Virus record (IMG/VR): IMGVR_UViG_3300010998_000026
Location: 1 to 64,000 of that record
Length of the DNA stretch: 64,000 bases
Strand: one strand, 5' to 3'
From: a virus
Lineage: Duplodnaviria > Caudoviricetes
Shown: one piece after another, positions 1 through 64,000 of the stretch
How positions within the stretch are numbered: position 1 is the first letter of the stretch
Layout of the letters: every line of letters starts with the position of its first letter
Program-made: the position numbers and the translations under genes
The notes under the pieces: model-generated
Databases searched by the model: none
What the model was told of the DNA's origin: nothing
Seen by the model: the letters and a program-made list of their open reading frames with translations, nothing else

Positions 1-11
1 TATATAATATA

Positions 12-103
12 ATATAATTACGAGCAATGCGCGAAGCGCATTGCGAGTAATTATATTTCCGCGTTCCGCGCAGCGGAACGGCAATGACGCGAAGCGGCAT
101 TGC
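12..103. repeat. Three tandem GC-rich hairpins with GC-GNA-GC triloops (origin-like)
   Basis: Inverted repeats at 12-56 (loop GCGAAGC 31-37), 62-80 (GCGCAGC 68-74) and 81-103 (GCGAAGC 89-95). Confidence 0.8.
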
Positions 104-107
104 GACT

Positions 108-226
108 TATAATAAATAAAAATAAATAAAAATAAATTTTAAATAAAATTAAATAAATAAATAAAAATAATTTTAAATAAAAATAAATAAAAAATAAATA
201 AATAAAAATAAAAATAAATAAAATTT
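108..226. repeat. AT-only low-complexity tract of AATAAA(T)AAA repeats
   Basis: About 120 bp made only of A/T directly after the hairpins. Confidence 0.9.
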
Positions 227-515
227 CATATTGTAAAAATTTGGAAAAATTGGTAATTTCTGGTTGAATTTTTATACAAAAAATACAAATAATTATACAA
301 TTTTACTATAAAAAAATTATAGTAGAAGCCTTATCGGATAAGGCGTGAAGTCAAAATTTGCACTCCCATCTAATATACTAAAAATTTCCTATATATAATT
401 TTTTCCTAATTTTTTTACATACCTATTCCCGTAGTCCCTACCCCAATTTTTGTTCCACTTTCTTCTCCTTTCTTTTTTATTTCAGTATACGAGGTACTTG
501 TATGTAATCTATTAT

Positions 516-544
516 TTGACTTTTTATAATTTTTATGGTATAAT
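516..544 (+). promoter_or_regulatory. sigmaA/sigma70-type promoter
   Basis: TTGACT-17 bp-TATAAT with extended TG. Confidence 0.8.
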
Positions 545-647
545 TTTTATAGAAAAAGAAAAGAAGTTGGAATTTCAATTTCATTTTCAATTTCAATATA
601 TATTTTAAGGTAGCCCAAAACTCTACCCTATTTGAAGGAGGACCCCG

Positions 648-986
648 ATGCAATTCAAAGAAATAATTGATAAAACAAAAAAGATTTGTGATTACTATGA
701 AGATGAATGTGAAAATTGTCCTATTAATAACTATTGCGATCATTTACTAACTTTAAATCCAAATGAAATTGAAGATTTTGAAAATCTTGTAAGTAAATGG
801 CAACCCAATATATATCCCACGTTATTAGAATTAATTCACTATATGTTTCCAGATAAGAAAAATATGCAATTACATGAAATTGTACGTTTAAGAATACCTG
901 AAAAAATTGCTAAAGAATTTGGTATTATTCCTATCAATGAAGGTGGTTTAAATAAATATACAGATTTTGGGAGTGAATGGCGATGA
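648..986 (+). CDS. Hypothetical phage protein (Cys-rich N-terminus)
   Basis: RBS AAGGAGG; ORF track; TGA stop. Confidence 0.75.
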   Translation: MQFKEIIDKTKKICDYYEDECENCPINNYCDHLLTLNPNEIEDFENLVSKWQPNIYPTLLELIHYMFPDKKNMQLHEIVRLRIPEKIAKEFGIIPINEGGLNKYTDFGSEWR

Positions 987-1192
987 ATTGTAATTCAATT
1001 GAAGATATTATTAAATTAATTATGGATAGAGATAATATTTCCTATAACGAGGCCCGTTATATGGTAGAAGATTGTCAGTGTGAGTTAGATTATATTACTT
1101 CGCGCAGCGGTTCTTATGAGGAAGCTGTCGATGCGGTTTATTTAATTTTAGGCTTAGAGCCAGATTATTTAGATATTCTACTTGGCTACTAA
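983..1192 (+). CDS. Hypothetical phage protein
   Basis: ORF track; overlaps the previous stop; start could be 977 or 983. Confidence 0.7.
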   Translation: MNCNSIEDIIKLIMDRDNISYNEARYMVEDCQCELDYITSRSGSYEEAVDAVYLILGLEPDYLDILLGY

Positions 1193-1439
1193 TGCATAGT
1201 AGACAATCTTCTTAATTAAACCATATTCATAGTATGTTCCGGCCGCAAAGAATGAGATTATACATTATATTTATAGAATAAATAATAGATAGTATGCTGT
1301 TGTTGAAACAACTTTAGATTGGGGTTAGCCGCAATTGGGACTACCTATTGAAGAATAGGACAATTATGGTTATTGCTTATATCAAAGTTTAGATGATGCG
1401 ATGACATATGCTAAGATGTTAAAGGAGATTAATAAATGA
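1182..1439 (+). CDS. Hypothetical protein (code 15; 6 in-frame TAG)
   Basis: Frame TTG GCT ACT AAT GCA TAG TAG ... AAT AAA TGA is open only if TAG is sense; fills the gap and overlaps the next ATG; start uncertain. Confidence 0.55.
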
Positions 1440-1933
1440 GTATGAATGTATTGAAAGATTTCCCATATAGACCTCGCTATTACCTTACTCATCCTTGGAA
1501 ATTTGCGCGCGAATGTTTTATTAATTTAAAAAATGCGTGGATGCGCATTACGCGTGGCTGGTGTTATACAGATTTATGGGATATGAATGACTATCTTACT
1601 AATATTATAATTGATATGTTTCGCAATCTTGCGTATGGGGCTCATGGGTATCCAGGCGTTGAACCTTTTGAAACTCCAGAAAAATGGACTTCATGGCTTT
1701 ATTACATCGCGGGTGAACTTGAAGTAAGCAAGGAAGAAAATTATGAGCGGCGTAATGAATATTATGATGAATATGTGAAGCAATTTGAAGATAAAAATTG
1801 GGCTAGCCGCGAAAGTACAGAAATTGATAGGTTGTACTTCGCGCGCGATAAAGAACTTGCGGCTGAAGCTAAGGAAAGACGAACTAAAGCTTTGATGGGG
1901 ATCGTACAATTTTGGGACTATCTATGGGATTAA
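1436..1933 (+). CDS. Hypothetical phage protein
   Basis: RBS AAGGAG; 165 aa ORF. Confidence 0.8.
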   Translation: MSMNVLKDFPYRPRYYLTHPWKFARECFINLKNAWMRITRGWCYTDLWDMNDYLTNIIIDMFRNLAYGAHGYPGVEPFETPEKWTSWLYYIAGELEVSKEENYERRNEYYDEYVKQFEDKNWASRESTEIDRLYFARDKELAAEAKERRTKALMGIVQFWDYLWD

Positions 1934-1948
1934 GAGGTGAATTTCATT

Positions 1949-2146
1949 TTGAAACTATTATCACTAACTTATCCAGGTTCTATAATGATATGCCCTGATT
2001 GCGGTGCCCTCTTTTCTTATAATTAGAATGATATAAATGAAAATCATTTTGTATATTGTCCGGCCTGTCATATAAGATAGCGTGTAAAATTAGATTTGAG
2101 TTATGATGGAGAAATAAAAAATGATAGCAACATTAAAAAAGAATAA
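1949..2146 (+). CDS. Small zinc-ribbon protein (code 15)
   Basis: RBS GAGGTG, TTG start; CPDC...CPAC; 2 in-frame TAG; TAA stop. Confidence 0.65.
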
Positions 2147-2342
2147 GAATGGAGATTATTATTGTTCTGAATGTATGATGCGGCAACCAGTAATAGGGCC
2201 TATTTGCTCTTTCTGTGAATATGAGTTCTCTAATTATGAATAGATAATGATAGAAATTTTACAAAATCTTATAGTAGATCATTAGGAATATAGTACAAAT
2301 AAATATAAACAAGTAAAATATAAAAACATGTTGCATTTTTAA
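2121..2342 (+). CDS. Small zinc-ribbon protein (code 15)
   Basis: RBS GGAG; CSEC...CSFC; 2 in-frame TAG. Confidence 0.6.
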
Positions 2343-2358
2343 TTGGAGGAAATTAAAA

Positions 2359-2562
2359 ATGAAAGTAAAAGTTAAATACATTCTTGAAACTGAATATGAG
2401 TTCACCAATAATGAATAGTTATCATATTCTCAAGATGAAAGTGAAACTCCCGAAAGTTGGGCCTGCAATTGGATTAAAGAAGATTTTTATAAAGTAGAAA
2501 ACCGTGCAAGTAATGTTTTGCCGCCATATAAATCAATGCTTTTCTTTGATTTTAAAGAATAA
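2359..2562 (+). CDS. Hypothetical protein (code 15)
   Basis: RBS GGAGG; 1 in-frame TAG; TAA stop. Confidence 0.65.
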
Positions 2563-2584
2563 GAATAATCTTATTCTTTTTTAT

Positions 2585-2613
2585 TTGACTTTCAATTAAA
2601 TTTATGGTATAAT
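2585..2613 (+). promoter_or_regulatory. sigmaA-type promoter
   Basis: TTGACT-17-TATAAT. Confidence 0.8.
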
Positions 2614-2642
2614 AAATTATAAAGAAAAAGGAGGAAATATGT

Positions 2643-2861
2643 ATGACTAATATGGAATTGCATAACTTACTTCTTAATCATTGGCATGAAAATGGCCCAG
2701 TAGAATTGCGGCCAGATTTTGAATTTGAAAGTCTTTTTAAAAGGCAAGAATGTAATTGTTGGAATATAAATAGTTTCCCATTTCATATGGAGTGGAAGTA
2801 TTGTCCTCAATGCGGCAAAATTATTAATATAAAAAATATTATTGGAGAAAAAAATGATTAA
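2643..2861 (+). CDS. Zinc-ribbon hypothetical protein
   Basis: RBS AGGAGG; YCPQCG motif. Confidence 0.75.
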   Translation: MTNMELHNLLLNHWHENGPVELRPDFEFESLFKRQECNCWNINSFPFHMEWKYCPQCGKIINIKNIIGEKND

Positions 2862-3096
2862 CGCGGAGCATATTCGTAATATTATGCCTACAAAAGAAAG
2901 TAGATATATAAAAAAGCAAATGAAAATAATTGAAAAAGAAATTATTAAACACGCAAAAAGAGGATTAACTTATTATTTATGTTCAACTAATGATTATCCA
3001 TCGTTGGTTTTTGAACAATTACAACAAGAAGGTTTTTGGGTTTATATTAGTAAAATATCAGATGTTGTAGAAATACGTTGGGATAAGAAAGGATAA
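2854..3096 (+). CDS. Hypothetical protein
   Basis: RBS GGAG before ATG ATT AAC; ORF track. Confidence 0.7.
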   Translation: MINAEHIRNIMPTKESRYIKKQMKIIEKEIIKHAKRGLTYYLCSTNDYPSLVFEQLQQEGFWVYISKISDVVEIRWDKKG

Positions 3097-3102
3097 AATT
3101 AA

Positions 3103-3402
3103 ATGGTTACAAAACAAGAACTTATTGTGTATATGAATGCCTCACGCGGACGAGATTTTAATAAAAGATATTATAATTTTTTTACTGATATGCGTCAGGC
3201 TGCGGATTCAGGTAGAGACTATGTAATTTTTGAAAATACTAAACTTACAGAAGAATTTCTTGAATATCTTTTAAAAGAAGAATTTTCAGTATATAAAAAA
3301 AGTCATTTATATGACAATAAATGGCTTCCAATTACAGATAAAAAAGAAACACTTTATCCAAATGAAACTATTCTAATTTCTTGGGGCGAAGAAAATGAGT
3401 AA
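3103..3402 (+). CDS. Hypothetical protein
   Basis: ORF track, RBS AAGGA. Confidence 0.75.
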   Translation: MVTKQELIVYMNASRGRDFNKRYYNFFTDMRQAADSGRDYVIFENTKLTEEFLEYLLKEEFSVYKKSHLYDNKWLPITDKKETLYPNETILISWGEENE

Positions 3403-3709
3403 ATTTAGAAAATGGTTAATCCATAAACTTGGCGGCATTCTTAAAAGCGAACAAATAATTAATGAGTATAAAATTACTCAAAATGTATGCCCCATTATTA
3501 CACTTGCAGATAATCAATTAATTGATAATTATACTCTTACTCAATTTATTGGTAATGAACACGCACTTGAAAATGAAATAAAGGAACAAATTGCTTACCA
3601 TATTAGCCAACATATGTTAGCACAAAACCTAATTCATTTTGATGAAGAAGAAGTTCATTATGGTAAAATTATTCGCGGCACTGCAAAATTTGTAAAAGAT
3701 TGGAGGTAA
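3395..3709 (+). CDS. Hypothetical protein
   Basis: ORF track, coupled overlap with the previous gene. Confidence 0.75.
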   Translation: MSKFRKWLIHKLGGILKSEQIINEYKITQNVCPIITLADNQLIDNYTLTQFIGNEHALENEIKEQIAYHISQHMLAQNLIHFDEEEVHYGKIIRGTAKFVKDWR

Positions 3710-3712
3710 ATT

Positions 3713-3976
3713 ATGGAAGAAATTAAACCTTGCCCTGTTTGCGGCAGTACAGATGTACGTTATTATGAAGAAGGTCTGGCCCGTCGTGATGAAAATGATT
3801 TTTGGTTTGTTGAAGAAACTGTTTCTGAATGTCTAGAATGTAATAATTGTGGGCATGTAGCAGAAGGACGTACTTATTATAATTTAATAAAAACTTGGAA
3901 TGAGGGAGAGCTTCCTGAATGGGAGAAAGCAATAAAAGAAAAATATGACAAAAAAAGAGCTAATCCGTAGGATTGA
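3713..3976 (+). CDS. Lar (restriction alleviation)-like zinc-ribbon protein
   Basis: IKPCPVCG...ECNNCG...IKTWN pattern; the TAG at 3968 reads through to TGA at 3974-3976 in code 15. Confidence 0.6.
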
Positions 3977-4175
3977 AATATGTCGCAGCGGCCTGTGTCA
4001 TAAATGCCCATATTTTAGCCGCGATAAAAATTGTACTGATACTTTGATAGATGATATATACTTCTTTTTAATAAATGAAGAAGAAGAAAGTATTATATGC
4101 CCTTATTGCAGTAACCCCTATTATCATAATTTACAAGACTCGCATATATGTTCTTATTGCGGTAGAGAATTTTAA
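3945..4175 (+). CDS. Cys-rich zinc-binding hypothetical protein
   Basis: CHKC, CPYC and CSYC motifs. Confidence 0.7.
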   Translation: MTKKELIRRIEICRSGLCHKCPYFSRDKNCTDTLIDDIYFFLINEEEESIICPYCSNPYYHNLQDSHICSYCGREF

Positions 4176-4186
4176 TAAAAATATAT

Positions 4187-4215
4187 TTGACAATTAATAA
4201 AAATTATAGTATAAT
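4187..4215 (+). promoter_or_regulatory. sigmaA-type promoter
   Basis: TTGACA-17-TATAAT. Confidence 0.8.
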
Positions 4216-4266
4216 ATAAATGTAAAAGAGAGAAATCTCAAAAAAAAAGAAAGAAGGATATTTAAA

Positions 4267-5220
4267 ATGAAGAAGATTTTTGCACTACTCCTAACCCTAT
4301 CTCTACTCGTATCTCTCGCCGCGGCGGAGTGTATCTCAGTATATCTGCCGCAGTCTGCAACTATGACAATCACAAATGAGACAATTTCATTCTATAATGC
4401 GGAAGCCGCGATTCTTCTCACAGAGAATCATAAACTTCCCGGAATTAAGAATATGAATGAAACAACTATTCATCTTTCAATGAATTACTTTACTGGTACT
4501 ACTTACATTCAGGGAATTGTAGATAATAAGGTAATTCGTGAAAAGGGTCTACAGTATGTAGAAGAATATGGTTATGGCTTCTCACGTGTTCCACTAACAG
4601 TAGAACTTGATGCGGAAGATATTACAGATGTTACAGCAATTGTAAATGAACGAGTGCAAGTTGACGAACTATGCGTCAATAGTGTTCTCGCGGCGGCAAT
4701 TTATCGTATTAATAACTATGCTGGCTATATCTTTTATACTAGCGATATGATTACGACTAGAGTAGGTACTCTACGTTATTATAATTACTGGATTCCTATT
4801 CTAAAGGGTGATATTGATTCTAATGGTCATTACGAACTTGGTTTCCCTCCTGGCGTAAATATTTACATCAATACTAATACAAATAATAATAGTACAGTTG
4901 TAGTTAATAATACAGTAGAAGAAGAAGTTAATTCTGTTGTAATTGTAAGTAATACTGGATGTTCTAATACTGCCACTGCTGATGTAATTGTAGAAGGTAA
5001 TAACAATGTAACAACTACAACTGCTGTCGCGGTTAAGGGCGACTATAATAATACTACCGTAGTTACAAATAACTCAAATAATTTTGCTTTAGTTAATCTT
5101 GTCTTTAATAATGAGAGTAATAATACAGTAGTAACTACAAATAGCGGCCAGCAAGAAATTTGTAGACCTTCACTATTTGTAGATGGTTCGCCGCGAAATT
5201 CAAATTCTGGATGTGGTTAA
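4267..5220 (+). CDS. Secreted protein with signal peptide and Asn/Thr/Val-rich C-terminus
   Basis: MKKIFALLLTLSLLVSLAAA signal peptide; NNTVV-type repeats; no internal TAG. Confidence 0.8.
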   Translation: MKKIFALLLTLSLLVSLAAAECISVYLPQSATMTITNETISFYNAEAAILLTENHKLPGIKNMNETTIHLSMNYFTGTTYIQGIVDNKVIREKGLQYVEEYGYGFSRVPLTVELDAEDITDVTAIVNERVQVDELCVNSVLAAAIYRINNYAGYIFYTSDMITTRVGTLRYYNYWIPILKGDIDSNGHYELGFPPGVNIYINTNTNNNSTVVVNNTVEEEVNSVVIVSNTGCSNTATADVIVEGNNNVTTTTAVAVKGDYNNTTVVTNNSNNFALVNLVFNNESNNTVVTTNSGQQEICRPSLFVDGSPRNSNSGCG

Positions 5221-5238
5221 AATCCACATCCTTTTTAT

Positions 5239-5267
5239 TTGACTTTTTGCGAAATTTATGTTATAAT
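5239..5267 (+). promoter_or_regulatory. sigmaA-type promoter
   Basis: TTGACT-17-TATAAT. Confidence 0.8.
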
Positions 5268-5297
5268 TTATATATAAGAGAGAAGAAAGGAGATCTT

Positions 5298-5723
5298 ATG
5301 AAAAAGTCTGACTATCACCTGTTTCAGCTCGCCCGCGAGTGTAGTTTGGAATCTGATTATACTGGCGGTGGACGAGCAAGAATTGGATGTGTTATTGCCT
5401 ATAAGGGTACCGTACTAGCTAAAGGTTGTAATACTGATAAAACTCATACAGAACAGATGAGATTTAATAATTTGCGCTATAAGGATAGCGGAAATAGGTA
5501 TCTACCAAGCAAATGCCATGCAGAAATTATGGCACTAAATAAAATTAAATACTTGGATATTGATTTCTCAAAAGTAAAATTATATGTATATCGTGAATTG
5601 CGTAATGGTAAATTAGCTATGTCTAAACCCTGCGCGGCTTGTACTGCCGCGGCGAAAGCATTGGGAATAAAGCATCTGTATTATACCACAGAAACAGGTT
5701 ATTGTCACGAAGAATTGTTATAA
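5298..5723 (+). CDS. Zinc-dependent nucleotide/tRNA deaminase family protein (dCMP deaminase/TadA-like fold)
   Basis: HAE and PCxxC catalytic motifs (CHAEI...KPCAAC); RBS AAAGGAG before ATG 5298. Confidence 0.8.
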   Translation: MKKSDYHLFQLARECSLESDYTGGGRARIGCVIAYKGTVLAKGCNTDKTHTEQMRFNNLRYKDSGNRYLPSKCHAEIMALNKIKYLDIDFSKVKLYVYRELRNGKLAMSKPCAACTAAAKALGIKHLYYTTETGYCHEELL

Positions 5724-5737
5724 AAAAGGAGAGTAAA

Positions 5738-6043
5738 ATGCGGTATCCTTGGAAAGATTGTATGGGAAGACTATTAACAATTGGTGACATTGTGATTGAT
5801 GAAAAAAATATGCGTGAAGGATATATAGAATATGATGCTAGACTATTGCCTTGTATCCATGTAACAGCAGAATATAAATATGGTGCTTGGATTGCAGTAG
5901 ATAATAAATGTGTAAAAGAAGCCTATCAACGCTCTTTATATGATGAAACTAAAAGTAAATTTTATTGGTGGCGTCATCATTATATTCTTCCTCATATTAC
6001 TATTGTAAAGAAAGGAAGGCGGCGACGTGCGATGGGTCTATAA
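5738..6043 (+). CDS. Hypothetical protein (YopX-like N-terminal motif)
   Basis: KDCMGRLLTIGDIV motif; RBS AAGGAG. Confidence 0.6.
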   Translation: MRYPWKDCMGRLLTIGDIVIDEKNMREGYIEYDARLLPCIHVTAEYKYGAWIAVDNKCVKEAYQRSLYDETKSKFYWWRHHYILPHITIVKKGRRRRAMGL

Positions 6044-6266
6044 AGATAATTTAATTTATTGTAGTAATTGTAATATTACTACTGAACGCATTACGCCATA
6101 TTGCCCTTGGTGCGGCAAAAAGATGGAAAATTTTGATACTAGGTATTGTGATTGTTATCATATAGAATATGGTATACCACGTTGTTGGGGCACAAAAGAA
6201 AAAGATATTTGTAGTTGTAATGGCTTTAAGAGAAATTGTAATTTTTATAAAGGAGAAAAGAAATGA
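6027..6266 (+). CDS. Zinc-ribbon hypothetical protein
   Basis: CSNC...YCPWCG. Confidence 0.7.
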   Translation: MRWVYKDNLIYCSNCNITTERITPYCPWCGKKMENFDTRYCDCYHIEYGIPRCWGTKEKDICSCNGFKRNCNFYKGEKK

Positions 6267-6646
6267 TTATTGTATTAGTAGCTCTATTTGGTCTTGTAGG
6301 TTTTATCCTTGTAAAAATTTCTCACGGCGAATGGGAAATTAAACATCTTGTAGGTTCAGTTATGATTGTATTTTCTGTTTTAGTTTGTCTTACTTTAATT
6401 TTTGCTCATATTATGTTTTTTGCAGATGCTGATGCAGAACAAGCAAGGCTACAGGCTAAATATGATACAATTATGTATCAGCTAGAAAATAATATTTATG
6501 AAGATGACAGGGCTTTAAGAGAGCTTATGGTAGAAATTACTGCATGGAACGCAACAATTGCAGACTGTCGAGTAAATCAAAATAATCTTTGGATTGGAAT
6601 TTTCTATCCTAAGATTTATAATAATTTTAATTTAATTACATTTTAA
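6263..6646 (+). CDS. Membrane protein (2 TM plus coiled coil)
   Basis: Two hydrophobic segments at the N-terminus. Confidence 0.75.
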   Translation: MIIVLVALFGLVGFILVKISHGEWEIKHLVGSVMIVFSVLVCLTLIFAHIMFFADADAEQARLQAKYDTIMYQLENNIYEDDRALRELMVEITAWNATIADCRVNQNNLWIGIFYPKIYNNFNLITF

Positions 6647-6659
6647 AGGAGAGCAAAAA

Positions 6660-7097
6660 ATGAATATTAATATTTCTCAGAAAGATTGTCAGTTTTATGT
6701 CGATGAAGAAAAGCGTAAGGTAATTTGTGTAATTCCCCACACGACAGAACTATTCCTAAGATATATTGATGAGTTTAATCTTATTATAATTAAAGCAGGG
6801 GATAAATTCTGGTCGGAACTTCTAATGCCTCATCGTTTTGTTGGTATTGCTACTTGCAGCGAAAATGATACTTTTGATCCTGAATTTGGTATGCAGCTTG
6901 CGTATCATAAGGCAAAGAGAAAGCTAAATACTAGTTTCTTTAAGCGTGCGCAAAAGTATGTTGATAGAATTGACAACGAATATACAAATATTGTTAATAG
7001 TTTTAATGATTTCGTCGAGCGCCTAGCTACTAATGATGAAGAGCGCGAAAAAAATATTGAGGAATATCTCAATAAGGAGACTGAAAATAACGAATGA
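6660..7097 (+). CDS. Hypothetical phage protein
   Basis: GIATCSENDTFDPEFGMQLA motif of a common phage family; RBS AAGGAG. Confidence 0.75.
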   Translation: MNINISQKDCQFYVDEEKRKVICVIPHTTELFLRYIDEFNLIIIKAGDKFWSELLMPHRFVGIATCSENDTFDPEFGMQLAYHKAKRKLNTSFFKRAQKYVDRIDNEYTNIVNSFNDFVERLATNDEEREKNIEEYLNKETENNE

Positions 7098-7261
7098 TTA
7101 CAGTTGGTGAATTAATTGATATGCTAAGTGAATACTCTGATGATTATCCAGTAATGATTGGGTATACACGCTTAAAGAATGTATATCTTGATGATAGTTT
7201 TTATTTTGGGGATTCTAAAAATCCCGCCCAAGCTATCGGCCCGGCAGTTATTTTAGAATAA
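7094..7261 (+). CDS. Small hypothetical protein (55 aa)
   Basis: MITVGELIDMLSEYSDDYPV...; ATGA overlap; TAA stop before the terminator. Confidence 0.7.
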   Translation: MITVGELIDMLSEYSDDYPVMIGYTRLKNVYLDDSFYFGDSKNPAQAIGPAVILE

Positions 7262-7267
7262 AAAAAT

Positions 7268-7304
7268 AAAAGGGGAAGAGGTTTATAACCTCTTCCCTTT
7301 TTTT
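7268..7304. terminator. Bidirectional intrinsic terminator
   Basis: AAAAGGGGAAGAGG-TTTATAA-CCTCTTCCCTTTTTTT between convergent genes. Confidence 0.9.
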
Positions 7305-8781
7305 ATTTATTTAAAAAATTATCTAATTCTTCCTAAAGAACATCTACTCTATTTAATAATGAACTTAATGAAGATTTAATATCTATTAATTCTTCTGTAA
7401 GTTTTTCATACTATACTATATCTTCTACTGGTTCTTCAGGAGGATTTATAGGATTAACAATTTTATTATACTCTACCTCAACACGCGCAAGTGTTACTGG
7501 CCCCGCCTTACCATCTTCTGTTAATCCATGGGCCTTCTAAAATGCTTTAACCGCGGCGGTAGTTTTTTTACCATATATACCATCTGCTTCACCACAATTA
7601 AAACCTAATTTATTTAATTTAATCTATAACTATCGAACGCCTTCACCTTGACTACCATTTTTATAAGAAGTCATCTTACTTACCTCCGTAATATCTTCTA
7701 AATTATTATAGAGCCCCTTAGGAATAGCATAATGCGTCCAAGAAGTATCATCAATAGAACCTTCTTTTACTTCGCCGGAACAATGAATAATAAATCCATC
7801 TCCAATATGTAATCCAGTATGGCTCATAACTCCATTTTTATATTTAAAAACACAACAAACTACATTTGGCATACCATTTTTTATTAAACCTTTCTATACC
7901 CAATAATTTCCGTTATACTATGTTGTCGCGCCTACTGCACTAATTGTTATACCTACCTATTTTAAGCACCAATATGTAAAACCGCGGCAATCAAATATCT
8001 ACATACCTTTATATTCGCAGCCATCACAACCAACCGCTTCTTTACTTAATACCTAACATTTACTTACTATTGAAGGATAAGAAGCATTGCGGCGGCGGTC
8101 TCTATTTTTAGGAGAGCAATCTTCTCCAACAGCGCCAAATACATATGGATAACCTAAACGAGAACGTGCAAGGTCAACAACAATATCCGCTTTTGATTTA
8201 CCATAATTATCACTTATATAAGTATTAGGATAATAAAAAGCAAGAATAGCTTCATATGTAATACCCTATTTTGCGGCATACATACATCCTCTCTAACTCA
8301 TACCAACACCAGAACCTGCACGAGCAAGCCCTACTGCCGCATCCCAAGGATCAGGCTGTGAAATTAAATATGGATAATCTTTGCCACCCCAACGCTCATA
8401 AGCAGATACAGTTTGACCGCCATTACTTGCTGTATAAATAGAATTAATAACTGTATCCTAATATTTTAAAACTAACCCCGCAGTCTATTTCGCGGCTTGA
8501 ATACAATTTGGATATCCATTCTCATTATAGCGTACTGCTCTATAACACTATGCTGTACTAGGAGAGTCAGAGATGGCTAGGCCGCGTAATACTCCTCTTG
8601 AAATAGCAAATGAGCGTGCGGCTATTGCTTGTGCTTTACAAGCCTCTAAATAACTATTACCAATTTCTGCCGCTACAACTGCCGCGACATATTCTTCAAA
8701 TTCAATATTAACAATAGTACCTACTTCTACATTATAAAACTATGCATTTTCTTGTCTTGTTAGTTGTACTTGTATTTCCAT
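7303..8781 (-). CDS. Multi-domain endolysin: SpoIID/LytB + NlpC/P60-like + peptidoglycan-binding domain (code 15, ~492 aa)
   Basis: EEYVAAVVAAEI...EACKAQAIAARSFA and GVGMSQ...ILAFYYP (SpoIID); LGYPYVFGA...DCRGF...HTGLHIG (NlpC/P60-like); LGFNCGEADGIYGKKT..AVKAFQ..GL..DG (PG_binding_1); about 15 in-frame TAG by manual count; RBS GGAGGTGG. Confidence 0.85.
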
Positions 8782-8972
8782 AGTACCACCTCCTTACTTT
8801 TTAGTAGTAAAACAATGACTAATATTTTGTAAAAAGTTTTGGTGTAAAAGTAAAAAAGAATGTTTTTGTTTTAGAGTTAATACTACTTTTATAGAGAAAT
8901 AACTCTCTTCACGAGAGTATTTTGAAAAGGTATTTATACGGCATAATGCCGAGGAAAAGGAGGGAAAAAGGA

Positions 8973-11900
8973 ATGGCATATACTAAACATACTTGGAATA
9001 CTAAAGAGCCAATTACTAAAGCCAAAATGTAGAATATCGAAGATGGTATAGCTGCAATTGATGCTTATAGTGAAACAAATATTAATAAACTTTTAAGTTA
9101 TCTTGGATATTCTGATTAGGAACTCAATAATGGTAATGTACTTACTAAATTAAATACATTATTTACTATTGTAGGATATAGCTTAGCGGAAGTAAATGAG
9201 CATGGTTCTATTGCCCAACGTATTAGTAATTTAAGTATTGATTCTAACTCAGTGCAACAAAATACTGCTAATATCAGTACACTTTTATCAATTATTAATA
9301 ATGCCTGTGGTACACAAGAAATTACTCAAGCTAATTTAAAATCAGTATTAGAAACTATTCGCGCTTCTATTAGCTCTATTGATACTGCCTATAAAGCAGC
9401 AGATACTGCTTTAAGCGGGCGAATTGATACAGCACAAGGAACTGCTAATACGGCTATTGAAGCAATTAATACCGCTAAAGGCACAGCAGATAGTTTAGCT
9501 CAGAGGCTAAATAATATTGAAACCAAAAACAGTACCCAAGATACTGCTATTGGAACTATTCAAGATAGATTAAATACACCAGTATCAGGCGACGCGAAAA
9601 ATCTTGAACAACATATTTCTACTTTATACTCTGACATAGATGATGTAAAAGATGAAGTTGAAACCGCGCGCGGAGTAGATAGTTTAAATGTCGCACGGGC
9701 CAATTTAAATGCACGTTTTGTAGATGATGAAGCACGTATTGCAGCGGTTGAAGGACGCCTTACTACAACGGAGACTGCAACCACTACTACAATTCCCAAT
9801 AGAATTGCGGCCGCGGAAGGACGCATTAGTACAGTAGAAGGTAAAGTAAATGAGATTGATAGCGCACATCGTACTGTTGAAGACACACTTGATACTCGTT
9901 TTGATGATATTGAAACAGAATTAACCAGTGCGAAAGACATTTATAATTCTATTGACGCTCGTTTTGACGCGGTTGAAGCAACAGCTAACGCTGCGGCAGT
10001 AGCAACTACTGTTAATACTGCTATAAATGGATTAGACGGACGCTTAACTACAGTTGAGGGTGATTTAAATACTGCATCTACTGGCTTAAAGGCGAGAGTT
10101 ACTACTATTGAAAGTGATTTAAACACTGCTTCAACGGGATTAAAAGCGCGTGTAACAGCGTTAGAAAATAATCCACAATCTACTACTACTACAATTATAG
10201 ATGTTGTTACTTATAATAATGATGGTATTCCTACTAGTATTTTAAATCCATCTGCTGATGTTGATTATTTATTAAAGAAAGATAATAAGTATTACTATTG
10301 GCGTTATATTAATAATACTTGGCAATTAATCAGCGGTGGAGAAAGTGAAGGCGGAACTTCTTCTGCTGAATTTTATGCTACTTTAACTGATATACCAACA
10401 CCATATTCAGATACAGTAGACTATTTTATTGGAAGTAATTTAAATTATATACATTATCGCTATTTAAATAATACATGGGTACAAATTCTACCCGCTGGAT
10501 TAATTAATAGTGTTACTCTTGATAATAGTTTAGTTAGTAATGAAGAAGGTGCACCAAGAAAGAGTAAACCAGTTATAAAGGAAGTTGGTAGTAATACTAA
10601 TTTATTAGCTAACTTTACTGCAATTCAATCTATTGGATATACTCAAAATGAAAATGGAACAACATTAACATGGGTTGATATAGACGGTGGAACTGATGAA
10701 GTAACTATTACAGGTGGCGGCGGTGGAAGTAGCTCTGGTATTACTGCTTTTATTAATCGTGTTACTGATGCAAATCTTACTACTATTTCTGGAGAAGATT
10801 GCATAATTAATTATATATATACTGCTACTGAACGCGTAGGCTAGTAGGATGAATTAATTGCAACTACTGGTACCGGTACATGGTCTATTAATGGGGCACG
10901 AGTAGCTACTTAGGATGTATCAATTAATGATATTTCTGATAATACTGACTATAATACTTTTAATATTGGTCCATATTTACATACTGGTACAAATAATATT
11001 ACATTAACCGTTACTATTTCTGTAAATGATCAAGTTATTAGTCGTACAAAAACTTGGGTAGCAAATGTTATTAATTTTTCTTTAACATGGGAATATGAAG
11101 AAAGTACAATTAATAGTAGTGACGAGATTAATTTTTCTTGTACTCCTTATGGCTCTGATATTACTAAAACTTTATACTTAAAAGTTGGTAATCACTAGCA
11201 ATCTCAAATTGTTACTACTAGTAGCATCCCTGTTACAGTAACATTAACAGAAAGTTTCGCGCACGGTAGTTATACTGCTGAAATGTGGATGACCGCGACA
11301 ATTAATGGCACTCAAAAAGAAACTCCACATATTTTACATGACTTTATAGTAGTCGATAGTGGAAATTCTACCCCTATTATTGCGGCAACCTTACCACAAA
11401 CAACAATAAATCAATATGATACGATTTCTATTCCATTTGTAATTTATACTCCTACTTCTTCACTTTCTACTGTAACTTTAGAAGTAAATGGTGTTGTATA
11501 GGATACTCGTACAGATATTAATAGAACTACTCAAATATGGAATTATACACCTTCTACATTAGGTACTGATATTATATATGATGAAAATGATAATCCCGTT
11601 AGTGGTACTCATACACTAGTGATTAGAAGTGGAAGTTCATCAAAAACATTAATTTTAACTACTAATAGTGTACAAATAAATAATACAGAAATTGGCGGAT
11701 ATTCTTTTAAATTAAAAGCAAATGAATTACCAAGTAATAGCGCTTTATAGAGTTGGTATTATGGTAATCCTAATACTACTAAACTTCAATTTTCTAATAA
11801 TTTTGACTGGATAAATGGCGGTATTAAAACTGAATATGATGAAAATAAATAGTTACGGCAGTATATTTGTATAAAATCTGGCACAAGAATGACTATACCA

Positions 11901-14900
11901 TATCAAATGTTTGCGACTGATCCTAAAGTGTCAGGTAGTAATTTTAAAATTATTTTTAAAATTCAGAATTGTCGTAATTATGATGCAGTTATTGCAACAA
12001 ATGTTGCTAATAATATTGGTATTTAGCTAAATGCGCATAATGCAATATTCAAGTCTACTGCTACTGAAATTTCTACTTAGTACGGAGAAAATGAATATAC
12101 TGAATTAGAATTTGAAGTATATAAAAATCATGTAGGAAATACAGAAGTTCAAGCTTCTAATCCATATATGATGGCTTGGATTGACGGTGTTATGACTTCT
12201 GCGCGTCCATATGATGGCAACTTTGTACAAAATACTCCTTCAAATATTATTATTGGTTCTGATGATTGTGATGTATATATTTATTTAGTAAAATATTATC
12301 CTAATGTATTAACTATTGCTGACCATATTTCTAATTTTTTTTCAGATGCTCCAAATGCTACTGAAATGGTTCGCCGCTATGAAAGAAATAATATTCTTGA
12401 TGAAGATGGCGATATTGATTTTAATGCATTAGCAAATAAAAATAAAGATTGCCGTGTATGGTTATACGATATTCCTCGTATGACTACTGGTAAGAAAGAT
12501 TATGTTGGTGGAGTAGGATTTTAGCAAATTTATAAAAATGGTACTGCTTATTAGGACAATCTACATGGTGTAGGTACATTAACAGTACAAGGAACTTCTT
12601 CTGTAAACTATCGTAAAGGCGCGGCAAATACTGATATAAATTTCTATGATACAAAAGATGAAGGTCGTTTAGCATTATGTGAACTTTATGATGGTCAAAA
12701 TAATGATTTATTATATAATATAGTTAATGGTGAAAAAGTTCTTAAACCGGAAAATGAAAGGGGTTTTAAAATTAATACGGATTCAGTTCCAATTACATAT
12801 TCTAATATGAAAGTTAACTTTGCTTCTTGTGAGCAAGTAAATAATATGTGTAATGCTGAATGGTATCAACAATTTTAGCCTTATCCAAGTTTAAGCCCTC
12901 GTGATTGTATGGAATTTAGCATGGGTGTTCAATTTATTCATGATAGAGGTGAAAATGAGCCTTCTGGCGAAGTAATTTTATTTAATGAAAAAACTAATAG
13001 ACAAGCAAATAAATATTATATGTATTCTATTGGTAATTTAGGAACTTCTAAGAAAAATACTCATATTTTCCATAATGAAAATGAATGCTGTGTTGAAGTA
13101 ATGAATAATCAAAACGCGGGTTGCCGTATGATTTCTATTCCTTCAGATTTATAGGCAGACTATACTGCTTATCAAAATGAGCAATATGAAAGTATGACTA
13201 ATTATGATTGGGGTGGAGATAATAAAGCAAAAGACCACTCTTATGAAATGCGTTTCCCAGATACTAAAAATCCATCTAAAGAAATTAAGGCTGGTTGGGC
13301 GCGCTTTGTAAAATGGATGGCTGATAACAATCCTAACGCAGCAACTAATACAGCATTAAATTCTCCGGAAACTTATGCTCCTTATACATTTAAAGGCCAT
13401 AAACGCCAAGGAACACAAGTACTACGTGGTACAACTGTCAATCAATATGCCGGCACTTATACAACTGATAGCTTTGAACGTCGTATGGCAAAAATGTTAT
13501 CTGAATGTGAAGACTATATGGCAATGGACTCTGTTATTTATCATTTCTTATTCATTGAACGCCATACTATGGTTGATAATGTATCTAAAAATACATTCTG
13601 GTCTGCTATGAAAACTAATCAATATATTAATGGTATAGAACAACCAGATACAGAAGGATATTGGATTTGGGATTTAAGTAAAAATTATGATAATGACACT
13701 TCTGATGGTAATAATAATGAAGGCCAATTAATATTTGATTATGGTAATGAGGCGAATGATAGACAAGATGGAAAAGCAATATTTAACGCCGCGGATGCAG
13801 TTTGGTTTGTTTTCAGTAGTAATTTATACGAAGCTTGTTAGGTTATGTTCCAAAATCGCGAAGCCGCGACTTCTAAGAACGGTAAATGGCAAAATGCTTG
13901 GAATGCTTCTGTTTATCATACTTATTTATTAAATGAATAGCGAAAGATTCCAGAACGCGTTTGGAATGAATGTTATTGGTATGATTATTTACGTACTTAT
14001 GAAACAGGTAAAGTATATAATGAAGAAACAGATCAAGATACTCAAATTATTGATAAATCTTGGATTACATTCCTCGATGGTGGGCAAAAAATACATCAGC
14101 GTAAACATTATGAAACATTTGAAGAATTATATGATGCTTCTAAATATCGTAGTAATTTTTCTACTGCTAATACAGTTACATTACGTGGCTATACTCCTGA
14201 TAATGACGATCCTAGTTTAGATGCAGTACCTGCGAAATCTGAAATTTCAGTTAAAATGTACAATAAATGTTATTTAACTGTACATTTTGATGATAATATA
14301 GAAACATAGAAAGCAGGAAAAGGAGAATTAGTAACATTAAGATTTTTAGAAAATGGTCAATATATGCATCTTTCTGATGTAGTTATTAAGATTGATACTG
14401 CTTCTATGATACAAGAAATTGGTGATTTAGCTCCTTTATACCCGGGACAAGCATCTTTTAGCGCGGCAACTCGTCTTCGTTCTATTAAAATTGGTGATTC
14501 TACTCCTGGATATAATAATCCTCATATTACAAATACAGAAACTGGTACCGTAGATTTTGGCGCGAATTATATGTTAGAACATTTAGAAGTACAAAATCTA
14601 TCTAATGCTAATTAGCCATTAAGATTAGCTGATTGTCCTGCTCTTACATATCTTGACGCGCATGGCTCTAGTTTTACTAGTATTACATTTGCTAATGGTG
14701 GATTATTAAATGAAGTATATCTTAATAATCCTACTAGTTTAGAAATGCGTAATTTAGATTTCTTAAGTAATGAAAATTTCCATTTAACAGATCCTACTTC
14801 TGTATTAGAATTACGATTAGAAGGATGTAAACTTTTTAATAATTTATCACTTATTGAAAGTTTAACTAATTTAAATATTATTAGATTAGTTGGAGCTAAT

Positions 14901-17270
14901 TGGACATTAAATAATAATACATTATTAGAAAGATTAGTTAATATCATGGGTATGGATGAACGTGGTTATACTATTAATCAATCTTATCTTGCTGGTACAG
15001 TTAGTTTAACTGGTACTGTATATAGTGGTGATTATATTAAATATACAAATGCTTGGAGTCCAGATTTAGTTATTGATGTTTCACAAGCAACTAATTATAT
15101 TTAGTAGCGTTTAATTACTTATAAAAACTATGATGGTACAGTTTTACATACTAGATATATAAATTAGGGACAACAATTAATAGATGTTGTTGCCGCGGGA
15201 ATAATTGATACTCCTCAAAAAGCACCAGATATACAAAATCAATATACTTTTGGTGAATATATTTCTGGTGAATGGTAGCCATTTACTGGTTGGAGAGAAG
15301 AAAATGATTCAGTTTCAATTTATAGAAAATATAATGGTATTATTCCAACAGTAGGAAATAGTGATATTATATTATATACTGTATATTCTTCTACTCCACA
15401 ACAATATACTGTACGTTGGATGGTTGGCTCTACTGAAATTAGTAGTGTATAGGGCCAAAATTATGGCGGAGGATATAATTTATATGCTCCAACTATTAAA
15501 GATGTATAGTTAAAAACTGATACATATACATTCCATGATAATGGTAATGGAACTTGTAGTTATAGTATTATGACTGGATGGGATAAATTACCAACAAATA
15601 TTGCTCCAACACAATTAGGAGTACCATATGATATTAATGCTACCTGGCTAACAAGAACAAATGTGAATTATAATACTGTTTTAACAAGTAATGATTATAG
15701 TGTAGAAGAAAAATTACTTATACTAAAATGTATGAGTGTACCTCGTGGTTAGTTGAATATTCTAGATATGTATTCAGTCGCGATGGGATATGATGGTACT
15801 AAACCAGCAATTGATCTATTGGCCACGCCAAAACGATATAGAGGAACCGCTGATAGTCCAATTACTACTTATACTCCATTTAGTTTAAATAAGAGTTTCA
15901 CTATTGCTATTGATTATCGTTTCGATCCAATACAAAATAGTTCAGTTAATGAAGCAGTATTATTATCTTGTTATAAAGAAGTTGGTAGTTCAAAATATGG
16001 ATTTAAATTATTCTATAATCCAAGCGCGGATACGATTGCTCCTCAAATTAGTTTTGGTAGCACTGATATTATTAGTGATACAAATGTATTTAGACTTAAT
16101 TCAACAATAGACAAACGTGGTATAGTTGTACTAAAACACCGTGCAGGTGAACCAACTCTTTATGTTTATTCCGGAACAAATTCTTCCGGCTTAATTACAG
16201 ATTATGACCCAAATGCTTTTAGACATACACTAAGTGTATCTGGTTCAACTGAAACAGACGCAAACATTATTTTAGGTGGAGTTAATTCTAATAGCACTAG
16301 TACAATAAATGCTACTGGTACTTTATATTCTGTAAAATACTGGGAAGAAGATTTAGGTGAAGGTGAATGTGTATAGCTTGCTAATTGGTGTCATGAAACA
16401 ATGCACTTTGCTGTGGCTGATTTCTATGAAAATAGTACACATAGTGGACTTCCTTCTGGTAGTAATATATTATTACATACTATGAATGCTTCTCAAATGG
16501 GTACTATTAGTGTTGATCAAATAAACTTTGCTAATGATTCAGTTGGTTGGGATCCATCTACAATTAGAACATTCTATAATAATCGTATCTATCAAGGATT
16601 ACCAACAATGATGCAGAGTATTGTTACACGCGCGAATATTAATCATATTAAAGCCTATAAATCAGATGGACAATATGCAATAGGAACCAGAACTGATCCT
16701 ACTTTAGATTATATTTTTGCTCCAAGTTTCAAAGAAGTAGAAACTTCTTCTAATGATAGTAATAAATATAATGGAGAAGCAGCCGGTCGCTGGGGTTGGA
16801 GCGGTTTATTAACAAAACAATATTCTGGTGGACAATTTATTACTGCCACTGGTAATACTGATATTTATGAAAATTTACGCTTCCCATTTATGCCTATTGC
16901 AATTAGTGGTACTTAGGTATTTATAGATTATACTTCTAATAATACCAGTTTTGAAAGTTATGCTATTTCAAATAATTTAGGGTTAAAGACTGGTGATATT
17001 TTGGTTCCTGAAAGCCATACTGCTGCATATATTTATGTCTCTAGCAATGAAGTATCTAAGGGAGCGCCTATTACAACTTCAACAGATGCTTATCTAGCAA
17101 CATCTACAGGCGCTTGGATTGAATCCACTTCTTGGTGGCTACGTTCTACATAGCCAGAAGCATTTGGTAACACTAGGTCAAGTAAATTATCATATATTAA
17201 TAACTTTAATGGTAATACTGGTTATGGTAATATAACCTCACGCGGTATTGTCTATTCATTAGCATTATAA
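8973..17270 (+). CDS. Giant virion/tail-associated protein (~2765 aa, code 15): N-terminal coiled coil, CotH-kinase-like central region, LRR-like segment, C-terminal WWLRS motif
   Basis: Track fragments 9252, 11283, 12168, 12909, 13194, 14364, 14745, 15570, 15753 and 16401 share one frame and end in TAG; RBS AAGGAGG; TAA at 17268-17270. Confidence 0.85.
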
Positions 17271-17284
17271 GGAGGTGAGCATTT

Positions 17285-18016
17285 ATGTTATATTATAAAA
17301 TTATTTAGAATAATGAAATTTCTGGAGTGGGTAGTTTAGAAAATTTATTTAAATTTTAGCAAAAACACTCTATATTAGAGCGCACAAATGAAAAAGAAGC
17401 GGAATATATCAAATGCTCAGGAATTCTTTATCATGCTTATTGGATGAGGCCAATAAAAACAGATTTATATGAATATCTTATTGCAGACGTAATTGAAATT
17501 ACGTAGCAAGAGTATGATATACTTAAACCCGCGGTTGAAAATGCGCCCGTCTATATTGAAGAAGAGGAAGAGCCAATTGTAATTGTTAACTCAGTAAATC
17601 CTCTTGATGAAATTACTTTAGAATATGTTCGTACTTCTAAAATTAATGAAATGTCTCGCGCATGCAATAAAACAATTGAAAATGGTTTTGATATTGAAAT
17701 CGAGGGAGAAGTACATCACTTCTCCCTTGATACTCAAGACCAGCTTAATTTAATTACATTATCTGCACTAACTGATACAGAAGAAATTATTCCTTATCAT
17801 GCAGATGGTGAAATTTGTAAATTTTATACTGCCGCAGAAATGAAACAAATTATCGCGGCAGCAACAAGATTTAAGATATATCAAACGACATATTATAATG
17901 CTTTAAAGGCATATATTAATTCATTAGAAACCATTGAAGAAATTGGTGCGATTACTTATGGTATTGAAATACCAGAAGAATTTTAGACTAATGTTCTTCG
18001 CGCGTTAAATGCTTGA
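17285..18016 (+). CDS. DUF4376-like tail fibre assembly-type protein (code 15)
   Basis: HFSLDTQDQLNL...PYHADGEICKFY motif; RBS GGAGGTG; TGA stop. Confidence 0.7.
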
Positions 18017-18041
18017 CTTTTTACCTTTTTTATGATATAAT
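18013..18041 (+). promoter_or_regulatory. sigmaA-type promoter
   Basis: TTGACT-17-TATAAT. Confidence 0.75.
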
Positions 18042-18064
18042 ATAAAAAAAGGGGATGAATATAA

Positions 18065-18454
18065 ATGAATAACTGGATGCCAAATAATAATAATAATTAG
18101 CAAATTAATAATTATCCCTATAATTGGATGGCTCAATCTCGTTTGCCAGTATATCGCGCCGATCCAATTCATGGAGAAAACTCGGCCTGGTAGTTTATGA
18201 TGGGGCCTAACAGTGAAATTTATTTACCTGATGATACAGAAAATATTATTTGGTGGATACGTACAGACCAGAATGGTAATCGTAGTGTAACGCCTTTTGA
18301 TGTAAGTCCTCATAAAAAGCCTGAACCAATAGATATAAATGCTATTCTTACACGATTAGATTCTTTGGAGGAAAAAGTAAATGCCAAGTTTAATAAGTCA
18401 AATGCGAAACGCGCAAATGCAACAGAGTCAACCGCAGCAAATGTCATTGAATAA
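18065..18454 (+). CDS. Hypothetical protein (code 15)
   Basis: Upstream extension of ORF 18197 through TAG to ATG 18065. Confidence 0.7.
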
Positions 18455-18668
18455 TTCTATTGCTTAGGCAAAATAGCTTATGTAGCAAATTCAAATGGCA
18501 AAAGATAAGCAACAAGCATTGGTATAGATGCTGCAAAATAATCCAAATAGCAGTGCTATCGCACAAATGTTAAGGAACGGTAATAGTTTAGAAAGTATTG
18601 CTCGTTCTTTAGCCGCGGCGAAAGGCGTAGATATTAATGATTTAATAAATCAATTAAAGGCGACTTAA
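18381..18668 (+). CDS. Gln/Met-rich small protein (code 15)
   Basis: RBS GGAGG; reads ...SIAQAKQLMQQIQMAK... with TAG=Q in a Gln-rich context. Confidence 0.75.
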
Positions 18669-18689
18669 AAAGTCGCCTTTATTTTTTTT
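18657..18689 (+). terminator. Intrinsic terminator
   Basis: AAGGCGACTT-AAA-AAGTCGCCTT followed by a T-rich tract. Confidence 0.8.
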
Positions 18690-18813
18690 ATCCTCGTAAA
18701 GAAAATAGAATGGTTTAGTACTGATTACTCTACCTATATCATAGGATAGACATTTTATTGCCTATCTTTAATTGGTTTCCTTATTTATATTATTTTCTCG
18801 GAGGATGATATTT

Positions 18814-19446
18814 ATGGGTGAAAATGGATTATCTGCTTCTGACGTTGCCTTAATGAATCGTGATGGCAATGGCTTCGGAGATGGTTGGGGTATTTGGCTA
18901 TTTGCTATTCTTGCTCTAATGGGCGGTGGCTTTGGCGGCGGTTGGGGCGGTAACGCTCAACAGTATGCCACTCGTGACCAAGTACAAAACGGATTTGATA
19001 CTTAGAACTTACAAGCACAAACTCGTGATATTCTCGCAGCCGTAAACTCTGGTACTGCACAAGCAGTTGCGGCAACAAATCAAGTTTTCCATGATGTTGT
19101 AAATTATGTGGGCGACAAATATATGGAATTACAGCGTGATGTAGGCGGTCTTGCTGTCGGTCAGGCTAATTTACTAGCTAATCAAAATCAATGTTGCAAT
19201 GCTACTCAACAATTATTACAGCAAATGAATTATGACGCTGCAATGCGTGATGCCGCAACTAATGCTAACATTGTTGCTCAGAATCAGAAGATTCTTGATG
19301 CTATCATGGGTAATAAAATAGAAGCTATGTAGAATCGCATTAACCAATTAGAACTACAGAATCAATTACAGGGCGTTGTCCGTTACCCAAATGGTTGGAC
19401 TTATAATGCTGGTAATAGTCCTTTCTGTGGTGGTTGTAATATGTAA
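18814..19446 (+). CDS. Gly-rich membrane-anchored coiled-coil protein of a Bacillota phage cluster (code 15)
   Basis: GWGIWLFAILALMGGGFGGGWGG, NQCCN; fragments joined through TAG; TAA stop. Confidence 0.8.
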
Positions 19447-19469
19447 GAGCGTATTGAGTACGCCATAAT

Positions 19470-19500
19470 AGGGACGTACTAAGTGCGTCCCTTTTTTATT
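19470..19500 (+). terminator. Intrinsic terminator
   Basis: GGGACGTAC-TAA-GTGCGTCCC plus T tract. Confidence 0.8.
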
Positions 19501-19521
19501 TTACCCCACGGAGGTTTGAAT

Positions 19522-19836
19522 ATGAAAGTAATTAAACGAGTGTCAGATGATATTGAAGAACAAATTGAAATGGCATAGTGCTATGGTAAGGCCGCGATGG
19601 AATTAAAAGAAGATTATCCAGCATTGGCTGAAGTTTATGCTAAGGCCGCGGCGTAGATGTTAGATATTATGAACTCTTTCCATACTTAGATAGTAAATAT
19701 CATTACTGAATACAAAAAAGCCAAAGGTGATGTACCAAAGGAAATGTAGATATTATATGATATTCTACATGAAAAGCATATTTCAGACACTATTACGGCG
19801 AAAAGTATAATCGCTTTATATAATGGAGGACGATAA
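19522..19836 (+). CDS. Helical (ferritin/spore-coat-like) hypothetical protein (code 15)
   Basis: RBS GGAGG; open only with TAG as sense; TAA stop. Confidence 0.7.
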
Positions 19837-19838
19837 TT

Positions 19839-20246
19839 ATGATACAAGCATATAGTTCTAACCTTGATGTCGCGGCCAGAGTCGCTATTCCTTTTAATAA
19901 TGCTATTATAGAGAAAGGTTGCACCGCAGTTTTATCTGCACCAGCAACAATTCAATTAAATGCTCGTGGGTTATATATGGTTTCTGTTGATGCTTATGGT
20001 GAGCCAGGAGCCGCGGGTGATGTTTCAATTCAATTATATCGTAATGGTGTTGCTTTACCACAGGCTATTAGTTCTGCTACTGGCGCGACTGGTGATCTAA
20101 CAGCATTATCTTTCCAAACTTTAGTTCAAGTTTCTCAAAATAATACCAATTGTTGTTGTTCTAGTCCTACTACTTTACAAGTAATCAATGGCGATATAGC
20201 TCTTACTGACGCTCATTGTAATATAGTAGTTACTAAGGTCTGCTAA
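19839..20246 (+). CDS. BclA C-terminal/C1q-like beta-sandwich protein
   Basis: AIPFN...IQLNARGLYMVSV...LYRNGVALP pattern. Confidence 0.6.
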   Translation: MIQAYSSNLDVAARVAIPFNNAIIEKGCTAVLSAPATIQLNARGLYMVSVDAYGEPGAAGDVSIQLYRNGVALPQAISSATGATGDLTALSFQTLVQVSQNNTNCCCSSPTTLQVINGDIALTDAHCNIVVTKVC

Positions 20247-20479
20247 TGAATAATAATGGGAATCTTGAGTTTCTTGATGCTTTAAATATTGCCAGCTTCT
20301 GTATTGGCCTAATGAACCTTAATTCTAATCTTACTTAGAATGATAAATAGGAATTAGAAGAGCAACTTAATAGGTCAGTACAGAAGTTGCTTCAAGAAAT
20401 TCATCAACATTTAGAATAGTAGGATAAAAAAATAGACCTTATTTTAGAAAAAATAGGGGTGAGAGCAGATGACAATTGA
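20246..20479 (+). CDS. Small hypothetical protein (code 15)
   Basis: TAATG overlap; LDALNIASFCIGLMNL; several TAG; TGA stop. Confidence 0.7.
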
Positions 20480-21026
20480 AGAAATTTTTGCTAGACTAGC
20501 TACGCATATGATAGAGGGTACAAAAATACATTGTACTATATTTAAAGCATATGATTTTATCGGTTTATGCGGTTATGCTAAATGTCATTTATATCACTAT
20601 ATGGAAGAAATAAAGGGGTATGAATGTTTATTACATTATTATTCTACTCATTATCATAAGTTATTAAATACTAATGATGTTCCTAATCCGGATATTATAC
20701 CTGGAACTTGGTATAAGTATAATACAATGGAAGTTGATACTAATACAAAACGCAATACAGTAAAAACTTTGATGGAAAAATGGGTTGAATGGGAAAGAGA
20801 AACAAAGAAATTGTATTAGGAAATGTATAAAGAAGCATTAAGTATTGGCGAAGTCGCGGCCGCGAGTAAAATTAAATGTTATATTTGTGATGTTAGTGAT
20901 GAACTAAAACATGCAGAAAAGAAATTAATAAAATTAGAAACATTAGGGTATGACATTGGGGATATTGTAAAAGAATAGTAGCCAATGTATAATAAATATA
21001 AAAAACGACTTAAACATGGGTGGTGA
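20469..21026 (+). CDS. Ferritin-like protein (code 15)
   Basis: HMIEG..H...GYAKCH.YHYMEE...WVEWERETKKLY...DVSDELK; extends through TAG to TGA. Confidence 0.65.
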
Positions 21027-21031
21027 TACGG

Positions 21032-23806
21032 ATGATTAGATTAATCAACCGTCGCTTAATCATCCCACGCGGTGACACAGGAACTTTTACTGTGCCTTTA
21101 ATAGCATCAGCAACTGCCGCGGACGTTGCTGTTTTTACTATATTTGATTGTCTAACTCATACAAAGTTGTTTTAGAAAACAATCACCACAAGTGAAGATA
21201 GTTTAACAATTGAATTTACTCATAATGATACTGTAAATTTAAAACCAGGCCATTATGTATGGGATATTAAGTTCTATAAAAATCCTGTATTCGCGGAAGA
21301 AGAGTTGGTTAATGGAGATGAAATTGACTCTTATTATGCAGGTTTCACTTTACCTGTTTGTGAAATAAGAGAAACAGGCGATGATTTATTATTATCAGAT
21401 GATGCACCTACTTCTACTATGTCTCCTATGTAGTTAGATATAATTAGTTCTGCTATTAGTGAAACTAATTTATCTAAGCGGGACGCGGCGGCATCAGCAA
21501 GCGCGGCAGCGTCCAGTGCGAACGAAGCTAGTGCTTCCGCGGCGGCGGCATTGCAAAGTTAGACTAATGCGGAAGATGCGGCAGGAGCAGCAATTAACGC
21601 AAAAAACGCGGCAATAAGTGCTTCTGAAATAGCAGTAAGTGCAAAAAGTAATGCCGAAACCGCGCAAGCCAATGCAGAAGCGGCAGCTTCAACCGCGACC
21701 TCAAAAGCAGATGAAGCATCACAAAGCGCAATGAATGCAGAAAGCGCAAAAGCGGATGCTTTAGCCGCGGTATCAGAAATTAGTAATTTACAAGTATCAG
21801 TTAGTACATTAGGACCAACAGCAAATGCAACCGCATCCTATGATTCAAGTACTGGTATGCTTTCTCTTGGTATTCCTCGCGGCCATACTATTTCTTCTAT
21901 TAATAAAACCGCGACTAATGGATTAGTTGATACTTATACTATAACTTTTACAAATGGAAATACAACGACTTTTAACATTACTAATGGTGATTCTGGAGTT
22001 TATTATGGAACTACTGCTCCTACTAATCCTAATGTAAATGTATGGATTGACCCAAGTGGAACTAACAATTTAGTTTCTCCTACTGTTGTAGTATCTAATA
22101 TTTAGGGTGGTAAGAGAATTGCTATTACTGATATAAATGGTACTCATAATGCAGATATTTATAATGGCGATGCAGGGCATTTATTAATTCATATTTGTAC
22201 TGCGGGAGAGTATGATGCAGAAACTGGCGTACCAACAGTACAAAATCCAGATTAGGATACTTTTTATTTAGTGCCTGGTAGAGAAAGTGGTAATTTATAT
22301 ATTGAATGGATGTATGTAAATAATAATTGGGAGCAGTTCGGTAGTGCGAATATTGATCTGAGTGGATATGCGACGAAGACGGATACTGTGTTGGAGACTA
22401 CGTTAAGTAGAGGTAGAAAAGCCGGAACGACGATTGGGGACGGAAGTTTTGCGTTTGGGCTTGAAGTTAAAGCAAGTGGATTGTATTCACACGCGGAGGG
22501 CGGTGCAACTTCTGCGTCTAACAGTGGTTCACATGCTGAAGGTATGTCTACATTGGCATCTGGAATATGTTCTCATGCAGAAGGTATGGCGAATAGTGCT
22601 TCTGGAAATTATTCGCATGCAGAAGGTGGAACATTTGGTTCTGGGAATAGTGCTGTTGGAACGTCTTCGCATGTGGAAGGACAAGGAAATAGCGCATTAA
22701 AGTCTAATGCGCATGCAGAAGGACAAAATAATATAGCGGCTGGTTTCCGTTCTCATGCAGAAGGCTATAATACTTATGCGTATCACGCTGATACTCATAC
22801 TGAGGGAGAATTTACTATTGCAAATGGACAAGCTTCTCATGTTGGCGGTAAATATAACGTCGAAGATTCTTATGCTTTCTGGCTCGAATGGGAACCCGGA
22901 GAATACGTTGTAGGTGATAAGTGCAAAGTCACCACTATCATAGACAATGAAACCACCGTAACTGGTTATGTTTGCAAAACCGCCAATAACGATGCTACCT
23001 TTGATGCTTCTCACTGGACAGTAGATACCTACATGAACTACGCTGAAATCATTGGTAACGGTACCGCAAATAATGCCCGCTCTAACGCCCGTGCTCTCGA
23101 TTGGGATGGCAACGAACATCTTATGGGTGACTTATATGTTAGATGTAATGCTGATTCTTCTGGTGGAACAAAACTTGCAAGAATTGGCGATATACAAATA
23201 GATAGCACAAGTATTCTAAATAATGGTACCGCAAATATCCCAATTGCTACATATGATACTTTAGGTGTAATAAAACCAAGTAGTTATGGTTTTTATATCA
23301 CAAATAATGGATAGCTTAATATTGAACATGCAGAATTAAGTGAAATTAAGGCCGGAATTACTCAGAATGTAGCTCTTACTCCTTCCGCAACTAATACAAT
23401 TGCTTTTTATGGATTAGCGAAGGCCGCGGGAGATACTACATAGGCAAGTTCAAATAATGCGGTTGGGGTTTATACTGAAACAGCATTATCTAAAATTAAT
23501 ACTATGTTAGATGCACCTGTTTCTGTATCTGGTACAACTCCGACAATTACGGCGATGGCGGGAGTGCAATACGTTTGCGGAGAAGTTGATACTTTGGCAA
23601 TCACTGTCCCAGAATCTGGATGCTTTGATGTGGTTTTTGAGAGCGGGAGTACCGCTACTGTGTTAACATTCACTCTTCCAACCGGGTATACGTTAGAATG
23701 GGCGAATGATTTTGATGATACGTCGCTTGATGCTGATACGACCTATGAAATTAATATTAAGGTTGTTGGGACGAAATGTCTGGGGGTGGCGGCGGCATGG
23801 ATGTGA
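21032..23806 (+). CDS. Tail fibre protein with YadA/Hep_Hag-like SHAEG repeats (~924 aa, code 15)
   Basis: Fragments 21731, 22271 and 23504 in one frame; Ala-rich stalk; repeated SHAEG. Confidence 0.8.
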
Positions 23807-24525
23807 TGAGTTTGAGAAGGGCTATTATACAAGCACCCACGAAGTTCCCACTCTTAAAATACTGGTGGTGTGGTGATGACGCACCAGTAAATAATCAATG
23901 GATTGATCGTGTTAGCGGGTGGGCATTTACAATATATGGAGATAATGTTTATAATAATGATGATAAGCAATATGATTTTATAGAATCATCGCAATATGCA
24001 ACCGCTACAAAACCTAATACTCCTCCTGGTTTTTCAATTGGTCATCATTGGATATTTAAATTTGATATTTGGGTTAATCGGTATAAAAGTGCTAATGCAA
24101 CATACTTTTTTGATATAGGATCTGTAAATAGTTCTTCTAAAGCTATTGGATTTGGAATAGGTACAAGAACTAATGATAGTGATGCTGGTGCGCCATATAA
24201 AATATTAAATTGGAAGATGAAAGGAAATTCAAGTAATCCATTTTTAGGCAGTACAGAAATGCATCCAGCGTTACCATTACAACCAATGACTGAATTTGTA
24301 CACGCAATAGGCTCTTATAAAATGGTCGATGGCGGTAATGGTTATGATAAATTTATTGCGACGATCAATGGACAAACTATGCATTTTACAACAAATGTCC
24401 CGCAAGTTGAGTATGGGCCAACTTGGAGTCCGGATATATTACGTATGGCTCAATCAGCATATAATATTGGATCATATAAAGCTTCGTGCAAAATAAAAGA
24501 TATAAAATTCTATGTAATAGATTGA
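23797..24525 (+). CDS. Putative lectin-like receptor-binding/virion protein
   Basis: ORF track; beta-rich; overlaps the previous stop. Confidence 0.65.
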   Translation: MDVMSLRRAIIQAPTKFPLLKYWWCGDDAPVNNQWIDRVSGWAFTIYGDNVYNNDDKQYDFIESSQYATATKPNTPPGFSIGHHWIFKFDIWVNRYKSANATYFFDIGSVNSSSKAIGFGIGTRTNDSDAGAPYKILNWKMKGNSSNPFLGSTEMHPALPLQPMTEFVHAIGSYKMVDGGNGYDKFIATINGQTMHFTTNVPQVEYGPTWSPDILRMAQSAYNIGSYKASCKIKDIKFYVID

Positions 24526-24630
24526 TAGGAGAAAAAACAATGTGTAACATCTTCATCATATCTACGGCTCAGACGGTCATTAGACATAAATAAATTGTAT
24601 TTCCAAATCCCGTAAGGAGATGAAAAAACA

Positions 24631-26847
24631 ATGGACATATTAAAAGTAAAAGTAAATAATGAATGGGTTGCAATTCCTTCCATCACCGGACAACGGGGTA
24701 TTGGAATACAATCTATTACTAAAACAAATACACAAGGTTTAGTTGATACATATACCATCCTATTTTCTGATGGCAATTCAACTACCTTTAATATATCAAA
24801 TGGCGCGGTTCCTTCCTTTACAATTGGTACTGTAACGGAAGGACCTACCGCCGCGGTAACTGTTACTGGAACAGATGCAAATCCAGTTTTAAACTTAACT
24901 CTACCTAATGCAAATGTGCCAACAGCAGTTAGTGAATTAGAAAATGATGCGGGTTATGCTACTGAATCATATGTTGATACAGCGATATCAAATGTGAATA
25001 CAATGAAAATTCACATATGTGCCGCCGCGGAATACAATTCTGAAACTGGCGTTCCAACTATTCAAAATCCCGATACTCAAACTTTCTATCTCGTTCCTGG
25101 CGGTGAAGGCAGTAATTTATTTATTGAGTGGGCATATGTGGATAATGCTTGGGAGCGGTTTGGAAGTGCGGATGTTGATTTAAGTAATTATGTATAGAAG
25201 ACGGATTACGCAACAACAACAAATGCAGGTGTTGTAAAATTAGCAACCAATGGTGGTCTTGTACAATATACAATTGGTAATAATAAATATCTTATAATAG
25301 ATTCTGCGACAGAACAAAATAATAAAAATGGAACACTTGTCTAGAAGCCTATAGCACCAAATACTCTTAATTCTGCAGTATTTTATGGCTTAGCCAGAGC
25401 AGCCGGTGATACATCACAATCTTCTTCTTCAAACGCGGTTGGCACTTATACTGATAATGCTAAATCTGCTATTCGCACAATGCTTGGCGTTTCTTCATCT
25501 GCGGATGTAAGTAATAAAGCAGATAAGGCAGACACAGTATTAGATACAACCCTAAGTCGCGGCCGCAAGGACAACACAACAGTCGGCACCGCCAGTCTTG
25601 CGTTTGGTGTTGACGCGGAAGCAAGCGGCTATTATTCCGTTGCTCTCGGCTTAAATACAGCCGCCGTAAGTCAAGGCGCCTTTGCGGAAGGCAAAGGCAC
25701 GATCGCGCATTATATTGCTCACGCAGAAGGTGAAAATACTGAAGCAAATGGTTAGTGGTCACATAGTGAAGGTGTTGACACAGTAGCAAATGGCGCGGCA
25801 TCACATGCGGGCGGCGATAACACAATCGCAAATGGACATTCTTCATTCGTAACTGGTAGATATAATATTGCTGATAGCTATGATAATTGGCCTTTCTGGG
25901 CAGCAAATACATCATACGCGGTTGGCGATAAAGTAAAAAGAGAATAGCTTATAAACAATGAAGCTACAATAGTTGGTTATATTTGTAAAGAAGCAAATAC
26001 TGATGAATCTTTTGATATAAGTCATTGGGACTTTGATGTTCATCATATGAACTTTGCCGCGATTGTAGGTAATGGATACGAAGCAGAAGACCCAACAACC
26101 CATGAAATGGTAAGACATGGATCAAATGCGTATGCGTTAGATTGGGATGGTAATGGGTATTTTGCGGGAGATGTGTATGTTGGTGCGGATGCTGGTTCTG
26201 CTAATGGAACAAAGCTTGTGAAAGAAAGTGATGTGCCGATTGAATATGGAAGTGGCGTTGGAAGTATAAAAACAAAATCATTTACGACAACAGCGAATGT
26301 AACATATACACAGAACGCTACTGGGACAGCAAGTTCCGCGTTTGGTCTTAGTACAGAGGCAAGTGGCTATACATCACTTGCAACTGGTACTCTAACAAAA
26401 GCTTCTGGTAACTATAGTAGTAGTTTTGGATATTATACAATTTCTAATCTTCCTAGTATGTTTGTAATTGGTACATGTAATATTGAAGCTAGTGAATATC
26501 CTGCATGGGAAGCTAATAAATCATATAGTGTTGGAGATAGAGTAGTACATACAAGAATACTTACTCAAACAATTCGTGTACCTATATGTCTTGAATGTAC
26601 AATTGCCAATAATGATGCAGAATTTACAATGGCAAATTGGAAAAACATAGGCCCGCAAACTTCCCGTAGAGGAGACGCTCTTTTTGTTGTTGGTAATGGA
26701 ATTGCTACAAGTGCTCGTTCTAACGCTTATACTCTTGACTGGGATGGTACTGCACACTACGCAGGCGACATATATATAAATTGTAATTCCGATAGTACCG
26801 GCGGCGAAAAGTTAGTAAATGGCTTAAAGGTGGTGAGGTTGATATGA
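24631..26847 (+). CDS. Tail fibre protein, paralogous modules to 21032-23806 (~738 aa, code 15)
   Basis: Fragments 24631, 25480 and 26047 in one frame; AHAEG repeats; ALDWDG motifs. Confidence 0.8.
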
Positions 26848-27299
26848 TGTATTTGGGAGATTAGGCGGTTGGATTATTAGTTAATAGTCAAGTAAAAGTA
26901 GACAGCGGCGTACTTACTATTCCTTCATCGACTGATAAAATTGTAGTTGAGCATCATTTGGCCGATATTCCTGATTTCGCTTATATTTTTATTAAAATAG
27001 AGGATTCAAATAAAATACCATTTGGTAGTTGCGTTTCTTGCGCATATGGGGATATGCATATAATAAATAATGCATATAATGCTGATGAGAGATATAATTT
27101 TAGATTTTGTTATACATATCGTCATCCTACTTCTGGTAATTTTTTACATGGAGAATGGTATTGCTCAAAACCAACTTCGACATAGTTTAGCTTTTCTAGA
27201 GGTTCAAGTGATTGGCCAGCAGTTGATACAGACGGCAATCCTATAAAATATTGTTGGGTAGTTGGAAAATTTGTAAAGGAGGTGACACCAAATGCCTAA
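26844..27299 (+). CDS. Hypothetical virion protein (code 15)
   Basis: ATGA overlap; same frame as 26958; TAA stop. Confidence 0.65.
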
Positions 27300-29085
27300 T
27301 TCAAAACAAATAGTTTATTTATCTCAGGCGCAATATGCCGAATTAATTGCAAATGGCACCATAACTGTGGATGGTGTCACCGTTACATACGATGAGAATG
27401 ATATATACGTAACGCCGCAGGCGGAACCGGTTACGGATGTACGTATAAACGGAACATCTATCGCGGCGAATGGGGTTGCAAATGTTCCGTTAGCTGATGC
27501 TGATACATATGGCGTTATGAAGCTTGGCACAGGACTTTTTGTTCAAGACTACGGTGGTGGTAATAAGAAAGTAAGGGTCGGTGAACCATCGAGCGGACAG
27601 ATTAAAGTTGGAACACATGGAAGTGGGTATATTAGCCCGATGAATCAGCACGAATCTGCATTTTACGGTTTAGCCAAAGCGTCTGGCGACACCACTCAAT
27701 CTCAAAGCAACAATGCCGTTGGTACTTATACCCCCGAAGCCAAAGGCGCCATCCAACAAATGCTCGGCATTTCAAATCTCCTCGCCCCTTCCGAAACCGC
27801 AACCGCATCTAAAGCATATAGTATTGGAGAAGTATTTACTTCCAATGGAAAATTATATAAAGCAACCGCGGCAATTGCGGCGGCGGATGCAATTGTTACG
27901 CAAGACGCGGGAGAAGAGGTTAGTGGAAGTAATGCGGCGGAAGTTAAGTTGAGTGAGTATGCGGTAAGGGATGTGCAAGTTAATGGGACGAGTGTGTTGC
28001 AGAATGGTGTGGCGAATATACCGGTAGGAAGCACTACAGAATACGGCGTATTAAAGGCTGAACATGGTTTAACAACATATGAAGGTAGAATATCTGTAAG
28101 GACTCCAAACGACACTCAGGTAAAAGAAGGATATTTGGGAAGTTATGCCGTTGTACTTTCCAAACAACATGCATCCACCTTCTATGGCCTCGCTAAAGCC
28201 GCCGGTGCTGACATGGCATCCATCGCATCCACTACTGTCGGCATCTACCCCGACGCTCAAAAAGCCGCAATTCAACATATGCTTGGCACCGATACAAACC
28301 TCGCATCCTATGAATCCGATACAACCGCGGATTAGGCATACGCAATTGGTGAACTATTTATGTTGAATGGTAAATTGCATTAGGCAACTGCCGCAATAGC
28401 AATTGGAGATACATTAGAGGTTGGTACAAATTGCGCGGTGGTAAATGCGGCGGGGGTATTCCCGCATGATGTGCAGATGCGAAATACGTCAATCCTTAAT
28501 AATGGAGTAGCTAATATTCCAGCAGCGGGTCAGCAAACATTCGGCGTTGTAGCATTATATAGTTCATTTGGTATCAGCACCAGTGCATCTGGCTACCTTA
28601 CACTCACGGACGCGACCGCAAATAACATAAAAGCAGGAAATGATATTAGGAGCGGTTTTAATCCAAACCATCAGCACGAATCTACTTTCTATGGTTTAGC
28701 TAAAGCGGCGGGAGATACTACATAGAGTGCATCCAACAATGCAGTAGGAGTATATACAAGTGAAGCCAAAATTGCGATTAAAAATATGCTTGATATACAA
28801 AGCGCATCAATAAGTATTACTATTTCAGGTACTACACCCACTATTATTGCACAATCAAATGCACGATATATTTGTAGTGAAATTAGTACACTAGATTTTA
28901 CCCCATGTGCGTCAGGTATATGTGAAGTAATTTTTACAAGTGGTTCAACCGCGGCGGTACTTACTGTTCCAAATACAGTTAAATTCCCGGAATGGTTTGA
29001 TGCCACATCTTTAGATGTAAATACAATTTATGATATATCAATTGTAGATGGAATATACGCGGCGGTGATGACATGGGCAGTTTAA
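27292..29085 (+). CDS. Tail fibre-like protein with repeated DVQ..NGVANIP/FYGLAKAAG modules (~597 aa, code 15)
   Basis: Fragments 27292, 28438 and 28786 in one frame. Confidence 0.8.
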
Positions 29086-31076
29086 TTCCGGTTGAGTATT
29101 AGTAGGTAGAATATTTAGAAAGTACAGGAACACAATATATCATTACAAATATACCAATTCAAACTCCAATTATTTTTGACTCAATTCAAATTTTTACAAA
29201 TCTTAGTGATCAGTATTTAGTTGGTGCGGCGTATGATGAAGATGATGTTTCATATAGATCTTCTGGTAATGGTTAGTATTCAAGTAAATTTTAGTCTGCT
29301 TATAATGGATATTTTTTATTTGGAAATGTAATAACTAATAAAATATATAATATTGTTACTTTATTATCTCAAAAAAATCAAACAGTAACAGTTGATGATA
29401 AAATAATAGGAACTAGAAATAGATCTTATCTTACTGAGCTTAATAGTACAAAGGCTCAATATGGTATTTTTTGTTAGTATAAAACAGGTAGTGGCGCATA
29501 GTTTCAGAGTAAGGTAAAATTATATTCATTAAAGATAAGTAATTCGACTACTTTACTCGGAAATTTTATTCCATGTTATCGTAAATCCGATAATGAACCA
29601 GGTATGTATGATACAGTATCAAATACTTTCTTTACCAACTCTGGTAATGGTACATTTCTAATTGGTGGAGAAGTACATGAGTATGGAAATTTAATTGAGA
29701 ATAGAAAAAATATTATATTAAATACTCCTCATTTAATTACAACTACCGCTGCACCCATAGCAACCTTTAATACAGATATGAAGGCGCCATTAGATTCATT
29801 AAAAGTTTATTTTAATCCAATTTAGGAAGGTAGCGGCGATCCAAGTCTAGAAAATGTAAGGCCAATTAATGGATGAAATAGCTTAATTTGTGGTGTAAAT
29901 AGAAGACCTTTACCTAGTGAATATTAGGAAGTTGAATATCTTTTGCCGCCTAGTGATAAAACAGCAAGAAATGATGCTTATTTTATAACAGATTACTTTG
30001 CAAATTAGGACACTAGATTTAGTGTTACCACACATTGTAACAGTGAATATGTAAGTTTATTATGGAGTAATAATTTTGAATTATATAAAAATGGATGGTA
30101 TACTTATCGTCTTACATGGGCAAATATTACATATGGTACTAGTGGTCTTAATGCACATCGTAATAATAAATGGCTATTAGAAACAAATGATGCGGGAACA
30201 CAATGGATTAGAACAAATTTAACTAATAGTAATGTTTATAAGCAAGCAATTACGGCGCCTTCTACCTTTTAGGATACATCTCCAGTAATTATTTTTGGTA
30301 AAGAAACTGATGGCGTAATTACAAATGATATTCCTAATAATTCATATACTTATGTTATTTATTTATATGAAATTACATTTCGAGAAAATGGAATTATTAA
30401 ACGCAATTATATTCCATGCTATCGTAAATCAGATAATGAACCAGGGTTTTTTGATACTGTAACCAATACTTTCTTAGCGGGAAGTGGAACTGGTAAATTT
30501 AGAGTTGGCCCCGATGTAACAACTGGATACCTTCTCCCAGTAGACTGGACTTCAACTACGGGGACGGTGTATGGCGGGTATGTAGATTTAGTAAAAGGTG
30601 AATTAGTAGAAACATGGCATAAGATTGTGGCGGATGGAGTCAATGTAAAGTGTAATACTAATTATAGTAATGATACATATATCGCCGCAGGAATTGTATA
30701 TCTTTCTCCAAAGGGTAAGTATGATGGTTATTCTGTTAGTTCAACTGTTTTATGTAATAATATACCTGTTTATGCTGTTAATCAATCCTTACCAAATAAT
30801 TGGGATTTTCCATTTATTCGCACGACTTCTAATGGACAATAGTATTTAAGATTTTATACAGCATATACTGCTGATCATCCAGAGTTAGAAACAAATGCAG
30901 ATAAAATTGCATTTGTTAATTCATACTTACAAGAACACCCAGCAACAATAGTATATAAATTGACAACTCCAATAACTTATACTCTTACTCCCCAATCCCT
31001 CAAAACTCTCCGCGGTACCAACAACATATGGTCAAACGCGAATGGCAATATAGACCTATCCTACTGGTCTCATTAA
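29073..31076 (+). CDS. Virion protein with two EYQxVEYL...PCYRKSDNEPG modules (code 15; apparent internal TGA at 29874)
   Basis: Starts PVEY(TAG)(TAG)VEYLESTGTQYI; fragments 29604 and 30567 in the same frame. Confidence 0.65.
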
Positions 31077-31104
31077 AAAATAAAAATAAAGTGAGGTAAT
31101 TATT

Positions 31105-31449
31105 ATGGCAAGAAATATTTTTATAGTCAACGCAACTTAGGTGGTCACATCTGAGGCCAACCCACACGGCTTATTTTCCGTAGTCAGTGGTTATCCAAAA
31201 ACATACGATTCTAACACCTACGACGGCAATATGGAAGCCGCTCTACGTGCTGCAAAATCTGAATATTATGCGCGCTTATCTGCCAACTACGCAGGTTCAA
31301 CCGCCCGCGTAATGGCAACCGTAACTCTTGAACAAGCAAATGGTCAAATGATTCTTCGTGACTCAACTGGTGCTTTCCCAGTTATTGAGCCTGAACCTGT
31401 CGAGCCAGAATCCCCCTCTGAGGTGAATGGCGATGAAGAAGGGAATTGA
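31105..31449 (+). CDS. Hypothetical protein (code 15)
   Basis: RBS GAGG; ATG 31105 in frame with 31141 across one TAG. Confidence 0.75.
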
Positions 31450-31918
31450 TTGGAATTACGAGCGCTATCGTACCCGCGATTTACTTCTTGAATATGACAT
31501 AAATATTATGCCTCCTCATCCTCGCGCGGGCGGCCTTGCAATGGTATATCCTTGGGGTTCCTCAATACTTGATAATGTAGTGGATATGTCAATTCCTTCA
31601 AGACCACATACTACTACACTTTCAATGATATACCCTTGGGAAAATACTTCTCTAAATATTTTAATGCAACAATTATTCTTACTCGCCGTGCAAAGTGGTT
31701 TTGAAGGCGATATGGATGATTTCAAAAATCTTTTCACTTCGTATGTAGGTACTCGTAGTATTATGTTTGCAAAATATTCCGATTTCCCAGAAGAAGGAAT
31801 TGCTTCAAAATTATATTTTGACTTAGAAGAAAAAATACTATATTACTGGGACAATGACTACATACCAGTGAACGCAATGATTATTGCTAATACAATACTT
31901 AATGGTGGTGAAGCATAA
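31427..31918 (+). CDS. Hypothetical virion protein
   Basis: ORF track; FPEEG..SKLYFD motif. Confidence 0.7.
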   Translation: MAMKKGIDWNYERYRTRDLLLEYDINIMPPHPRAGGLAMVYPWGSSILDNVVDMSIPSRPHTTTLSMIYPWENTSLNILMQQLFLLAVQSGFEGDMDDFKNLFTSYVGTRSIMFAKYSDFPEEGIASKLYFDLEEKILYYWDNDYIPVNAMIIANTILNGGEA

Positions 31919-32628
31919 TGGCAACTAATAGTGTAAAAGTAAGATTACAAATTAGGCACGACGAAGCCGCCGATTGGATTACACGGAATCCAGTATTAGC
32001 ACAAGGTGAATATGGTTTAGAAACTAACACATTTCTAATAAAAGTAGGGGATGGTGTAACCGATTGGTTGCACCTCCCTTATTTAAATAAACTTGATGCT
32101 TCTTATTTTCAACATCACAGTGATGGCACAATATCATTTAGTGATAATTTTATGAATACTATCGCGGCACTTGAAGCCGCGGCGGGGCAAGCAATTACGC
32201 AATTAGTAGTTACTGAGCCACCAGTAAATGATACTGATGTACCAAATAAAAAATATGTTGACGACGCGATTCGTAATGCAGGTCATTTAAAGCGTGAAGT
32301 GGTACAATACCTTCCTGCCGCATCAGTGGCCGATCCAAATACTTTATATATGGTTCTCGCCCAATCCGGAGACCATTATGAAGAATATATGGCTATTAAC
32401 GGTAATTGGGATATGGTAGGAAGCACAGGCGACGGTGGAAGTGGCGGCGGAATGTTTACACTTGAAGTCGCAACCGATGCACGCCTTGGTGGTGTAAGGT
32501 CTTCTTCCGCGGCAGATGCTATTTTAGTAAATCCAGAAACCGGTATTATGACATTAAATCAAGTTTCTACTACGAAATTATATGTTCCAGTCGGAGATAC
32601 ATTTATTATATATGGCGGCAGTGCTTAA
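31918..32628 (+). CDS. Major-tropism-determinant/hyaluronidase N-terminal-like tail protein
   Basis: WITRNPVLAQGEYGLETNT..KVGDGVTDW..LPY motif. Confidence 0.75.
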   Translation: MATNSVKVRLQIRHDEAADWITRNPVLAQGEYGLETNTFLIKVGDGVTDWLHLPYLNKLDASYFQHHSDGTISFSDNFMNTIAALEAAAGQAITQLVVTEPPVNDTDVPNKKYVDDAIRNAGHLKREVVQYLPAASVADPNTLYMVLAQSGDHYEEYMAINGNWDMVGSTGDGGSGGGMFTLEVATDARLGGVRSSSAADAILVNPETGIMTLNQVSTTKLYVPVGDTFIIYGGSA

Positions 32629-32642
32629 AGGAGGTGGATTAA

Positions 32643-34439
32643 ATGGCGGAGCATACGATTGAAACGCGTATATTGTTACGCTATGACACTTTAAGCAACT
32701 GGCTAAATAGTACAGTTATTCTTAAAAAAGGTGAAGCCGCGATTGCGGCCGCCCCTTTTTCATATACAATTGAGGGTACAAATGACCGTCCAGAAAATAC
32801 TCCCCCTGCAATTGGCATTAAAATTGGTGATGGATACCATTATTTTTATGAGCTTCCTTGGATTTAGGGGATTGCAGGAGATGTCTATGCTTGGGCAAAA
32901 CAATAGTCAAAACCAACTTATAATGCAAATGAAATTCAAGGATTAGCCGCATTTGTATAGTAGTATGCTGGCGGAGGTCAAGGTGGAGATATTACTGTCG
33001 AAGCACGTTCTTATCGCTTAGCTTAGATAAATAATAAATATTATTTATAGTCAAAAGGCGTAAATGATAGTGACTGGATTACTGATGAACTTACTTTTAT
33101 AGATTTAAGTCAATTAGCTAATTTATTAACTTGGTTAGGTACAGCAATAGATGACTACTGGACAATTGGCGGTTATACTAATTAGAAAATTACAGATAAA
33201 TTAAATACTTTAAATTATACTGATACAGAAGATTTATCCAAAGTCATTACTGCGGTAGATTAGGTAAATGGTAAAATTAGTGTTACTAGACGCACTTTAT
33301 CTGCAAGTAATTTATCTGGTAAAGTAAGTGTTCCACAAGGTGGTACAGGCCGCGATACATTAGATTATGATAGTGTATTAGTTGGCAATGGTAATAATCC
33401 AGTTAAATTAATTCCAATTGCAGATACTATTGCTACAAATACAAATTTGGTGCCTAATTATTTAATAAAAGCATACGTAGACAATGCTGTTGCTGGTCTT
33501 GCCGGCGCGATGCATTTTATCGGTGAAGCAACAGTATTTATTGGCTTTAATTCAAATGTAGATCCACATATTGATGGATATAATTTTTCTAAAGTTAAAA
33601 ACGGCGATGTAATTCTATTTGAACATAGAGAATATGTATGGGCAGATGGATATTGGCGGTTATTAGGCGATGAAGGAAGTTATGCTATTAGAGGCTCTAT
33701 TGTGGATGCTGATATTAGTGATGAAGCAAATATTGCAATAACTAAAATAGCTAACTTACAAACTATTCTTTCTTCAAAAGTAGATAAAATTGATGGTAAG
33801 CAACTTTCAACAAATGACTATACCGATGAAGAGAAACAAAAATTACTTAATATTGAAGAAAACGCACAGCGTAATATTATAGAGCATATTTATGTAAATG
33901 GTACAGAAGCAATACCAACAATAGTTGAAGGAAATCCTAATTCATTAAGCTTACGTGTAAGCGCACTTACACCAGAAGAAGAAGAAAAAATTGGTGGTAT
34001 TGAAAGTGGCGCACAAGTTAATAAAATAGAACATATATTTTTAAATAATAATGAATTAAACATTACTACTATAAAAGATTTAGCTAAATCGGTAAATATA
34101 TTAATAAATGAATATACTGAAACCGAATAGCTTAAATTAGCAAGCATTGAAAATGGCGCACAAGTAAATACAATTGAAAAGATATTTTTCAATGAAACTC
34201 AATTTTAGCCGAATGCTGAAAAAGAGGTTCATGTTATTATAGATGAAGCCGCACTTAACTTACAGGTTATAAAAGGCGCACGAGTGCCTAGTGGTGTATC
34301 ATATGAAGATGTAGATATTACATAGGATAAAAAACTAGAATTGGCTCGTATTGCGAAGACAGGTAATATAGCGGATATATTACAATCTTATAATACTTAT
34401 GTAATATTGAATTGCGGTTCAAGCACTGAAGTGCTTTAA
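32643..34439 (+). CDS. Tail fibre protein with Mtd-N-like domain (~598 aa, code 15)
   Basis: LKKGE...KIGDG...ELPW; KVDKIDGKQLSTNDYTDEEKQKL; IE.GAQVN repeats. Confidence 0.8.
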
Positions 34440-34465
34440 CAGGAGAATAAAGGAGGATTTTATAT

Positions 34466-34993
34466 ATGGCGAATGAAAAAATTATTAAGACGAGAATTAT
34501 GATGAAAACTGACAGTCAAGCCAACTGGGATCGTCAAATAAATTTCATTCCATTGTAGGGTGAGATCATCATTTATTCTGCTGATGATACTCACCCCTTT
34601 TCTCGTTTAAAGATAGGAGATGGGAATACAACAGTTGTTAGTTTACCTTTTATAGATGCAGGAACAATTAATGGAGAAGTTCTTAGTGATGTTATTATAA
34701 CAGGTGTAAATCGTTATGCTTTCCCTCCTATTGGTTTTGATAATAAATTATATGTTGATTTATCTAGAAATGTTATATATTGTTATAGTCCCAATAGTGG
34801 ATACTCTCAATTATCACATTTTAGATATACCGCGACGAAAACATAGATTTCTATAATAAATAGTTGGAACCCAGGAATAATGACCACAGCGTTAGTTGAT
34901 GATTAGGCATTAATCATTAATAATGGCATCACACCTACGCTTGATCTTGGGACTTTAAATGTGGTCACAGATATAAGTGAGGTGAGTGAATAA
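34466..34993 (+). CDS. Mtd-N-like small tail protein (code 15)
   Basis: FIPL(Q)GEIIIY...KIGDG...LPF; RBS AAGGAGG. Confidence 0.75.
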
Positions 34994-37509
34994 TGGCTAA
35001 TGGTTATATTGGTTAGGTGCATATTGATAGTACTGATTATAAAATTGGTTCTACATTATTCGCCGTATTAGATACTGCCAATAGTTAGGGAACAATTGCT
35101 ACTAGTAATGAGACAACTACCTTTACTGTGCCATTAGATGGATTTGTAAATACTAGTGGTGTTACAGTACATATTAAATTTGTATAGGCTAATTCTGAAC
35201 CTTCTAATTTAGCATTAAAAGTAGGTAGTGATAGTGCTCATCCAATTAGTAACCCAAACGGTGCATTAACTTGGCAAGCTAATTCAGTAATTAGTTTTAC
35301 ATATGATGGTACTAATTGGGTAATGAATAGCACATAGGTTTCTGGTGGCTCTTTAAGTAATGTTAGTTTTGGTAATATTCAATCTAATGGTACATTATAG
35401 ACAAATGATGTTACTATTGCAAATGGTGATAAATTAGTTATAACTGATGCAGACGATGGTAAAATCGCAAGATCTTCTACTGCTTTTGATGGTAGCACAG
35501 AAAGTCAAGTATTATCTAAAAAAGGTACTTGGGTTGCTATGTATACACATCCAACAGGAGCAGGTAATAACCATATTCCTTCTGGCGGAAGTAGCGGACA
35601 ATTTTTAAAATATAGCAGTAGTGGTACTGCTACTTGGGCTTCTTTAACTAAAAGTGATATTACTGATTTTCCAAATTATGCTGGTTCTTCTAGTCAAGGT
35701 GGCGCGGCCAATTCAGTAGCAAATAATTTAGTATTAAAATTTGATTCTGGTTCAACAGAAGGAACTAGTTTATACACTTTTAATGGTAGCGCAGGAAAAA
35801 CAATAGATATTAAAGCAGGAGATAATATTTCATTAACCTCTGCTTCGGGATCAATTACTATTGCTAATACATATAGTTATACCTTACAACTTGCAGCAAA
35901 TGGTACTCGTGGTGGTATTTAGATTGGATATAGTGAAAGTAATTCTGGCTCTAATACTTCTCGTAATTATGCAGTAAAATTAGATAGTGAAAAAGCATAT
36001 GTAAATGTTCCTTGGACTGATACTAAAGTAAAACAAACTGCTAAAACAGACAGTGTAGCTTATAAACTTTTATTCAGCGCGGCTGGTGCAAGTCCAACAA
36101 GCGGGACAGCTTATGAAGCAGTCTATTATACAGGTTTAACATTTAATCCTTCTTCAAAAACATTATCTATTGTGGATGGAAGTACTACAGGTACTTTAAC
36201 TGCTACTAATTATAGTGGTAAGGCCGCAACTGCAGGTACCGCGGATAGTGCAAATTCGGTTGCTTTAACAAATGTAAGTAATGCAGATGATTTAAAAGCA
36301 ATTGAAGCATTAGAAGGAACTAGTGGTTTATTAAAGAAAACCGCGGCGAACGAATGGGATTTAGATACGACATCATATGCGACAACTGATACAGTAAATA
36401 ATTTATTAGCTACTAATGACGCTATGATTTTCAAAGGCGCCTTAGATGGCGGTGCATCTTCTACTACTTATACTCCCGCGGCAGAACGTGGCTGGACATA
36501 TAAAGTAACTACTGCTGGTTTAATTAATGGTGAATCAGTAGAGGTTGGAGATGTATTAATTTGTACAGTAGATAGTACAGCGGCAGCAACATCTTCTAAT
36601 GTAAGCACTGTAAAAGCAAACTGGATAATTGTACAAACTAATATTGATGGTGCAGTAACTGGCCCAACAAGTTCTACTGGCGGGCATATTGCTACATTTA
36701 GTGGCAGTAGCGGCCATCTTATTCAAGATAGTGGTTATACTATTGCTACTTCTGTACCAGCTAACGCAGTATTTACTGATAAAAAAGTAGAGTAGAAAAA
36801 ATATACTTCTTCTACAAATAGTGAATTTAGATTATTATTTAAAAAATCTGCTAATAATACAGATGAAACTGATTTAGTATATTACTCTGATATTGCTAAT
36901 AAAAATATAACATATAATCCTTCTACTGGGGCACTTAGCGCAGCTAAATTTATTGGTGATGGTTCAAGTTTAACTAATGTAACTGCTTCTTCTGTAGCAT
37001 TAACTAATGTAACAGACGCTGACGATTTGAAAGCGATTGAAGCATTAAGCGGTACCTCAGGTTTCTTAACGAAAACTGCCGCAAATACTTGGAAATTAGA
37101 CACAAGTACTTATTTGACAAGTCAAGATACTACACATTTATATGTTAATAAAACAGCAAGCCCAGGTACTTCACCTTCTAATGCAGCAGTTACTGCTTCA
37201 GATACTTTATATTTACATTTATATGATTCTACTACTAAACGTGATAGTATCCAAATAAAAGGTAGCGGTGGTACTTCTATCACAGCCACAAATGGACAAG
37301 TTATTACTATAAAAAGTAAAACATATAGTGCAACTACTACTACGGTGTTAAATTCTTTAACACTAAAATATACTGATAGTTCAGACGACCATATTGAAAC
37401 TCCTTCTACTTACACTTATGTTGCAGCAGTAGATAGAGGAACTTTATTTATTAAATCAATTGTTTATGGAACAGATTCAACTGTTAATAAAGGATTTACA
37501 GAAACTTAA
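34993..37509 (+). CDS. Tail fibre protein (~838 aa, code 15)
   Basis: Fragments 35539, 36172 and 37027 in one frame; internal duplication ADDLKAIEAL.GTSG. Confidence 0.8.
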
Positions 37510-37524
37510 AAGGCGGTGAATTAA

Positions 37525-37893
37525 ATGGGATATATAAATAAAGTAAAAATAGGTAATGATGCCCATTTAATTGAACCTACTATATATGGTGTGACAAATG
37601 GTACAGCCGCGGCAATAACCACTTCTATTACTGGATTTGAGGCTATTGAAGGAGTAGTAATTGGATTAAAAATTACTACTCCCAATAGTGCTTCTGCTAC
37701 TTTAAATGTAAATAATAGTGGGGCAAAAACAATTAGATATGAAGGAATGGCAATCGCGGCTGAAATACTTCAAGAAGGGCATATTTATAATTTTGTTTAT
37801 ACAAAAGAAAATAATGTATATTATTGGGATATACTTGGTGATTTAAGTATAGATACAACAATTGAAATAGTAGATATGATGGTGGTGACATAA
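37525..37893 (+). CDS. Tail-fibre-related small protein
   Basis: NSASATLNVNNSGAKTI motif. Confidence 0.75.
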   Translation: MGYINKVKIGNDAHLIEPTIYGVTNGTAAAITTSITGFEAIEGVVIGLKITTPNSASATLNVNNSGAKTIRYEGMAIAAEILQEGHIYNFVYTKENNVYYWDILGDLSIDTTIEIVDMMVVT

Positions 37894-40158
37894 ATGGCAA
37901 TATATAAAGGTAGTACTCCGATGGGTATTAGTTATTTTTAGGAAAGAAGAATTTATGTTGAAGTACCAGAAGGTTCTACTATTGATGATATGAGTAGTGA
38001 AAATACAGTTGCAGTTTCGCCTGATGTATATTAGGAATTACAGGAAGCCGCTAAATGGAGAACGAATAAATCAAGTAATAATATTCCTGATATAACATAG
38101 TTATTAAATAAAGATTATTATATTACAAGAAGTGATACTACTAATATATCTCCATATACAGGAACTTGGACACGTCCTTCCGATTGGCCTGATTTAGATA
38201 GTCTTAATTTACAAATGTCTGGTGATGATTATATTTATATGACGTATGATGCCACAGGAGTTGGTTCTGCAATTGCTTGGCATATAAATACTGCGAATAG
38301 TTAGCCAGCTACGTTGTAGATAGGACATATTACTAATGGAGAATATATTGCAGATGAAACTTATAGTGTTAATAATAATACAAATTTTGTACGTTGGACA
38401 GATGATTTAAGCGGATATTTGGTAATAAAAATAACAGGACAAATTACTTATTGCTATTCTTATAGTGTAACAAGAAATAATTAGACTTAGCATTATCGTG
38501 CTTAGCCTATATTAGAAAGAATAGCTTATGTGCCGCATTTAATTAATCTAATGACAAATGCAAATTCTAATGCTTGGGGAGTTTATTCTTTATAGCGCGA
38601 AAAAATTGGTAATGGGACAAGTACTGCTTTAACTAGTTTATATTGCGGTTGGAATTCTTGTTCTTTATTACAATCTTTAGATGTATCTAATCTAAATACA
38701 TCAAATGTAACAAGTTTATCTTCAACTTTTGTCCAATGTATTGCATTAAAAGAATTAGATTTACATTATTTTAATGTTTCTAAAGTTACCAATTTTTCAG
38801 CGGCATTTAAAAATTGTCGTGGATTAACTTCTCTTAATTTAACAGGATGGGATACGCACTCTGGAACAAATTTTTCAGAAATGTTTTCTACTTGTCGCGG
38901 TTTAAAAACTATACAAGGTATTGAAAATTTTAATACTTCTGCCGCAACAAATTTAAGTAGTATGTTTGCATATTGTAATATAGAAATACTACCAATAGAA
39001 AATTTTAATGTCAGTAATGTAACAACAATGGCAAATATGTTTGTTGGATGTATAGCACTAAAAAAATTAGATTTAAGTAAATGGCGTCCTTCTAAAGTTA
39101 CCGTGCTGAATGGTACATTTTAGGATTGTATAAGTTTAAAAGAATTAAATTTAACAGGATGGACTACAGGGGCATTAACTACTATTAGTAATCTTTTTTA
39201 TAATTGTAGAGGTTTGTCATATTTAGATATTTCTTGGCTTCATATTACAAGCGCTTGTACAAATATATGTAATTTATTTTATACTTGTGTAAGTTTAAAA
39301 GAACTTAATTTCCCAAATGATTGGAACTTATCAGGAATAGGTAGTGGAAATAATACTTGTAATAGTCTTTTTTCAGGATGTAATAGTCTAGAAAAAATTA
39401 CCGGAATTAGTAATTGGAAATTTTATTTTACTAATTCATTAACTTCAATATTTGCTAATTGTTGGTCATTAAAAGAAGTTGACGTTTCTGGTTGGAAAGT
39501 AGATACTATTACTAGTCTATCAAGTATATTCGATTATTGTTATAGCTTATAGTCTTTAAATTTAACAAATTGGAGCCCAGCTAATTGTACAACTTTTGCT
39601 TCAATGTTTAGATCATGTTATAGTCTTACAACAATTGGAAATACTAATAATTGGAATACTGCTAAAGTAACTAATTTTTCTTCTATGTTTTAGGATTGTT
39701 GGTCTTTATCTGCTTTACCAGATATTTCTTAGTGGGATATGAGTAAAGCAACAACTTTAGCAAATATGTGTGTAGGTTTATTACGAGTAAAAGAAATAAC
39801 AATTAATAATCTAAATTTACCTGTTTGTACTGCAATAACAACAATGTTTAGACATTGTTATAACCTTAAAAAAATCACTTTTAAGAATTGGTCTATGCCT
39901 AGTTTATCTACCGCACCTGCTCAAATATTAGGAGATTGTTGGTCTTTAAGAGATGTAGATACTAATGTAACTATTCCATTAAATCATAGTTATAATACAA
40001 GTTTGGCATTAACACATGATAGTTTATTAAATATTTTAAATGCTTTACCAACAGTTAGTACTGCCCGTACATTAAGTTTAAGCACGTAGAATGTAAACCG
40101 CTTAAGCGCGGAAGAAAAATTAATTGCAACAAATAAAGGTTGGACTTTAGCCAATTAA
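37894..40158 (+). CDS. BspA/DUF285-type leucine-rich repeat protein (~754 aa, code 15)
   Basis: Repeated MF..C.SL..LDLS.WDT..VT units; ends IATNKGWTLAN. Confidence 0.85.
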
Positions 40159-40170
40159 GGAGGAGATAAA

Positions 40171-40329
40171 ATGCGAATATTGAAAGAAAATCCTATTCAT
40201 ATTATGGCAAGTGAAGGATTTATTTTAACAAATGGAGAAGTTTATACTACTGAAATATGGCTTGGTAAATTTGATACTCCTTCTAATTGGCATGAAATCC
40301 CAATAGAGGAGGTGCCACAAGATGAGTAA
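40171..40329 (+). CDS. Small virion accessory protein
   Basis: RBS AGGAGG; ASEGFILTNGE...IWLG..D...NW.EI. Confidence 0.7.
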   Translation: MRILKENPIHIMASEGFILTNGEVYTTEIWLGKFDTPSNWHEIPIEEVPQDE

Positions 40330-43300
40330 TTTACAAAAAGTTATTTATATTTCTCAAACAGATTACGAAACTCTTTTAAACGGTGGCTCCGTTACTCGTA
40401 ATGGACGAACTTTAATAGGAATTAATCCTAATTATATATATATTACAGATTCAACACCAATAAGCGCGATTGCAGGGCTTTAGGAAGCATTAACTAGTGT
40501 AACACTACCGCATAAATTAACTATTACTTCAGATTCAACAACTTATGAATATAATGGTTCTTCTAATGTAAATGTTTCAATACCAGTAACTAGCGTTGCT
40601 TCATTAACCGGCGCGATTAGTGCTTCTGATTTAGTTACTTCATTAGGCCTTTCATAGGCGATGCATTTTCGTGGAAAAGCAACAGTAGCAATCACAGAAG
40701 GTAGTACTACTAATCCAACAATTAGTGGTTATACATTTGGTACCAATGGAGCATCTGCACTTGCTGGTGATGTAATTTTAGATTCAGATTCAGAATATGA
40801 ATATGTCTGGACGGCAGATGGAACTAGTGGTAAATGGGAAAAATTAGGTAGTAGTAGCTCCTATGCATTATCTACTCATGATCATAATAGCACTTATCTA
40901 AAATTAGATGGTTCTAATACTATGTCTGCTGATGTAAATATTCTCACAGGTGACACGAATAAATTTATTAACTTTTGGTATAATACAAATAAAAAAGCAG
41001 GAGCTTCCTGGCGCACCGGCGTATTAGGTACCGGTTCTTCTGATACAAATTATTTTACAATTGAATCTGGTACTAGTTCAACAACCGCAACAACATGGAA
41101 TACAGTATTACAAATTGGATAGAATACTTATAATGCAGGTTTTGCAGGAAATGTATATCCACTTACTACTAATACAAAAACATTAGGAACTTCTAGTCTT
41201 AAATGGGCGAATGTTTATGCTACTACTTTTACAGGTAATTTAACTGGTAATGTAACAGGTGATGTAACTGGTAATGTAAGTGGTACTGCTTCAAATGTAA
41301 CAGGAACAGTAGCTATCGCAAATGGTGGTACTGGCGCAACTACCGCGGCAGATGCTCTAGCTAATCTTGGTGGAGTTGCCGCAATAACTAGCACTGATAA
41401 TGCTATTGCTCGTTTTGATGGCACAACTGGTTAGCTTCAAGATAGCGGTGTTACAATTGATGATAATAATAATATAGTAACTAGTGGTAATTATATTGAA
41501 AATGCTGCGGGTTGCTTCCGAAAAGTACAATTATTACCAAATACAGCTTGGTCAAATTTTACTAATAACTCTTGGTATCGCTGTTGTAAAATTACCGCTA
41601 AATATAGTTCTTCTAATTTTATAATGCAAATAAGCGGCGATTGGAGTACTGGAGCACCAACAATAGCAACTATAAGTGTGTCAATAATGGGTACTAATAC
41701 AGCTATAACATTATTAAGTTGTGCTAAAGCAGGTAATATAAAAGCAATACGTATAGTTAATAATGATGGTTTATGGTTAGATGTACAAATAACTAAATAG
41801 TCAAGTGGTAATATTGGTGTACAAATAGCTAATTTTATAGGTAATGTAGTAATTTCTGATATAAATACAACATTAACTGAAACAACCGATAGTACAACTC
41901 CAGTCGCTACATTAACATTTGTAGAAGGTTATATTAATGCTAATGCTACATCAGCGAATGCATTAATTACACAAGCAGTAACTAGCACAACTTTAAACAA
42001 TACTAGTGGTACTTTTACTTTTTCTGGTAGTGGTAGCCCATGGTCTGGGTATGACTGGATTGGTTTACAAGTTGGAAGTAGTAATGATAAATTTTAGATT
42101 GTTGGAACAATTGACTCTAATTCATTATTATTTAGAACAAATGATAGTGGTGGAACAAATACTAGTTGGGGAAATTGGCAAATAATTGCTCATGCTCAAA
42201 AAGGCTCAGCAGATATTGGTAGTACAACTTAGCCAATATATATGACTTCCGCTGGTGTAATTACTGCTGGTACTGCATTAAAAGATTTAGCCTATATTGA
42301 TAAGCCTACATCAGGTGCAACAACTAAATATCTCCGTGGTGACGGCTCTTGGGTAACTTTAAGTGACATGGGGCTTTCAAGTGCAATGCATTATATAGGT
42401 ACTGTTGAAGCAAATCCAATAGATAGTGCTCCAACGGGGACTTTCGCCGCAGGTGACGTTGTTGTTTATAGTAGTTCTGAATATGTATATGATGGTACAA
42501 ATTGGAGAGAACTCGGTTCTGAAAATTCATTTAAAGTTATTCAAACATCAGTTTCTGATCCAACAGTACCAGGCTCTGGAACTACAACCGCGACCTCATT
42601 TATTGACACTATTAGTCAAGATGCGAATGGTGTAATTACTCCTACAAAAAAGAATTTGCCAGTAGCTTCAACTTCTATTGCAGGTATAATTCAAATAGGA
42701 ACCGGTGCGACAGACGCGGCTGCAGGTAATCATACACATGGTAATATTACTAATGACGGTAAACTTGCAACTGCAAATAGAATGATATGGACAGATAGCA
42801 GTAAAAACATATATGCAAGTTCTCATTATGTAGATTCTACTCATGTTGCTATTAATTATACTTCATAGCCAAGCAATACTTTTTATGTAAATGGAGGTTC
42901 CTATTTTGCTGATAATATCTCTCTTGGTAGTGAAAAAAGAATAATTTTTAAAACAAATAGAAAATATGAAGGTACTGAAAGTATTGGTTGGACATTTGCT
43001 TTATTAGTTGCACTTGGTAAAAATGACACAACTCCTTTTTTTAACATAGGAGTATATGGTATTAGAAATGCATTAAATTATGCTTATTTTGGTAGCGCTA
43101 ATTATAACGGTAATAATTTAAGAGTTTATTCCGATGGTGTGGTAAAAATTCCCGTAACTACCGCTTCTACAAGTAAAACAACTGGCGCACTTGTTGTTAG
43201 TGGTGGTATAGGAGTTAGCGGTAATGTTTATGCTACTACATTCTATGGAGATTTATCTGGTAATGCAACATCATCCTCAGCTTTAAAAAATATCAATACT

Positions 43301-44419
43301 AATACTGGTAGTGGAAATAGACCAACCAGTACAGATTTAACACATGTTAATAATGGCGGTGTATAGCATTTTAAAGTAGCAGATGAAACTAATTCAATAG
43401 TTGGAAATATTTTACATTTCCACTGGGATACTTCTAGCGCTTGGGATAGTTAGTTATTAATTCCATAGAGTTCTAGTGGTACTTCAATGAAATATAGAGC
43501 ATCTTCCGCTGCTGGTACTTGGGCTAGTTGGAGAACATTATTGGATTCTTCTAATTATTCTACTTATGCCGCGACAAGTAGCCATACTCACGGAGATATA
43601 ACTAATGATGGAAAATTAGCAAATGCTAATAGATTAGTATGGACAGATTCTACTTCAAAAATTTATGCCGGTTATCATTACGCAGATAGTACTCATATTG
43701 CCATTAATAGTACAACGGCCCCTTCCAAAAATTTATATGTTAATGGAACTACAGAACTTTATTTAAATTCAGATTCTAGCTCAGATAAAAAACTTTTACT
43801 TACTGGTGTAAATGCTGAATTAACAATTGGGTCGTAGGGAATATAGAGTTATGATAAAGGCACCACTACTCCTCATATTTTATATATACAACATAGTGGC
43901 GGAGCAATAGAAGTAGGTGGCACTTCTACTAGTACAGCCGCACGAAACATGTATGGTATGTTTGACTTTAAATCCACTAATGGTTTTACTTACAGTGGAA
44001 TGGGGACGGGCACGTATGATATAGCGCGTCCAGTATGGTTTATGTATGCTGCCAGTACAAGTACTTTAGTCAATGGACGCCCTGCTTACAGTAATGATTT
44101 TAAATATAATCCATCTACAAATACAATAACTATTGGTACTGGAACATTAACTGCAACATCATATAGTGGTAATGCCGCGAGTGCTTCCGCAATTTCTGCT
44201 ACATTAGCAACTACAACAAAAACATACCTACTTGGTACATCAACCGCGATTACTGCTACTGCCGCGAATGTAAATTTAACCGGTGATACTGGCGTATATT
44301 TAACTACAACCGCAGGCGAACTTTCAGCCTTAAAATATTCTATAAATGATGGTACTAATGAAAAAGTTAGATTAGAATATAATTCAACAGATCAATCTTT
44401 AGACTTTATATTTATTTGA
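40322..44419 (+). CDS. Long tail fibre protein (~1365 aa, code 15)
   Basis: Fragments 40661, 42242, 43139, 43487 and 43949 in one frame; HTHG repeats; TGA stop. Confidence 0.85.
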
Positions 44420-44444
44420 CTTTTATTAATATATATGGTATAAT
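44416..44444 (+). promoter_or_regulatory. sigmaA-type promoter
   Basis: TTGACT-17-TATAAT. Confidence 0.7.
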
Positions 44445-44491
44445 AGAATATAGATAAAAACTATATTCTATTATACCAAGTTGGTGATTCA

Positions 44492-46375
44492 ATGAGTTTA
44501 AAAATATGGCTACCATTAAATGGTACACTAGAAAATAAAGGTATCAGTAATGCGAGTATTACTAATAATGGGGCAACTGTAAGTACCAGTGGGAAAATTG
44601 GAAGTTGTTATTCATTTGATGGTACAAATGATTATTTATCTATATCTGATTTTAACCCAAATGCTTGGTCTGAGATTTCAATATCTTTTTGGTATAAAGC
44701 AACCACTGATATGTCAGGTTTCTTTTGTATTAGAGGAACTTCAAATAATGCTGGAACGATAAGTGTTGTTATTAATGCAAATGGTTTTAGTTTTTGTGAT
44801 ACCGTAACTACAGGTACTATGAAAACATTTGCATTTCCTAATGGTTTTCCACTAGATATTTGGACTCATGTAGTTTGTATTTATAAAAAGGGAGAAGTAT
44901 TTATGTATTTAAATGGTGAAGAACAAATACATGATACTTCTCTTATTAATTCAAATAGAAAATTAGATGTACGTACTAGTGGCGCTACTATAAGAATAGG
45001 TAGATAGCAAACTACCAGTACTAATTATTATTATAATGGTTTATTAAATGATTTTCGTATTTATGACCATGCACTTTCTGCCGTGGAAGTTAAAGAAATT
45101 GCGCAGGGATTGGTATTGCATTATAAATTAGATAATATATCTACAATTATTTCAGATAGTAGTGGATATAATAATAATGGAACAATTATTGGAGATTTAG
45201 TTATTAATAGTGATACGCCTTGTTATTCTAATAGCGTTAAATTTAATGGTTCTAATAGTACCATAAAAGTAATAGATAATAATTGGATTGTTCAAGGCGC
45301 GCGCGAAATGACTATTAATTTATGGGCCAAATCCTCTTCCTGGTCAGGTGCACATTTATTTAGTTGTACTCAAAGTGGTGGATTTAACACAGAAAACGGT
45401 AATTCTGGTTATTTGCGTTTCCCAGTACATGCTTACACTAATTCAGAATAGACCTCAACTGCCTATAAATATGATTCAAAAGAAATATAGATTTCTGCTC
45501 TATCAACAACTGATTGGAATATGTTAACATTTGTATATGATTCAACTGGTTCAAGAACTTATATAAATGGTAATTTACATCATACATATGCGTATACTTC
45601 ATATGGTATTCATTTTAATACAAGTGCTCGTTTATTCTTAGGGTGTGAAGCAAATACAGCAAGTCCAACGACACCATATTTTAATGGACAAATGAGTGAT
45701 TTCCGAATTTATTGTACTTCATTATCTGAATCTGATATAAAATTATTATATAATACTAGAATGAAAATTGATAATTTACAAAATATACATACATTTGAAT
45801 TAAATGAGAATGGAACTAATAAGTTAACTAAAACTGGTATCTTATATAATAATATAGTAGAACCATATCTTACCCTTCCAGATGGAAGTAATTGGAAATT
45901 ATTATTATATCATTATGTAGATAATGGGAATAATTTATTCACTAAAACTAATGCTACTTATTGTAATGATTTTGGCTTATATAGTAGATTAAAAGACGTA
46001 AATAATTATACTTATGATGGTAAATATGAATTTTATGTTATTCAAGATGGAATAGAATATCGTTGGACCTAGACTTCATAGCCAACTGCTTCTTCTATCG
46101 CGGGATTAACTACTGTTAGCGGCTATACTAATCCAGTAAATGGACTAGCAAAAGCAAATCAATCTAATACTTATATTGGATATGGCTCATGGTGGGGTGC
46201 TTGTGGTTGTTGGACAAAATATTCTACTGGCGGGAAAACAGGTATTCCTGGTTTTGGCACCCACGGTGCTAATGGTATGTGTACTAAATATTTAGCTTTA
46301 TATACTCGAATAGATAAATCACACGCATCTCTTATTAATTTAAGTAGTGAAGCAAATGAATTTATCGAACGCTAA
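44492..46375 (+). CDS. Tandem LamG/concanavalin A-like lectin domain protein (~627 aa, code 15)
   Basis: WTHVVC.Y...YLNG...NDFRIYDHALS..EV; second copy FNGQMSDFRIY. Confidence 0.85.
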
Positions 46376-46389
46376 GGAGGTAAAAGGAG

Positions 46390-47400
46390 ATGGCACAACT
46401 TAAAGATACTACAATTTCCGGCAGCCTACGGGCTACTGATACTTTATATACAACGACAATGTAGGCATCAATTTTTAAAGCCCCTTCAACCAGCGGCGGC
46501 GCTACATATGGAGTCGGCACTAGTGGATAGGTATTACGTTCTAATGGAACTACTACTTATTGGGCTTCATTAGGTGCCGCCGCGGATAAAGGAGTAACAG
46601 ACAATTCAACTGAAACAGCAGTAACTTCAACTGATACAAATCTTATTACTGGTCGTACTCTATATAATGCTGGCTATGTAAAATCATCTGGAGTAATAAT
46701 TACAGATAGTAATTCTAAAATAATTCATAATACTTGGTTATTAGGAAATACAACTACTGGGTCTTCATACATAACTTTCTATCAAAAAAATACCACTACT
46801 TTTAACGCTGCGAATGAAGTAGCATTTATCCAAAATGGTTTATTTTCTGATGGTAGCACACGTATTGGTATGTCAGTATATAGTAATGATACTCCTAAAG
46901 CCAGCCCGCCAGTTACCGCATATTTTCAAGTTGGAGTCACATTGGGAGGAGCTTTACGTAGTTATAGTAATGCAAAGATATATGGCGCTGTTTGGAATGA
47001 CTACGCAGAATATCGTTATACAAATCAAGCAGCAGTACCGGGGTCATGCGTAATAGATAATACAGACGGTACATTAAGTCTTTCTACTAAGCGCCTATAG
47101 CCAGGTGCTTAGATTGTTTCAGACACATTTGGTTTTGCTATTGGTGAAACTGATAATTGTAAAACACCGTTAGCGGTTTCAGGACGAGTTCTTGCTAAAA
47201 CATTCCGCGATCGTTATGATTATAAGGCCGGGATGTGTGTTTGTTCTGCTCCCAATGGTACAGTAGATATAATGACACGAGAAGAAATACAATAGTATCC
47301 GGATTGTATAGTTGGTATTGTTTCAGAAGTACCAGAATATAAAACTTGGGGAACAGGAAATATTGAAGTTAATAAACGTATTTGGATTAAAGTAAAATAA
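46390..47400 (+). CDS. Tail fibre protein with C-terminal chaperone/peptidase-like domain (code 15)
   Basis: GAVWNDYAEY...PLAVSGRV...IWIKVK; RBS AAGGAG. Confidence 0.75.
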
Positions 47401-47410
47401 GGTGATGTAA

Positions 47411-48091
47411 ATGGCGTACTGTTATGTATTATTTCCAATTGGTACTGGTTCTGTTGCTGTAGCAAGGCAAACAGTTGATGCAAATGCTACACCATTCACC
47501 ACCTATTGGGAAGGTTCTAAAACTTTTACTGTACCAAATGGTTACACTATCTCCGCGGCGAGTATATATTTTACATATAACGAAGATTCTTTTAGTGCTG
47601 AGCATGTAGATGTAAATGTTACTCATCGCGGGAACATAACTTGGTCTGGGTATAACTCTGATTATCAAACTTCAATTCCATTTTCTATTAATACCCCTAC
47701 TGGTAATACTTCCGCAACTTTTTATTATAATATTGCAACTTATGTATATAATATAGACACAACAGCTTCCTATCGTGCTTATGAAATGCAATATACTTAT
47801 ACAGCTTGGATTTGTTTTAAATTAGAGATTCCAACTTTAGAAAGTACAATTACCGCCGCGGAGTTAAACGCCTTTGCTAAAATTTTTGATACTACAACTG
47901 TATCAGTTGGCAGTAATATAACACGAGCAGCCTGGCAAGCAATTGGTACAGCAATTGGGACAATGACTACTACATGGAATGGTTCTACACATGCAACTGC
48001 CGTAACTTTTGATTCTACTAAACCACTTTCTTCTAACTTACAATCTATTATTACAAATATGACAGATAAATTTTTAATCCGTTCAAGTTGA
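47411..48091 (+). CDS. Hypothetical virion protein
   Basis: ORF track, RBS AAGGTG. Confidence 0.7.
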   Translation: MAYCYVLFPIGTGSVAVARQTVDANATPFTTYWEGSKTFTVPNGYTISAASIYFTYNEDSFSAEHVDVNVTHRGNITWSGYNSDYQTSIPFSINTPTGNTSATFYYNIATYVYNIDTTASYRAYEMQYTYTAWICFKLEIPTLESTITAAELNAFAKIFDTTTVSVGSNITRAAWQAIGTAIGTMTTTWNGSTHATAVTFDSTKPLSSNLQSIITNMTDKFLIRSS

Positions 48092-48105
48092 ATATTTATT
48101 TTATT

Positions 48106-48142
48106 ACTAATAAAAGAGGGAAACCTCTTTTATTAGTTTTTT
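48106..48142 (+). terminator. Intrinsic terminator
   Basis: ACTAATAAAAGAGG-GAAA-CCTCTTTTATTAGT plus T tract. Confidence 0.8.
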
Positions 48143-48153
48143 GAGGTGATATT

Positions 48154-48357
48154 ATGGCACATACAATGACTAAAAGAGGAAATATTGATAATATCGTAGC
48201 ATACGAACATTTCTGTGATACAAAAGCGGACATGGCAGATATTGACCCAAAAGAAATTACTCTTGGTTCAGTTTGCGTTATTCTTCAAGATGAAACTAAA
48301 AATGATACTTTACAATTTATGTTGGCGAAAAGTGATAAGACTTGGATATATGCCTAA
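48154..48357 (+). CDS. Small hypothetical protein
   Basis: RBS GAGGTG; ORF track. Confidence 0.75.
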   Translation: MAHTMTKRGNIDNIVAYEHFCDTKADMADIDPKEITLGSVCVILQDETKNDTLQFMLAKSDKTWIYA

Positions 48358-48369
48358 GGAGGGAATAAT

Positions 48370-50322
48370 ATGGATATGATTGATATTATTCTCGCAAGAG
48401 CAAAGTCTTTTACGGGTGAAACAGCAACATTAGTAAGCCAAGCGCAGGCCGCAATGAGTGATGCTAATGATATTGTTAATAGATTAGAAGCTATTGAACA
48501 AAATGCGTCAGATGCTAGTGAAGCAGCAAGCGCGGCCGCAGGTGAATTAGCAGAAATTAAAGCAGATTTTGAGGCCGCGGCAACCGCTGTTGTGGCTGAA
48601 CAACTTGGAACAACAGTTGAAGATGTTGCTGATTTAAAATCAAGAACAACTACGTTAGAAAGTCAAATTGCTAATGCTGGTGGGACAGTAACGGTTACTG
48701 ACGCAAATACTTCCGCAGCAAAAATTAGACAAGCAAGCGTAACAAAAAATGGTACTACTACTAATTATATAGTAGAAAAAAATTATACTAGTGAAGGAAC
48801 CAATGAAGATGGCTCTATGACTTAGAAAGCCATTAAGACTTATGTTGAAAATGTAAAAAATAATTTACAATCTCAAATTAATTCTAGCGGCGGCAATAGT
48901 GGTGGAACCTCTAATCTTGGTTCTAATAATGCAGGCCAAATGGTAGTTATTGGTTCTGATGGGAATATTACTGCAAGTACCACTACAGAACAAGCCTTAA
49001 TTGAACTACTTCTACGTACTGGTACATATTAGGCGCGAGATGCAGTAGGTTTAAATATTGATTATGAAAATAAATCTGTTGGGCGCACACAAGAAGCGAC
49101 ATCTAATACTAATTTTACTGATTACTTAATGTATAAACGTATGCGTTGTAATGTAGCAGATGATGGTACTATTACTGCTTTCTATGGAGATAATAATTAT
49201 AGAGAAGATGGCTCTAATGGGTAGGTAATGGTTTATCAACCAAAATTTTATTATCAGCGCGTTCCAATTAATACTACCAATGGCTTAATGGGTAAAGTTA
49301 TTCATAAAGAATCATTAATTATTTCTCCAATTGCTTAGTCAGGATTTAAACTTCATCCAGCTTTTATTGATAATGCAGGAAATGAATTAGAATATATTCT
49401 ATTATCTGCTTACGAAGGCTCTGCTTATGATACTTCTGCGAATACATATCTTACTACAGACGTAAGTGGAATTAATTTTTCAGAAGATAAATTATCTTCA
49501 ATTGCAAATGTTCAACCTATTAGTGGTAAAAATAATGCTTTAACAATTGATAAAGCAGAACAACTCGCTAGAAATCGCGGTGAAGGTTGGCACATTGAAA
49601 CAATGCAAACTCGTAGTATTGACTAGATGTTAAGTATTATAGAATATGGTACTTTAAATCTTCAAAATGCAATTGAAAACGGCGTATGTAGTATTAATAA
49701 TGCTTATGATAGAAACTATGCAAATAATACAGGTTCTACCGCGGCATTGGGTAATAACTCTGGCGCGGCAGAAAGTAGTGTAAATACAATGTTAAATACT
49801 ACATATAATACAAATGGTAAGCGTTGTATCTCTTATCGCGGTGAAGAAAATCTATTTGGTAATATTTGGAAATTCATTGGCAATATAAATATTTCAGGTA
49901 ATGGTGTTCAATAGGGCGGTATTCCATATATTTGTACAAATTCTAATTATTCAACTACTATTACAGACGACTATAAAAGTGTAGGCTTCTGTCTCCCCAA
50001 TAATAGTGATTGGATTTCTGGTATGGGTTATGGTAATGAAAAATATGACTGGGTATTTTTACCCGCAGAAGCAAGTGGGGCCAATAGCGCAACACCAGTA
50101 GGAGATAGCATTTGGGTTACTACAAATCTAAATGGTGTTAATTATGTTGCTCATGGTGGTAATTGGTTATTCCAGCAAAAAGATGGTATATTTTATTATG
50201 CTTGCGATAAAAACCCAAGTTATTATGCTGCACCTTTTGGCGCGCGTCTTGTTTATATTCCTACTAAAAATTCTATCCATAATAATAATTATGCTTTATG
50301 GCAAAGTAAAATAGGAGGTTGA
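48370..50322 (+). CDS. Tail/virion protein with C-type-lectin/FGE-like C-terminal region (~650 aa, code 15)
   Basis: Fragments 48370, 49627 and 50023 in one frame; VMVYQPKFYY, LHPAF, YRGEENLFGNIW motifs. Confidence 0.8.
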
Positions 50323-50327
50323 TTGCT

Positions 50328-50573
50328 ATGAAAAATTATGGTAAAGTACAAAGTTCTTCATAGCCAACAGAAGTAACTTTTACTGAAACAAAAGTATTTG
50401 TATCTTCTAATATTACTTCCTTTAATACAAATATTGGTGGATATGAAGAAAATGGTTATGAATATGATTATATTGAATATGATAAAGATGAATATATTCA
50501 ATTATTATCTTCTCAATCTAAACAACTTGCAGAAGAACTTGCCGCGGCAAAAATTCTATTAGGAGTTGAGTAA
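50328..50573 (+). CDS. Small hypothetical protein (code 15)
   Basis: YEYDYIEYDKDEYIQLL; one TAG; TAA stop. Confidence 0.7.
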
Positions 50574-50575
50574 TT

Positions 50576-50983
50576 ATGACATTAATTGAATTAGCAAGAA
50601 AATTACGCCCTTTAATAGAAAAGGCAGCAATTTCATTAGATGATATAGATGCGCTTGAAGCGCCGCAATTATTTCCTATTTGGAATCCAAATAAAGAAGA
50701 TATGTATAATGTTGGAGATAGAGTACGTTATAATGAAATATTATATAAATGCTTACAATAGCATATACCACAAGTAGCTTGGAATCCAATTGACGCCCCA
50801 AGTCTTTGGGCTAAAGTATTAATTCCAGATGAAAATGTTATTCCTGCATGGGAACAACCTGGAAGTACTAATGGTTATATGATAGGAGATAAAGTATTAT
50901 TTAATGATAAAGTATATGAAAGTACAATTGATAATAATATTTGGTCTCCCGCGGCATATCCTGCTGGTTGGCGAGAAGTCTAA
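50576..50983 (+). CDS. CBM5/12-like carbohydrate-binding protein (code 15)
   Basis: YNVGDRVRYN..LYKCLQ(Q)H...W.P..APSLW; Y..GDKV.FN..VYES.ID.N.WSP. Confidence 0.8.
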
Positions 50984-50986
50984 TAT

Positions 50987-51015
50987 TTGACTTTTTTTAA
51001 AATTTTTGATATAAT
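50987..51015 (+). promoter_or_regulatory. sigmaA-type promoter
   Basis: TTGACT-17-TATAAT. Confidence 0.8.
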
Positions 51016-51099
51016 ATATATGTAAGAGGGGAAATAGTTCCCTTCTTACATATTAAATATGTGGGATAGGAACCACATTATATAAGGAGAGGAACTTAT

Positions 51100-51441
51100 A
51101 TGAAATTTTATAGTGAAAAACTAAATCGTCTTTTTGACAGTGCAGAAGATTGCCAGAGTGCAGAATTTAAGGCTAAGGAACAAGAAAATCTTGATAAGAT
51201 CCGCAAGGAGCGCGAAGCCGCAGAAGCAAAGGCGAAGAAAGAAAAGGAAGCCGCAGAACGCAAGGCTATGGCGGCGGAAGTAGATGAAGCGCGCAAGGCT
51301 ATGGTCGCCGCTCAGAAGTCTTATCGTGAAGCAATTGAAAAGTTTGTAAAGAAGTATGGTACATATCATTATTCTACAAATAATTTTGAAGATGTGCCAA
51401 CTCTCTTTGATGTTTTTGATTGGCTTCCAAAACTTCTATAA
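51100..51441 (+). CDS. Coiled-coil hypothetical protein
   Basis: RBS; ORF track; no TAG. Confidence 0.8.
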   Translation: MKFYSEKLNRLFDSAEDCQSAEFKAKEQENLDKIRKEREAAEAKAKKEKEAAERKAMAAEVDEARKAMVAAQKSYREAIEKFVKKYGTYHYSTNNFEDVPTLFDVFDWLPKLL

Positions 51442-51468
51442 AATTAAGGGTTGAGTAATCAACCCCAT

Positions 51469-51543
51469 GCGGGCGTAGTTCAACGGACAGAACATAGTCC
51501 TTCTAAGTCTACAATCTCAGTTCGATTCTGGGCGCCTGTACCA
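51469..51543 (+). tRNA. tRNA-Arg(TCT)
   Basis: Cloverleaf; loop CTTCTAA; TTCGATT; CCA. Confidence 0.9.
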
Positions 51544-51903
51544 AAGTTCCTATTACGCCTCTTTACAATGCGCACCCAATAGGACATTTTATTAAAGGTT
51601 TCTTTTATTCTCGCCTTTCCATGGATAAGTAGAATAAACGTCGGGGCTAATTATGGTCTGCGTGAATGACCGCCATGAGTTCATAGCCATGTAAGTTAAT
51701 CCGGAGTAATACTATGACGTAGGGCAACTTTTACGATAATGGAAGTTGTTAGTGGAGAATACCAGCTATCAATGGCTCGGTTTATCTTCGATATAGATAT
51801 GACTTTGTAATTTCAAGAGGAAATTGCTATCCATACTAAATTACGGTTATACATTTTAAGACCCAATCTTAAATTTAATACTAAAATTTAGTATGGATAT
51901 TAT

Positions 51904-51932
51904 TTGACTTTTCTTTAAAATTCTGATATAAT
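51904..51932 (+). promoter_or_regulatory. sigmaA-type promoter
   Basis: TTGACT-17-TATAAT. Confidence 0.8.
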
Positions 51933-51958
51933 AGATATGTAAGGAGGAAGGAAAGAGT

Positions 51959-52075
51959 ATGTATGAACTTGATGATTTTCTCTGTGAACCGAATTGTGAG
52001 GAACTTGAAGAAGAATTTGAAGCTTGGCTTGAGCTTCAAAATCAAGTAGAAGTTAAATATTTGACTTCTTTCTAA
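51959..52075 (+). CDS. Small acidic protein (38 aa)
   Basis: Promoter and purine-rich RBS upstream; MYELDDFLCEPNCEELEEEFEAWL... Confidence 0.55.
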   Translation: MYELDDFLCEPNCEELEEEFEAWLELQNQVEVKYLTSF

Positions 52076-52089
52076 AATTATGATATAAT
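52061..52089 (+). promoter_or_regulatory. sigmaA-type promoter for the RNA cluster
   Basis: TTGACT-17-TATAAT. Confidence 0.8.
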
Positions 52090-52102
52090 AGATATATGAG
52101 AT

Positions 52103-52174
52103 GGGGAGTTAGTTTAGGGGCTAGAATTGCTGCTTTGCACGCAGCGGACACGAGTTCGATTCTCGTACTTTCCA
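52103..52174 (+). tRNA. tRNA-Ala(TGC)
   Basis: GCTGC-TTTGCAC-GCAGC; G3.U70. Confidence 0.9.
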
Positions 52175-52178
52175 TTTA

Positions 52179-52290
52179 AAGGCACATACAGCAAAATCAA
52201 AGATAATCTTTGAATCGCGAGTTCAAATCTCGTCTCGCCCCATTGGGCAAGTAGCATAGTATGGTAATGCAAAAGAATTTTATGTGCCTT
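52179..52290 (+). ncRNA. CAGCAA-scaffold RNA 1 with circularly permuted tRNA body
   Basis: Outer stem AAGGCACATA/TATGTGCCTT; T arm, then acceptor 3' strand, then acceptor 5' strand, then D arm. Confidence 0.75.
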
Positions 52291-52346
52291 GACTTTTTTT
52301 AAAATTATGCTGTAAGTATCGTAAAGAGAAAATATTTTCTCTTTAT

Positions 52347-52422
52347 CGCAGATAGGGCAAACGGTTAAGCCGCGGCGCTCATAACGCTTGAGGAAATGGT
52401 CCAACTCCATTATCTGCGACCA
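52347..52422 (+). tRNA. tRNA-Met/Ile2(CAT)
   Basis: Loop CTCATAA; acceptor CGCAGAT/ATCTGCG; ACCA. Confidence 0.85.
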
Positions 52423-53330
52423 ACGGTTGATACCAGACCGTTAGAAGGTATCCGTTCAAGATGAGAAACATCGACGTAGTGATGTTAGGGCGAAAAGGTA
52501 GAGGCACAATGATGTCAGAAAACCCTGATGCACTTAGAGTCTAGCCCCGCTCAAAGGTGGCAACTGGAGAGCGTATGGTTCCAAAACACCAATAAGTGCG
52601 GCGTAAGCTACCGATGGTACAGGTGCGGTAAGTAAAACCTGTTAAAACCTTATTCACAGGTCGTCAATCATCGTTAGATTGGGATGGCAACCTGATAGCC
52701 AAAGTAATTACTAGTTATCGAAAAAGTGGAAATGAATCGTTTTCACAACTAGTTGTATGGATGTAATGCGAGATTCTCATTACATAACGCTATGGACATG
52801 GCTCCGCCAGGGATGACGGGAAGCGCATAGTATGGTGCCCAAATGCTCAATGTATTAGCTTTTGAAAAGCAAAGCTGGCTTGCAAGCAGCTATACAAGCA
52901 AAGTGAAGAATGGGCTAAATGGAGTTTGAAGAACAGCCAATTAAATCTAGGAGAGACCTAGTATAAATAAGTGAGTCCATTCTGTGAAATGGTTATAAAA
53001 GGCAACGACAGGACGTTAGATTTTCCAAACTAAGCCTTTCAAAAAATGGGATGGGAAAATTAGTGACCTTACACTTAAAAAGGATGCCGAAAAACGGGAT
53101 GGAAGGAAAGTAATGGGTGAAGTCCTTACTGATTGTCGATAAATCAGAAAAGCGGTGGAAGGGCCCTCCGCACCCGTCACAATGTGTAGGTAAATGCGAC
53201 CCGACGGATATGGGGTATGGGTGAAAGCTAACCCATAATTACGATTGCTTGATCAACAGTTGAACGCAGTATGAGTGGATGAATTTCCCTCCCCAGTAGA
53301 GTGACTTCGCGTCTGGGTTATCAAAACGCG
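52422..53330 (+). ncRNA. ~900-nt large structured ncRNA (GOLLD-like candidate)
   Basis: No credible ORF; 5' and 3' hairpin loops complementary (TGATACCAG vs CTGG..TATCA); CGTTCAA/TTGAACG long-range pair; lies between tRNA genes. Confidence 0.55.
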
Positions 53331-53337
53331 CAGTTAT

Positions 53338-53397
53338 GCTCTGATAGTGTAATGGAAAGCACGCCCGGAAGGATTGGTTCGATTCCAATGAAGAGCA
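53338..53397 (+). ncRNA. tRNA-like RNA lacking an anticodon arm
   Basis: Acceptor GCTCT/AGAGC, D arm, T arm ATTGG-TTCGATT-CCAAT, only about 10 nt between the D and T arms. Confidence 0.65.
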
Positions 53398-53548
53398 AAC
53401 AGTTGACACGTATCTGTGTAAAAATGTGAGAAGCAAAGTCGATGAAAAACAAAGATTAAAAGTTTAAAAAAAGTTTGTTATTATTATTGGCGTAATAATA
53501 ACTAGTCGGCGGCGTTTCGCTATTCCGGTGCGCCAACACTGGAATTAT

Positions 53549-53621
53549 GCCCGCATCGAATAATTGGTTAGTTCGTCACCCTTTCAAGGTGAAAATTCCG
53601 GATCGTTCCCGGATGTGGGTA
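53549..53621 (+). tRNA. tRNA-Glu(TTC)
   Basis: TCACC-CTTTCAA-GGTGA; atypical T loop. Confidence 0.85.
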
Positions 53622-53627
53622 TTATAG

Positions 53628-53703
53628 GGTGCATTAGTTTAATTGGTTAAATCCCCAGTCTGTCACACTGGAAACACGAGTTCAAATCTCGTATGCACCG
53701 CCA
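53628..53703 (+). tRNA. tRNA-Asp(GTC)
   Basis: CCAGT-CTGTCAC-ACTGG; GCCA. Confidence 0.9.
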
Positions 53704-53973
53704 TTTGCATCACCTCCTTAATGATGCAACTCTTAACACGAATTTAGCACTTAAACTACCATCGGCACGTCCAAATATCGAAGCAAGTTTCTGAGCAGCC
53801 CTCTTCGAGGCACGTGATATGTGGCTTAGCGGAAAAGAGTATAAATGAAGCGAAGTAAAGTGCAGTGCGCGGCTACACACTATAACAATATGGTGCCTGT
53901 AATGGAGTCAAATGCACCCCTTATAAGGGAGACAACCATAATAGCCCATGCCGAGGGTGTGCTCGGCTTTTAT

Positions 53974-54080
53974 GTGGCAACCAGTAAGCGACCAAAGTAA
54001 TGCTTACGCGGGAGAGTTGTTAGATGTTTTTGCCGACGGGCCGTCTAACACTGTAAGTTCAAATCTTACTTGCTACACCA
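53974..54080 (+). ncRNA. Non-canonical tRNA-like RNA (G3.U70, A73, CCA; enlarged D and anticodon arms)
   Basis: Acceptor GTGGCAA/TTGCTAC-ACCA; T arm GTAAG-TTCAAAT-CTTAC. Confidence 0.65.
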
Positions 54081-54088
54081 TAGCCCAT

Positions 54089-54216
54089 AAGACGGGTCAG
54101 CAATTTTTTTCTTTGAAAATAATTCTGTAAAATTAAGGCGAGGGTTCGATTCCCTCCGTGGTCGGGTGGGCTCCGGCCGCGTGGTGTAGTTGGTCGCATT
54201 AAAAAAGACCGTCTAG
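54089..54216 (+). ncRNA. CAGCAA-scaffold RNA 2 with circularly permuted tRNA body
   Basis: Outer stem AGACGG/CCGTCT; GTA-containing loop hairpin, T arm, closed acceptor, D arm. Confidence 0.75.
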
Positions 54217-54241
54217 TTTATTTTTTTTATATGGTGATAAT

Positions 54242-55186
54242 ATGGCAGAAAACAAATATACCGCAACTGATTTAAAAGAAATGTAGGCATGGCCGCTAGA
54301 AAGAAAAATTCAAGTTTCTTAGACAAGGATTCTTGAATTTGGTGACCATTTTAATGGAAAGATTTTTGTTGCTTTTAGCGGTGGAAAAGATAGTACAGTT
54401 TTACTTGATTTAGTAAGACGTGTATTTCCCGATACTCCTGCTGTTTTTATTGACACAGGCTTAGAATATCCAGAACTAAAAGAATTTGTAAAATCACACG
54501 AAAATACAGAAGTTATTAGACCTAAGAAAACGTTTAGACAAGTAATTGAAGAATTTGGCTATCCAATTGTAAGTAAAAAAATTGCTGGCTATGTTGCTAC
54601 TGCAAAACGAAATCCTAATTCCGCACGCGCAAAATTTTTGAGCGGTGAATATGATAGTAAAATATTTGGTTTTGGTGATGGTAAATGGAATTTCTTAGTT
54701 CAAGCACCATTTAAAATTAGTGATTATTGTTGTGATGTAATGAAAAAACAACCAAATCATCACTATTCAAAAGAAACTGGTCGTTTTCCAATTCTTGGAA
54801 CATTAGCATCTGAATCTATTGCTCGTCGTAATGAATGGATGCGTAGCGGTTGTAATTTATTTGATAGCGATAAACCTACATGTAAGCCATTATCTTTCTG
54901 GACTGATAATGATATTTTAGAATATTTAGTAAAATATAATATTCCATATTGTCCTTTATATGGTGATATTATAAAAGATAAAAAAGGTAATTGGACTACA
55001 ACAGGTATTAAAAGAACTGGTTGTATTTTTTGTGGTTTTGGTGCACATTGTGAAAAATGTCCAAATCGTTTTCAACAATTAAAGGTATCACATCCAAAAA
55101 TTTGGGAATATTGTATGCGTCCTTGGGAAGAAGGCGGCCTAGGATTAAAAGAAGTATTAGATTATATTAATGTCCCTTATGAATAA
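54242..55186 (+). CDS. Phosphoadenosine phosphosulfate (PAPS) reductase family protein (code 15)
   Basis: VAFSGGKDSTVL PP-loop, DTGLEYPE, CCDVMKK, RTGCIFC; 2 N-terminal TAG. Confidence 0.85.
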
Positions 55187-55197
55187 GTGGTGATATA

Positions 55198-56880
55198 ATG
55201 AGAGCAGCAGTTTATTGTGGTACGAGAAATTTATATAAAAATATGGTAATTGCGGCGAAATCATTACTTATTCATTCTAATGTAGAAAAAATTTATTTTC
55301 TTATTGAAGATGATATTTTTCCTTATGAAGTACCATAGGGAATAGAATGTATAAATATAAGTAATTAGAATTATTTTAGAAAGAATGGCCCAAATTATAA
55401 AAGTTCTTGGACTTATATGGCACTAATAAAAGCAGCCTTTACTAAAATTTTTCCATAGTTAGATACAATTTTATCATTAGATGTTGATACAATTATAAAT
55501 GAGAATATATCTAATTTATGGGATATAGATATATCTAATTATTATGTCGCGGCAGTTCCTGAACCAGATAAAACATATGATGACTTTACTTATATTAATG
55601 TTGGCGTTGCTTTATTTAATTTAAAAAAAATGAGAGAAGATAAAAAAGATGATGAAATTATTTATCTTCTTAATTCAATAAAATTAGGTTATCCAGAGCA
55701 AGATGCAATTAATATTTTATGTCAAAATTATATTTATAATTTGCCAGCAGATTATAATATAAATAATTATACATAGAAAGCCTCACATAGAAAAATTATT
55801 CATTATGCTGCAATAAAAAAATGGCAAGACTTGCCGCTTATTTCTTATTATGAAAAAATGGAATTAGTAAGAAATAAAGAAGATAATTTTAATTTAGATA
55901 TTATAATTCCGACTTATAATAATGAATAGGGATTAATTACTACTTTAAAGAGTATTCCAAATCGAGAAGAAATTACAATTAATATTATTGATGATGCTTC
56001 TCCAATTTCTTATAAGAAGAAAATATTTTCATTATTTCCATATGTAAATTGGATAACATTAAAGAAAAATTCTGGCCCTGGTGTTGCTCGTGAAATAGGT
56101 ATAAAAAATACTAGTAATCCATATCTTATGTTTATTGATACTGGTGATTATTTATATTCAAATGAAGTTCTTGATAGAATATTAAATGATATAAAAAATA
56201 ATACAATGCCAGATATATATTTATATCAATGGTATAATGAAGAAAATAAACAATTTAGTACAGATTGGAATCCATTAATGCACGGGCATATTTATAAGCG
56301 AGAATTTTTAGAATTATATGATATTGATTTTTGTAAAGAATCTTCTTACTCTAATGAAGATATAGGTTTTAATCATACTTGTGATATGATTTTAAATCAT
56401 ATTGAGATGTATGATACTACAGAACATAAAGTATTTTATGAATATCCAATTTATTTCTATACTTATGATGCTAATTCTATTACTCATGCAGGTGGAAAAG
56501 AATATTATTATACAAAACAAATTGCTGGATTAGCGGCTAATGCTAAACATGTAATAGATAATGCAGAAAAAAATAATATAAATATATATGTATTATTAAA
56601 TGAATTAAATGTATTATTTGTTGGATTATATGAAAGTTTTCTATTATGCGCGAAAAAACGGCCTGATTTATTATATGATAATTGGTATTATATTAGGCAA
56701 TTTTATTTTGAAGTATATTAGAAATATGAAAGTAAAAGTGAAGATGCGTTAGGTATTGCTATTAGTTAGAAAATGAAGCATCTATTACGAGCAGGGATAA
56801 GAAATATAAATGTAAAACGCTTTATTTCTAATTTAAAACAATTTGAAAATTTACCAGATTATTATTTGACATAGATATAA
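55198..56880 (+). CDS. Fused GT8 + GT2 glycosyltransferase (~560 aa, code 15)
   Basis: GT8: LSLDVDTI, YINVGV, PEQDAIN, IIHYA; GT2: IIIPTYN, IIDDAS, NSGPGVAR, FIDTGD; single frame through TAG. Confidence 0.85.
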
Positions 56881-56894
56881 ATTTATGTTATAAT
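56866..56894 (+). promoter_or_regulatory. sigmaA-type promoter
   Basis: TTGACA-17-TATAAT. Confidence 0.8.
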
Positions 56895-56976
56895 AAATAT
56901 GTAAGAAAGAGAAAAGGTCGCTCTTCTTACTACCAATCATAAATTAACTCCGTCATCATACCTTCGGGTATGATAT

Positions 56977-57047
56977 GGCCGATTCGCCAAGTGGTATGGC
57001 AGGTGGCTGTTAACCACCCCAGGGGAGTTCAATTCTCTCATCGGCCG
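56977..57047 (+). tRNA. tRNA-Asn(GTT)
   Basis: GGTGG-CTGTTAA-CCACC. Confidence 0.9.
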
Positions 57048-57127
57048 CTCTCACCTGAGCAAAAGTGGTGACTAAACCGATGTGCGGCTAGCAACCTACT
57101 GCTATTTTATTATGTGAGGTATATAAT

Positions 57128-57667
57128 ATGAGTGATGTACGTTTAAAGATTTTACCCCCTTGGACTATTGTAATTCGTAAACTTGAAGCTCTATTTGATG
57201 GTGACCCTCAGATTGCTTTCAATTGTGATTTTTCTGGTAGTCATCCTACTGTAATACTTGCTTGCAATAATGGCGATAAGGTTGCGGCTTTACTACAGAT
57301 TCTTCCAGAAGAAGTTAATTTTGGTAATATTTCTCTAAAGGTTATTATTGATGGCACACCTAGTAATCGCGCTTTTACAAGTAAGGTTGAACTATTTGAT
57401 ACAGCTTTTAGCGGCAATCCTGCTTATGCTTATTCTGTATGTCCTGCAGAAGAAGGTTATATGTGGATTGGTACAACTTATGTAGTATTTAATAATTGCG
57501 TGGTACAATTTGCCGCAGATAATCTGAATGATTGCCACGGTATTATTAGTACCCTATACGAAACTATTGCTAATGAACTTCTTACTGGCCCAGCAACAGC
57601 AGGTGTATTTTATAATACTAATGTTGAACGTGCTGGTCTTGGTATGCCATTAGGAGAGTGGCCCTAA
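57128..57667 (+). CDS. Hypothetical phage protein
   Basis: RBS GAGG; 179 aa, no TAG. Confidence 0.8.
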   Translation: MSDVRLKILPPWTIVIRKLEALFDGDPQIAFNCDFSGSHPTVILACNNGDKVAALLQILPEEVNFGNISLKVIIDGTPSNRAFTSKVELFDTAFSGNPAYAYSVCPAEEGYMWIGTTYVVFNNCVVQFAADNLNDCHGIISTLYETIANELLTGPATAGVFYNTNVERAGLGMPLGEWP

Positions 57668-57689
57668 TTAACGCGGCGAAAGCCGCTAT

Positions 57690-57764
57690 CGAGCATTAGC
57701 ACAGTTGGTTTAGTGCGCGCGCCTGATAAGCGCGAGATGCTTCGTTCGAATCGAAGATGCTCGA
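57690..57764 (+). tRNA. tRNA-Ile(GAT)
   Basis: CGCGC-CTGATAA-GCGCG. Confidence 0.9.
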
Positions 57765-57859
57765 CTACCTTTATTAAAGATACTCTAGCTTATTGAGTTA
57801 AGTAGGTAAACTACTTTCTCGTTATAACGGAAACTAAAATAAAAAAAGGAAGAATAACT

Positions 57860-58096
57860 ATGACTGAGACTCAAATAAAAGAAAAAAGGAAGAATGGAAG
57901 AGATGCGCCACAAGACAGAGTCCCACGTGACGAATTACTATATCCCACGAAGGAGACATCATTCGATCCTCCTGTTCGCTCTATACTTGATCGTGTGCCT
58001 AATTCGAGTAAGCCAGTAAAGTATAAGTGCCTAGACCCTGATTATGTTAAATACAAGCGTAGTATTATAACTGGAACTCAAATAAAAGAAGAATAA
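57860..58096 (+). CDS. Possible small basic protein with repeated T.TQIKE motif
   Basis: ORF track; weak RBS; could be non-coding. Confidence 0.35.
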   Translation: MTETQIKEKRKNGRDAPQDRVPRDELLYPTKETSFDPPVRSILDRVPNSSKPVKYKCLDPDYVKYKRSIITGTQIKEE

Positions 58097-58166
58097 TGCT
58101 CTCTTCTCTTTCTACCCTCGTAAGAGATCACTTTTATATCTAAACCTATTGGGTTAAGTAGGCAAT

Positions 58167-58240
58167 GCGGCATTAGTGTAGTGGTAACACCTTTGCCCTC
58201 CAAGCAAATTTCGCCCGTTCAAATCGGGTATGCCGCTCCA
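58167..58240 (+). tRNA. tRNA-Gly(TCC)
   Basis: TTTGC-CCTCCAA-GCAAA; TCCA. Confidence 0.9.
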
Positions 58241-58245
58241 AGCCG

Positions 58246-58321
58246 AGATACGTCAGCAATTTTTCTTCTCAAGCGGTATTTTGAAGCACCGGGTCGGCTC
58301 CGGGAAGATAAGCGTATCTAG
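58246..58321 (+). ncRNA. CAGCAA-scaffold RNA 3
   Basis: Outer stem AGATACG/CGTATCT-AG; shares the GGGT.GGCTCCGG segment with RNA 2. Confidence 0.7.
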
Positions 58322-58400
58322 TTTTAATAGACTTGCCCACGCCTCTTAACAATGCGTACCAGGGGAGCACGTGGCTACGACGGTTAATAGTAGCATTCAT

Positions 58401-58534
58401 GCTGGTGTGGTGGAATGGCAGACACCTCAGACACTCGGTGTCCAGTGACTTTCGCTGGGGCAGCACCAGTGCCGAGTACCATTAAAATCTGATGCTCTTT
58501 GAGCGTGCCGGTTCGAGTCCGGCCACCAGCACCA
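58401..58534 (+). tRNA. tRNA-Leu(TAA) interrupted by a 49-nt insert (58433-58481) in the anticodon loop
   Basis: TCAGA-C[insert]TTAAAA-TCTGA; otherwise canonical type II Leu tRNA with ACCA. Confidence 0.85.
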
Positions 58535-58541
58535 TTTTTGA

Positions 58542-58964
58542 AAATAGGTACTTTCGTAACGAATCAAGGATATGGTAAGAGTGCTGTTTGATGAGCTGTA
58601 CCAAAAGACTTGGGCGTCAAAAGGCAGAAGTTAAATGGTATTGAAAACCAGCCTATTGTTGGCTTGGGTAAGAGGACCCTGTAAGTAGTTGATAGTGGAA
58701 CAATAACCTATGTAAAATAATTAGTGCTACGAAGCCAATCAGCTAAGTCCTTGTGGAGATGTACGCTGAAACAAGAGCAATCAAAAATTCCGAGGAAAAA
58801 TCCTAAGACAGTGTTGAGATTGCTCACGCGGGAAAAGCAGCAGTAGTAAATGGAGTTAGATGAACAGCTAATTATTGTGTAAATAGGTGCAGAATGATGA
58901 ATCTGAGGTAAGGTGAAATCCCTATGCCCGCAATGTTAAATGGAATTTGACGAACAGCCTATTT
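58542..58964 (+). ncRNA. ~420-nt structured ncRNA of unknown family
   Basis: Ends pair (AAATAGGT..TTCGTAA / TTGACGAA..GCCTATTT); no ORF; between two tRNA genes. Confidence 0.5.
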
Positions 58965-58970
58965 ACGTAT

Positions 58971-59050
58971 GGCCCGCTGGCGAAATTGGTTTACGCAGCG
59001 CACTCAAAATGCGTGCCTTCGGGTTCTCAGTTCAAATCTGAGGCGGGCTA
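58971..59050 (+). tRNA. tRNA-Leu(CAA)
   Basis: GCGCA-CTCAAAA-TGCGT; variable arm with TTCG loop. Confidence 0.9.
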
Positions 59051-59054
59051 CTAT

Positions 59055-59127
59055 GTCCAATTGGCGCAACGGCAGACGCGCATGGCTAAGGACCATGTTT
59101 TTGAAGGTTCAAATCCTTTATTGGACA
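59055..59127 (+). tRNA. tRNA-Leu(AAG), A34 anticodon, short variable loop
   Basis: CATGG-CTAAGGA-CCATG; acceptor GTCCAAT/ATTGGAC-A. Confidence 0.8.
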
Positions 59128-59131
59128 TTAT

Positions 59132-59160
59132 TTGACTTTTCTCAAAATCTATGATATAAT
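59132..59160 (+). promoter_or_regulatory. sigmaA-type promoter
   Basis: TTGACT-17-TATAAT. Confidence 0.8.
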
Positions 59161-59191
59161 AAATATATAAAAGGAAGAAAGAGGTAAAAGT

Positions 59192-59506
59192 ATGTCCTGC
59201 GTCTGTGAAAAAAATACTCCTCGTAATGGCCCATATTATCCATTAGGTATTAAAAAACGTATTAAATATGATAAAATTGTAAATTATCATTATGAAGGTC
59301 ATGATGGGCATGGTGGCTATACTTGTGATTATATTCCAGTTGAAACAGAAGCAGAAGTTTATCTAAGAGTAGATTATCCAATACTATATGAAACAAATGG
59401 TGGCGGATATAATAAAAGATTATTTCATTGTCCACTATGTGGACGTTATTTTCCGCCAGTAAGTCAATGGGAAAAAGAACAGGAAAAATATGAATTAAAT
59501 ACTTGA
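59192..59506 (+). CDS. Zinc-ribbon hypothetical protein
   Basis: CVC...HCPLCGR; RBS GAGG. Confidence 0.75.
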   Translation: MSCVCEKNTPRNGPYYPLGIKKRIKYDKIVNYHYEGHDGHGGYTCDYIPVETEAEVYLRVDYPILYETNGGGYNKRLFHCPLCGRYFPPVSQWEKEQEKYELNT

Positions 59507-59531
59507 CTTTCTTCCAAATTTATGTTATAAT
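59503..59531 (+). promoter_or_regulatory. sigmaA-type promoter directly upstream of the large ncRNA
   Basis: TTGACT-17-TATAAT. Confidence 0.8.
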
Positions 59532-59556
59532 AAATATGTAAGAAAGGGAAACAAAG

Positions 59557-60144
59557 AACTCTCTGTTTAGCAATTACGAACCAAGTGAAGATGTGTTAGC
59601 CACACAGCTTGGGCTACCTGGATAACATCGCAGACCTTGATGGGATACTTTCAAGTATGCGACGCGAAACTAGTAATAGTTAGCGATAAGGGAGAAACTC
59701 CAAATGTTAAGGGTAGGCGCCGATTACTTCGCTTGTAAATGCACGATTCCTCACGGCGGCACAATAGAAAGCTAGGTTAAGAGCCAGGCCGAATCCAGAT
59801 AAGGTGTTGGGGTGGTAGCCAATACAACCTCTGGAAATAACCACAAGTCGCTACTGTCGGTGAAAGTCAGAAATGGCATATAAGTGAGGTTTACGGTTGG
59901 AGTAGCTCAAGACAGCAAATGAATATGTTATTAAAAAGAAGCGTTTTAATTCTTTTCATATTGCTGAATGGCTTGGGTGAAACTTGAAGGTAGACAATCC
60001 TTCCTATTCTCGGCGCGAAAGCGCGGCTATTAGATGGTATGAGGTCGCTACTCATGCTACAGCCTAATGGTCAATAGTAGCATAATATACAAGAAGAAGA
60101 TAATTGGTATGGCGAAGGTCACGCTAATTGTTAAACAGAGAGTT
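59557..60144 (+). ncRNA. ~590-nt large ornate ncRNA, probably ROOL
   Basis: 20-bp terminal stem AACTCTCTGTTTAGCAATTA/TAATTGTTAAACAGAGAGTT; internal GAGTAGC/GCTACTC pair; size and phage tRNA-array context match ROOL. Confidence 0.65.
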
Positions 60145-60167
60145 TTCTATACAGAAAGGAGTATTAA

Positions 60168-60506
60168 ATGAATTATATTATTAATCCAATGTGGTTCTAC
60201 TGGCTAAATGTTTGTGATGGTTTTAAAATATTTTTAATTGTATTTTCAGTGCTATATGGTATTAGTATTATAGTTACATTAATTGAATTCGTAGTAGAAA
60301 ATAATAAATTCCCAAAATGGAAAATTATTTTTTACATAATTCCTATAATTTTAATTTTATTAGCAATTTTTATTCCTAATAAAACTACGTTAATTGAGAT
60401 GCAGGTTGCAGAATTAGCTACTAAATCTAATATTGATTATACTATTGAATCAATTAGAGAAATTATTAATTATTTGTTAGAAACAATTAATAATTTTAAT
60501 AGTTGA
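60168..60506 (+). CDS. Membrane protein (2 TM)
   Basis: Hydrophobic segments; RBS AAAGGAG. Confidence 0.75.
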   Translation: MNYIINPMWFYWLNVCDGFKIFLIVFSVLYGISIIVTLIEFVVENNKFPKWKIIFYIIPIILILLAIFIPNKTTLIEMQVAELATKSNIDYTIESIREIINYLLETINNFNS

Positions 60507-60531
60507 CATTGTATAAAATTTATAGTATAAT
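60503..60531 (+). promoter_or_regulatory. sigmaA-type promoter
   Basis: TTGACA-17-TATAAT. Confidence 0.75.
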
Positions 60532-60615
60532 AATATTGCGAGGAGCAGGCGGAAGTACGAAAAGAAGGCCGCAATAATTGTTAAACAAAGTGTCTTTTAT
60601 ATTGAAAGGAGCAAT

Positions 60616-60945
60616 ATGAAAATTTACATTTACGTAGATGATATTCGTGATGATGATACTTATTATAATATGAATCTTTATCCCGAGTGGCGTCTAATCA
60701 TCTGTCGCGATTATAATCAGACTGTACAAGTTCTCACTCAACATCTTACAGATGAAATTTTCATTGACCTTGACCATGATCTTGGTTTTGATGATGATAA
60801 TTATGAATATTCTGGTTATGATATTTGTAAGTTTATTATTCAACACCGAATTCCACTTGCCGGTTTTCACATCCATAGTATGAATCCTGTTGGTGTACAG
60901 AATATGCGGCAACTACTTACCCATTATGGATATAAGGAATATTAA
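60616..60945 (+). CDS. Cyclic-phosphate-processing receiver-domain protein
   Basis: IYVDDIR, IDLDHDLG, SGYDICKFI and HIHSMNPVG motifs. Confidence 0.75.
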   Translation: MKIYIYVDDIRDDDTYYNMNLYPEWRLIICRDYNQTVQVLTQHLTDEIFIDLDHDLGFDDDNYEYSGYDICKFIIQHRIPLAGFHIHSMNPVGVQNMRQLLTHYGYKEY

Positions 60946-60948
60946 TAT

Positions 60949-60977
60949 TTGACTTCTTTCTAAAATTATGTTATAAT
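60949..60977 (+). promoter_or_regulatory. sigmaA-type promoter upstream of the Arg-Sup-Gly tRNA unit
   Basis: TTGACT-17-TATAAT. Confidence 0.8.
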
Positions 60978-61117
60978 AATTATGTTAAGAGCGTGGGACA
61001 TATAGCGGCGACTCTTAACATTAGCTAAACGTGAAGGGAACAAGTTACCTTAGAAGACTTGCACGTCAGTGGACCTGTAACGGGAGGAGAAGGTCGTAAA
61101 TATTCTCCCTCCACTAT

Positions 61118-61193
61118 CTCTCGTTCGTCTAATGGACTAGGACAATAGACTACGGATCTATTAATGAGGGTTCAAATCCTTCACGGGAGACCA
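61118..61193 (+). tRNA. tRNA-Arg(ACG)
   Basis: ATAGA-CTACGGA-TCTAT; ACCA. Confidence 0.9.
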
Positions 61194-61195
61194 TT

Positions 61196-61272
61196 ACGAC
61201 GATTACAGCAAATTTTTATAATAATATAAGCAATAATCTTTTAAATTATGTAGCTAATTTTAAATCGTCGTG
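61196..61272 (+). ncRNA. CAGCAA-scaffold RNA 4 (Lys-UUU-like anticodon stem-loop)
   Basis: Outer stem ACGACGATT/AATCGTCGT; internal ATAAT-CTTTTAA-ATTAT. Confidence 0.7.
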
Positions 61273-61283
61273 TTATTTATTAT

Positions 61284-61378
61284 AGCCCCTTAGCTCAATT
61301 GGTAGAGCACCGGTCTCTAAAACCGTGATATGCCTCTGAAGCAGGTTGTTCTGGGTTCGACTCCCAGAGGGGTTGCCA
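61284..61378 (+). tRNA. Amber suppressor tRNA (anticodon CTA) with a 19-nt extra arm
   Basis: CCGGT-CTCTAAA-ACCG; acceptor AGCCCCT/AGGGGTT-GCCA; T arm CTGGG-TTCGACT-CCCAG. Confidence 0.9.
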
Positions 61379-61383
61379 TAGTT

Positions 61384-61461
61384 TAGACCATTACAGCAAT
61401 TATTTAATGAATTAAAGAAAATATTTTTGCTACAAATCCTTTCTCAAATTAAATGGTCTAG
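61384..61461 (+). ncRNA. CAGCAA-scaffold RNA 5 (Ser-GCU-like anticodon stem-loop)
   Basis: Outer stem TAGACCATT/AATGGTCTA; internal ATTT-TTGCTAC-AAAT. Confidence 0.7.
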
Positions 61462-61467
61462 TTTTAT

Positions 61468-61538
61468 GCGGCTATAGTGTAGCGGTAACATTGATGCTTG
61501 CCATGCATCCATCACCAGTTCGAGCCTGGTTAGCCGCT
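61468..61538 (+). tRNA. tRNA-Gly(GCC)
   Basis: GATGC-TTGCCAT-GCATC. Confidence 0.9.
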
Positions 61539-61547
61539 TTAAAATTG

Positions 61548-61577
61548 AATAACTAGGAATAATTTCCTAGTTATTTT
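61548..61577 (+). terminator. Probable intrinsic terminator
   Basis: AATAACTAGGAA-TAAT-TTCCTAGTTATT plus T. Confidence 0.65.
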
Positions 61578-61594
61578 GTTTCTAAGGAGATTTT

Positions 61595-61837
61595 ATGCGA
61601 AAAGGTAGGCAAATTGATCATAATTGGGATATACGAAGATATAAAGGTGATTGTGCCTTTTATGCCTATTGTAAATGTGGATTTTATTATCCTTGTCATA
61701 AAATATCTCATAGTACAGATATTTTTAAAACAGAAATTGACTTAAATAAAATATATCATTATTGTCCCAATTGCGGCGCACATAAAAAATGGTATAATGA
61801 TATTCCAAGAAAAATTAATAAATTTCAATGGGAATAA
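61595..61837 (+). CDS. Zinc-ribbon hypothetical protein
   Basis: CKCG...YCPNCG; RBS AAGGAG. Confidence 0.75.
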   Translation: MRKGRQIDHNWDIRRYKGDCAFYAYCKCGFYYPCHKISHSTDIFKTEIDLNKIYHYCPNCGAHKKWYNDIPRKINKFQWE

Positions 61838-61841
61838 TTAA

Positions 61842-61870
61842 TTGACATTATATTAAAATTATGTTATAAT
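61842..61870 (+). promoter_or_regulatory. sigmaA-type promoter
   Basis: TTGACA-17-TATAAT. Confidence 0.8.
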
Positions 61871-61895
61871 AAATATGTTGAAAGGGGAGAAAAAG

Positions 61896-62069
61896 ATGAC
61901 TAAGGTTGGAGATAAAGTTAGAATTATCTTTATGTCTGGTGAACCACAGTATACTGGAAAAGAAGGAATTGTTAAATATATTGATGATGCGGGACTAATT
62001 CATGGAACTTGGGGCGGTTGTGCTATTGTCCCAGGTGAAGATGAATGGGAAATTATTAATGGGAAGTGA
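61896..62069 (+). CDS. DUF4314-like small protein
   Basis: VGDKVRIIFM..EPQ..G.EG.V..IDDAG.IH..W...AIVPGED. Confidence 0.7.
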   Translation: MTKVGDKVRIIFMSGEPQYTGKEGIVKYIDDAGLIHGTWGGCAIVPGEDEWEIINGK

Positions 62070-62219
62070 TTGACGCATCAGGGTAGCGTCCGCTGTGGCA
62101 ATCGTCACCGGCCTCGGGCAAACAGAGGTCTATGCGTAAGGGTCATATGAGCATTTTAATTGCACGCACCGAAGGTGGTCCGCACATCACCTGGGGTTCA
62201 AATCCCCCACTTTCCACCA
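62061..62219 (+). ncRNA. 159-nt tRNA-like RNA (G3.U70, A73, CCA) with a ~100-nt internal domain
   Basis: GGGAAGTG/CACTTTCC-ACCA; GACGC/GCGTC D-like arm; GGGG-TTCAAAT-CCCC T arm. Confidence 0.65.
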
Positions 62220-62289
62220 AGGCACGCTGGTTCTGCCTATAAGACCAGTCATCGGGTACAGGTCGATGTAAAATATAATTTGTACGTTA

Positions 62290-62364
62290 GCGGGTATAGC
62301 CAAGCGGTATGGCATCACACTTTTAATGTGAGCACGTTGGGTCCGACTCCCAATACCCGCACCA
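62290..62364 (+). tRNA. tRNA-Lys(TTT)
   Basis: TCACA-CTTTTAA-TGTGA; ACCA. Confidence 0.9.
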
Positions 62365-62367
62365 TAT

Positions 62368-62442
62368 ACCTCACTAGCATAATGGTAGTGCATTTGATTC
62401 TTAATCAAAGTTGTCAGGGTTCAAGTCCCTGGTGAGGTACCA
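62368..62442 (+). tRNA. tRNA-Lys(CTT)
   Basis: TTTGA-TTCTTAA-TCAAA; ACCA. Confidence 0.9.
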
Positions 62443-62539
62443 GTGGCGGCGGCGCCCGTCAGCAGTGTCTGATCAACACAAAACCGACCCATGTGCGTTC
62501 CGCAACTTCACATGTAAAGCTAAAAAAGTTGCGACGCGT

Positions 62540-62615
62540 GCCTTCGTAGCTCAATTGGTAGAGCACTTCTATGGTAAAGAAGAGGTAGTCAGTTCAAATC
62601 TGACCGTAGGCTCCA
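62540..62615 (+). tRNA. tRNA-Thr(GGT)
   Basis: CTTCT-ATGGTAA-AGAAG; TCCA. Confidence 0.9.
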
Positions 62616-62619
62616 ATAT

Positions 62620-62692
62620 GCACGCATAGCTCAGTTGGGAGAGCACCACGTTTACACCGTGGGTGTCGGCGGTTCGAGTCCGTCTGTGTGCA
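62620..62692 (+). tRNA. tRNA-Val(TAC)
   Basis: CCACG-TTTACAC-CGTGG. Confidence 0.9.
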
Positions 62693-62837
62693 TTATTAAA
62701 TATATGACCAACACGCGAACAACCTGTTCTATTTAAAATGCCAGTCTACTTGTTGCCGAAAGTAGTGCGGGAGCGGCAACTCCCAAAAGGTGAAGCGCGG
62801 CCACCATAAGAGTACGCCGGACACCTCGCCCGTTGAG

Positions 62838-62977
62838 GAGGGAAATGTAGAGTAGAAACCCACCATTCTCTACTACCAGAACATAAGGGCATATGGAATG
62901 GTAAATTGTGGGATTTATGGGAATGTGGTGTATGGGCATTGCTTCTTGGTTGAGGTTCGATTCCTCACTTTCCCTCA
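62838..62977 (+). ncRNA. 140-nt tRNA-like RNA with replaced anticodon domain
   Basis: GAGGGAAA/TTTCCCTC-A acceptor; TGAGG-TTCGATT-CCTCA T arm; GTAGAG/CTCTAC arm. Confidence 0.55.
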
Positions 62978-62978
62978 T

Positions 62979-63049
62979 AGGAGTTTAGGATAATAGTAGT
63001 CTACTTGTCTCCAAAACAAGTGGTGGGTGTTCAAATCACTCAACTCCTG
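62979..63049 (+). tRNA. tRNA-Trp(CCA)
   Basis: CTTGT-CTCCAAA-ACAAG. Confidence 0.85.
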
Positions 63050-63056
63050 CTTATAT

Positions 63057-63128
63057 GTGGTCGGTAGTTTAACGGTAAAACCTCGGATTGTGGCTCCGAA
63101 GACGCAGGTTCAACTCCTGTCCTTCCAA
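63057..63128 (+). tRNA. tRNA-His(GTG), acceptor stem with mismatches
   Basis: TCGGA-TTGTGGC-TCCGA; G-1. Confidence 0.8.
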
Positions 63129-63138
63129 TTTTATTTAC

Positions 63139-63214
63139 GCCGAGGTAGCTCAGCAGGAAGAGCAGGAGACTGAAAATCTCCGTGCCGGTGGTTCAATTCC
63201 GCCCCTCGGCACCA
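63139..63214 (+). tRNA. tRNA-Phe(GAA)
   Basis: GGAGA-CTGAAAA-TCTCC; ACCA. Confidence 0.9.
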
Positions 63215-63218
63215 ATAC

Positions 63219-63290
63219 GCGCCGAATACTCGTCGGCCGGGTGAAGCACTGCAAATGCTTTGTTAGTAGGTTCAACTCCTACTCGGCGCT
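63219..63290 (+). tRNA. tRNA-Cys(GCA)
   Basis: AAGCA-CTGCAAA-TGCTT; U73. Confidence 0.85.
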
Positions 63291-63308
63291 TAATAAGGAG
63301 GAATTATT

Positions 63309-63566
63309 ATGTATAATGTGGATAGAATCAATGAATGGAAAGAAAAAATTACTAATCATTTCTTTTATCAATTTTTACAAAATCTAAAAACCGTTGACGA
63401 ACCAAAAATTGGCTCATCCGCGTGGGAAGATGTATTTGAAGCAACTTGTAAACAGGAAGGCGAAGAAGAATTATATAATGAATATCGTGATTTTCCCCCT
63501 GTAGATAAAAATGCTATTTATGAATTTTTACAAATTAAAACAATTGACTTTCGGAGAAAATTGTGA
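63309..63566 (+). CDS. Hypothetical protein
   Basis: RBS AAGGAGG; ORF track. Confidence 0.75.
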   Translation: MYNVDRINEWKEKITNHFFYQFLQNLKTVDEPKIGSSAWEDVFEATCKQEGEEELYNEYRDFPPVDKNAIYEFLQIKTIDFRRKL

Positions 63567-63572
63567 TATAAT
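63544..63572 (+). promoter_or_regulatory. sigmaA-type promoter
   Basis: TTGACT-17-TATAAT. Confidence 0.75.
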
Positions 63573-63595
63573 ATAAATATAAAGAATAGATACTT

Positions 63596-63669
63596 ACAGG
63601 ATGTGGTGTAATGGTAACATGTCGCATTTGGGATGCGAAGTAGCGGTTCGAATCCGACATCTTGTACCA
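63596..63669 (+). tRNA. tRNA-Pro(TGG)
   Basis: TCGCA-TTTGGGA-TGCGA; ACCA; short T stem. Confidence 0.85.
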
Positions 63670-63752
63670 TGGGGAACGGAAAGGTAGCTCCTTATACGGG
63701 ATTTAAGAGTGCCTCTATCACTCAGCCATAATTTTCAATAGAGGTGAAAATT

Positions 63753-64000
63753 ATGCCTAAAAAATGGACGCAAGAAACTTTTGAACAAAAAATAAAAGAA
63801 TATAGCAATGATACTGTAATAGTAATTGGGCAATATATAAATAGAAAAACACCGGTTGAAATAGAATGTAAAACTTGTCACTATCAATGGTCTTATTCTC
63901 CTTTATCATTAATGCCTTCTTCTTAGAAAAAATATCATTTTAAAGGATGCCCTAATTGTAAATATATAGAAACTACTTGTTAGGAATGTGGTAAAACATT
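63753..64000 (+). CDS. Zinc-ribbon protein, probable homing-endonuclease N-terminus (partial, code 15)
   Basis: KWTQETFEQKI...YINRKTPVEIECKTC...GCPNC...C(Q)ECGK; runs off the window through TAGs; RBS GAGGTG. Confidence 0.55.

Follow-up and report, generated by a model that had tools for sequence, protein, structure and literature searches.

Positions 54089-54216 of the window analyzed here (i.e., the whole 64,000-nt stretch of DNA, from a 76-kb contig of a TAG-recoded phage) carry four tRNA arms on the plus strand. An anticodon-like hairpin comes first, followed by the T arm, a capped acceptor, and the D arm, and all four stand between the two strands of a helix that joins the ends of the element. 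Its parts are as follows.

54090-54097, plus strand: 5' strand of the handle closing helix, AGACGGGT, in which AGACGG pairs with CCGTCT at 54209-54214 (MFE fold and alignment to covariance model R1)
54098-54103, plus strand: CAGCAA handle motif, directly 3' of the closing-helix 5' strand; matches the invariant CAGCA of the family
54104-54119, plus strand: A/U-rich linker (T7 C TTT G AAAA), read from the sequence
54120-54135, plus strand: anticodon-arm-like hairpin with a 5-bp stem, TAATT (54120-54124) and AATTA (54131-54135), and a 6-nt loop, CTGTAA (54125-54130), that contains GTA
54136-54139, plus strand: 4-nt variable region AGGC, read from the sequence
54140-54156, plus strand: T arm GAGGG-TTCGATT-CCCTC; aligns with the corresponding arm in the tmRNA and YrlA models
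54157-54181, plus strand: sealed acceptor hairpin, with 3' strand CGTGGTC (54157-54163), linker (54164-54174), and 5' strand GGCCGCG (54175-54181)
54182-54199, plus strand: TG (54182-54183; tRNA positions 8-9) and D arm GTGT-AGTTGGTC-GCAT (54184-54199), with equivalents of A14 and G18 G19
54200-54216, plus strand: T and A6 run, closing-helix 3' strand GACCGTCT (54207-54214), and conserved AG tail (sequence and R1 alignment)

The original prediction had described this locus as a circularly permuted tRNA body, and every arm that it listed was found in its place: the locus holds a complete tRNA-shaped body in permuted order, with its opening placed between D arm and anticodon-like arm. Equivalents of U8, A14, G15/C48, G18 G19, T54/A58, and G53-C61 can be read in the sequence. 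The two acceptor strands form 7 bp, including two G-U pairs, and with three further pairs from the linker this helix grows to 10 bp, closed by a 5-nt loop, in both the MFE and centroid folds. It has no CCA, and its 3' strand is followed by GGGT rather than NCCA. AGGC also stands 5' of the T arm in a Felixounavirus homologue, and GTGT...GCAY D arms are present in the Felixounavirus and PK-3 homologues.

In the closing helix (54090-54097), the last two pairs may take one of two registers, with either a G bulge or a G-A mismatch. The T run of the linker at 54104-54119 could pair with the A run at 54201-54206 and thereby extend the handle, a pairing absent from the MFE fold. We propose that CAGCAA (54098-54103) is a protein-recognition bulge, which would be single-stranded and protein-bound. 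An open anticodon stem of the YrlA type would require the letters that follow the D arm to pair with those that precede the variable region; they do not, and this structure was rejected for the element.

By folding energy, neither the element (z = -1.45, equaled or surpassed by 20 of 200 shuffles) nor the whole 532-nt spacer (z = -1.58) stands out significantly. A T-rich run (54217-54228) directly follows the element. One RNA-library contig of 169 nt lies on 54091-54229, at a depth of 3.9 and with 10 letter differences and 3 gaps, and it could be DNA carry-over.

A family of handle-tagged small RNAs

The contig contains seven handle-tagged small RNAs, of which the element is one. In handle RNAs, the 5' and 3' ends are held together by a helix of 8-10 bp, the 5' strand of which is directly followed by an invariant CAGCA(A) bulge, and the remainder is a variable cargo. 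The following sister elements, and one neighbor, are relevant here.

52179-52292, plus strand: sister element ("body 1"), with the same handle and a different permuted tRNA body; YrlA model, 37.2 bits; R1, 50.4 bits (training member)
53974-54080, plus strand: tRNA-like RNA with a 7-bp acceptor (third pair G-T), T arm, and ACCA; ends 9 nt before the element
58246-58321, plus strand: family member with a small non-tRNA cargo; R1, 34.7 bits (training member)
61196-61272, plus strand: family member whose cargo holds CTTTTAA, a tRNA-Lys(UUU)-type anticodon-loop sequence; R1, 52.4 bits (training member)
61384-61461, plus strand: family member with a small cargo; R1, 59.2 bits (training member)

The bulge in the closing helix hides 54089-54216 from a strict CAGCAA-plus-stem pattern, which also gives many chance matches in coding DNA. 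We therefore used R1, a covariance model built without 54089-54216 and with the elements that begin at 52179, 58246, 61196, and 61384 as training members. In this leave-one-out setting, R1 finds the element with 31.1 bits (model positions 1-84) at an E value of 0.0011, and its best match outside the listed family elements has 19.8 bits and an E value of 0.16, all R1 E values being rough owing to a short calibration. Among 22 other members from four genomes, the closing helix is 88.9% paired and 8 of its 9 pairs show compensatory changes, a covariation score reached by none of 500 shuffles; slid controls are 21-43% paired. CAGCA is invariant in all 22 of these aligned members as well as in the 33 permuted bodies described below, and among the 22 the A that follows hardly varies. 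The 3' end of the family, G.CT(A/T)G, is also nearly invariant.

Permutation had been predicted twice in the same scaffold. Indeed, it recurs in 52179-52292, which is unrelated in sequence, and in many other phages, and is therefore not a chance arrangement. Look-alikes of 52179-52292 in G001 and G002 carry compensatory hairpin changes. For 52179-52292 itself, the open-anticodon-stem pairing and an alternative are both possible, and both covary in the G001 look-alike. A search of Rfam at E ≤ 1 found no family for the handle RNAs at 61196-61461. The tRNA-like RNA at 53974-54080 was not called by ARAGORN under any of five settings, and its fold shows the acceptor and T arm; 3' processing of this RNA would set the 5' end of 54089-54216.

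Relatives of the element itself were sought in several ways. No match to 53700-54240 was obtained by blastn among 50,697 phage records, and none to the element at E ≤ 1e-3 among 30 related loci. A comparison of 51400-54241 with 36 loci gave promoter-like repeats and a few short pieces only, none of them within 54089-54216. The exact 20-nt T arm/acceptor pattern occurred at 8 viral loci, all of them ordinary tRNA-like contexts and none an orthologue. Since these searches found no orthologue of 54089-54216, its own arms are without covariation support.

Same-strand linkage to a gene for a predicted Ro60-like protein

The contig encodes, at contig positions 69427-70929, a 500-aa protein with DUF7788 and DUF2828 (Pfam). 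The gene lies on the same strand as the element and ~15 kb downstream of it, and directly upstream of it are an AAA_33 kinase gene and a Metallophos_2 phosphoesterase gene. Homologues of the protein were found in 703 phage records by tblastn, and relatives are encoded on at least 529 stretches of viral contigs.

We scanned 80 other viral loci, whose DUF2828/DUF7788 homologues are 38-67% identical, with R1 at E ≤ 0.1. All 168 matches share the strand of the DUF2828/DUF7788 gene. When the best 150 of these 168 are considered, 144 lie upstream of the gene and 6 downstream, with flanks of about equal size (666 kb and 681 kb); at least one match is present in 58 of the 80 loci, and 22 are without a match among the best 150. 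A T run follows 45 of the best 150. The handle family is thus linked, on the same strand and mostly upstream, to a gene whose product has a predicted Ro60-like fold.

Carriers include cultivated phages. For Bacillus phage PK-3, 6 matches were obtained upstream of the gene annotated as DUF2828; four handles adjoin the gene in E. coli O157 typing phage 11 (Felixounavirus), one of them, at 12392-12517 of locus L154, having the arm order of 54089-54216; three are found just upstream of the gene in Listeria phage cka4; and three stand directly behind the annotated "Ro-like RNA binding protein" gene of Mycobacterium phage Calm, the middle one matching YrlA with 39.8 bits. In the literature on Y RNAs, phage Ro60, tRNA mimics, and permuted tRNAs, we found neither the handle nor phage-borne permuted tRNA bodies described, and 22 phages in the supplement of PMC4201824 may include carriers. 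For a related Listeria phage, the available text of PMC12282133 describes unannotated regions next to an Rsr-like gene that are transcribed at very high levels, and it suggests that these regions are Y RNAs; as far as that text goes, this suggestion is the nearest precedent in the literature. The literature found on DUF2828 included nothing on phages or Ro.

The linked protein is predicted to fold like Ro60, i.e., with a ring of helical repeats ahead of a vWA domain that bears a MIDAS motif. Its AlphaFold model has a pLDDT of 94.7 with a 116-row alignment (41.7 from the single sequence), and the top 12 PDB matches of the model are all Ro60/TROVE entries (E values from 7.6e-8 to 1.2e-5, TM 0.41-0.58, over 518-586 alignment columns). 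In addition, the DxSxS motif of the MIDAS (D295, S297, and S299) is invariant in the protein alignment. At the sequence level, searches of the protein against the PDB gave nothing significant, a profile search reached TROVE proteins only at an E value of 1.9, and Pfam TROVE (PF05731) had no match in the 76-kb contig, which is 43% complete.

Permuted bodies and other cargoes in other phages

Among the best 150 R1 matches, 29 carry a T arm, capped acceptor, and D arm in the order seen in 54089-54216, and 75 carry, on the same handle, a cargo without a T arm. We assembled an alignment of 33 permuted bodies (A4), most chosen by script and the rest by eye or by model matches. Overall, 96.2% of the A4 cells are paired, a percentage that is partly by construction, given that the rows were chosen because they pair; compensatory cells number 195, versus 57 in shuffles. 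All cells of the T stem (100%) pair, with 4 of 5 pairs covarying, all 6 pairs of the acceptor hairpin covary, and the D stem is 89.5% paired. NCCA occurs in 10 of the 33 bodies, exactly after the 7-nt acceptor 3' strand, where ~0.5 would be expected by chance.

Homologues with the same arm order as the element therefore exist in other phages: the four A4 rows with this order are 54089-54216 itself, typing phage 11, PK-3, and L125. These four have four different hairpin loops. At the place of the anticodon-like hairpin, typing phage 11 has TTTCT-CCGGTAA-AGAAA, and PK-3 and L125 have complementary flanks (by eye). The canonical 7-nt loop CTGTAAA is found in four other family members. Across 164 distinct members, five types of canonical anticodon loop, which were chosen after the counts had been seen, occur on hairpins 24 times in total, versus a shuffle mean of 0.18 and a maximum of 3 in 300 shuffles; Lys-UUU accounts for 8, Ile-GAU for 6, and Tyr-GUA for 4.

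The element read as a tRNA

In Cyanidioschyzon merolae and some archaea, the products of permuted tRNA genes pass through a circular intermediate and are turned into working tRNAs by a splicing endonuclease and a ligase. The element resembles these genes in that the 3' part is encoded before the 5' part, with a short linker between the acceptor strands. It differs from them in its 6-nt loop, its lack of CCA, and its conserved handle of a putatively protein-binding type, as well as in having sisters that carry non-tRNA cargo. No splicing motif was seen at 54089-54216.

In its native order, the element was not recognized as a tRNA by ARAGORN or Rfam, and ARAGORN found no tmRNA there. After re-permutation, a check that accompanied the original prediction, ARAGORN called a tRNA in all 18 junction variants at the default threshold, with scores of 107.6-111.9, to be compared with 101-122 for the phage's own tRNAs. 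With this tRNA score and the homologues of like arm order, neither of the outcomes that the original prediction had named as refuting it was obtained. The ARAGORN call reads "tRNA-?(Thr|Tyr)(gt)", with a 6-nt loop in the anticodon arm. The predicted Tyr-like anticodon hairpin is a fair description of a mimic, with GTA in the loop, and falls short of a true anticodon arm, as the loop has 6 nt rather than 7 and yields a two-letter anticodon.

No tRNA-Tyr is among the 28 tRNAs that ARAGORN calls in the 76-kb contig; since the contig is only 43% complete, a normal tRNA-Tyr may lie elsewhere in the phage. The tRNA-Tyr(gta) of a related phage is of the 86-nt long-arm type, versus the 4-nt variable region in 54089-54216. 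A joint at 54089-54216 was not seen in the contigs of three RNA-library runs and one DNA run, which is weak evidence because the runs were available as contigs only and these are unable to show rare forms and say nothing on uncovered parts. RtcB (Pfam) was not found in the 76-kb contig, a result that covers 43% of the phage and does not imply absence from the whole.

Resemblance to YrlA and other RNAs

Among known RNAs, YrlA-type Y RNAs come closest, and 54089-54216 contains their tRNA-like domain, with T arm, capped acceptor-like stem-loop, D arm, and V region. The full-length Rfam YrlA model (RF02553) scores 22.3 bits on the element, against a cut-off of 69 (E value of 0.034 in a 701-nt search), and it also matches the adjacent tRNA pair at 63080-63189 with 21.6 bits. 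Like YrlA as described in the available text of PMC4201824, the element has its two ends joined by a helix, with a conserved motif close to the 5' strand, and its module likewise runs from T arm through capped acceptor-like stem-loop to D arm. Both lie on the strand of a Ro60-type gene; YrlA cannot be charged, and the same would hold for the element. Set against the same text, there are also differences: the motif near the 5' end is GNCGAAN0-1G (a proposed Rsr site) in YrlA and CAGCAA in the handle RNAs, and the best YrlA matches lie within 4 kb of a Ro60 gene, whereas the gene here is 15 kb away (PMC4201824). Furthermore, 54089-54216 has an extra anticodon-like hairpin, and its chain enters between the D and anticodon arms instead of via an open anticodon stem; the proposed partner of the handle RNAs matches DUF2828/DUF7788 and not TROVE; and handle RNAs are multicopy in a genome, have interchangeable cargoes, and are embedded in a tRNA array.

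Thermus phage phiLo offers a second likeness, with a phage Ro60 ring and two stem-bulge-stem phage RNAs (Yrl1 and Yrl2) upstream of its gene (PMC12135203, available text). The phiLo structures (PDB 9KOP and 9L5Y) rank second and third among the structural matches of our protein model. The phiLo RNAs differ in having a CGAA bulge, and that text describes no tRNA-like cargo for them (PMC12135203). The similarity of the protein sequences is not significant (E value of 1.9).

Some observations weigh against a Ro60-like partner. CAGCAA is not the GNCGAAN0-1G or CGAA of the Y RNAs described in the available texts of PMC4201824 and PMC12135203, the gene is 15 kb away, the YrlA score is low, and the likeness to Ro60 is one of predicted structure, with a TM of about 0.5-0.6.

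Two-piece tmRNA (RF04321 and related) resembles the element in the succession of T arm, acceptor 3' strand, linker, and acceptor 5' strand, and the tmRNA model matches the T arm of the element with 16.4 bits; 54089-54216 differs in lacking a tag reading frame, the third-position G-U acceptor pair, and CCA. The Class I RNAs of Dictyostelia likewise have a short covarying end stem, an ~11-nt conserved motif beside the 5' strand, and a variable remainder, and they start with AAG and end with CUGU, where the phage handle RNAs start with (A/T)AG and end with CT(A/T)G (PMC7919456, available text). They differ in being eukaryotic and 42-65 nt long, and the binder reported in that text is an RRM protein; the motifs were compared by description only (PMC7919456).

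DISCUSSION

Collectively, we consider it likely (probability of roughly 0.68) that 54089-54216 encodes a phage small RNA, namely a sealed, rearranged copy of a tRNA on a conserved handle, which is the partner of the phage Ro60-like ring protein and is not a working tRNA gene. The RNA would be cut from the transcript of the tRNA array by tRNA end-processing, and the ring protein would bind its handle as Ro60/Rsr binds the stem and bulge of a Y RNA. The sealed tRNA mimic would then be an effector module, neither chargeable nor decoding, and it might present a tRNA shape to a tRNA-recognizing enzyme, for instance one for repair or processing, or a defense nuclease by which the host cuts tRNAs. 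It may thus serve as a tether or a decoy, as is thought for YrlA-type Y RNAs.

A much smaller chance is given to a free-standing decoy, or sponge, for a host tRNA-targeting defense nuclease or modifying enzyme, for which the Ro60-like protein would not be needed and the handle would provide stability and ends. The sealed acceptor, which blocks charging and keeps the tRNA elbow and core, is what such a decoy would show, and the excess of canonical anticodon loops (24 versus a shuffle mean of 0.18 in 164 members, with types picked after counting) points the same way. However, this explanation accounts neither for the same-strand position of 168 of 168 matches and the upstream placement of 144 of the best 150 nor for a motif that is invariant in sequence beyond what a helix demands. 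Moreover, the 6-nt loop makes 54089-54216 a poor imitation of an anticodon loop, and we know of no nuclease target for the host.

We regard as improbable a two-piece RNA precursor, in which RNase P and 3' trimming would open the acceptor loop in the manner of two-piece tmRNA or M. smegmatis YrlA, the tRNA-like end would become chargeable or extendable, and the handle would hold the pieces together. Its acceptor does have 7 bp in tRNA register, a feature that the available text of PMC4201824 ties to RNase P cleavage in YrlA, and NCCA follows the acceptor 3' strand in 10 of the 33 related bodies against ~0.5 by chance; yet 54089-54216 itself has GGGT at this place, and three extra pairs seal the end.

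That the locus is a true permuted tRNA-Tyr gene appears very improbable. Its transcript would lose the handle, have the D arm ligated to the anticodon arm, be processed by RNase P and 3' trimming, receive CCA, and decode UAY. The ARAGORN score of up to 111.9 after re-permutation, the GTA in the loop, the absence of a tRNA-Tyr among the 28 tRNAs called in the contig, and the encoded NCCA kept in the acceptor loop of 10 of 33 related bodies would fit such a gene, as would the M. smegmatis YrlA, which is cut by RNase P and given CCA (PMC4201824, available text). Re-ligation into a working tRNA-Tyr, as originally expected, is nevertheless made unlikely by the 6-nt loop with its two-letter anticodon, the stable 10-bp acceptor hairpin sealed without CCA, the 4-nt variable region where a related phage has a long-arm tRNA-Tyr of 86 nt, the loop that differs among the four A4 rows of the same arm order, and the cargoes on the same handle that could not be tRNAs. 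The lack of an RtcB ligase in the contig (43% complete) and, weakly, that of a joint in the contigs add to this.

Least probable of all is a functionless by-product, i.e., remnants of two adjacent tRNA genes, array recombination, or a processing or terminator signal: the YrlA model scores adjacent tRNAs similarly (21.6 bits), the folding energy is unexceptional (z = -1.45), and a T-rich run follows the element, but the two acceptor strands pair with each other, which is unexpected for strands of two different tRNAs, the handle and all arms covary across phages down to 38% protein identity, the leave-one-out R1 match supports family membership, and only 45 of the best 150 members are followed by a T run.

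Returning to a handle RNA that is bound by the Ro60-like protein, we tentatively suggest, as a possibility that is itself rather unlikely, that the handle is an address tag: the ring would load any handle RNA, and the phage would display a changing panel of tRNA look-alikes. Members of the panel would be whole sealed tRNAs whose cloverleaf is broken open at varying places, bodies that retain NCCA, and bare anticodon stem-loops of Lys-UUU, Ile-GAU, or Tyr-GUA type. Such look-alikes might bait the anticodon nucleases of the host or guide cut tRNAs to the neighboring kinase and phosphoesterase for repair, and 54089-54216 would be the Tyr-type bait of its phage. Still more speculatively, such a handle might also account for the unexplained Class I RNAs of social amoebae.

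Ro60 and Y RNAs are conserved from bacteria to humans. Here, one conserved handle bears dozens of different, recognizable tRNA parts and travels with a gene for a predicted Ro60-like protein in many phages. Since these cargoes are legible, being whole sealed tRNAs or specific anticodon loops, they point to functions in tRNA damage, repair, or decoy during infection. For annotation, handle elements explain many "empty" gaps in phage tRNA arrays as well as false or missed tRNA calls. In addition, the carriers include easily grown phages of E. coli and Salmonella (Felixounavirus), Listeria (P100-like), Bacillus, and Mycobacterium smegmatis, and these functions are therefore directly testable at the bench.

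Anatomy of the element

All of the pieces that the original prediction listed for the tRNA-shaped element at 54089-54216 were found where it had placed them.

Parts of the element, in 5' to 3' order
54120-54135: anticodon-like hairpin, TAATT-CTGTAA-AATTA
between this hairpin and the T arm: AGGC
54140-54156: T arm, GAGGG-TTCGATT-CCCTC
directly after the T arm: acceptor 3' strand, CGTGGTC
between the acceptor strands: linker, 11 nt
after the linker: acceptor 5' strand, GGCCGCG, then TG
ending at 54199: D arm, GTGT-AGTTGGTC-GCAT

Equivalents of U8, A14, G15/C48, G18 G19, T54/A58, and G53-C61 can be read straight from the sequence. In the predicted fold, the acceptor is a closed hairpin of 10 bp with a 5-nt loop, and its three extra pairs come from the linker. 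Around the body, AGACGG.. (54090-54097) and ..CCGTCT (54207-54214) pair to form a closing helix, and CAGCAA (54098-54103) lies directly behind the 5' strand of this helix, followed by an A/U-rich linker. Hereafter, the closing helix and its CAGCA(A) motif are termed the handle, and the variable remainder is termed the cargo.

In its native order, the element was reported as a tRNA by neither ARAGORN nor Rfam, and its folding energy was unremarkable (z = -1.45). The original prediction proposed running ARAGORN after re-permutation; when the two halves were cut and rejoined by coordinates in a script, a tRNA was called in all 18 junction variants at the default threshold, with scores of 107.6-111.9 (101.4-122.0 for the 28 tRNAs called in the contig). 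One low-depth RNA-library contig maps to 54091-54229, which gives only a hint of expression.

The handle family

Seven elements framed by the handle were found in the contig, starting at 52179, 54089, 58246, 61196, 61384, 67360, and 67540. Five of them begin 2-5 nt 3' of an ARAGORN-called tRNA, element 67540 begins 35 nt behind a tRNA, and element 54089 begins 9 nt after the ACCA of an uncalled tRNA-like RNA. More handle elements are present in related phage records, which were located via the neighboring PAPS-reductase gene. An alignment of 22 members from four genomes, with element 54089 left out, revealed an invariant CAGCA and nearly invariant termini, (A/T)AG.C ... G.CT(A/T)G. In these 22 members, 88.9% of the cells of the 9-pair closing helix were paired, with compensatory changes in 8 of the 9 pairs; its covariation score was reached by none of 500 shuffles, and slid controls paired at 21-43%. 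R1, a covariance model of the family built without the element, recovered it at 54090-54216 with 31.1 bits and a (rough) E-value of 0.0011, while the best match beyond the listed family elements had 19.8 bits and an equally rough E of 0.16. The element is thus a member of the handle family, because a model that had not seen it finds it.

Genomic setting

The source contig is 76,141 nt long and an estimated 43% complete. From ~51.4 kb on, the window is densely packed with tRNAs and other non-coding RNAs, and a full-length ROOL RNA lies within this tRNA array (59557-60141; 317.7 bits vs a cut-off of 99.1). The element lies in the 540 nt that separate tRNA-Asp (53628-53703) from a PAPS-reductase-like gene starting at 54242. 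Reading frames here are open only with TAG readthrough (two in-frame TAGs in 54242-55186 and eight in 55198-56880), and a 95-nt tRNA with anticodon CTA is encoded inside the array (61284-61378). Across 48370-56880, three genes are of this kind, the two just named included, with in-frame TAG counts of 6, 2, and 8. At 51898-51957 and 52048-52097 lies a promoter-like repeat (TTGACT, spacer, TATAAT), which also occurs elsewhere in the contig and in many related loci (77-89% identity); it probably directs transcription of some parts of the array.

Several other RNA-like stretches were observed in this region. Directly 3' of tRNA-Arg, 51549-51584 matched the abiF RNA motif at 31.7 bits, close to but below the cut-off of 37. 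A 60-nt tRNA-like gene at 53338-53397 (tRNA model, 30.2 bits) is devoid of most of the anticodon arm, with 1 nt standing for 13 tRNA-model positions. Between a tRNA-Met-like gene and a truncated tRNA lie ~900 nt (52416-53330) with no credible reading frame and no Rfam match at gathering scores; relatives of this stretch are heavily covered by contigs of three RNA-library runs, with a summed word depth of up to ~380 (run X22) vs ~8 in the DNA run, and the stretch is a candidate for a large structured RNA. The 107-nt tRNA-like RNA that ends 9 nt ahead of the element (53974-54080) has a 7-bp acceptor with a G-T third pair, followed by A and CCA. Its T arm is perfect, two long hairpins replace its D and anticodon arms, and ARAGORN never called it under five settings.

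A linked protein with a predicted Ro60-like fold

No TROVE match was found in the contig. On the same strand as the element, contig positions 69427-70929 encode a protein of 500 aa with matches to DUF7788 (2.2e-44) and DUF2828 (9.1e-27); the family to which it belongs is very large (6,426 cluster representatives at E <= 0.001). Its AlphaFold model, based on a 116-row alignment, reached a pLDDT of 94.7 and a pTM of 0.93, and its best twelve PDB matches were all Ro60/TROVE structures (E 7.6e-8 to 1.2e-5, TM 0.41-0.58, 518-586 alignment columns), including Xenopus and human Ro60, Deinococcus Rsr, and Thermus phage phiLo Ro60; at the sequence level, the link to Ro60 was not significant. The DxSxS MIDAS motif is invariant in the alignment of the protein. 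Genes for an AAA_33 P-loop kinase and a Metallophos_2 phosphoesterase, a pair that would fit RNA-end healing, lie directly upstream on the same strand, outside the window (contig 68293-69377; L039 319-1403). The Ro60-like gene was found in four of the five related records searched, the fifth being an 18-kb fragment.

We used R1 to search 80 viral loci with protein homologues that are 38-67% identical, covering up to 10 kb on each side. This analysis yielded 168 matches at E <= 0.1, every one of them on the gene's strand. Among the best 150 of the 168, 144 were upstream of the gene and 6 downstream, with similar total lengths of flank searched (666 kb and 681 kb). At least one match occurred in 58 loci, and 22 had none among these best 150. 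Of the best 150 matches, 44 started no more than 15 nt from a tRNA 3' end (vs 1.4% of random positions), and a T run follows 45.

The protein was found by tblastn in 703 phage records, and four cultured carriers were examined. Upstream of the annotated DUF2828 gene of Bacillus phage PK-3, R1 gave six matches (E 1.1e-5 to 2.5e-3), located among tRNAs. In E. coli O157 typing phage 11 (Felixounavirus), the gene directly precedes the tRNA array, and four handle RNAs occupy array gaps. One of these (L154 12392-12517) is a homologue with the arm order of the element: hairpin TTTCT-CCGGTAA-AGAAA, AGGC, T arm, capped acceptor, TG, and D arm GTGT...GCAC. Mycobacterium phage Calm carries three handle RNAs directly 3' of a gene annotated as 'Ro-like RNA binding protein', the middle one scoring 39.8 bits with the YrlA model, and Listeria phage cka4 carries three (L155 9664-9927) at most ~340 nt upstream of the Ro60-like gene. 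In the related Listeria phage CKA15, unannotated regions near tRNA genes, one of them 26,236-26,727, reportedly rank with the most heavily transcribed parts of the genome, and virions are reported to contain the Rsr-like protein CKA15_055; the authors' guess was that the abundant RNAs are Y RNAs (PMC12282133). Judging from the similar coordinates in cka4, these transcribed regions seem to be the three handle RNAs.

Cargo diversity

A script requiring paired stems assigned cargo classes to the best 150 of the 168 R1 matches: 29 had a T arm, capped acceptor, and D arm in this order, 5 had a T arm and capped acceptor, 41 had only a T arm, and 75 had no T arm. We aligned 33 permuted bodies, including element 54089, its sister at 52179, and the cultured-phage copies. 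In this alignment, 96.2% of the cells were paired, a percentage that is partly by construction, because the selecting script demands pairing for most rows; compensatory cells numbered 195 vs 57 in shuffles, and the score was reached by 0 of 500 shuffles. Row selection has no bearing on the diversity of pair types or on the constant order of the arms.

The cloverleaf is opened at other points in other members; in some, such as L086 6013-6139 (loop CTGTAAA), the D arm is followed by an entire anticodon arm, and the arm order of element 67540 is acceptor, D, anticodon, T. Canonical anticodon loops on hairpins were common among 164 distinct members (CTTTTAA, 8; CTGATAA, 6; CTGTAAA, 4; CTGAAAA, 3; CTTCCAA, 3); these five types, picked after the counts were seen, total 24 vs a mean of 0.18 and a maximum of 3 in 300 shuffles. 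In 10 of the 33 aligned bodies (chance ~0.5), element 54089 not being one of them, the sealing loop contains N-CCA immediately downstream of the 7-nt acceptor 3' strand; this N-CCA could reflect either an origin from tRNA genes with encoded CCA or a loop that is opened to give a two-piece RNA. Two handle RNAs (L088 7493-7625 and L068 9809-9945) have cargoes resembling a permuted long-arm tRNA-Tyr: the loop is CTGTAAA, the variable stretch is long, the acceptor loop contains ACCA, the D stem has 3 bp, and the anticodon-stem 5' strand is repeated after the D arm.

The anticodon hairpin of the element had been described as Tyr-like. The hairpin is present, and its loop has six nucleotides, as the ARAGORN output for the re-permuted element, 'tRNA-?(Thr|Tyr)(gt)', indicates. 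It is improbable that the element is a permuted tRNA gene, because of this short loop, which is also unconserved among the four aligned rows with the same arm order, because the acceptor is sealed and without CCA, because the variable region is short whereas a relative's tRNA-Tyr is of the 86-nt long-arm type, and because the same handle bears non-tRNA cargoes.

Relationship to Y RNAs

Among known RNAs, the YrlA-type Y RNA is closest to the element; it is described as having an end-joining helix with a conserved motif and a module of T arm, capped acceptor, and D arm, and as lying beside Ro60 (PMC4201824). Phage Ro60 with stem-bulge-stem RNAs is likewise known (PMC12135203). The YrlA model also gave 21.6 bits over a tRNA-His/tRNA-Phe junction (63080-63189), and tandem-tRNA false positives of this model are warned of in PMC4201824; given this match, low YrlA scores call for caution.

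The element differs from YrlA-type RNAs in its handle motif (CAGCAA rather than GNCGAA), its additional anticodon-like hairpin, and its candidate partner, a predicted Ro60-like fold of Pfam DUF2828/DUF7788. In addition, handle RNAs are multi-copy, with swappable cargo, inside a tRNA array, and the element scores only 22.3 bits on the Rfam model (cut-off, 69). We infer the binding of the handle by the Ro60-like protein, the ends of the element RNA, and its function. Given these differences, we therefore file the element as a variant of the Ro60/Y-RNA kind and not as a YrlA member.

Follow-up and report, generated by a model that had tools for sequence, protein, structure and literature searches.

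The window, i.e., the whole stretch of 64,000 nucleotides of phage DNA analyzed here, carries at 58401–58534 (plus strand) a tRNA-Leu(UAA) gene with a 49-nt insert (58433–58481) in its anticodon loop, placed between C32 and U33, as can be read directly from the sequence. The insert is one of a family of small elements with a tRNA-like fold that is found in the anticodon loops of phage tRNA genes. We give about even odds (a probability near 0.5) that it is an intron acting at the RNA level, excised by the normal tRNA end-processing enzymes, the exons being sealed afterwards by a phage RNA ligase.

The 5′ exon (58401–58432, plus strand) comprises the first acceptor strand (58401–58407), the D arm (58410–58425), one strand of the anticodon stem (58427–58431) and C32 at 58432, an assignment based on the ARAGORN Leu(taa) call obtained after removal of the insert and on the alignment with uninterrupted homologues. 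The 3′ exon (58482–58534, same strand) opens with UUAAAA, i.e., U33 (58482), the anticodon UAA (58483–58485) and A37–A38, and continues with the stem strand 58488–58492, complementary to 58427–58431, a long variable arm (58493–58506), the T arm (58507–58523), the second acceptor strand (58524–58530) and A73 plus CCA (58531–58534). With the insert in place the gene is called neither by ARAGORN nor by the Rfam tRNA model, and once the insert is deleted in silico ARAGORN calls an 85-nt tRNA-Leu(taa). According to the same program, the interrupted gene is the sole tRNA-Leu(UAA) in the tRNA array of the window.

Naturally uninterrupted versions of the gene exist. Four phage tRNA-Leu(UAA) genes (L151, L153, L154, and L155) have a 17-nt stretch of the 5′ exon in common with the window, and the alignment of L151, L153, and L154 to it leaves a gap of exactly 58433–58481. 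We take these intron-less alleles as independent support for the boundaries of the insert. They agree with a preliminary description of the window, made from its letters alone, in which a tRNA-Leu(UAA) with a 49-nt insert at C32/U33 had been recognized.

Transcript data were available as contigs only, from four gut metatranscriptome runs of two studies, each run containing 5–7% of the sampled words. Most of the contigs map to the ROOL RNA and to 58547–58981. A single one crosses the gene; it is unspliced (58330–58533, depth 2.4; X4 record 24) and could even be DNA. The junction 58432/58482 is not listed in any of the four runs, and contigs cannot show absence; these data neither support nor refute splicing. 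The non-coding RNA just downstream of the gene (58535–58975) has only patchy, modular similarity in a few of the loci that carry the insert.

Fold and family of the insert

We found 50 copies of the insert, which is 47–52 nt long across the family, in contigs of uncultured phages and metagenomes; 28 of the copies are distinct. The carriers are large, often stop-codon-recoded phages of gut and rumen. The fold was derived from a plain MAFFT alignment of 17 sequences (A1) and a second set of 51 matches with 29 distinct rows (A2), which was fitted to a covariance model (R1) built from 17 homologues, the window insert among them, and hence leans towards that model. In A1, 91.9% of the cells were paired and 14 of the 15 pairs had changed on both sides; none of 500 shuffles reached its covariation score, and slid controls were only 30–41% paired. 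The corresponding values for A2 were 96.2% of cells paired and, again, 14 of 15 pairs compensated. R1 matches 58433–58481 over its full length (67 bits, E ~1e-17), by construction, since the window insert belongs to the training set. The next-best match in the 64 kb reaches 12 bits, and the weak secondary matches are ordinary tRNAs only. Independent support for the fold comes from the covariation among the other family members. In general form, the family has CAGN as the loop of its 3-bp hairpin and RNCANCA as the 7-nt loop of its 5-bp hairpin.

On this comparative basis, the insert is a tRNA without the anticodon arm, made of acceptor stem, stub D arm, T arm, and ACCA. The acceptor-like end stem of 7 bp pairs 58433–58439 with 58471–58477 (in the window, one of the 7 bp is a G-U pair), and over the 29 distinct rows of A2 all seven pairs have changed on both sides, with 94.8% of the cells paired. 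It encloses a stub hairpin (58440–58449; 3-bp stem and tetraloop CAGU), interpreted as what is left of a D arm, in which 3/3 pairs covary, 100% of the A2 cells are paired and the CAG of the loop is invariant. A 4-nt A/U-rich linker (58450–58453) follows in the place of the variable loop; across the family it measures 4–7 nt, varies in sequence and stays unpaired. The T-arm-like hairpin (58454–58470; 5-bp stem and 7-nt loop GGCAGCA) directly abuts the 3′ strand of the end stem, so that zero bases lie between the 3′ strands of the 7-bp and 5-bp stems, a tRNA-like geometry. Covariation is seen at four of its five pairs, and all 29 rows of A2 have the same closing G-C. Positions 3, 4, 6, and 7 of its loop are invariant in A1, and the loop variants AGCAGCA and GTCATCA came from a search run without reference to the insert. 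The single-stranded tail ACCA (58478–58481; a discriminator-like A plus CCA), after which the 3′ boundary lies, is present in all 17 rows of A1, seven of them recovered without requiring ACCA, and is retained in 10 rows whose host tRNA gene encodes no CCA. No base conservation is seen at the 5′ junction, and the near-invariant loops sit at the end of the fold that is far from both junctions. A cloverleaf with an anticodon arm is absent from the insert, which neither ARAGORN nor RF00005 calls as a tRNA.

The comparison with homologues upholds the tRNA shape that the preliminary description had given to the insert when calling it a mini-tRNA, as well as its 7-bp acceptor-like end stem and its ACCA tail: stem and CCA are jointly conserved (7/7 pairs covary, ACCA in 17/17). 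The same description had placed one hairpin inside the stem, and this has to be corrected, as the homologues show two conserved ones (58440–58449 and 58454–58470). Nor do they support the minimum-energy fold of the single sequence, which has a 7-bp inner hairpin (z −1.4 to −2.0) and was rejected.

The loop GGCAGCA defines a subfamily that was found only in CUUAAAA anticodon loops plus a single CUCUAAA loop. L037 contains two tRNAs of full size whose T-loop is likewise GGCAGCA and whose D-loop has CAGY. At L033, a complete 76-nt tRNA-Lys(UUU) is nested in the anticodon loop of a tRNA-Gln, with the same ends given independently by ARAGORN. Set beside the stubs of 47–52 nt, this nested gene suggests that the family originated when one tRNA gene landed inside another and then decayed to the minimum needed for excision.

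In the GenBank phage collection, blastn with 58100–59200 matched only a tRNA-Gly, and with the insert plus short flanks only a chance match was obtained (E = 6). A strict insert pattern applied to genome contigs (one genome per species) hit two loci, both outside tRNAs and judged to be chance; the pattern requires exact motifs and the result is not proof of absence from bacteria.

Insertion sites and host tRNAs

A set of 37 insert-bearing tRNA rows shows where the members of the family lie: at 32/33 in 18 rows, as in the window, at 34/35 in 11 and at 35/36 in eight. Left out were rows without tRNA context, both in the first locus set (L029, L031, L034, L039, L043, L046, L047) and in the second (L112, L137, L124, L125, L136, L141, L142, L144), together with L122 and L127, which the regular expression missed and which have no R1 match at E up to 0.001. 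Whatever the site, the printed exon flanks add up to a 7-nt loop in 37/37 rows, and removal of the insert produces an ARAGORN tRNA-Leu(taa) in 35 of 38 rows, the exceptions being L032, L080, and L141. In L032 the insert sits in an amber-suppressor-like tRNA (UAG). The near-identical inserts of L114 and of L115/L119 are found in the same tRNA with a slide of 1 nt, and the loop sum is kept. The ends are set by the structure of the insert itself, as a “tRNA-in-tRNA” model predicts: at each of the three loop positions the element opens with the 5′-most base of its 7-bp stem and stops after ACCA.

The anticodon stems of the host tRNAs vary among carriers by compensated changes, from which we infer that the host tRNA is under selection. 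This bears on the reading of the locus as a dead gene, i.e., a tRNA-Leu pseudogene with a DNA-level insertion that is never removed from RNA. Such a pseudogene would fit with the lack of a call by gene finders and with the existence of uninterrupted alleles. Nevertheless, it is barely credible in view of 28 distinct inserts with a compensated fold and of exons that keep compensated stems and the exact 7-nt loop sum across divergent phages. Moreover, the insert is present in one copy per genome with no sign of spread as a repeat.

Another possibility is that the mini-tRNA is the real product, a CCA-ended decoy or regulator, and that tRNA-Leu is a mere carrier whose halves are left unjoined or are joined inefficiently. 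Loops and ACCA are indeed conserved more strictly than excision alone seems to require, the ACCA persists where the host tRNA gene is without CCA, and the same array contains another tRNA-like RNA, a YrlA-like match at 52179–52293 (Rfam). However, the exons remain under tRNA-type selection (7-nt loop with U33 and anticodon UAA restored in 37/37 at three positions, stems compensated), and no second tRNA-Leu(UAA) accompanies the interrupted gene in the array of the window, with TTA making up at least half of the Leu codons. We therefore consider a carrier role of this kind improbable.

Candidate enzymes and the supply of UUA decoding

In order to yield a functional tRNA-Leu(UAA), the transcript would have to be cut immediately 5′ of the 7-bp stem and directly behind ACCA. 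The most likely cutters would be the enzymes that mature ordinary tRNA ends, measuring from the elbow along the 12-bp stack of acceptor and T arm: RNase P would cut at 58432/58433 and a 3′-end endonuclease after 58481. The product would be a 3′-OH/5′-phosphate nick in an otherwise base-paired tRNA, to be sealed by a phage-encoded ATP-dependent RNA ligase. Against this route, Rnl2- and Rnl5-type ligases favor nicks in duplexes, and the Rnl1-like type is the one known to seal anticodon loops. On the side of the nucleases, many bacterial RNase Z enzymes are held back by CCA as an anti-determinant, and only in a few, e.g., Thermotoga RNase Z and Escherichia coli RNase BN, has a cut placed precisely behind CCA been documented. 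The T-like loop is non-canonical, and RNase P or RNase Z may not recognize it. The excision model of the preliminary description is supported in part, by the tRNA shape, the structure-set ends, and the ligase genes described below; its fold needs the amendment of two inner hairpins.

Proteins with the PF09414 domain of ATP-dependent RNA ligases were found in eight of 10 carrier records, including 7/7 of those at least 90% complete, and were confirmed by Pfam on the ORFs. As the carriers may be related phages, these joint occurrences should not be counted as independent. Among large non-carrier records, a small and unmatched control, PF09414 was present in one of four (0/2 of the complete ones). 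An Rnl1-like gene (PF09511) was found in two of 10 carrier records. Examples of the carrier ligase genes are the ORF at L107:1435–2613 and, for the Rnl1-like kind, L093:1351–2499. The OB-plus-ligase type has matches in 337 of 50,697 GenBank phage records. The window's own record, which is 43% complete, has no ligase gene. The preliminary description had named both Rnl and RtcB as genes worth searching for, a check whose outcome favors its model through the PF09414 ligases; RtcB was found in 0/5 carrier records tested. RNase Z-like PF12706 and CCA-adding PF01743 were both found in 0/10. The archaeal-type splicing endonuclease PF01974 was likewise found in 0/10, a count that covers phage genes alone.

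The same ends could be produced by other enzymes if the insert were a true intron removed by a dedicated endonuclease, of phage or host and of a kind yet to be recognized, that reads the CAGU and GGCAGCA loops. In that case the ends might be 2′,3′-cyclic phosphate and 5′-OH, followed by healing and sealing of the T4 type. The near invariance of two loops that generic tRNA-end enzymes would not need argues for such an enzyme, as do the metallophosphoesterase genes that adjoin two of the carrier ligases, a weak Thg1-like match beside an Rnl1-like gene and the confinement of the GGCAGCA subfamily to A-rich loops, a restriction that a purely structure-driven route leaves unexplained. Still, we find a dedicated enzyme unlikely, because no candidate nuclease was found in the carriers (with the archaeal-type endonuclease in 0/10) and because the tRNA-end geometry and the nested tRNA of L033 are more simply explained by the tRNA-end machinery.

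If excision by the tRNA-end machinery and resealing by a phage ligase do take place, UUA decoding, heaviest in the TAG-recoded late genes, could be made dependent on a ligase made by the phage. Shielding from nucleases, which the preliminary description had also proposed, would be another conceivable use. TTA is a very common codon, as had been noted from the start: in the code-11 ORFs of the window it amounts to 34 per 1000 codons, 50% of the Leu codons. The frequency is 44.2 per 1000 codons in the 26 ORFs that contain TAG vs. 28.5 per 1000 in the 14 that are TAG-free. The test for recoding (TAG or TGA) was clear for the window's own genome; for the carrier loci, mostly tRNA arrays, it was too noisy and was left unused.

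In textbooks, the tRNA introns of bacteria and phages are group I ribozymes, and protein-dependent tRNA splicing is held to be archaeal and eukaryotic. An element too small for a ribozyme core, without a bulge-helix-bulge and yet with a perfectly restored loop implies another bacterial way of tRNA splicing. More tentatively, and with the odds rather against it, the complete scheme would amount to a third route of tRNA splicing, next to those of group I and bulge-helix-bulge introns, with a mini-tRNA intron, excision by RNase P and a 3′-endonuclease, resealing by a phage ligase and a timer of UUA decoding. Were it true, TAG-recoded phages of gut and rumen would need a ligase of their own for UUA decoding (and, in L032, for that of UAG), the timer would act on TTA-rich, TAG-containing late genes, and the released CCA-ended mini-tRNA might have a job of its own. 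The same insert in the amber-suppressor-like tRNA of L032 bears on the timing of the genetic-code switch in recoded phages. In addition, since standard tRNA finders miss the interrupted genes, phage tRNA inventories and codon-supply analyses are incomplete.

Comparison with known systems

The nearest prior art is the description of “enigmatic” introns in the tRNA genes of Lak megaphages, to which the accessible text assigns no family or mechanism (Devoto et al., 2019; PMC6784885). One of them, in a tRNA-Thr(UGU), possibly encodes a tRNA itself, and intron-less alleles define the intron ends (Devoto et al., 2019; PMC6784885). As far as its accessible text goes, a follow-up of that study only repeats that Lak tRNAs contain introns. 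Both systems involve tRNA genes of large TAG-recoded gut phages and elements that are maybe tRNA-like; they differ in that the accessible Lak text is without covariation model, end rule or ligase link (PMC6784885). Homology between the window insert and the Lak introns was not detected in a comparison that covers four tRNA regions of one Lak genome: R1 had 0 matches at E up to 1 in Lak-A1 (MK250016.1), where the one credible insert that could be delimited, of 93 nt in a tRNA-Tyr-like gene, has a T-arm-bearing part, unpaired ends, and no CCA tail. In the paper texts searched, CCA-ended mini-tRNA introns are not described. Given the Lak introns (PMC6784885), the window insert is nevertheless not entirely new.

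Small structured RNAs are also known from the theta ribozymes, HDV-like self-cleaving elements located 3′ of tRNAs in recoded phages of the gut (Kienbeck et al., 2024; PMC10879173). These are found at tRNA-Leu, tRNA-Met, and suppressor genes, with proposed roles in maturation and control of recoding; their fold is another one, and the words “intron” and “anticodon loop” do not occur in the accessible text of the paper (PMC10879173). Their presence beside such tRNAs, and the compact three-way junction of the insert with its invariant unpaired bases, would be in keeping with a small self-cleaving or self-splicing ribozyme, be it HDV-like, hammerhead-like or new. We regard this as very unlikely: a search at E up to 10 matched none of the ribozyme families of Rfam, the invariant loops are distant from both junctions, conservation is lacking at the 5′ one and, on inspection, an HDV-type P2 partner is missing. 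The strand order resembles P1-P3-P1′, but the HDV-like reading was rejected for want of a P2 partner after ACCA and of any Rfam ribozyme match.

The group I intron of tRNA-Leu(UAA), known from cyanobacteria, plastids, and some bacteria, has the same host tRNA and the same loop, and position 34/35, used by some members of our family, is the classic group I site. Group I introns are self-splicing, of ~200 nt or more and with a conserved core (P3–P9), whereas the window insert has 49 nt (47–52 nt over the family) and is coreless. Rfam searches of the insert region at E up to 1 and up to 10 returned no match, the best being microRNA models on the wrong strand with E >1. Archaeal and eukaryal bulge-helix-bulge introns are likewise short, located near the anticodon loop at varied positions and removed by protein before a ligase acts. 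They have two 3-nt bulges around a 4-bp helix, and inspection against the covariation fold shows no such motif at the junctions of the insert: the 5′ site abuts its own end stem, a covarying structure in which the start of the insert is locked, and at the 3′ site the A/U bases of the following UUAAAA are unpartnered, without a complementary 4-mer in the required place. Hence the exclusion of group I and of bulge-helix-bulge introns in the preliminary description holds on both counts.

As a processing signal, the insert has parallels in MALAT1 mascRNA, plant mitochondrial t-elements and the tRNA punctuation of mitochondria, where tRNA-shaped modules direct RNase P and RNase Z to the module ends in a longer transcript. 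There the modules stand between neighboring RNAs, and none is known to lie inside another tRNA with flanks to rejoin. For the sealing step the parallel is phage T4, in which the anticodon-loop cut made by PrrC is healed by Pnkp and sealed by Rnl1. T4 mends host-inflicted damage, not an encoded insert, and only 2/10 of our carriers have an Rnl1-like gene; the likeness lies in a phage RNA ligase that reseals a break in the anticodon loop of a tRNA.

The interrupted gene and the fold of its insert

The gene at 58401–58534 (plus strand) reads as a class II tRNA: the acceptor stem, a D stem of 3 bp, the long variable arm and a canonical T arm are all present, and A-CCA is encoded. In it, 49 extra bases separate one strand of the anticodon stem together with C32 (ending at 58432) from UUAAAA and the complementary strand (starting at 58482). 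It is absent from the 21 tRNAs that ARAGORN finds in the array at 51.4–63.7 kb, and the Rfam tRNA model likewise gives no match for it. The preliminary description, a tRNA-Leu(UAA) with a 49-nt insert between C32 and U33, is borne out by uninterrupted homologues as well as by direct reading: four natural tRNA-Leu(UAA) genes without an insert share a 17-base stretch of the 5' exon, and in an alignment of three of these genes with the window the gap is exactly 58433–58481.

To test the three-helix structure of the insert, 17 distinct inserts were aligned with MAFFT alone (L-numbers here and below denote fetched loci). In this alignment 91.9% of the cells were paired and both sides had changed in 14 of 15 pairs. 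The covariation score was 0.843 versus 0.250 in shuffles (reached by 0 of 500), and control structures slid by 1–3 columns were 30–41% paired. When the 812 kb of fetched DNA was searched with a covariance model built from the alignment, 51 matches were obtained, i.e., 50 inserts and the T-arm half of one full-size tRNA (locus L037). These matches were aligned to the model itself, which biases the result in its favour; the alignment had 29 distinct rows, with 96.2% paired and covariation in 14 of 15 pairs. A 7-bp end stem encloses two hairpins. The first (3 bp, loop CAGU) starts directly after the 5' strand of the end stem and is followed by an A/U-rich linker of 4–7 nt; the second has 5 bp, an invariant closing G-C and a 7-nt loop in which bases 3, 4, 6 and 7 are invariant. 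The 3' strand of the end stem abuts the 5-bp hairpin with zero bases between, and an unpaired ACCA forms the tail. The 7 + 5 bp form the acceptor/T-arm stack of a tRNA; the linker resembles a variable loop, and the tail consists of a discriminator followed by CCA. Only one inner hairpin had been described before, and the one obtained by single-sequence folding was rejected because it differs from that conserved in homologues.

The T-like loop of the insert is non-canonical. Two full-size tRNAs in L037 (10713–10786 and 11298–11373, minus strand), of Asp and Glu type as read from their anticodon loops, have the T-loop GGCAGCA exactly and D-loops containing CAGC or CAGT; ARAGORN misses both while finding 20 ordinary tRNAs in the same locus. 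By analogy, the 3-bp hairpin of the insert is best read as a D-arm stub. The outer face of the tRNA elbow is built by C56, R57 and a D-loop G, and the invariant C and A at positions 3 and 4 of the T-like loop probably correspond to C56 and R57. Given this correspondence and the likeness to the L037 tRNAs, the insert looks like such a tRNA minus its anticodon arm.

The position of the insert varies among carriers, i.e., the loci and records with a mini-insert. Across 37 distinct combinations of insert and flank in tRNAs it lies after C32 (n = 18), after U34 (n = 11) or after position 35 (n = 8), and in 37 of 37 the exon bases left in the anticodon loop number exactly seven (CUUAAAA, or CUCUAAA in L032), a sum that presupposes an excised unit starting with the end stem and running through the last A of ACCA. 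Near-identical inserts of the same tRNA show a one-base slide, an A shifting from one flank to the other (L114 versus L115, L119 and L062). With the insert removed, ARAGORN calls tRNA-Leu(taa) in 35 of the 38 rows examined, the exceptions being the odd, suppressor-like tRNA of L032, L080, which is truncated at a contig end, and L141, a chance match. The anticodon stems of carriers differ by compensated changes, indicating that the interrupted genes are under tRNA-type selection. The boundaries are set by the insert's own shape.

Known classes do not fit. The insert is no group I intron, since it has only 49 nt and no Rfam match, and an archaeal bulge-helix-bulge is ruled out by the pairing at the junction, where the first bases of the insert are taken up by its own covarying stem and the exon bases after the insert are A/U without a partner; both had been set aside in the preliminary description. 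We also rejected an HDV-like reading, as the P2 helix cannot be drawn and no ribozyme family matches.

Distribution of the mini-inserts and of other CCA-ended inserts

In the viral collection, 24 loci matched an exon-only pattern that flanked the loop and left 30–60 nt free between its halves. Among them were three tRNA-Leu(UAA) genes (L004 and L023, identical, and L010), all with a homologous insert in which stem sequences differ and loops and tail are alike. A pattern based on the insert found 26 loci: 18 in an anticodon loop, one full-size tRNA and seven without tRNA context. A second exon-only pattern, blind to the insert (D arm to T loop, 72–100 nt apart), matched 53 loci, among them 17 carriers. 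Six of these were new and showed loop variants (CAGA; AGCAGCA; GTCATCA), with the ACCA ending kept in all. Phage tRNAs scanned in this way, as had been proposed, reveal homologues that keep the end stem and CCA, the insert-blind finds included. The metagenome scan added 25 carrier loci among 35. Across 185,579 prokaryote species, each represented by one genome, the strict insert pattern gave only two chance matches, and blastn against 50,697 GenBank phage records gave no match to the insert. In five records searched whole there was one copy per genome, which rules out a spreading repeat.

Some of the genes found were unusual. L033, L118 and L129 have class I bodies with a short variable loop, the anticodon UAA and a mini-insert, and ARAGORN's Leu label comes from the anticodon only. 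In L032 the mini-insert (4558–4606) lies at 35/36 of a tRNA-like gene with restored anticodon CUA and its own T-loop GGCAGTA, for which ARAGORN makes no call even with the insert removed. The anticodon loop of a tRNA-Leu in L075 (minus strand, 10531–10624) contains an unrelated insert of ~41 nt that lacks a CCA tail and has ambiguous boundaries, with either UAA or CAA as the possible anticodon.

All fetched loci were also scanned with a generic script. Its criteria were an end stem of 7 perfect pairs, NCCA as the tail, a surrounding anticodon stem of 5 perfect pairs, a loop sum of 7 and a tRNA call by ARAGORN once the insert was taken out. Besides the mini-insert family, the script recovered further inserts ending in CCA from the same phages: 64 nt in a tRNA-Ile(UAU) and 51 nt in a CUA suppressor (both L027), 105 nt in a tRNA-Lys (L044), 50 nt in a tRNA-Asn (L134) and, within the anticodon loop of a tRNA-Gln(UUG), 76 nt (L033, 13658–13733). 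The last was independently called by ARAGORN as a complete tRNA-Lys(UUU) with identical ends, and the same phage has a mini-insert in its UAA tRNA. To work, a tRNA nested in the loop of another has to be freed by tRNA end-maturation enzymes, and the mini-inserts look like remnants keeping only the features needed for release. In the window's array, Leu(UAA) was the sole gene passing an unbiased version of the end-rule scan.

Ligases, RNA contigs and the decoding of UUA

We consider it likely that the insert is a precisely excised intron by some route. The most likely route, with a probability of about 0.5 in our estimate, is that a tRNA-shaped intron would be excised at structure-defined ends and the anticodon loop then resealed by an RNA ligase. 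Rnl and RtcB genes had been suggested as worth looking for. RtcB was found in none of five carrier records tested, and PF09414 RNA ligases in eight of ten, including all seven that are at least 90% complete. The two records without one are 41% and 43% complete. The latter figure is an estimate for the window's own record, which is from an uncultured virus and is 76 kb long, the window being its first 64 kb. By Pfam, the ligase ORFs are either Rnl2-like or have an OB domain N-terminal to the ligase domain, and two carriers have an Rnl1-like gene as well. Among large non-carrier records a ligase was found in one of four (in neither of the two complete ones), and the OB-type ligase matches 337 of 50,697 GenBank phage records. 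The co-occurrence of ligase and insert is suggestive only, given a small control set and possible kinship among the carriers.

Ligases of these types join 3'-OH to 5'-phosphate. A cut by RNase P would leave the matching end on the 5' exon, and an RNase Z-type cut that on the 3' exon. Genes for a splicing endonuclease, an RNase Z-like enzyme or a CCA-adding enzyme were found in none of the ten carrier records, so that the excising nucleases would be the host's or of an unrecognised kind; an endonuclease cutting directly after CCA is not known to be general in bacteria. The insert keeps its ACCA in 10 rows whose host tRNA gene encodes no CCA, indicating that the tail has its function in the insert, not in 3'-end formation at large; perhaps it is an RNase P contact. 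A heal-and-seal route is a possible alternative to direct ligation, in view of metallophosphoesterase genes beside two of the carrier ligases and a weak Thg1-like match.

Four gut metatranscriptome runs contain relatives of the region, as contigs only. One contig (depth 2.4) crosses the Leu(UAA) gene unspliced and ends near its 3' end. The contigs of these runs contain no joint at the insert, which, for contigs, speaks neither for nor against splicing. The "tRNA-in-tRNA" intron of the preliminary description is partly supported, namely by the tRNA shape, the structure-set ends and the ligase genes.

Other RNAs lie in the same array. A full-length ROOL RNA (Rfam RF03087, 317.7 bits) at 59557–60141 is the most heavily covered stretch in the four runs; in one contig, 60123 leads back to 59567 across 11 other letters, as would be seen with tandem or circular copies or through an assembly artefact. 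Between the interrupted gene and tRNA-Leu(CAA), an ORF-free stretch of ~430 nt (58542–58981) is covered by one 438-nt RNA contig (depth 57); it has no Rfam match, and a few other carrier loci show patchy, modular similarity only. A YrlA-like (Y RNA-like) match at 52179–52293 (37.2 bits) is below the gathering score of 69 bits, and beside it a tRNA at 52347–52419 is found by Rfam (43.5 bits) and missed by ARAGORN.

The genome has 34.5% G+C. The phage reads TAG as a sense codon, in the window and in the whole 76-kb record: allowing TAG within ORFs raises the combined length of those with at least 120 aa twofold, from 30.2 to 61.8 kb, and extends the longest one from 531 to 2783 aa, and tail-fibre-like and glycosyltransferase genes contain 3–29 in-frame TAGs. 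A 95-nt tRNA with anticodon CUA (61284–61378, labelled "Pyl" by ARAGORN) is presumably the amber suppressor serving the recoding. Of the Leu codons in 26 TAG-containing ORFs, 64% are TTA (44.2 per 1000 codons), versus 39% (28.5 per 1000) in 14 TAG-free ones. The other Leu tRNAs of the array are Leu(CAA) and Leu(AAG), with no second Leu(UAA) gene. Since the recoded genes are TTA-rich and Leu(UAA) is single, a need for the phage ligase in its maturation could delay those genes, which we offer as an idea.

Comparison with the introns of Lak megaphages

Our literature searches found no description of a CCA-ended mini-tRNA element. Introns of tRNAs have, however, been described in Lak megaphages, where they are called "enigmatic" and presented as the first to be reported from tRNAs of phages; that of a tRNA-Thr(UGU) "itself may encode a tRNA" (Devoto et al., 2019, PMC6784885). 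In that paper's account of these introns the ends were placed by intron-less alleles and no mechanism is offered. In Lak-A1 (MK250016.1) we also noted, in a tRNA-Tyr(GUA)-like gene (L147, positions 484000–502500 of the record, minus strand, ~2386–2481 in reverse-complement coordinates), a 93-nt insert with a T-arm-bearing, tRNA-like part after ~27 other bases. The mini-insert covariance model gave no match on Lak-A1, and the one insert delimited there has unpaired ends and no CCA tail, whereas the mini-insert family has both paired ends and the tail. The mini-insert is therefore a distinct and much better defined variant of a published, unexplained kind.

Follow-up and report, generated by a model that had tools for sequence, protein, structure and literature searches.

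We found that two short elements within a tRNA operon of this gut phage (Caudoviricetes), designated S4 and S5, are very probably members of a Y-RNA-like family, which is recognized by a paired terminal stem followed by a conserved ACAGCAA motif. Anticodon-like loops in this family are far beyond chance, and S4 carries the same 7-nt loop as the phage tRNA-Lys(UUU). The explanation that we favor, in which Y-RNA-like scaffolds on a Ro60-like protein display anticodon arms to arm-reading proteins, is put forward tentatively, at somewhat less than an even chance. Positions given below are those of the window, i.e., the whole stretch of DNA that was analyzed (64,000 nt). TAG is a sense codon in this phage; TAG read-through lengthens open reading frames, and a CUA suppressor tRNA is encoded. 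The operon that holds S4 and S5, together with the gene directly upstream of it, consists of the following features.

60616 to 60945, plus strand: gene for a cRec (cyclic-phosphate processing receiver) protein, directly upstream of the operon (Pfam PF20274, E = 1.3e-17)
60949 to 60977, plus strand: predicted sigma-70-type promoter of the small tRNA operon with S4 and S5 (TTGACT-17-TATAAT by pattern match, 11 of 12 positions matching, upstream TG)
61118 to 61193, plus strand: tRNA-Arg(ACG), with an encoded CCA end, one base before S4 (ARAGORN; Rfam tRNA, 53.5 bits)
61195 to 61272, plus strand: S4, probable Y-RNA-like scaffold of 78 nt (10-bp terminal stem plus motif)
61284 to 61378, plus strand: suppressor tRNA with anticodon CUA and a long variable insert, between S4 and S5 (ARAGORN; Rfam tRNA, 55.4 bits)
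61383 to 61461, plus strand: S5, probable Y-RNA-like scaffold of 79 nt (10-bp terminal stem plus motif)
61468 to 61538, plus strand: tRNA-Gly(GCC), the final gene of the operon (ARAGORN; Rfam)
61547 to 61576, plus strand: terminator-like hairpin with a 13-pair stem, then a T run (inverted repeat I25)

The operon promoter belongs to a repeated promoter block (family D1) that occurs 10 times, and the spacing between S4 or S5 and the flanking tRNAs is 1–11 nt. Three animal-gut metatranscriptome runs yielded small shares, with contigs that came from relatives and were informative of neither strand nor ends. The RNA-library contigs from relatives matched tRNA-Arg up to 61211 and then diverged within the S4 cargo. 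The two scaffolds have the same internal frame, and each contains a candidate anticodon-like hairpin in its cargo, as follows.

61195 to 61272, plus strand: S4 frame, with the 5′ arm at 61195–61204, A at 61205, CAGCAA at 61206–61211, cargo at 61212–61262 and the 3′ arm at 61263–61272
61233 to 61249, plus strand: anticodon-arm mimic of S4, with a 5-bp stem and a 7-nt loop (ATAAT at 61233–61237, CTTTTAA at 61238–61244, ATTAT at 61245–61249)
61383 to 61461, plus strand: S5 frame, with the 5′ arm at 61383–61392, A at 61393, CAGCAA at 61394–61399, cargo at 61400–61451 and the 3′ arm at 61452–61461
61423 to 61437, plus strand: weak anticodon-like hairpin of S5 (ATTT at 61423–61426, TTGCTAC at 61427–61433, AAAT at 61434–61437)

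Neither S4 nor S5 was called as a tRNA by ARAGORN or by the Rfam tRNA model (no cloverleaf with an acceptor stem), and both lack the T arm, acceptor-like hairpin and D arm of a tRNA-like domain. No Rfam family covered either element, and the YrlA model gave no match to either at E <= 10. When minimum free energy (MFE) folds were compared with those of shuffled sequences, S4 (z = −1.3) and S5 (z = −1.2) were not separated from the shuffles. Since the single-sequence folds of S4, S5 and a further scaffold, S3, were no better than shuffles, thermodynamics was dropped, and the support described below is comparative. Three other readings of the scaffolds were rejected, namely RNase III sites, which would need longer stems, terminators, and known ribozymes, for which Rfam gave no match.

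Next, the signature (a terminal stem, then ACAGCAA) was searched in relatives of the phage, which gave 133 elements in 82 clusters, nearly all adjoining tRNAs. The consensus of 65 non-redundant elements is a 9-bp stem (WAGAC.../...GUCUW), followed by A and then by CAGCAA in 64 of the 65 and CGGCAA in the remaining one; the terminal stems range from 8 to 13 bp. In positional orthologs, the terminal arms differ in sequence yet stay complementary, which is compensatory change. Because the length of the cargo varies, MAFFT did not register the inner 3′ arm, so a permutation control was used instead of a covariance model. Among 91 related loci (1.74 Mb), CAGCAA behind a stem of at least 8 bp gave 226 matches, 108 of them tRNA-adjacent, with at least one in 60 of the 91 loci; in the permutation control, CAGCAA had 103 tRNA-adjacent occurrences against a mean of 5.7 over 59 permutations of the hexamer. 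Conservation of the motif and the stem base extends from phages of the rumen to those of Bacillus, Listeria, Enterococcus and E. coli, and elements also lie beside a Ro-like gene in cultured Bacillus, Listeria, Enterococcus and Felix-O1-like phages. A 14-mer scan of viral contigs gave mostly chance matches, and only one contig, itself from a relative, had an element. In the literature, such elements were not found described; the supplementary tables of Chen et al. (2014), which may list some tRNA-like members, were outside the scope of that search.

The stem-plus-motif search found seven scaffolds in this genome, including one inside a ROOL RNA, to which an atypical one (S2) is added. Three of those other than S4 and S5 are located as follows.

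52179 to 52290, plus strand: S1, with a permuted tRNA-like domain (hairpin, T arm, acceptor-like hairpin, D arm), a 10-bp stem and CAGCAA
58246 to 58319, plus strand: S3, after tRNA-Gly(UCC), with an 8-bp stem and CAGCAA
59905 to 59978, plus strand: copy of the scaffold signature in a variable hairpin of the ROOL RNA (59557–60141), with a 7-bp stem, A and CAGCAA

S1 folded with an MFE z-score of −4.0 and matched the Rfam YrlA model over its full length (37.2 bits, E = 3e-5), below the gathering score of 69. The same model matched a single element in three related loci, at 31 bits (locus L015). The tRNA-like domain is present in S1 and in 21 of the 82 clusters. Within the family, the cargo forms a series: whole tRNA-like, permuted tRNA-like, anticodon-like arm plus T arm, arm only, and nothing recognizable.

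The phage also encodes a protein of 500 aa (genome positions 69427–70929), which at the sequence level gave an empty PDB search and, in Pfam, DUF2828 plus DUF7788 rather than TROVE. When its structural model (pLDDT 78.5) was compared with known structures, Foldseek returned 13 matches at E <= 0.001, of which all 12 listed were Ro60/TROVE proteins and the 13th was another chain of an entry already listed. The best match was the Ro60 of Thermus phage phiLo (E = 2e-8), and the matches ranking after Ro60/TROVE were vWA/MIDAS domains. The model thus supports a HEAT-repeat ring plus vWA fold, i.e., the Ro60/TROVE-vWA class, for the phage protein. Mycobacteriophage homologs are annotated as "Ro-like RNA binding protein." Among 82 Ro60-like loci, 60 had a same-strand scaffold upstream, which was within 300 nt in 10 of the 60; in total, 112 scaffolds lay upstream of Ro60-like genes and 1 downstream. 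In this genome, S6 and S7 are on the plus strand 1.8–2.1 kb upstream of the Ro60-like gene, and S4 and S5 are on the plus strand ~8 kb upstream. Given the Ro60-like protein and the YrlA-like permuted tRNA domains of larger members, we interpret the scaffolds as Y-RNA-like RNAs whose docking motif is a variant. The neighbors of the Ro60-like gene encode a Pnkp/PSTK-like kinase, a metallophosphoesterase and a DRB0094-type RNA ligase, and cRec genes are linked to RNA ligases in phages according to passages of PMC7824862. The gene context, comprising the Ro60-like protein, kinase, phosphoesterase, RNA ligase and cRec, is compatible with tRNA damage. Neither the Y-RNA-like identity nor the link to a phage Ro60 homolog had been recognized in the earlier, sequence-only reading of this DNA.

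Anticodon-like arms were then analyzed. The sequence-only reading had pointed to ATAAT-CTTTTAA-ATTAT in S4 as a hairpin with the loop of the phage tRNA-Lys(UUU), and this was borne out, the loop being identical to positions 62320–62326. S4 has the structural features by which a proposed decoy class is defined here (5-bp stem, 7-nt loop, U33, R37 and a loop identical to that of a tRNA). Its anticodon arm is absent from the single-sequence MFE fold, and RNAalifold on three S4 orthologs chose, in place of the anticodon arm, an inner helix that was shifted and closed a 9-nt loop. When pairs were counted on the named structure, the arm helix was paired in three of three orthologs, with one compensatory pair. 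Two of these (L010:1890–1953 and L011:10609–10668) have the same arms and also follow tRNA-Arg(ACG). While the arm is kept among the orthologs, the loops read CUUUUAA, UUAGGGA and CUCUAAA, so that the triplet is swapped (UUU, AGG and CUA). Furthermore, the CUUUUAA loop of S4 recurs on different 5-bp stems in four other loci (L156, L181, L190 and L209), and the L209 element (9490–9556) is a Lys-arm element of the B. subtilis phage PJN02 (vB_BsuS_PJN02). Further candidate elements of PJN02 are located at L209:9797–9923, 10588–10644 and 11111–11231, and another starts at L209:11866, beside the gene for the Ro-like protein (12007–13467).

Enrichment of 7-nt YU-NNN-R loops in homologs had been proposed as a check, with the absence of an anticodon-loop consensus as the refuting outcome; such a consensus is present. 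A hairpin of at least 4 bp with a 7-nt YU-NNN-R-N loop occurs in 14 of 26 non-redundant short members without a T arm, against 2.23 ± 1.39 expected from dinucleotide shuffles (0 of 2000 reached 14); these tests count related elements as independent, and some of the 26 remain related, the clusters being split at 50% shared 8-mers. The exact Lys loop CUUUUAA was found in 5 of the same members against 0.01 expected, and 7 was the sole loop size enriched among them. The anticodon-like hairpin was missing in 12 of the 26 short members and in 22 of the 42 members without a T arm. A set of 16 arms that were chosen by loop sequence alone was 86% paired versus 52% in shuffles (0 of 500), and covariation was 0.82 versus 0.25. 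In 57 related pairs, the difference per site was 0.275 at positions 34–36 versus 0.127 at the other loop positions. The displayed triplets are diverse (28 different ones among 40 clusters); Lys(UUU) and Asn(GUU) are among the most often displayed, with Lys the most often of all.

The other hairpins named in the sequence-only reading fared less well. The letters of the Ser(GCU)-like hairpin are present in S5, but it is weak, having four A-U pairs, and in the MFE fold UUGCU pairs with the conserved AGCAA and competes with it; moreover, its loop differs at two positions from that of the phage tRNA-Ser(GCU). Taken alone, the S5 hairpin could be due to chance. Elements at the position of S5, after a suppressor tRNA, were found in three related loci (L004:2569, L010:2358 and L190:910). 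As for the weaker GUA and UUG loops, the GUA hairpin of S2 (54120–54135) has a loop of 6 nt, not 7, and S3 lacks a clean anticodon-like hairpin.

In the explanation that we favor, a single promoter would drive S4 and S5 together with tRNA-Arg, the amber-suppressor tRNA and tRNA-Gly, and the enzymes that trim the flanking tRNAs would presumably free the two scaffolds. The terminal stem of 9–10 bp, with its WAGAC...GUCUW base, and the unpaired ACAGCAA by the 5′ arm may serve as a docking module for the phage Ro60-like protein, the motif being a putative variant of the bulge (GNCGAA) found in known Y RNAs. The variable part would be tRNA-derived, with a complete or permuted tRNA-like domain at one extreme of the family and a solitary anticodon arm at the other; S4 would display a 5-bp/7-nt copy of the tRNA-Lys(UUU) anticodon arm and S5 a degraded version. 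The Ro60-bound RNA could then offer the arm to proteins that read anticodon arms, with host anticodon nucleases as leading candidates and the arm as decoy or bait, and the display would operate alongside the phage RNA-repair set of kinase, phosphoesterase, ligase and cRec. A role as decoy or bait agrees with the context and is possible but rather doubtful. Still less likely, in our judgment, is the wider proposal that Ro60–Y RNA particles are programmable anticodon-arm displays that intercept host anticodon nucleases, e.g., those specific for Lys(UUU), with triplets swapped fast among related phages as the nucleases encountered change and repair enzymes mending the cuts. Twenty-eight triplets among 40 clusters fit poorly with a few specific nuclease targets, and an unmodified arm may make a poor nuclease substrate. 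In the literature, no described member of a class of anticodon-nuclease decoy RNAs was found.

Alternatively, the scaffolds could be generic Y RNAs, true partners of the phage Ro60-like protein, that act in Ro60 gating or in tethering an exoribonuclease, e.g., PNPase, as has been proposed for other Y RNAs, with the anticodon-like arm being a vestigial remnant of the tRNA-like domain. The reduction series of the cargo, the lack of an anticodon-like hairpin in about half of the short members and the diversity of triplets are consistent with such a remnant, and phage phiRo60, with Yrl RNAs, assembles with host PNPase according to passages of PMC12135203. As anticodon-like loops are expected by descent from decayed tRNA cargo, their presence alone does not show function. 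However, at least five lineages retain the exact Lys loop on compensatorily varied stems, the triplet changes within a constant loop frame (U33, R37, size 7), and enrichment is confined to size 7, whereas an unconstrained remnant should decay evenly. We regard generic Y RNAs with a vestigial arm as rather unlikely.

An arm mimic aimed at translation or tRNA metabolism, which would tune decoding through the anticodon-binding domain of a synthetase, a tRNA-modifying enzyme, a T-box leader or the ribosomal decoding site, appears quite improbable. T-box or ribosomal delivery requires an acceptor end, which a lone arm lacks, and no gene of the neighborhood points to such a target, the neighbors being RNA-repair enzymes. 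Nevertheless, the elements are located within tRNA operons, the phage recodes TAG and CUCUAAA in one S4 ortholog is a suppressor loop; YrlA RNAs, moreover, are substrates of tRNA-modifying enzymes and RNase P in the passages of PMC4201824. It is more improbable again that the elements are debris or punctuation, i.e., decayed tRNA genes or spacers whose stems only aid trimming by RNase P and RNase Z or transcript stability. The close spacing to tRNAs, the AU-rich and weakly folding cargo and the degraded look of S5 would agree with this, but the 7-nt motif and stem base are conserved across the phages of rumen, Bacillus, Listeria, Enterococcus and E. coli, the stems vary by compensatory change, and the T5 array, with 25 tRNAs and no Ro-like gene in 30 kb, contains no tRNA-adjacent scaffold of this kind. 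Chance hairpins in AU-rich sequence, against which the sequence-only reading had cautioned and with which the folding z-scores, the four A-U pairs of S5 and a cargo of 79% A+T would agree, are scarcely credible and are refuted for the family and S4 by the shuffle controls, the pair counts and the recurrence of the same loop in cultured phages. Separately, the scaffold might be a splicing-like junction at which the phage ligase joins permuted tRNA genes. Since members reduced to the arm contain no tRNA body, this was rejected as a general account; the argument does not extend to the permuted members.

To our knowledge, what Ro60 and Y RNAs do in bacteria and phages is largely open, and the reason why bacterial Y RNAs imitate tRNAs is not known. 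In the present family, which lies beside a full set of RNA heal-and-seal genes, this imitation is pared down to the anticodon arm alone. The idea that parts of tRNAs are displayed by Y RNAs to tRNA-attacking or tRNA-mending enzymes thereby becomes testable, and in a tractable system, as the Lys-arm element is shared by a cultured B. subtilis phage. The simple signature (WAGAC stem base plus ACAGCAA) also detects RNAs that current family models miss in cultured Bacillus, Listeria, Enterococcus and E. coli phages. If true, the programmable-display reading would assign a definite task to phage Ro60 and Y RNAs and extend the known anti-defense strategies by a class of RNA mimics.

Several known systems resemble the scaffolds. 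The Dictyostelium Class I RNAs (RF01414) likewise have a short terminal stem with compensatory variation, a motif beside the 5′ arm and a variable remainder (passages of PMC7919456), and the Rfam consensus and S5 both contain UUACAGCAA. However, with 15.4 bits (E = 3 in 281 nt), S5 stayed below the gathering score of 41.5, and a search with RF01414 over 13 kb gave no match at E <= 5. In the passages of that paper, Class I RNAs are reported only from dictyostelids and bind an RRM protein; the likeness may be a coincidence. The stable RNAs of T5 (NC_005859) are also small and interleaved with tRNA genes, some are annotated as "tRNA-like" and several have complementary 5′ and 3′ ends, but none lies within an ACAGCAA scaffold and the 30 kb examined contain no Ro-like gene.

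The closest comparison is with the YrlA Y RNAs (RF02553), as described in passages of Chen et al. (2014; PMC4201824). There, Y RNAs are encoded on the same strand as Ro60, no more than 4 kb away from it, and have tRNA-like domains, and the Ro-binding motif is GNCGAAN0-1G with a CGAA bulge. Both groups have a terminal stem made from the 5′ and 3′ ends with an unpaired conserved motif beside it, both have the T arm, acceptor-like hairpin and D arm (here in the larger members), and both occur in phages on the same strand as, and near, a Ro60 ortholog. The scaffolds differ from them in having ACAGCAA instead of GNCGAAN0-1G, in staying below the Rfam threshold (best 37 versus 69), in being multi-copy per genome and interleaved with tRNAs, and in often adding an anticodon-like arm, to which many are reduced. 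Similarly, Thermus phage phiLo (PMC12135203; PDB 9KOP and 9L5Y), whose phiRo60 is the best fold match of the present protein, has two Y-like RNAs, Yrl1 and Yrl2, upstream of its Ro60 gene; binding was demonstrated in phiLo, whereas that of the scaffolds is predicted. The passages on the Yrl RNAs describe a CGAA bulge and a proposed recruitment of host PNPase, and mention no anticodon arm. Finally, T5 tRNA-Lys, tRNA-Thr and tRNA-Asn counter the tRNA-cleaving immunity of PARIS AriB (passages of PMC12409363), and the AriB targets Lys(UUU) and Asn(GUU) are among the commonest scaffold arms. In contrast to the T5 tRNAs, which are complete functional replacements, the scaffolds are not chargeable and would work by mimicry.

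S4 and S5, two putative scaffold RNAs of the studied phage, share one frame: a 10-bp end-to-end stem, an A, CAGCAA, and ~50 nt of AU-rich cargo, the variable part between the motif and the 3′ arm. Judged by its sequence, the region 60949-61576 reads as one small operon, arranged as follows.

60949-60977: strong sigma-70-type promoter (pattern match), operon start
between promoter and tRNA-Arg(ACG): GC-richer leader
61118-61193: tRNA-Arg(ACG), CCA encoded
61195-61272: S4, between tRNA-Arg(ACG) and the suppressor tRNA
61284-61378: suppressor tRNA, anticodon CUA, between S4 and S5
61383-61461: S5, between the suppressor tRNA and tRNA-Gly(GCC)
61468-61538: tRNA-Gly(GCC)
61547-61576: terminator-like hairpin, operon end

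On these patterns, S4 and S5 would be transcribed together with the tRNAs and released through tRNA-end processing. The stem-plus-CAGCAA signature was found in seven copies in the studied genome, six of which come after a tRNA; the exception lies within the ROOL RNA (59557-60141). The copies besides S4 and S5 are given below.

52179-52290: S1, stem and CAGCAA
58246-58319: S3, stem and CAGCAA
59905-59978: copy within ROOL; 7-bp stem, A, CAGCAA
67358-67428: S6, outside the window
67539-67653: S7, outside the window; contains an entire tRNA-like domain

S1 aligned end to end with Rfam YrlA at a sub-threshold 37.2 bits (gathering score 69), and its T arm, acceptor-like hairpin and D arm stand in a permuted order. 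The ROOL copy occupies a variable AU-rich ROOL hairpin, where the Rfam ROOL consensus is weakly similar; its CAGCAA can pair with UUGCUG further 3′.

Relatives were gathered through the Ro60-like and cRec proteins (91 loci, 1.74 Mb). The signature search of these loci returned 226 elements, 108 of which adjoin tRNAs; these come from 60 of the 91 loci. CAGCAA gave 103 tRNA-adjacent hits compared with a mean of 5.7 for 59 other permutations of the hexamer, and the sole high control value (89) belonged to ACAGCA, which overlaps CAGCAA. As a further control, the phage T5 tRNA region (25 tRNAs) contained zero tRNA-adjacent elements with the signature, and no Ro-like gene was found within the 30 kb of T5 examined. 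The signature is specific. Its consensus, from 65 non-redundant elements, was a 9-bp stem with the base WAGAC/GUCUW, an A, CAGCAA (64 of 65), a U-rich stretch after the motif and an A-rich run just 5′ of the 3′ arm. Arm sequences of positional orthologs differ yet stay complementary, as in three elements between tRNA-Gln and tRNA-Thr. Cultured phages with elements were B. subtilis PJN02, Listeria LMSP-25, Enterococcus Ben and the Felix-O1-like E. coli phage wV8, in which they sit within the tRNA array beside a Ro-like gene. In a related phage, a sub-threshold HDV-like ribozyme match (L011:2733-2787; 37.8 bits, gathering score 44) lies immediately 3′ of tRNA-Ala.

The region 3′ of the tRNAs encodes a Pnkp/PSTK-like kinase, a metallophosphoesterase, a 500-aa DUF2828+DUF7788 protein, HNH endonucleases and a DRB0094-type RNA ligase interrupted at the contig end; a cRec gene lies 250 nt 5′ of the S4 operon. 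Phage RNA repair includes TROVE proteins, RNA ligases and cRec, according to Iyer et al. 2021 (PMC7824862). A PDB sequence search with the DUF2828+DUF7788 protein gave no match. We modeled the protein with AlphaFold from 32 homologs (pLDDT 78.5), and all 12 listed Foldseek matches at E <= 0.001 were Ro60/TROVE structures (the count of 13 includes another chain of a listed entry). Ro60 of Thermus phage phiLo was the top match, and vWA domains ranked after the Ro60/TROVE structures. The model thus identifies the protein as a predicted Ro60 homolog. Its full-length relatives were found in 703 cultured-phage records, those of mycobacteriophages being annotated 'Ro-like RNA binding protein'; to judge from the plant literature, eukaryotes have DUF2828 as well. 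A same-strand element lay upstream of the Ro60-like gene in 60 of the 82 loci with that gene (<=300 nt away in 10), with 112 elements upstream and one downstream.

We classified the cargo of 133 elements (82 clusters). An anticodon-like hairpin occurred in 6 of the 21 clusters with permuted tRNA-like cargo, in 14 of the 19 whose T arm lies close to the 3′ end (either arm plus T arm or a whole tRNA-like cargo), and in 20 of the 42 without a T arm. The sequence-only reading, which had proposed S4 and S5 as anticodon stem-loop decoys against anticodon nucleases, looked to homologs for enrichment of such loops, and this was borne out. Among 26 non-redundant short elements lacking a T arm, 14 carried a 7-nt YU-NNN-R-N loop on a hairpin of at least 4 bp, against 2.23 ± 1.39 (maximum 8) in 2000 dinucleotide shuffles. 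With stems of at least 5 bp the count was 12 (0.85 expected), and the exact CTTTTAA loop occurred in five (0.01 expected). Only loop size 7 was enriched (17 versus 6.6), sizes 9 and 11 being raised merely as opened forms of the same hairpins. Sixteen distinct arms, chosen on loop sequence with pairing ignored, were 86% paired, four pairing poorly, compared with 52% in shuffles (0 of 500 as high) and 27-48% when the partner was slid; all five stem pairs showed changes on both sides. Lys-loop stems were AUAAU/AUUAU (S4), AUUGA/UCAAU, AUAGA/UCUAU, UAUC/GAUA and, in the cultured B. subtilis phage, ACAAU/AUUGU. The commonest loops were Lys UUU (5 clusters, more with near-variants), Phe GAA, Cys GCA, Asn GUU and AGG. 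Conservation of sequence and structure shows a cargo that presents an anticodon arm. Differences per site were 0.275 in the triplet (positions 34-36), 0.127 at other loop positions, 0.181 in the arm stem, 0.159 in other cargo and 0.093 in the scaffold stem and motif; because the 57 related pairs are non-independent, faster divergence of the triplet is suggestive only. Three scaffold-borne tRNA-like domains of related phages, 95% identical (L196:6395-6496, L197:6987-7089, L198:6971-7072), have anticodons GAA, AAA and AUA, respectively, so that ARAGORN labels them Phe, Phe and Tyr.

The S4 hairpin ATAAT-CTTTTAA-ATTAT is present at 61233-61249 and, as first noticed, its loop has the same sequence as the phage tRNA-Lys(UUU) loop (62320-62326). 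The S5 hairpin ATTT-TTGCTAC-AAAT likewise occurs at 61423-61437, but as a structure it is marginal: in the minimum-energy fold UUGCU pairs with the conserved AGCAA instead. Since neither S4 (z -1.3) nor S5 (z -1.2) folded better than shuffled sequence and S5 has this competing fold, sequence alone leaves the reality of the two hairpins undecided. S5 may simply be decaying, as its 3′ end aligns with the T-arm remnant of its counterpart in a related phage (L010). Three S4 orthologs have the same arms, motif and hairpin position; the helix pairs in each of them, and one of its pairs varies by compensatory change. In their loops (CUUUUAA, UUAGGGA, CUCUAAA), U33 and A38 are invariant, 32 is a pyrimidine and 37 a purine, while the triplet is replaced. 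Retron Ec78 PtuAB targets tRNA-Tyr. The GUA-containing hairpin noted in scaffold 2 has a loop of 6 nt, a point against the decoy reading.

The contig is 76,141 bp long, and the window is its initial 64 kb. With TAG read as sense (Q serving only as a working code), long ORFs totalled 87.9 kb instead of 52.5 kb, and the longest frame ran to 2815 codons instead of 574; the phage is TAG-recoding. In-frame TAG was abundant in structural and late genes (7300-50300), with 29 in the 2782-codon frame 8922-17270, and was found neither in early genes (1-7100) nor in small genes of the tRNA region (51000-64000), a distribution compatible with a suppressor-tRNA-driven switch to late expression. The suppressor tRNA shares an identical D arm with phage tRNA-Thr(GGU) (repeat D4) and carries a ~21-nt insert in its variable region. 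ARAGORN called 28 tRNAs, including the domain within S7. A tRNA at 52347-52419 was matched by Rfam (43.5 bits) without an ARAGORN call, and a tRNA-like T arm and acceptor end (~54010-54081, repeat D3), before the atypical scaffold 2, was called by neither. Ten copies of a promoter block close to consensus (TTGACT, 17 nt, TATAAT, TG upstream; family D1) occur within 50980-63598 and by their pattern serve small units of tRNAs, RNAs and short ORFs. GC-richer inter-tRNA blocks (52420-53440, 53705-54060, 58320-58970, 62695-62978, 51545-51800, 62070-62290) contained neither a long ORF nor an Rfam family at E <= 5 and could represent additional large structured RNAs alongside ROOL. Sub-threshold abiF matches (51549-51584, 31.7 bits; 58336-58365, 27.7 bits; gathering score 37) each lie immediately after a tRNA. 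A 53-nt repeat (60114-60166 and 60564-60616, 77% identity) ends in the ribosome-binding-site-like GAAAGGAG, preceding two small ORFs; its first copy doubles as the ROOL 3′ end and pairs with the ROOL 5′ end (inverted repeat I19).

We propose that the stem and ACAGCAA would dock the Ro60-like protein, as analogy and linkage suggest, and that the arm would engage enzymes directed at anticodons, with host anticodon nucleases the most plausible, as decoy, bait or tether to the Ro60 particle; the neighbouring repair enzymes could restore cut RNAs. PARIS AriB targets include Lys(UUU) and Asn(GUU) (PMC12409363), and PrrC is a tRNA-Lys nuclease (PMC1484252). As the main rival, the scaffolds could be generic Y RNAs, with a tRNA-derived module that plays no anticodon-specific part. 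Descent from tRNA is expected to give anticodon-like loops, half of the short elements lack the hairpin, the displayed triplets are numerous, and S5 is both marginal and possibly decaying, all of which count against our proposal; we consider the rival somewhat less likely than the proposal, itself below even odds.

Y RNAs close to phage Ro60 genes are already known. Our literature search found no description of the ACAGCAA variant or its multi-copy spread through tRNA arrays, of reduction to a lone anticodon arm, or of the Lys-arm recurrence; the supplements of Chen et al. 2014 may list tRNA-like members. T5 has eight annotated stable RNAs in its tRNA region (L213, 28-42 kb), several with complementary ends; unlike the scaffolds, none of the eight has the ACAGCAA signature, and they may be another solution to the same task. 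Dictyostelium Class I RNAs (RF01414) resemble the scaffolds in a short terminal stem, a conserved motif beside the 5′ arm and a remainder that varies. The RF01414 consensus has UUACAGCAA in common with S5 (61389-61429), and as the score is far below threshold, this likeness reflects coincidence or a common protein-binding logic. In 254 bacteria and 22 phages, Chen et al. 2014 (PMC4201824) found YrlA Y RNAs that carry tRNA-like domains, lie within 4 kb of Ro60 on the same strand and have the motif GNCGAAN0-1G, and the phiLo report (PMC12135203) shows binding of two Y-like RNAs from upstream of the Ro60 gene. The scaffolds fall outside Rfam YrlA as that family is defined; very probably they are Y-RNA-like RNAs whose presumed docking motif is a variant one.

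Follow-up and report, generated by a model that had tools for sequence, protein, structure and literature searches.

A second, glutamine-type anticodon loop may be the means by which host enzymes load a family of phage suppressor tRNAs with glutamine

A suppressor tRNA of a gut phage, which reads TAG, carries a second hairpin in its variable region, the loop of which copies the anticodon loop of a glutamine tRNA, and comparisons across related tRNAs suggest that this extra arm may be how host enzymes load the tRNA with glutamine. The tRNA gene lies in the window, by which we mean the whole 64,000-nucleotide stretch of DNA that was analyzed. We know of no earlier example of a tRNA with physically separate identity and decoding loops; if the reading is true, this tRNA would be the first known to us and would bear on how genetic codes change. 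It would also make codon reassignment portable without touching a host synthetase, might extend to other reassignments (as in the UCA tRNA with a Trp anticodon, L166, described below), and would offer a ready design for engineered suppressor tRNAs where synthetases insist on reading the anticodon. In the available text of the main survey of phages that reassign TAG to Gln, the charging of suppressors by standard-code hosts is an open question (10.1101/2021.08.26.457843), and a conserved copy of the Gln anticodon loop inside the suppressor would be a concrete, testable answer, with 13 nt to mutate. No published description of a suppressor tRNA with a Gln-anticodon-loop arm was found in the literature.

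The suppressor tRNA gene and its arms

Positions 61284-61378 were called by ARAGORN as a 95-nt tRNA(cta) with exactly these ends and a 7/5 cloverleaf, and the Rfam tRNA model RF00005 (gathering score, 29) matched with 55.4 bits across all 71 model positions. The gene encodes a true phage tRNA for UAG. Its parts are as follows.

61284..61378, + strand: amber-suppressor tRNA gene, 95 nt, anticodon CUA, CCA encoded (ARAGORN; Rfam tRNA, 55.4 bits; sequence)
61284..61290, + strand: 5' strand of the acceptor stem, AGCCCCU, pairing with 61368-61374 (AGGGGUU), with A1-U72, G2.U71, and C3-G70 (ARAGORN bracket structure; sequence)
61293..61308, + strand: D arm, GCUC-AAUUGGUA-GAGC; identity to E. coli tRNA-Trp, 94.3% when taken with the anticodon arm
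61310..61326, + strand: anticodon arm, CCGGU-CUCUAAA-ACCGU, with the anticodon CUA at 61317-61319
61327..61350, + strand: variable region, 24 nt, containing the extra hairpin
61331..61343, + strand: extra hairpin, UGC-CUCUGAA-GCA, a conserved copy of the Gln anticodon loop (sequence; identical loop in 21 of 37 strict members; stem covariation)
61336..61338, + strand: triplet CUG of the extra loop, corresponding to anticodon positions 34-36, with U before it (equivalent to U33) and A after it (equivalent to A37)
61351..61367, + strand: T arm, CUGGG-UUCGACU-CCCAG
61375..61375, + strand: discriminator G73 (sequence; G73 in 34 of 37 strict members)

The anticodon loop CUCUAAA (61315-61321) is canonical in form: 7 nt long, with U at position 33 and a purine at 37. 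The first-pass annotation had named the anticodon CUA, the A1-U72 pair, and G73, all of which agreed with the sequence and with ARAGORN. It had also described a hairpin shaped like a Gln(CUG) anticodon loop, which is present in the sequence as TGC (61331-61333), CTCTGAA (61334-61340), and GCA (61341-61343), and had noted that removal of 19 nt leaves 76 nt and a perfect CCGGU/ACCGG stem; removal of 61326-61344 (TGATATGCCTCTGAAGCAG) does so, with ACCG+G opposite CCGGU. The RF00005 alignment gave the variable region an excess of about 20 nt and flagged 27:43 as non-standard; C27.U43 is a mismatch, unless C27 pairs with G61345 past the extra hairpin. An extended imperfect helix, GAUAUGC/GCAGGUU (seven layers, one A.G), is possible in the variable region. 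The single-sequence fold of the tRNA was no better than that of shuffles (z = -0.92) and is uninformative.

We compared the gene with known tRNA classes. The class II trait of a long variable arm forming a stem-loop is present (24-nt region; covarying stem). In class II numbering, two nt precede the arm and three follow it; this placement and the class II body were not matched, as the arm mostly begins no more than 1 nt after position 43 (32 of 38 family members), 5-7 nt mostly follow it (34 of 38), and the family bodies cluster apart from class-II-like CUA tRNAs with G1-C72 and A73 at 70% identity; TAG, moreover, corresponds to Gln and to none of Leu, Ser, and Tyr. The allo-tRNA geometry (acceptor stem of >7 bp, shortened T stem) is absent, the acceptor stem having 7 bp and the T stem 5 bp. 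The ARAGORN label tRNA-Pyl, which arose because of the anticodon alone, was rejected: a tRNA-Pyl body is compact, with a 3-nt variable loop and a small D loop, whereas this tRNA has a 24-nt variable region and an 8-nt D loop, and TAG aligns with Gln.

Recurrence of the hairpin among phage suppressor tRNAs

Viral contigs were scanned with the pattern CTCTAAA-N22-37-GGGTTCGAMTCCC, which leaves the variable region unconstrained. The scan returned 96 loci, 64 of them with a long tRNA(cta) call, which gave 49 distinct sequences. A strict motif was defined as a hairpin with a 7-nt loop N-U-(C/U)-U-G-A-N. It was found in 37 of the 49 distinct long tRNA(CUA), whereas 2000 shuffles gave 0.18 on average and never more than 3. 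YTGA was present in 43 of the 49. The loops of the strict members were CUCUGAA (21), UUCUGAG (9), CUUUGAA (3), CUCUGAC (2), UUUUGAG (1), and UUCUGAA (1), so that the triplet at the anticodon place was CUG in 33 and UUG in 4. A second set of relatives was reached via a neighboring glycosyltransferase: 10 loci, five with a long tRNA(CUA) of 87-96 nt, and all five had (C/U)UGA in the extra loop. The arm-bearing family was common in animal-gut viral contigs, the 64 loci coming from one narrow scan.

The stem of the hairpin varies under this loop. Thirteen different extra-stem pairs occur among the strict members, and compensatory substitutions alter the stems while the loop retains (C/U)UG-A. In the alignment, the extra stem was paired in 86.4% of cells, with changes on both sides at all five pairs; the observed whole-structure covariation values were reached by none of 500 shuffles, and RNAalifold predicted the extra hairpin unprompted. 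The family bodies fall into 20 clusters at 80% identity, and the strict motif was present in 13. The retention of the loop across 13 clusters on compensated stems points to purifying selection. Although the single-sequence z score carries no information, the hairpin and its loop recur across the family beyond chance, and on these comparisons we conclude that the extra hairpin is conserved by selection across one phage suppressor tRNA family.

The loop was not a general property of long tRNA arms. YTGA was found in none of the 11 long arms that belong to Ser, Leu, and Tyr tRNAs of these phages, and the strict motif was absent from L070, L098, L140, and L142 (bodies with G1-C72 and A73) and from L125 (body with U1-A72 and A73). 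Among long tRNA(cta) in cellular genome bins, 4 of 23 had the motif and the other 19 did not. Family recurrence and stem covariation, taken with the absence from Ser, Leu, and Tyr arms, indicate that the arm is a conserved copy of the tRNA-Gln anticodon loop at the 43/44 junction.

Several narrower searches were performed. An exact 25-base query of the D and anticodon arms had no match in viral contigs. A pattern based on the D arm returned 36 loci, 33 of which hold a normal-length tRNA(CUA) of 73-78 nt, and the arm was present in none; with the same D arm and a long gap, one unrelated 88-nt tRNA(CUA) was found, the loop of which lacks the motif. Among GenBank phages, no close relative of the tRNA region was found, the matches being generic tRNA matches only. 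Several phages encode a normal-length tRNA(CUA) alongside the long one, and a complete TAG-recoded relative had no detectable suppressor. A low-threshold ARAGORN match in the complete relative G001 was rejected as not being a tRNA.

The arm is short and close to the body of the tRNA. Among 38 members, the extra stem has 2 bp in 16, 3 bp in 13, 4 bp in 5, and 5 bp in 4, the last four combining a 5-bp stem with a 7-nt loop. It begins just 1 nt after position 43 in 25 of the 38 and 0-1 nt after it in 32, and 5-7 nt follow the hairpin in 34. Positions 27:43 pair directly as G:C in 11, C:G in 5, G:U in 5, and A:U in 3 of 38, and are unpaired in 14 of 42 family rows. As the stem is short and starts right after position 43, the spare loop would lie near the tRNA core, unlike a real anticodon loop.

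TAG as glutamine and the identity elements of the tRNA

The tRNA(CUA) sits in a 28-tRNA array of a 76-kb phage fragment and is the only tRNA(CUA) in that array; seven further tRNA genes, including tRNA-Gln(UUG), lie just past the window end. The two relevant parts of the window are given below.

51469..63669, + strand: part of the tRNA array within the window, 21 tRNA genes
8922..50322, + strand: late structural and tail genes needing the suppressor

Of the 28 + strand ORFs across the window that reach 150 aa or more, 22 contain in-frame TAG codons, about 141 by our sum; a single 2782-aa ORF contains 29. Reading TAG as sense raised the ORF cover from 43.3 to 71.6 kb. In the tail protein (48370-50319), four of six TAG sites correspond to Q in 120, 115, 85, and 120 of 120 homologs, and W was absent among the residues listed at any of the six. 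Over 83 aligned codons in relatives, TAG of the window was set against CAA in 19 cases, CAG in 6, and TAG in 9. These alignments indicate that UAG is glutamine in this phage. With regard to a phage-encoded synthetase, PF00749, PF03950, and PF02637 had no match in the record or in the searched relatives, two of which are complete.

The surroundings of the tRNA were also inspected. A predicted cyclic-phosphate-processing receiver domain protein (PF20274, E = 1.3e-17) is encoded 340 nt upstream. A very conserved 179-aa neighbor (57128-57667) was dropped, as it had no family match, no Atlas match, and a poor single-sequence AlphaFold model (pLDDT 37.7). The motif ACCATTACRRC flanking the tRNA has 12 matches in the window against 3.66 expected; 12 was reached in 1 of 100 shuffles, and the motif is not clearly enriched.

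The acceptor end of the family was then compared with that of tRNA-Gln. In the strict set, 1:72 is U:A in 11, A:C in 9, A:U in 4, U:U in 4, U:C in 3, and other in 6, and it is unpaired in 22 of 44 family rows. G73 occurs in 34 and G2:C71 in 32 of the 37 strict members, and 3:70 is C:G in 22 and G:C in 11. The identity positions of E. coli GlnRS include G2:C71 and G3:C70. The window tRNA agrees with tRNA-Gln in its weak first pair, A1-U72, and in G73, but has neither of these Gln-type pairs and carries G2.U71 and C3-G70 in their place. Its true anticodon CUA has U35, with G36 replaced by A, and the full CUG is in the extra loop. The available text of a review lists the anticodon, the acceptor stem, the discriminator, the first pair, and the 10-25 pair as tRNA-Gln identity regions (PMC9976931). 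By sequence, the three acceptor features kept by the family, that is, a weak or mismatched 1:72, G2:C71, and G73, overlap these published regions.

The body of the window tRNA has a different resemblance. Over positions 8-42, the tRNA aligns with the annotated tRNA-Trp in 5414 of the 5426 E. coli genomes, with 94.3% identity in almost every case, and this match covers only 37% of the tRNA(CUA) gene. The D arms differ in other family members. The Trp-like D and anticodon arms proposed in the first-pass annotation thus hold for the window tRNA (positions 8-42, 94.3%) but not as a family feature. Crude identity to the tRNAs of the phage itself was 64% for Trp, 73% for Gln, and 75% for Thr(GGU), values that do not decide between a Gln and a Trp origin.

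Charging of the suppressor, alternative readings, and known systems

The mechanism that we propose starts from the CUA anticodon, which lacks G36, a nucleotide read by Gln-charging enzymes. The spare loop would present U35, G36, and their neighbors to a host enzyme, either GlnRS or a non-discriminating GluRS followed by GatCAB, and could do so by entering the anticodon pocket of the enzyme or by only tethering it. Because the spare loop offers Gln-identity nucleotides, the suppressor would be captured and charged as a glutamine tRNA, its CUA loop would then read the stop codon on the ribosome, and a phage-encoded synthetase would play no part. We assign a probability of about 0.5 to the reading that the extra arm recruits or instructs the host Gln-charging enzyme while the true anticodon reads UAG. 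The fuller statement, that this is a natural tRNA dividing the two jobs of the anticodon between a CUA loop for the ribosome and a CUG/UUG loop for the Gln-charging enzyme, we hold tentatively, at slightly less than an even chance. A role of a Gln-like arm in Gln charging had been suggested in the first-pass annotation, and it is supported as far as sequence can go by TAG being read as Gln, by a loop conserved on covarying stems, and by other long arms without the motif.

Some observations stand against a simple form of this mechanism. The arm is not generally required, since 33 of the 36 loci with a similar D arm hold ordinary suppressors, and a normal phage tRNA(CUA) is charged by E. coli GlnRS, according to the accessible part of a preprint; the phages with both kinds of gene and the recoded relative in which no suppressor was detected point the same way. 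Three of four genome bins with such tRNAs have GatB and lack GlnRS, but the bins may not be hosts, and the host inference drawn from them is weak, as phage DNA may have been binned by chance. According to the available text of the review, B. subtilis GluRS reads mainly modified U34 (PMC9976931), whereas the place of position 34 in the spare loop is C in 33 of 37. The geometry has to be considered as well. GlnRS extends along the whole inner face of the L-shaped tRNA, and in complexes with class I enzymes the variable region faces the solvent; given the short variable stems of the family, it is therefore difficult to see how the spare arm could simply take the place of the anticodon arm.

A constant loop on a stem of variable length would also fit a partner that reads only the loop, with no fixed geometry to the acceptor end. 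The hairpin could in that case be a site for some other partner recognizing tRNA-Gln anticodon loops, such as a modifying enzyme, a phage factor controlling when the code switches, or, as bait, a host nuclease or regulator directed at tRNA-Gln, and the name of the PF20274 family, a member of which lies 340 nt upstream, suggests an RNA-repair setting. We consider this unlikely: by tblastn of the 10 neighboring ORFs, no protein was conserved next to the suppressor across relatives, another partner does not in itself account for the mimicked anticodon always belonging to the amino acid that TAG encodes, and nuclease bait within an essential tRNA would destroy that tRNA. More doubtful still is a generic long variable arm, either structural or an anti-determinant against TrpRS or other synthetases on a Trp- or Gln-like body, the loop of which would be inherited and not read. 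The arm is located in the variable region as in class II tRNAs, the D and anticodon arms of the window tRNA are Trp-like, and, in the accessible text on the E. coli amber suppressor, tRNA-Trp(CUA) is charged by GlnRS with no arm at all (PMC2965240). However, a loop that is merely inherited is difficult to reconcile with its retention in 37 of 49 tRNAs, against 0.18 in shuffles, on compensated stems and on bodies of <80% identity, and the class II arms of the same phages have no such loop (0 of 11).

The tandem arrangement of the two hairpins raises the question of a two-way fold, in which either could act as the anticodon arm, presenting CUG to the synthetase and CUA to the ribosome or even decoding both CAG and UAG. 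The 0-1-nt linker in 32 of 38 members, the 5-7 nt (a normal variable-loop length) that follow in 34 of 38, the unpaired 27:43 hinge in 14 of 42 rows, and the four members with an arm of true anticodon-arm size are in line with such a fold. It is nevertheless very unlikely, as 29 of 38 stems have just 2-3 bp, which is not long enough to form an arm that decodes or to hold a set distance from the acceptor end, the CUA hairpin retains the canonical 1-nt spacing from the D stem, and the single-sequence fold (z = -0.92) gives it no energy support. We regard as barely credible the first-pass proposal of a removable, intron-like insert of 19 nt, excision of which would switch on an active 76-nt suppressor. 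Deletion of 61326-61344 does restore the stem, and a G follows the hairpin in the examined members of the CCGGU-stem subfamily, but a conserved, covarying hairpin with a fixed loop is unlike a spacer. In relatives, moreover, the arm length and flanks vary and 27:43 is often paired directly, so that there is no common excisable unit and, where 27:43 pairs, nothing to remove. Contigs from two RNA libraries (X18 record 4, 61278-61379; X19 record 12, 61280-61378) span the arm with 1-2 differences, and among the contigs of four metatranscriptome runs, in which mature ends, strand, and level are not visible and DNA is possibly present, none was listed with a joint that skips 61326-61344. At 19 nt, the insert would be much too small for a group I intron, and we know of no bulge-helix-bulge splicing in bacteria. 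The removable code switch was therefore not supported, the RNA-contig evidence, although weak, spanning the arm. Equally hard to credit is a decaying, functionless relic of a duplicated anticodon arm. The two loops differ at one base (CUCUAAA and CUCUGAA), but the examined members show no common sequence between the stems of their two hairpins, and the loop is retained in 13 of the body clusters formed at 80% identity while the stems change in a compensatory manner.

The proposed charging arm was compared with known systems. Code-15 phages (crAss-like, Lak, phAss-1, Agate, and others) encode suppressor tRNA(CUA), as described in the available texts (10.1101/2021.08.26.457843; PMC10607447; PMC12386605), and share with this phage a CUA tRNA in an array, TAG-rich late structural genes, TAG read as Gln, and no phage synthetase; for this last reason, host enzymes are presumed there to charge the suppressor. 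The parts of this literature at hand do not mention an extra arm and treat charging as an open question, whereas the present family has a second, Gln-loop hairpin; the 33 fetched loci with ordinary suppressors have no such arm. The amber-suppressor form of E. coli tRNA-Trp, known as su7, resembles the window tRNA in its Trp-type D and anticodon arms, its CCA to CUA change, A1-U72, and G73, and, in the published text accessible to us, also ends with Gln. It is a normal 76-nt tRNA accepted by GlnRS via U35 and the acceptor end alone; here, a hairpin with the full CUG loop is added, and other family members lack the Trp-like arms.

A fifth helical arm in the variable region is shared with class II tRNAs (Leu, Ser, bacterial Tyr, Sec), nematode nev-tRNAs (PMC3333845), and allo-tRNAs (PMC5389517), as far as the available texts describe them. 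In Ser, nev-, and allo-tRNAs, the arm and not the anticodon is reported to set identity, which leaves the anticodon free to change. The synthetases of class II, nev-, and allo-tRNAs read the presence, length, or orientation of the arm and are not known to read its loop sequence, whereas in the present family it is the loop sequence that is conserved, and it is identical to the anticodon loop of another tRNA. Anticodon-like hairpins outside tRNAs are bound by synthetases in the E. coli thrS operator and yeast aaRS mRNAs (PMC9976931; PMC6542539), and further mimics are the poliovirus IRES with GlyRS (PMC3384309) and viral tRNA-like structures (10.1101/2023.07.08.548219), each according to the accessible text. 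These have in common with the proposed arm that a copy of the cognate loop is recognized by the matching synthetase away from the normal arm position. The mimics described in those texts are parts of mRNAs or viral genomes, where they act in regulation or in the charging of a 3' end, whereas here the mimic lies within a working tRNA beside a different true anticodon. The supE-type tRNA-Gln(CUA) is likewise Gln-accepting, with CUA, a weak 1:72 pair, and G73. Recognition of tRNA-Gln(CUA) by E. coli GlnRS is reported in the available part of a preprint (10.1101/2025.10.30.685624), which also lists 213 phage suppressor tRNAs with activity data, possibly with arm-bearing members among them; compared with the window tRNA, supE has no extra arm and relies on the affinity that GlnRS retains for the altered anticodon.

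A scan for TGA suppressors returned mostly true tRNA-Sec and tRNA-Leu. One 94-nt tRNA(UCA) on a viral contig, L166, has a variable-arm loop, AUCCA, that contains the Trp anticodon.

TAG decoding and the suppressor tRNA gene

The source record is viral, 76,141 bp long, and rated 43% complete, and the window is its first 64 kb. When TAG was read as sense, ORFs with a minimum of 100 aa covered 71.6 kb instead of 43.3 kb, and fragments were joined into long genes, one of which has 2782 aa with 29 TAG codons. By our own sum, approximately 141 in-frame TAG codons are spread over 22 of the 28 plus-strand ORFs of at least 150 aa; the TAG-bearing ORFs of this strand are tail and virion genes. The amino acid at TAG was tested without prior assumption by placing X at each TAG in the translated tail protein (48370-50319) and aligning it to the best 120 of 7447 homologs. 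Q was found at four of the six TAG sites (in 120, 115, 85, and 120 of the best 120 homologs), the remaining two sites were variable, and W was not among the residues listed at any of the six sites in these homologs. When the TAG codons of four window genes were compared with ten related loci, the 83 aligned codons included 19 CAA, 6 CAG, and 9 TAG. Therefore, TAG encodes Gln in the window phage.

The whole record contains 28 tRNAs, only one of which has the anticodon CUA, and ARAGORN placed 21 tRNA genes within the final 13 kb of the window. The CUA gene was called exactly at the following position:

61284-61378, + strand, tRNA with anticodon CUA, 95 nt (ARAGORN)

This UAG-reading tRNA, which belongs among the phage amber suppressors, scored 55.4 bits with the Rfam tRNA model (gathering score, 29). 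The model assigned approximately 20 additional bases to the variable region and marked 27:43 as a non-standard pair. The first-pass annotation had described a Trp-like body with a second, Gln-like loop. Direct reading of the sequence confirmed A1-U72 (acceptor AGCCCCU/AGGGGUU), G73 with an encoded CCA, the anticodon loop CUCUAAA, and the extra hairpin UGC-CUCUGAA-GCA at 61331-61343; without the 19 bases at 61326-61344, the tRNA has 76 nt with a CCGGU/ACCGG stem, as had been claimed. Positions 8-42 matched annotated tRNA-Trp in 5414 of 5426 Escherichia coli genomes, nearly all at 94.3%, which confirms for the window gene that its D and anticodon arms resemble those of tRNA-Trp. In the E. coli record H21, tRNA-Trp was 97.1% identical to the query (other listed matches, 94.3%), which is one difference from the common allele over 35 aligned bases. 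The record's own tRNA-Gln(UUG) and tRNA-Trp(CCA) both carry A1-U72 and G73. An insert at 42/43, as first proposed, and a long arm with a C27.U43 mismatch, as modelled by Rfam, describe the same topology, a fifth helix atop the anticodon stem, and the sequence is compatible with either description.

A family of suppressors with a Gln-type loop

The first relatives were sought in 10 loci that surround homologs (43-51% identity) of the glycosyltransferase encoded nearby; five of the loci had a long tRNA(CUA) of 87-96 nt. The MAFFT alignment of their extra region contained an invariant UGA, and the loops were CUCUGAA (three, including the window), CUGACA, GCUGA, and CUUUGAAC. All viral contigs were then scanned for CTCTAAA and GGGTTCGAMTCCC separated by 22-37 free positions, a pattern that sets the anticodon loop and the common T arm and leaves the variable region unconstrained. 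The scan yielded 96 loci, in 64 of which ARAGORN called a tRNA(cta) of at least 84 nt, giving 49 distinct sequences. A strict hairpin (a stem of 2 bp or more with the 7-nt loop N-U-(C/U)-U-G-A-N) was present in 37 of the 49, and (C/U)UGA was present in 43; when the variable regions were shuffled 2000 times, strict matches averaged 0.18 with a maximum of 3. The finding is real, well beyond chance, and concerns a widespread family. The strict loops were CUCUGAA (21), UUCUGAG (9), CUUUGAA (3), CUCUGAC (2), UUUUGAG (1), and UUCUGAA (1); they contain CUG in 33 cases and UUG in 4, the two Gln anticodons, always with U before and A after.

Among the 12 non-strict sequences, three (from loci L057, L068, and L073) were one base off the strict pattern with CUG retained, and three (L058, L118, and L074) contained CUGA or UUGA in other loop forms. 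The remaining six had a different body and A73, with G1-C72 in L070, L098, L140, and L142, U1-A72 in L125, and U:C in L063; these resemble long-armed suppressors of other types. The scan pattern (CTCTAAA ... GGGTTCGAATCCC) was also matched by a sequence repeated in at least eight large viral contigs (loci L061, L077, L079, L081, L084, L091, L122, and L128), and ARAGORN made no tRNA(cta) call in that sequence.

The anatomy of the arm was counted in 38 strict members, including the window. The hairpin started 1 nt past position 43 in 25 of the 38 and, when an extended helix was allowed, 0-1 nt past it in 32, with 5-7 nt, an ordinary variable-loop length, between hairpin and T stem in 34. This placement is unlike the class II pattern. 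The extra stem had 2 bp in 16 members, 3 bp in 13, 4 bp in 5, and 5 bp in 4, and with one mismatch tolerated it reached up to 7 layers, as in GAUAUGC/GCAGGUU of the window. Position 27:43 was C:U (11), G:C (11), C:G (5), G:U (5), A:U (3), A:C (2), or C:C (1).

The single-sequence fold of the window tRNA did not beat shuffles (z = -0.92); significance must be drawn from comparison. An alignment of 45 sequences was used, made up of 42 scan sequences (of 49), two relatives, and the window; this set is chosen for the motif because the 42 were picked for YUG in the arm. In this motif-chosen set, 86.4% of the cells of the proposed extra stem were paired, and each of the five pairs varied on both sides. 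The three well-populated pairs showed GC 20, CG 15, UA 4, and UG 2; CG 30, GC 7, AU 1, and UA 1; and UA 11, GC 7, CG 5, UG 4, and AU 2. The whole-structure values were matched by 0 of 500 shuffles, and shifting partners along the alignment lowered pairing from 90% to 39-52%. RNAalifold predicted the hairpin with its 7-nt loop unaided and left 1:72 and 27:43 open. Thirteen different stem sequences occurred among the strict hairpins. Clustering of the bodies, from which the variable region and the parts set by the scan pattern were excluded, gave 34 clusters at 90% identity and 20 at 80%, of which 25 and 13, respectively, contained the strict motif; at 70%, a single family of 46 stood apart from the class-II-like CUA tRNAs. 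As judged by comparative analysis, the hairpin in this tRNA(CUA) family is under selection, and its loop equals the tRNA-Gln anticodon loop; the picture is of one old family in which the stems drift by compensation and the loop is held.

Charging and the possible role of the extra loop

In the 37 strict members, 1:72 was U:A (11), A:C (9), A:U (4), U:U (4), U:C (3), or another combination (6, in part through ARAGORN frame shifts); G73 was found in 34, G2:C71 in 32, and 3:70 was C:G in 22 and G:C in 11. Among the tRNA-Gln identity elements, the review PMC9976931 names U35, G36, and the 10-25 pair, with losses up to 10^5-fold, and states that the indirect pathway (GluRS2 and amidotransferases) checks U1-A72 versus G1-C72. 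The family thus retains the acceptor-end signals, lacks G36 in the decoding loop, and has a complete (C/U)UG-A loop next to it. No GlnRS/GluRS core, GlnRS C-terminal domain, or GatB tail domain was found in the record or the relatives searched, which include two complete ones (179.6 and 169.3 kb). The phage encodes no synthetase of its own, and charging must therefore be done by host enzymes. Four genome bins contain such tRNAs (a Bacillota MAG, a Mollicutes MAG, where the tRNA lies on a contig of 163,874 bp, an Erysipelotrichaceae MAG, and a fourth bin); one had GlnRS above the cut-off without GatB and three had GatB without GlnRS, where the contigs may be phage DNA binned by chance.

We propose, with a probability of about 0.5, that the extra loop serves the Gln-charging enzyme, which would read it and so compensate for the G36 missing from the CUA anticodon. 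This reading is favoured because the anticodon copied by the loop belongs in every case to the amino acid that TAG encodes and because the motif is missing from long-armed CUA tRNAs with class-II-like bodies. Leu and Ser synthetases ignore the anticodon, which would fit this absence if the class-II-like CUA tRNAs are of that type. Anticodon-like hairpins in mRNAs are bound by synthetases, according to PMC9976931, and this was also counted in favour. Against it, the extra stem is short and variable, so the loop lies near the tRNA core. In the GlnRS complex, the enzyme reaches the anticodon approximately 5 bp further down, and the variable region faces solvent. Moreover, ordinary suppressors work without the arm, and both kinds occur side by side in several phages. 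According to PMC9976931, the Bacillus subtilis-type GluRS reads mainly modified U34, and the C at this place in 33 of 37 loops would be unexpected if the hosts use this type. Another partner might instead read Gln anticodon loops, which we regard as rather unlikely.

A generic arm or an anti-determinant is improbable. As controls, long variable arms of Ser, Leu, and Tyr tRNAs from the same phages (11 tRNAs) were read, and all lacked (C/U)UGA. When the scan pattern was run over prokaryotes with each species represented by a single genome, 108 loci and 23 long tRNA(cta) calls resulted; the strict motif was present in 4 of the calls, and the other 19, mostly with a G-C first pair, lacked it. An alternative fold of the suppressor is quite unlikely. 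The suggestion of a removable insert in the first-pass annotation was not supported. Four metatranscriptome runs (sheep and bovine gut) contain parts of the window stretch, and contigs from two of them cover the whole tRNA with its arm (X18, 61278-61379, 1 difference; X19, 61280-61378, 2 differences). The flanks of these two contigs differ; near-identical tRNA copies thus exist in other samples. Many abundant contigs match 61291-61325 alone and then run on as ordinary tRNAs, and no joint across the arm was listed among the contigs of the four runs. The contigs, which are blind to mature ends and whose libraries can include DNA, give no sign of excision. An intron is very improbable, and a relic has just as slight a chance.

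The available parts of a survey of recoded phages state that suppressor synthetases are seldom found and that host GlnRS is supposedly repurposed, and do not mention the arm. The parts seen of papers on phAss-1, zeta-crAss, and jumbo phages mention suppressor tRNAs and not a variable arm, and the part seen of a 2025 preprint that tested 213 phage suppressors mentions no such arm. In the full-text literature, with most subscription journals outside it, no paper on a tRNA with a second, cognate anticodon loop was found. The proposed working principle would be unprecedented for a tRNA and is directly testable.

Other suppressors and the tRNA array

Suppressors fetched by a D-arm pattern were 73-78 nt long without the arm (33 of 36 loci). 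In ten loci (L059, L071, L087, L101, L102, L117, L131, L133, L134, and L139), a normal tRNA(CUA) of 75-78 nt with acceptor U1.C72, G2, G3, and G73 lies beside the long one, and those phages therefore bear two suppressor kinds. In locus L039 (135-300), on a phage contig of 607 kb, an 88-nt tRNA(CUA) with a GC-rich long arm, whose loop includes AAAA and no YUGA, is directly followed by a 77-nt tRNA(CUA). Locus L166 contains at 111-204 (-) a 94-nt tRNA(UCA) with a 7/5 cloverleaf, G1-C72, and U73, whose 6-bp variable arm has the 5-nt loop AUCCA containing the Trp anticodon CCA; this single case is possibly a Trp counterpart of the Gln arm.

Several other genes lie in the window's tRNA array. At 54242-56880 (+), a phosphoadenosine-phosphosulfate-reductase-like gene (phrog_424, 2 TAG) and a fused GT8+GT2 glycosyltransferase (8 TAG) occur amid tRNA genes. 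A glycosyltransferase homolog with in-frame TAG is also present in G001, the record of locus L040 (179,585 bp, rated complete), which is TAG-recoded (ORF cover, 135.6 to 233.0 kb); no CUA tRNA was found by ARAGORN among its 22 tRNAs, and a low-threshold candidate was rejected as not a tRNA by Rfam. The 179-aa protein at 57128-57667 (+) is conserved at 84-90% identity in six relatives, against about 42-57% for their other proteins; it had no significant Pfam match (one below cut-off), no PHROG, and no Atlas match, and its AlphaFold single-sequence model was poor (pLDDT 37.7). The 109-aa ORF at 60616-60945 (+) lies 340 nt upstream of the suppressor and has a homolog of 51% identity in the relative L040; it matches phrog_1479 and PF20274 (cyclic-phosphate processing receiver domain, E 1.3e-17), a family whose name hints at repair of RNA ends within the tRNA array. 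The motif (G)ACCATTAC(A/G)(A/G)C follows tRNA-Arg and the suppressor (61190-61209 and 61387-61397) and also lies just downstream of the suppressors in the two relatives L044 and L045; it was not clearly enriched over the whole window. In the tRNA array of a related phage (L042), ARAGORN found a tmRNA gene at 14976-15329 with the tag peptide GAPYAAKQLN.
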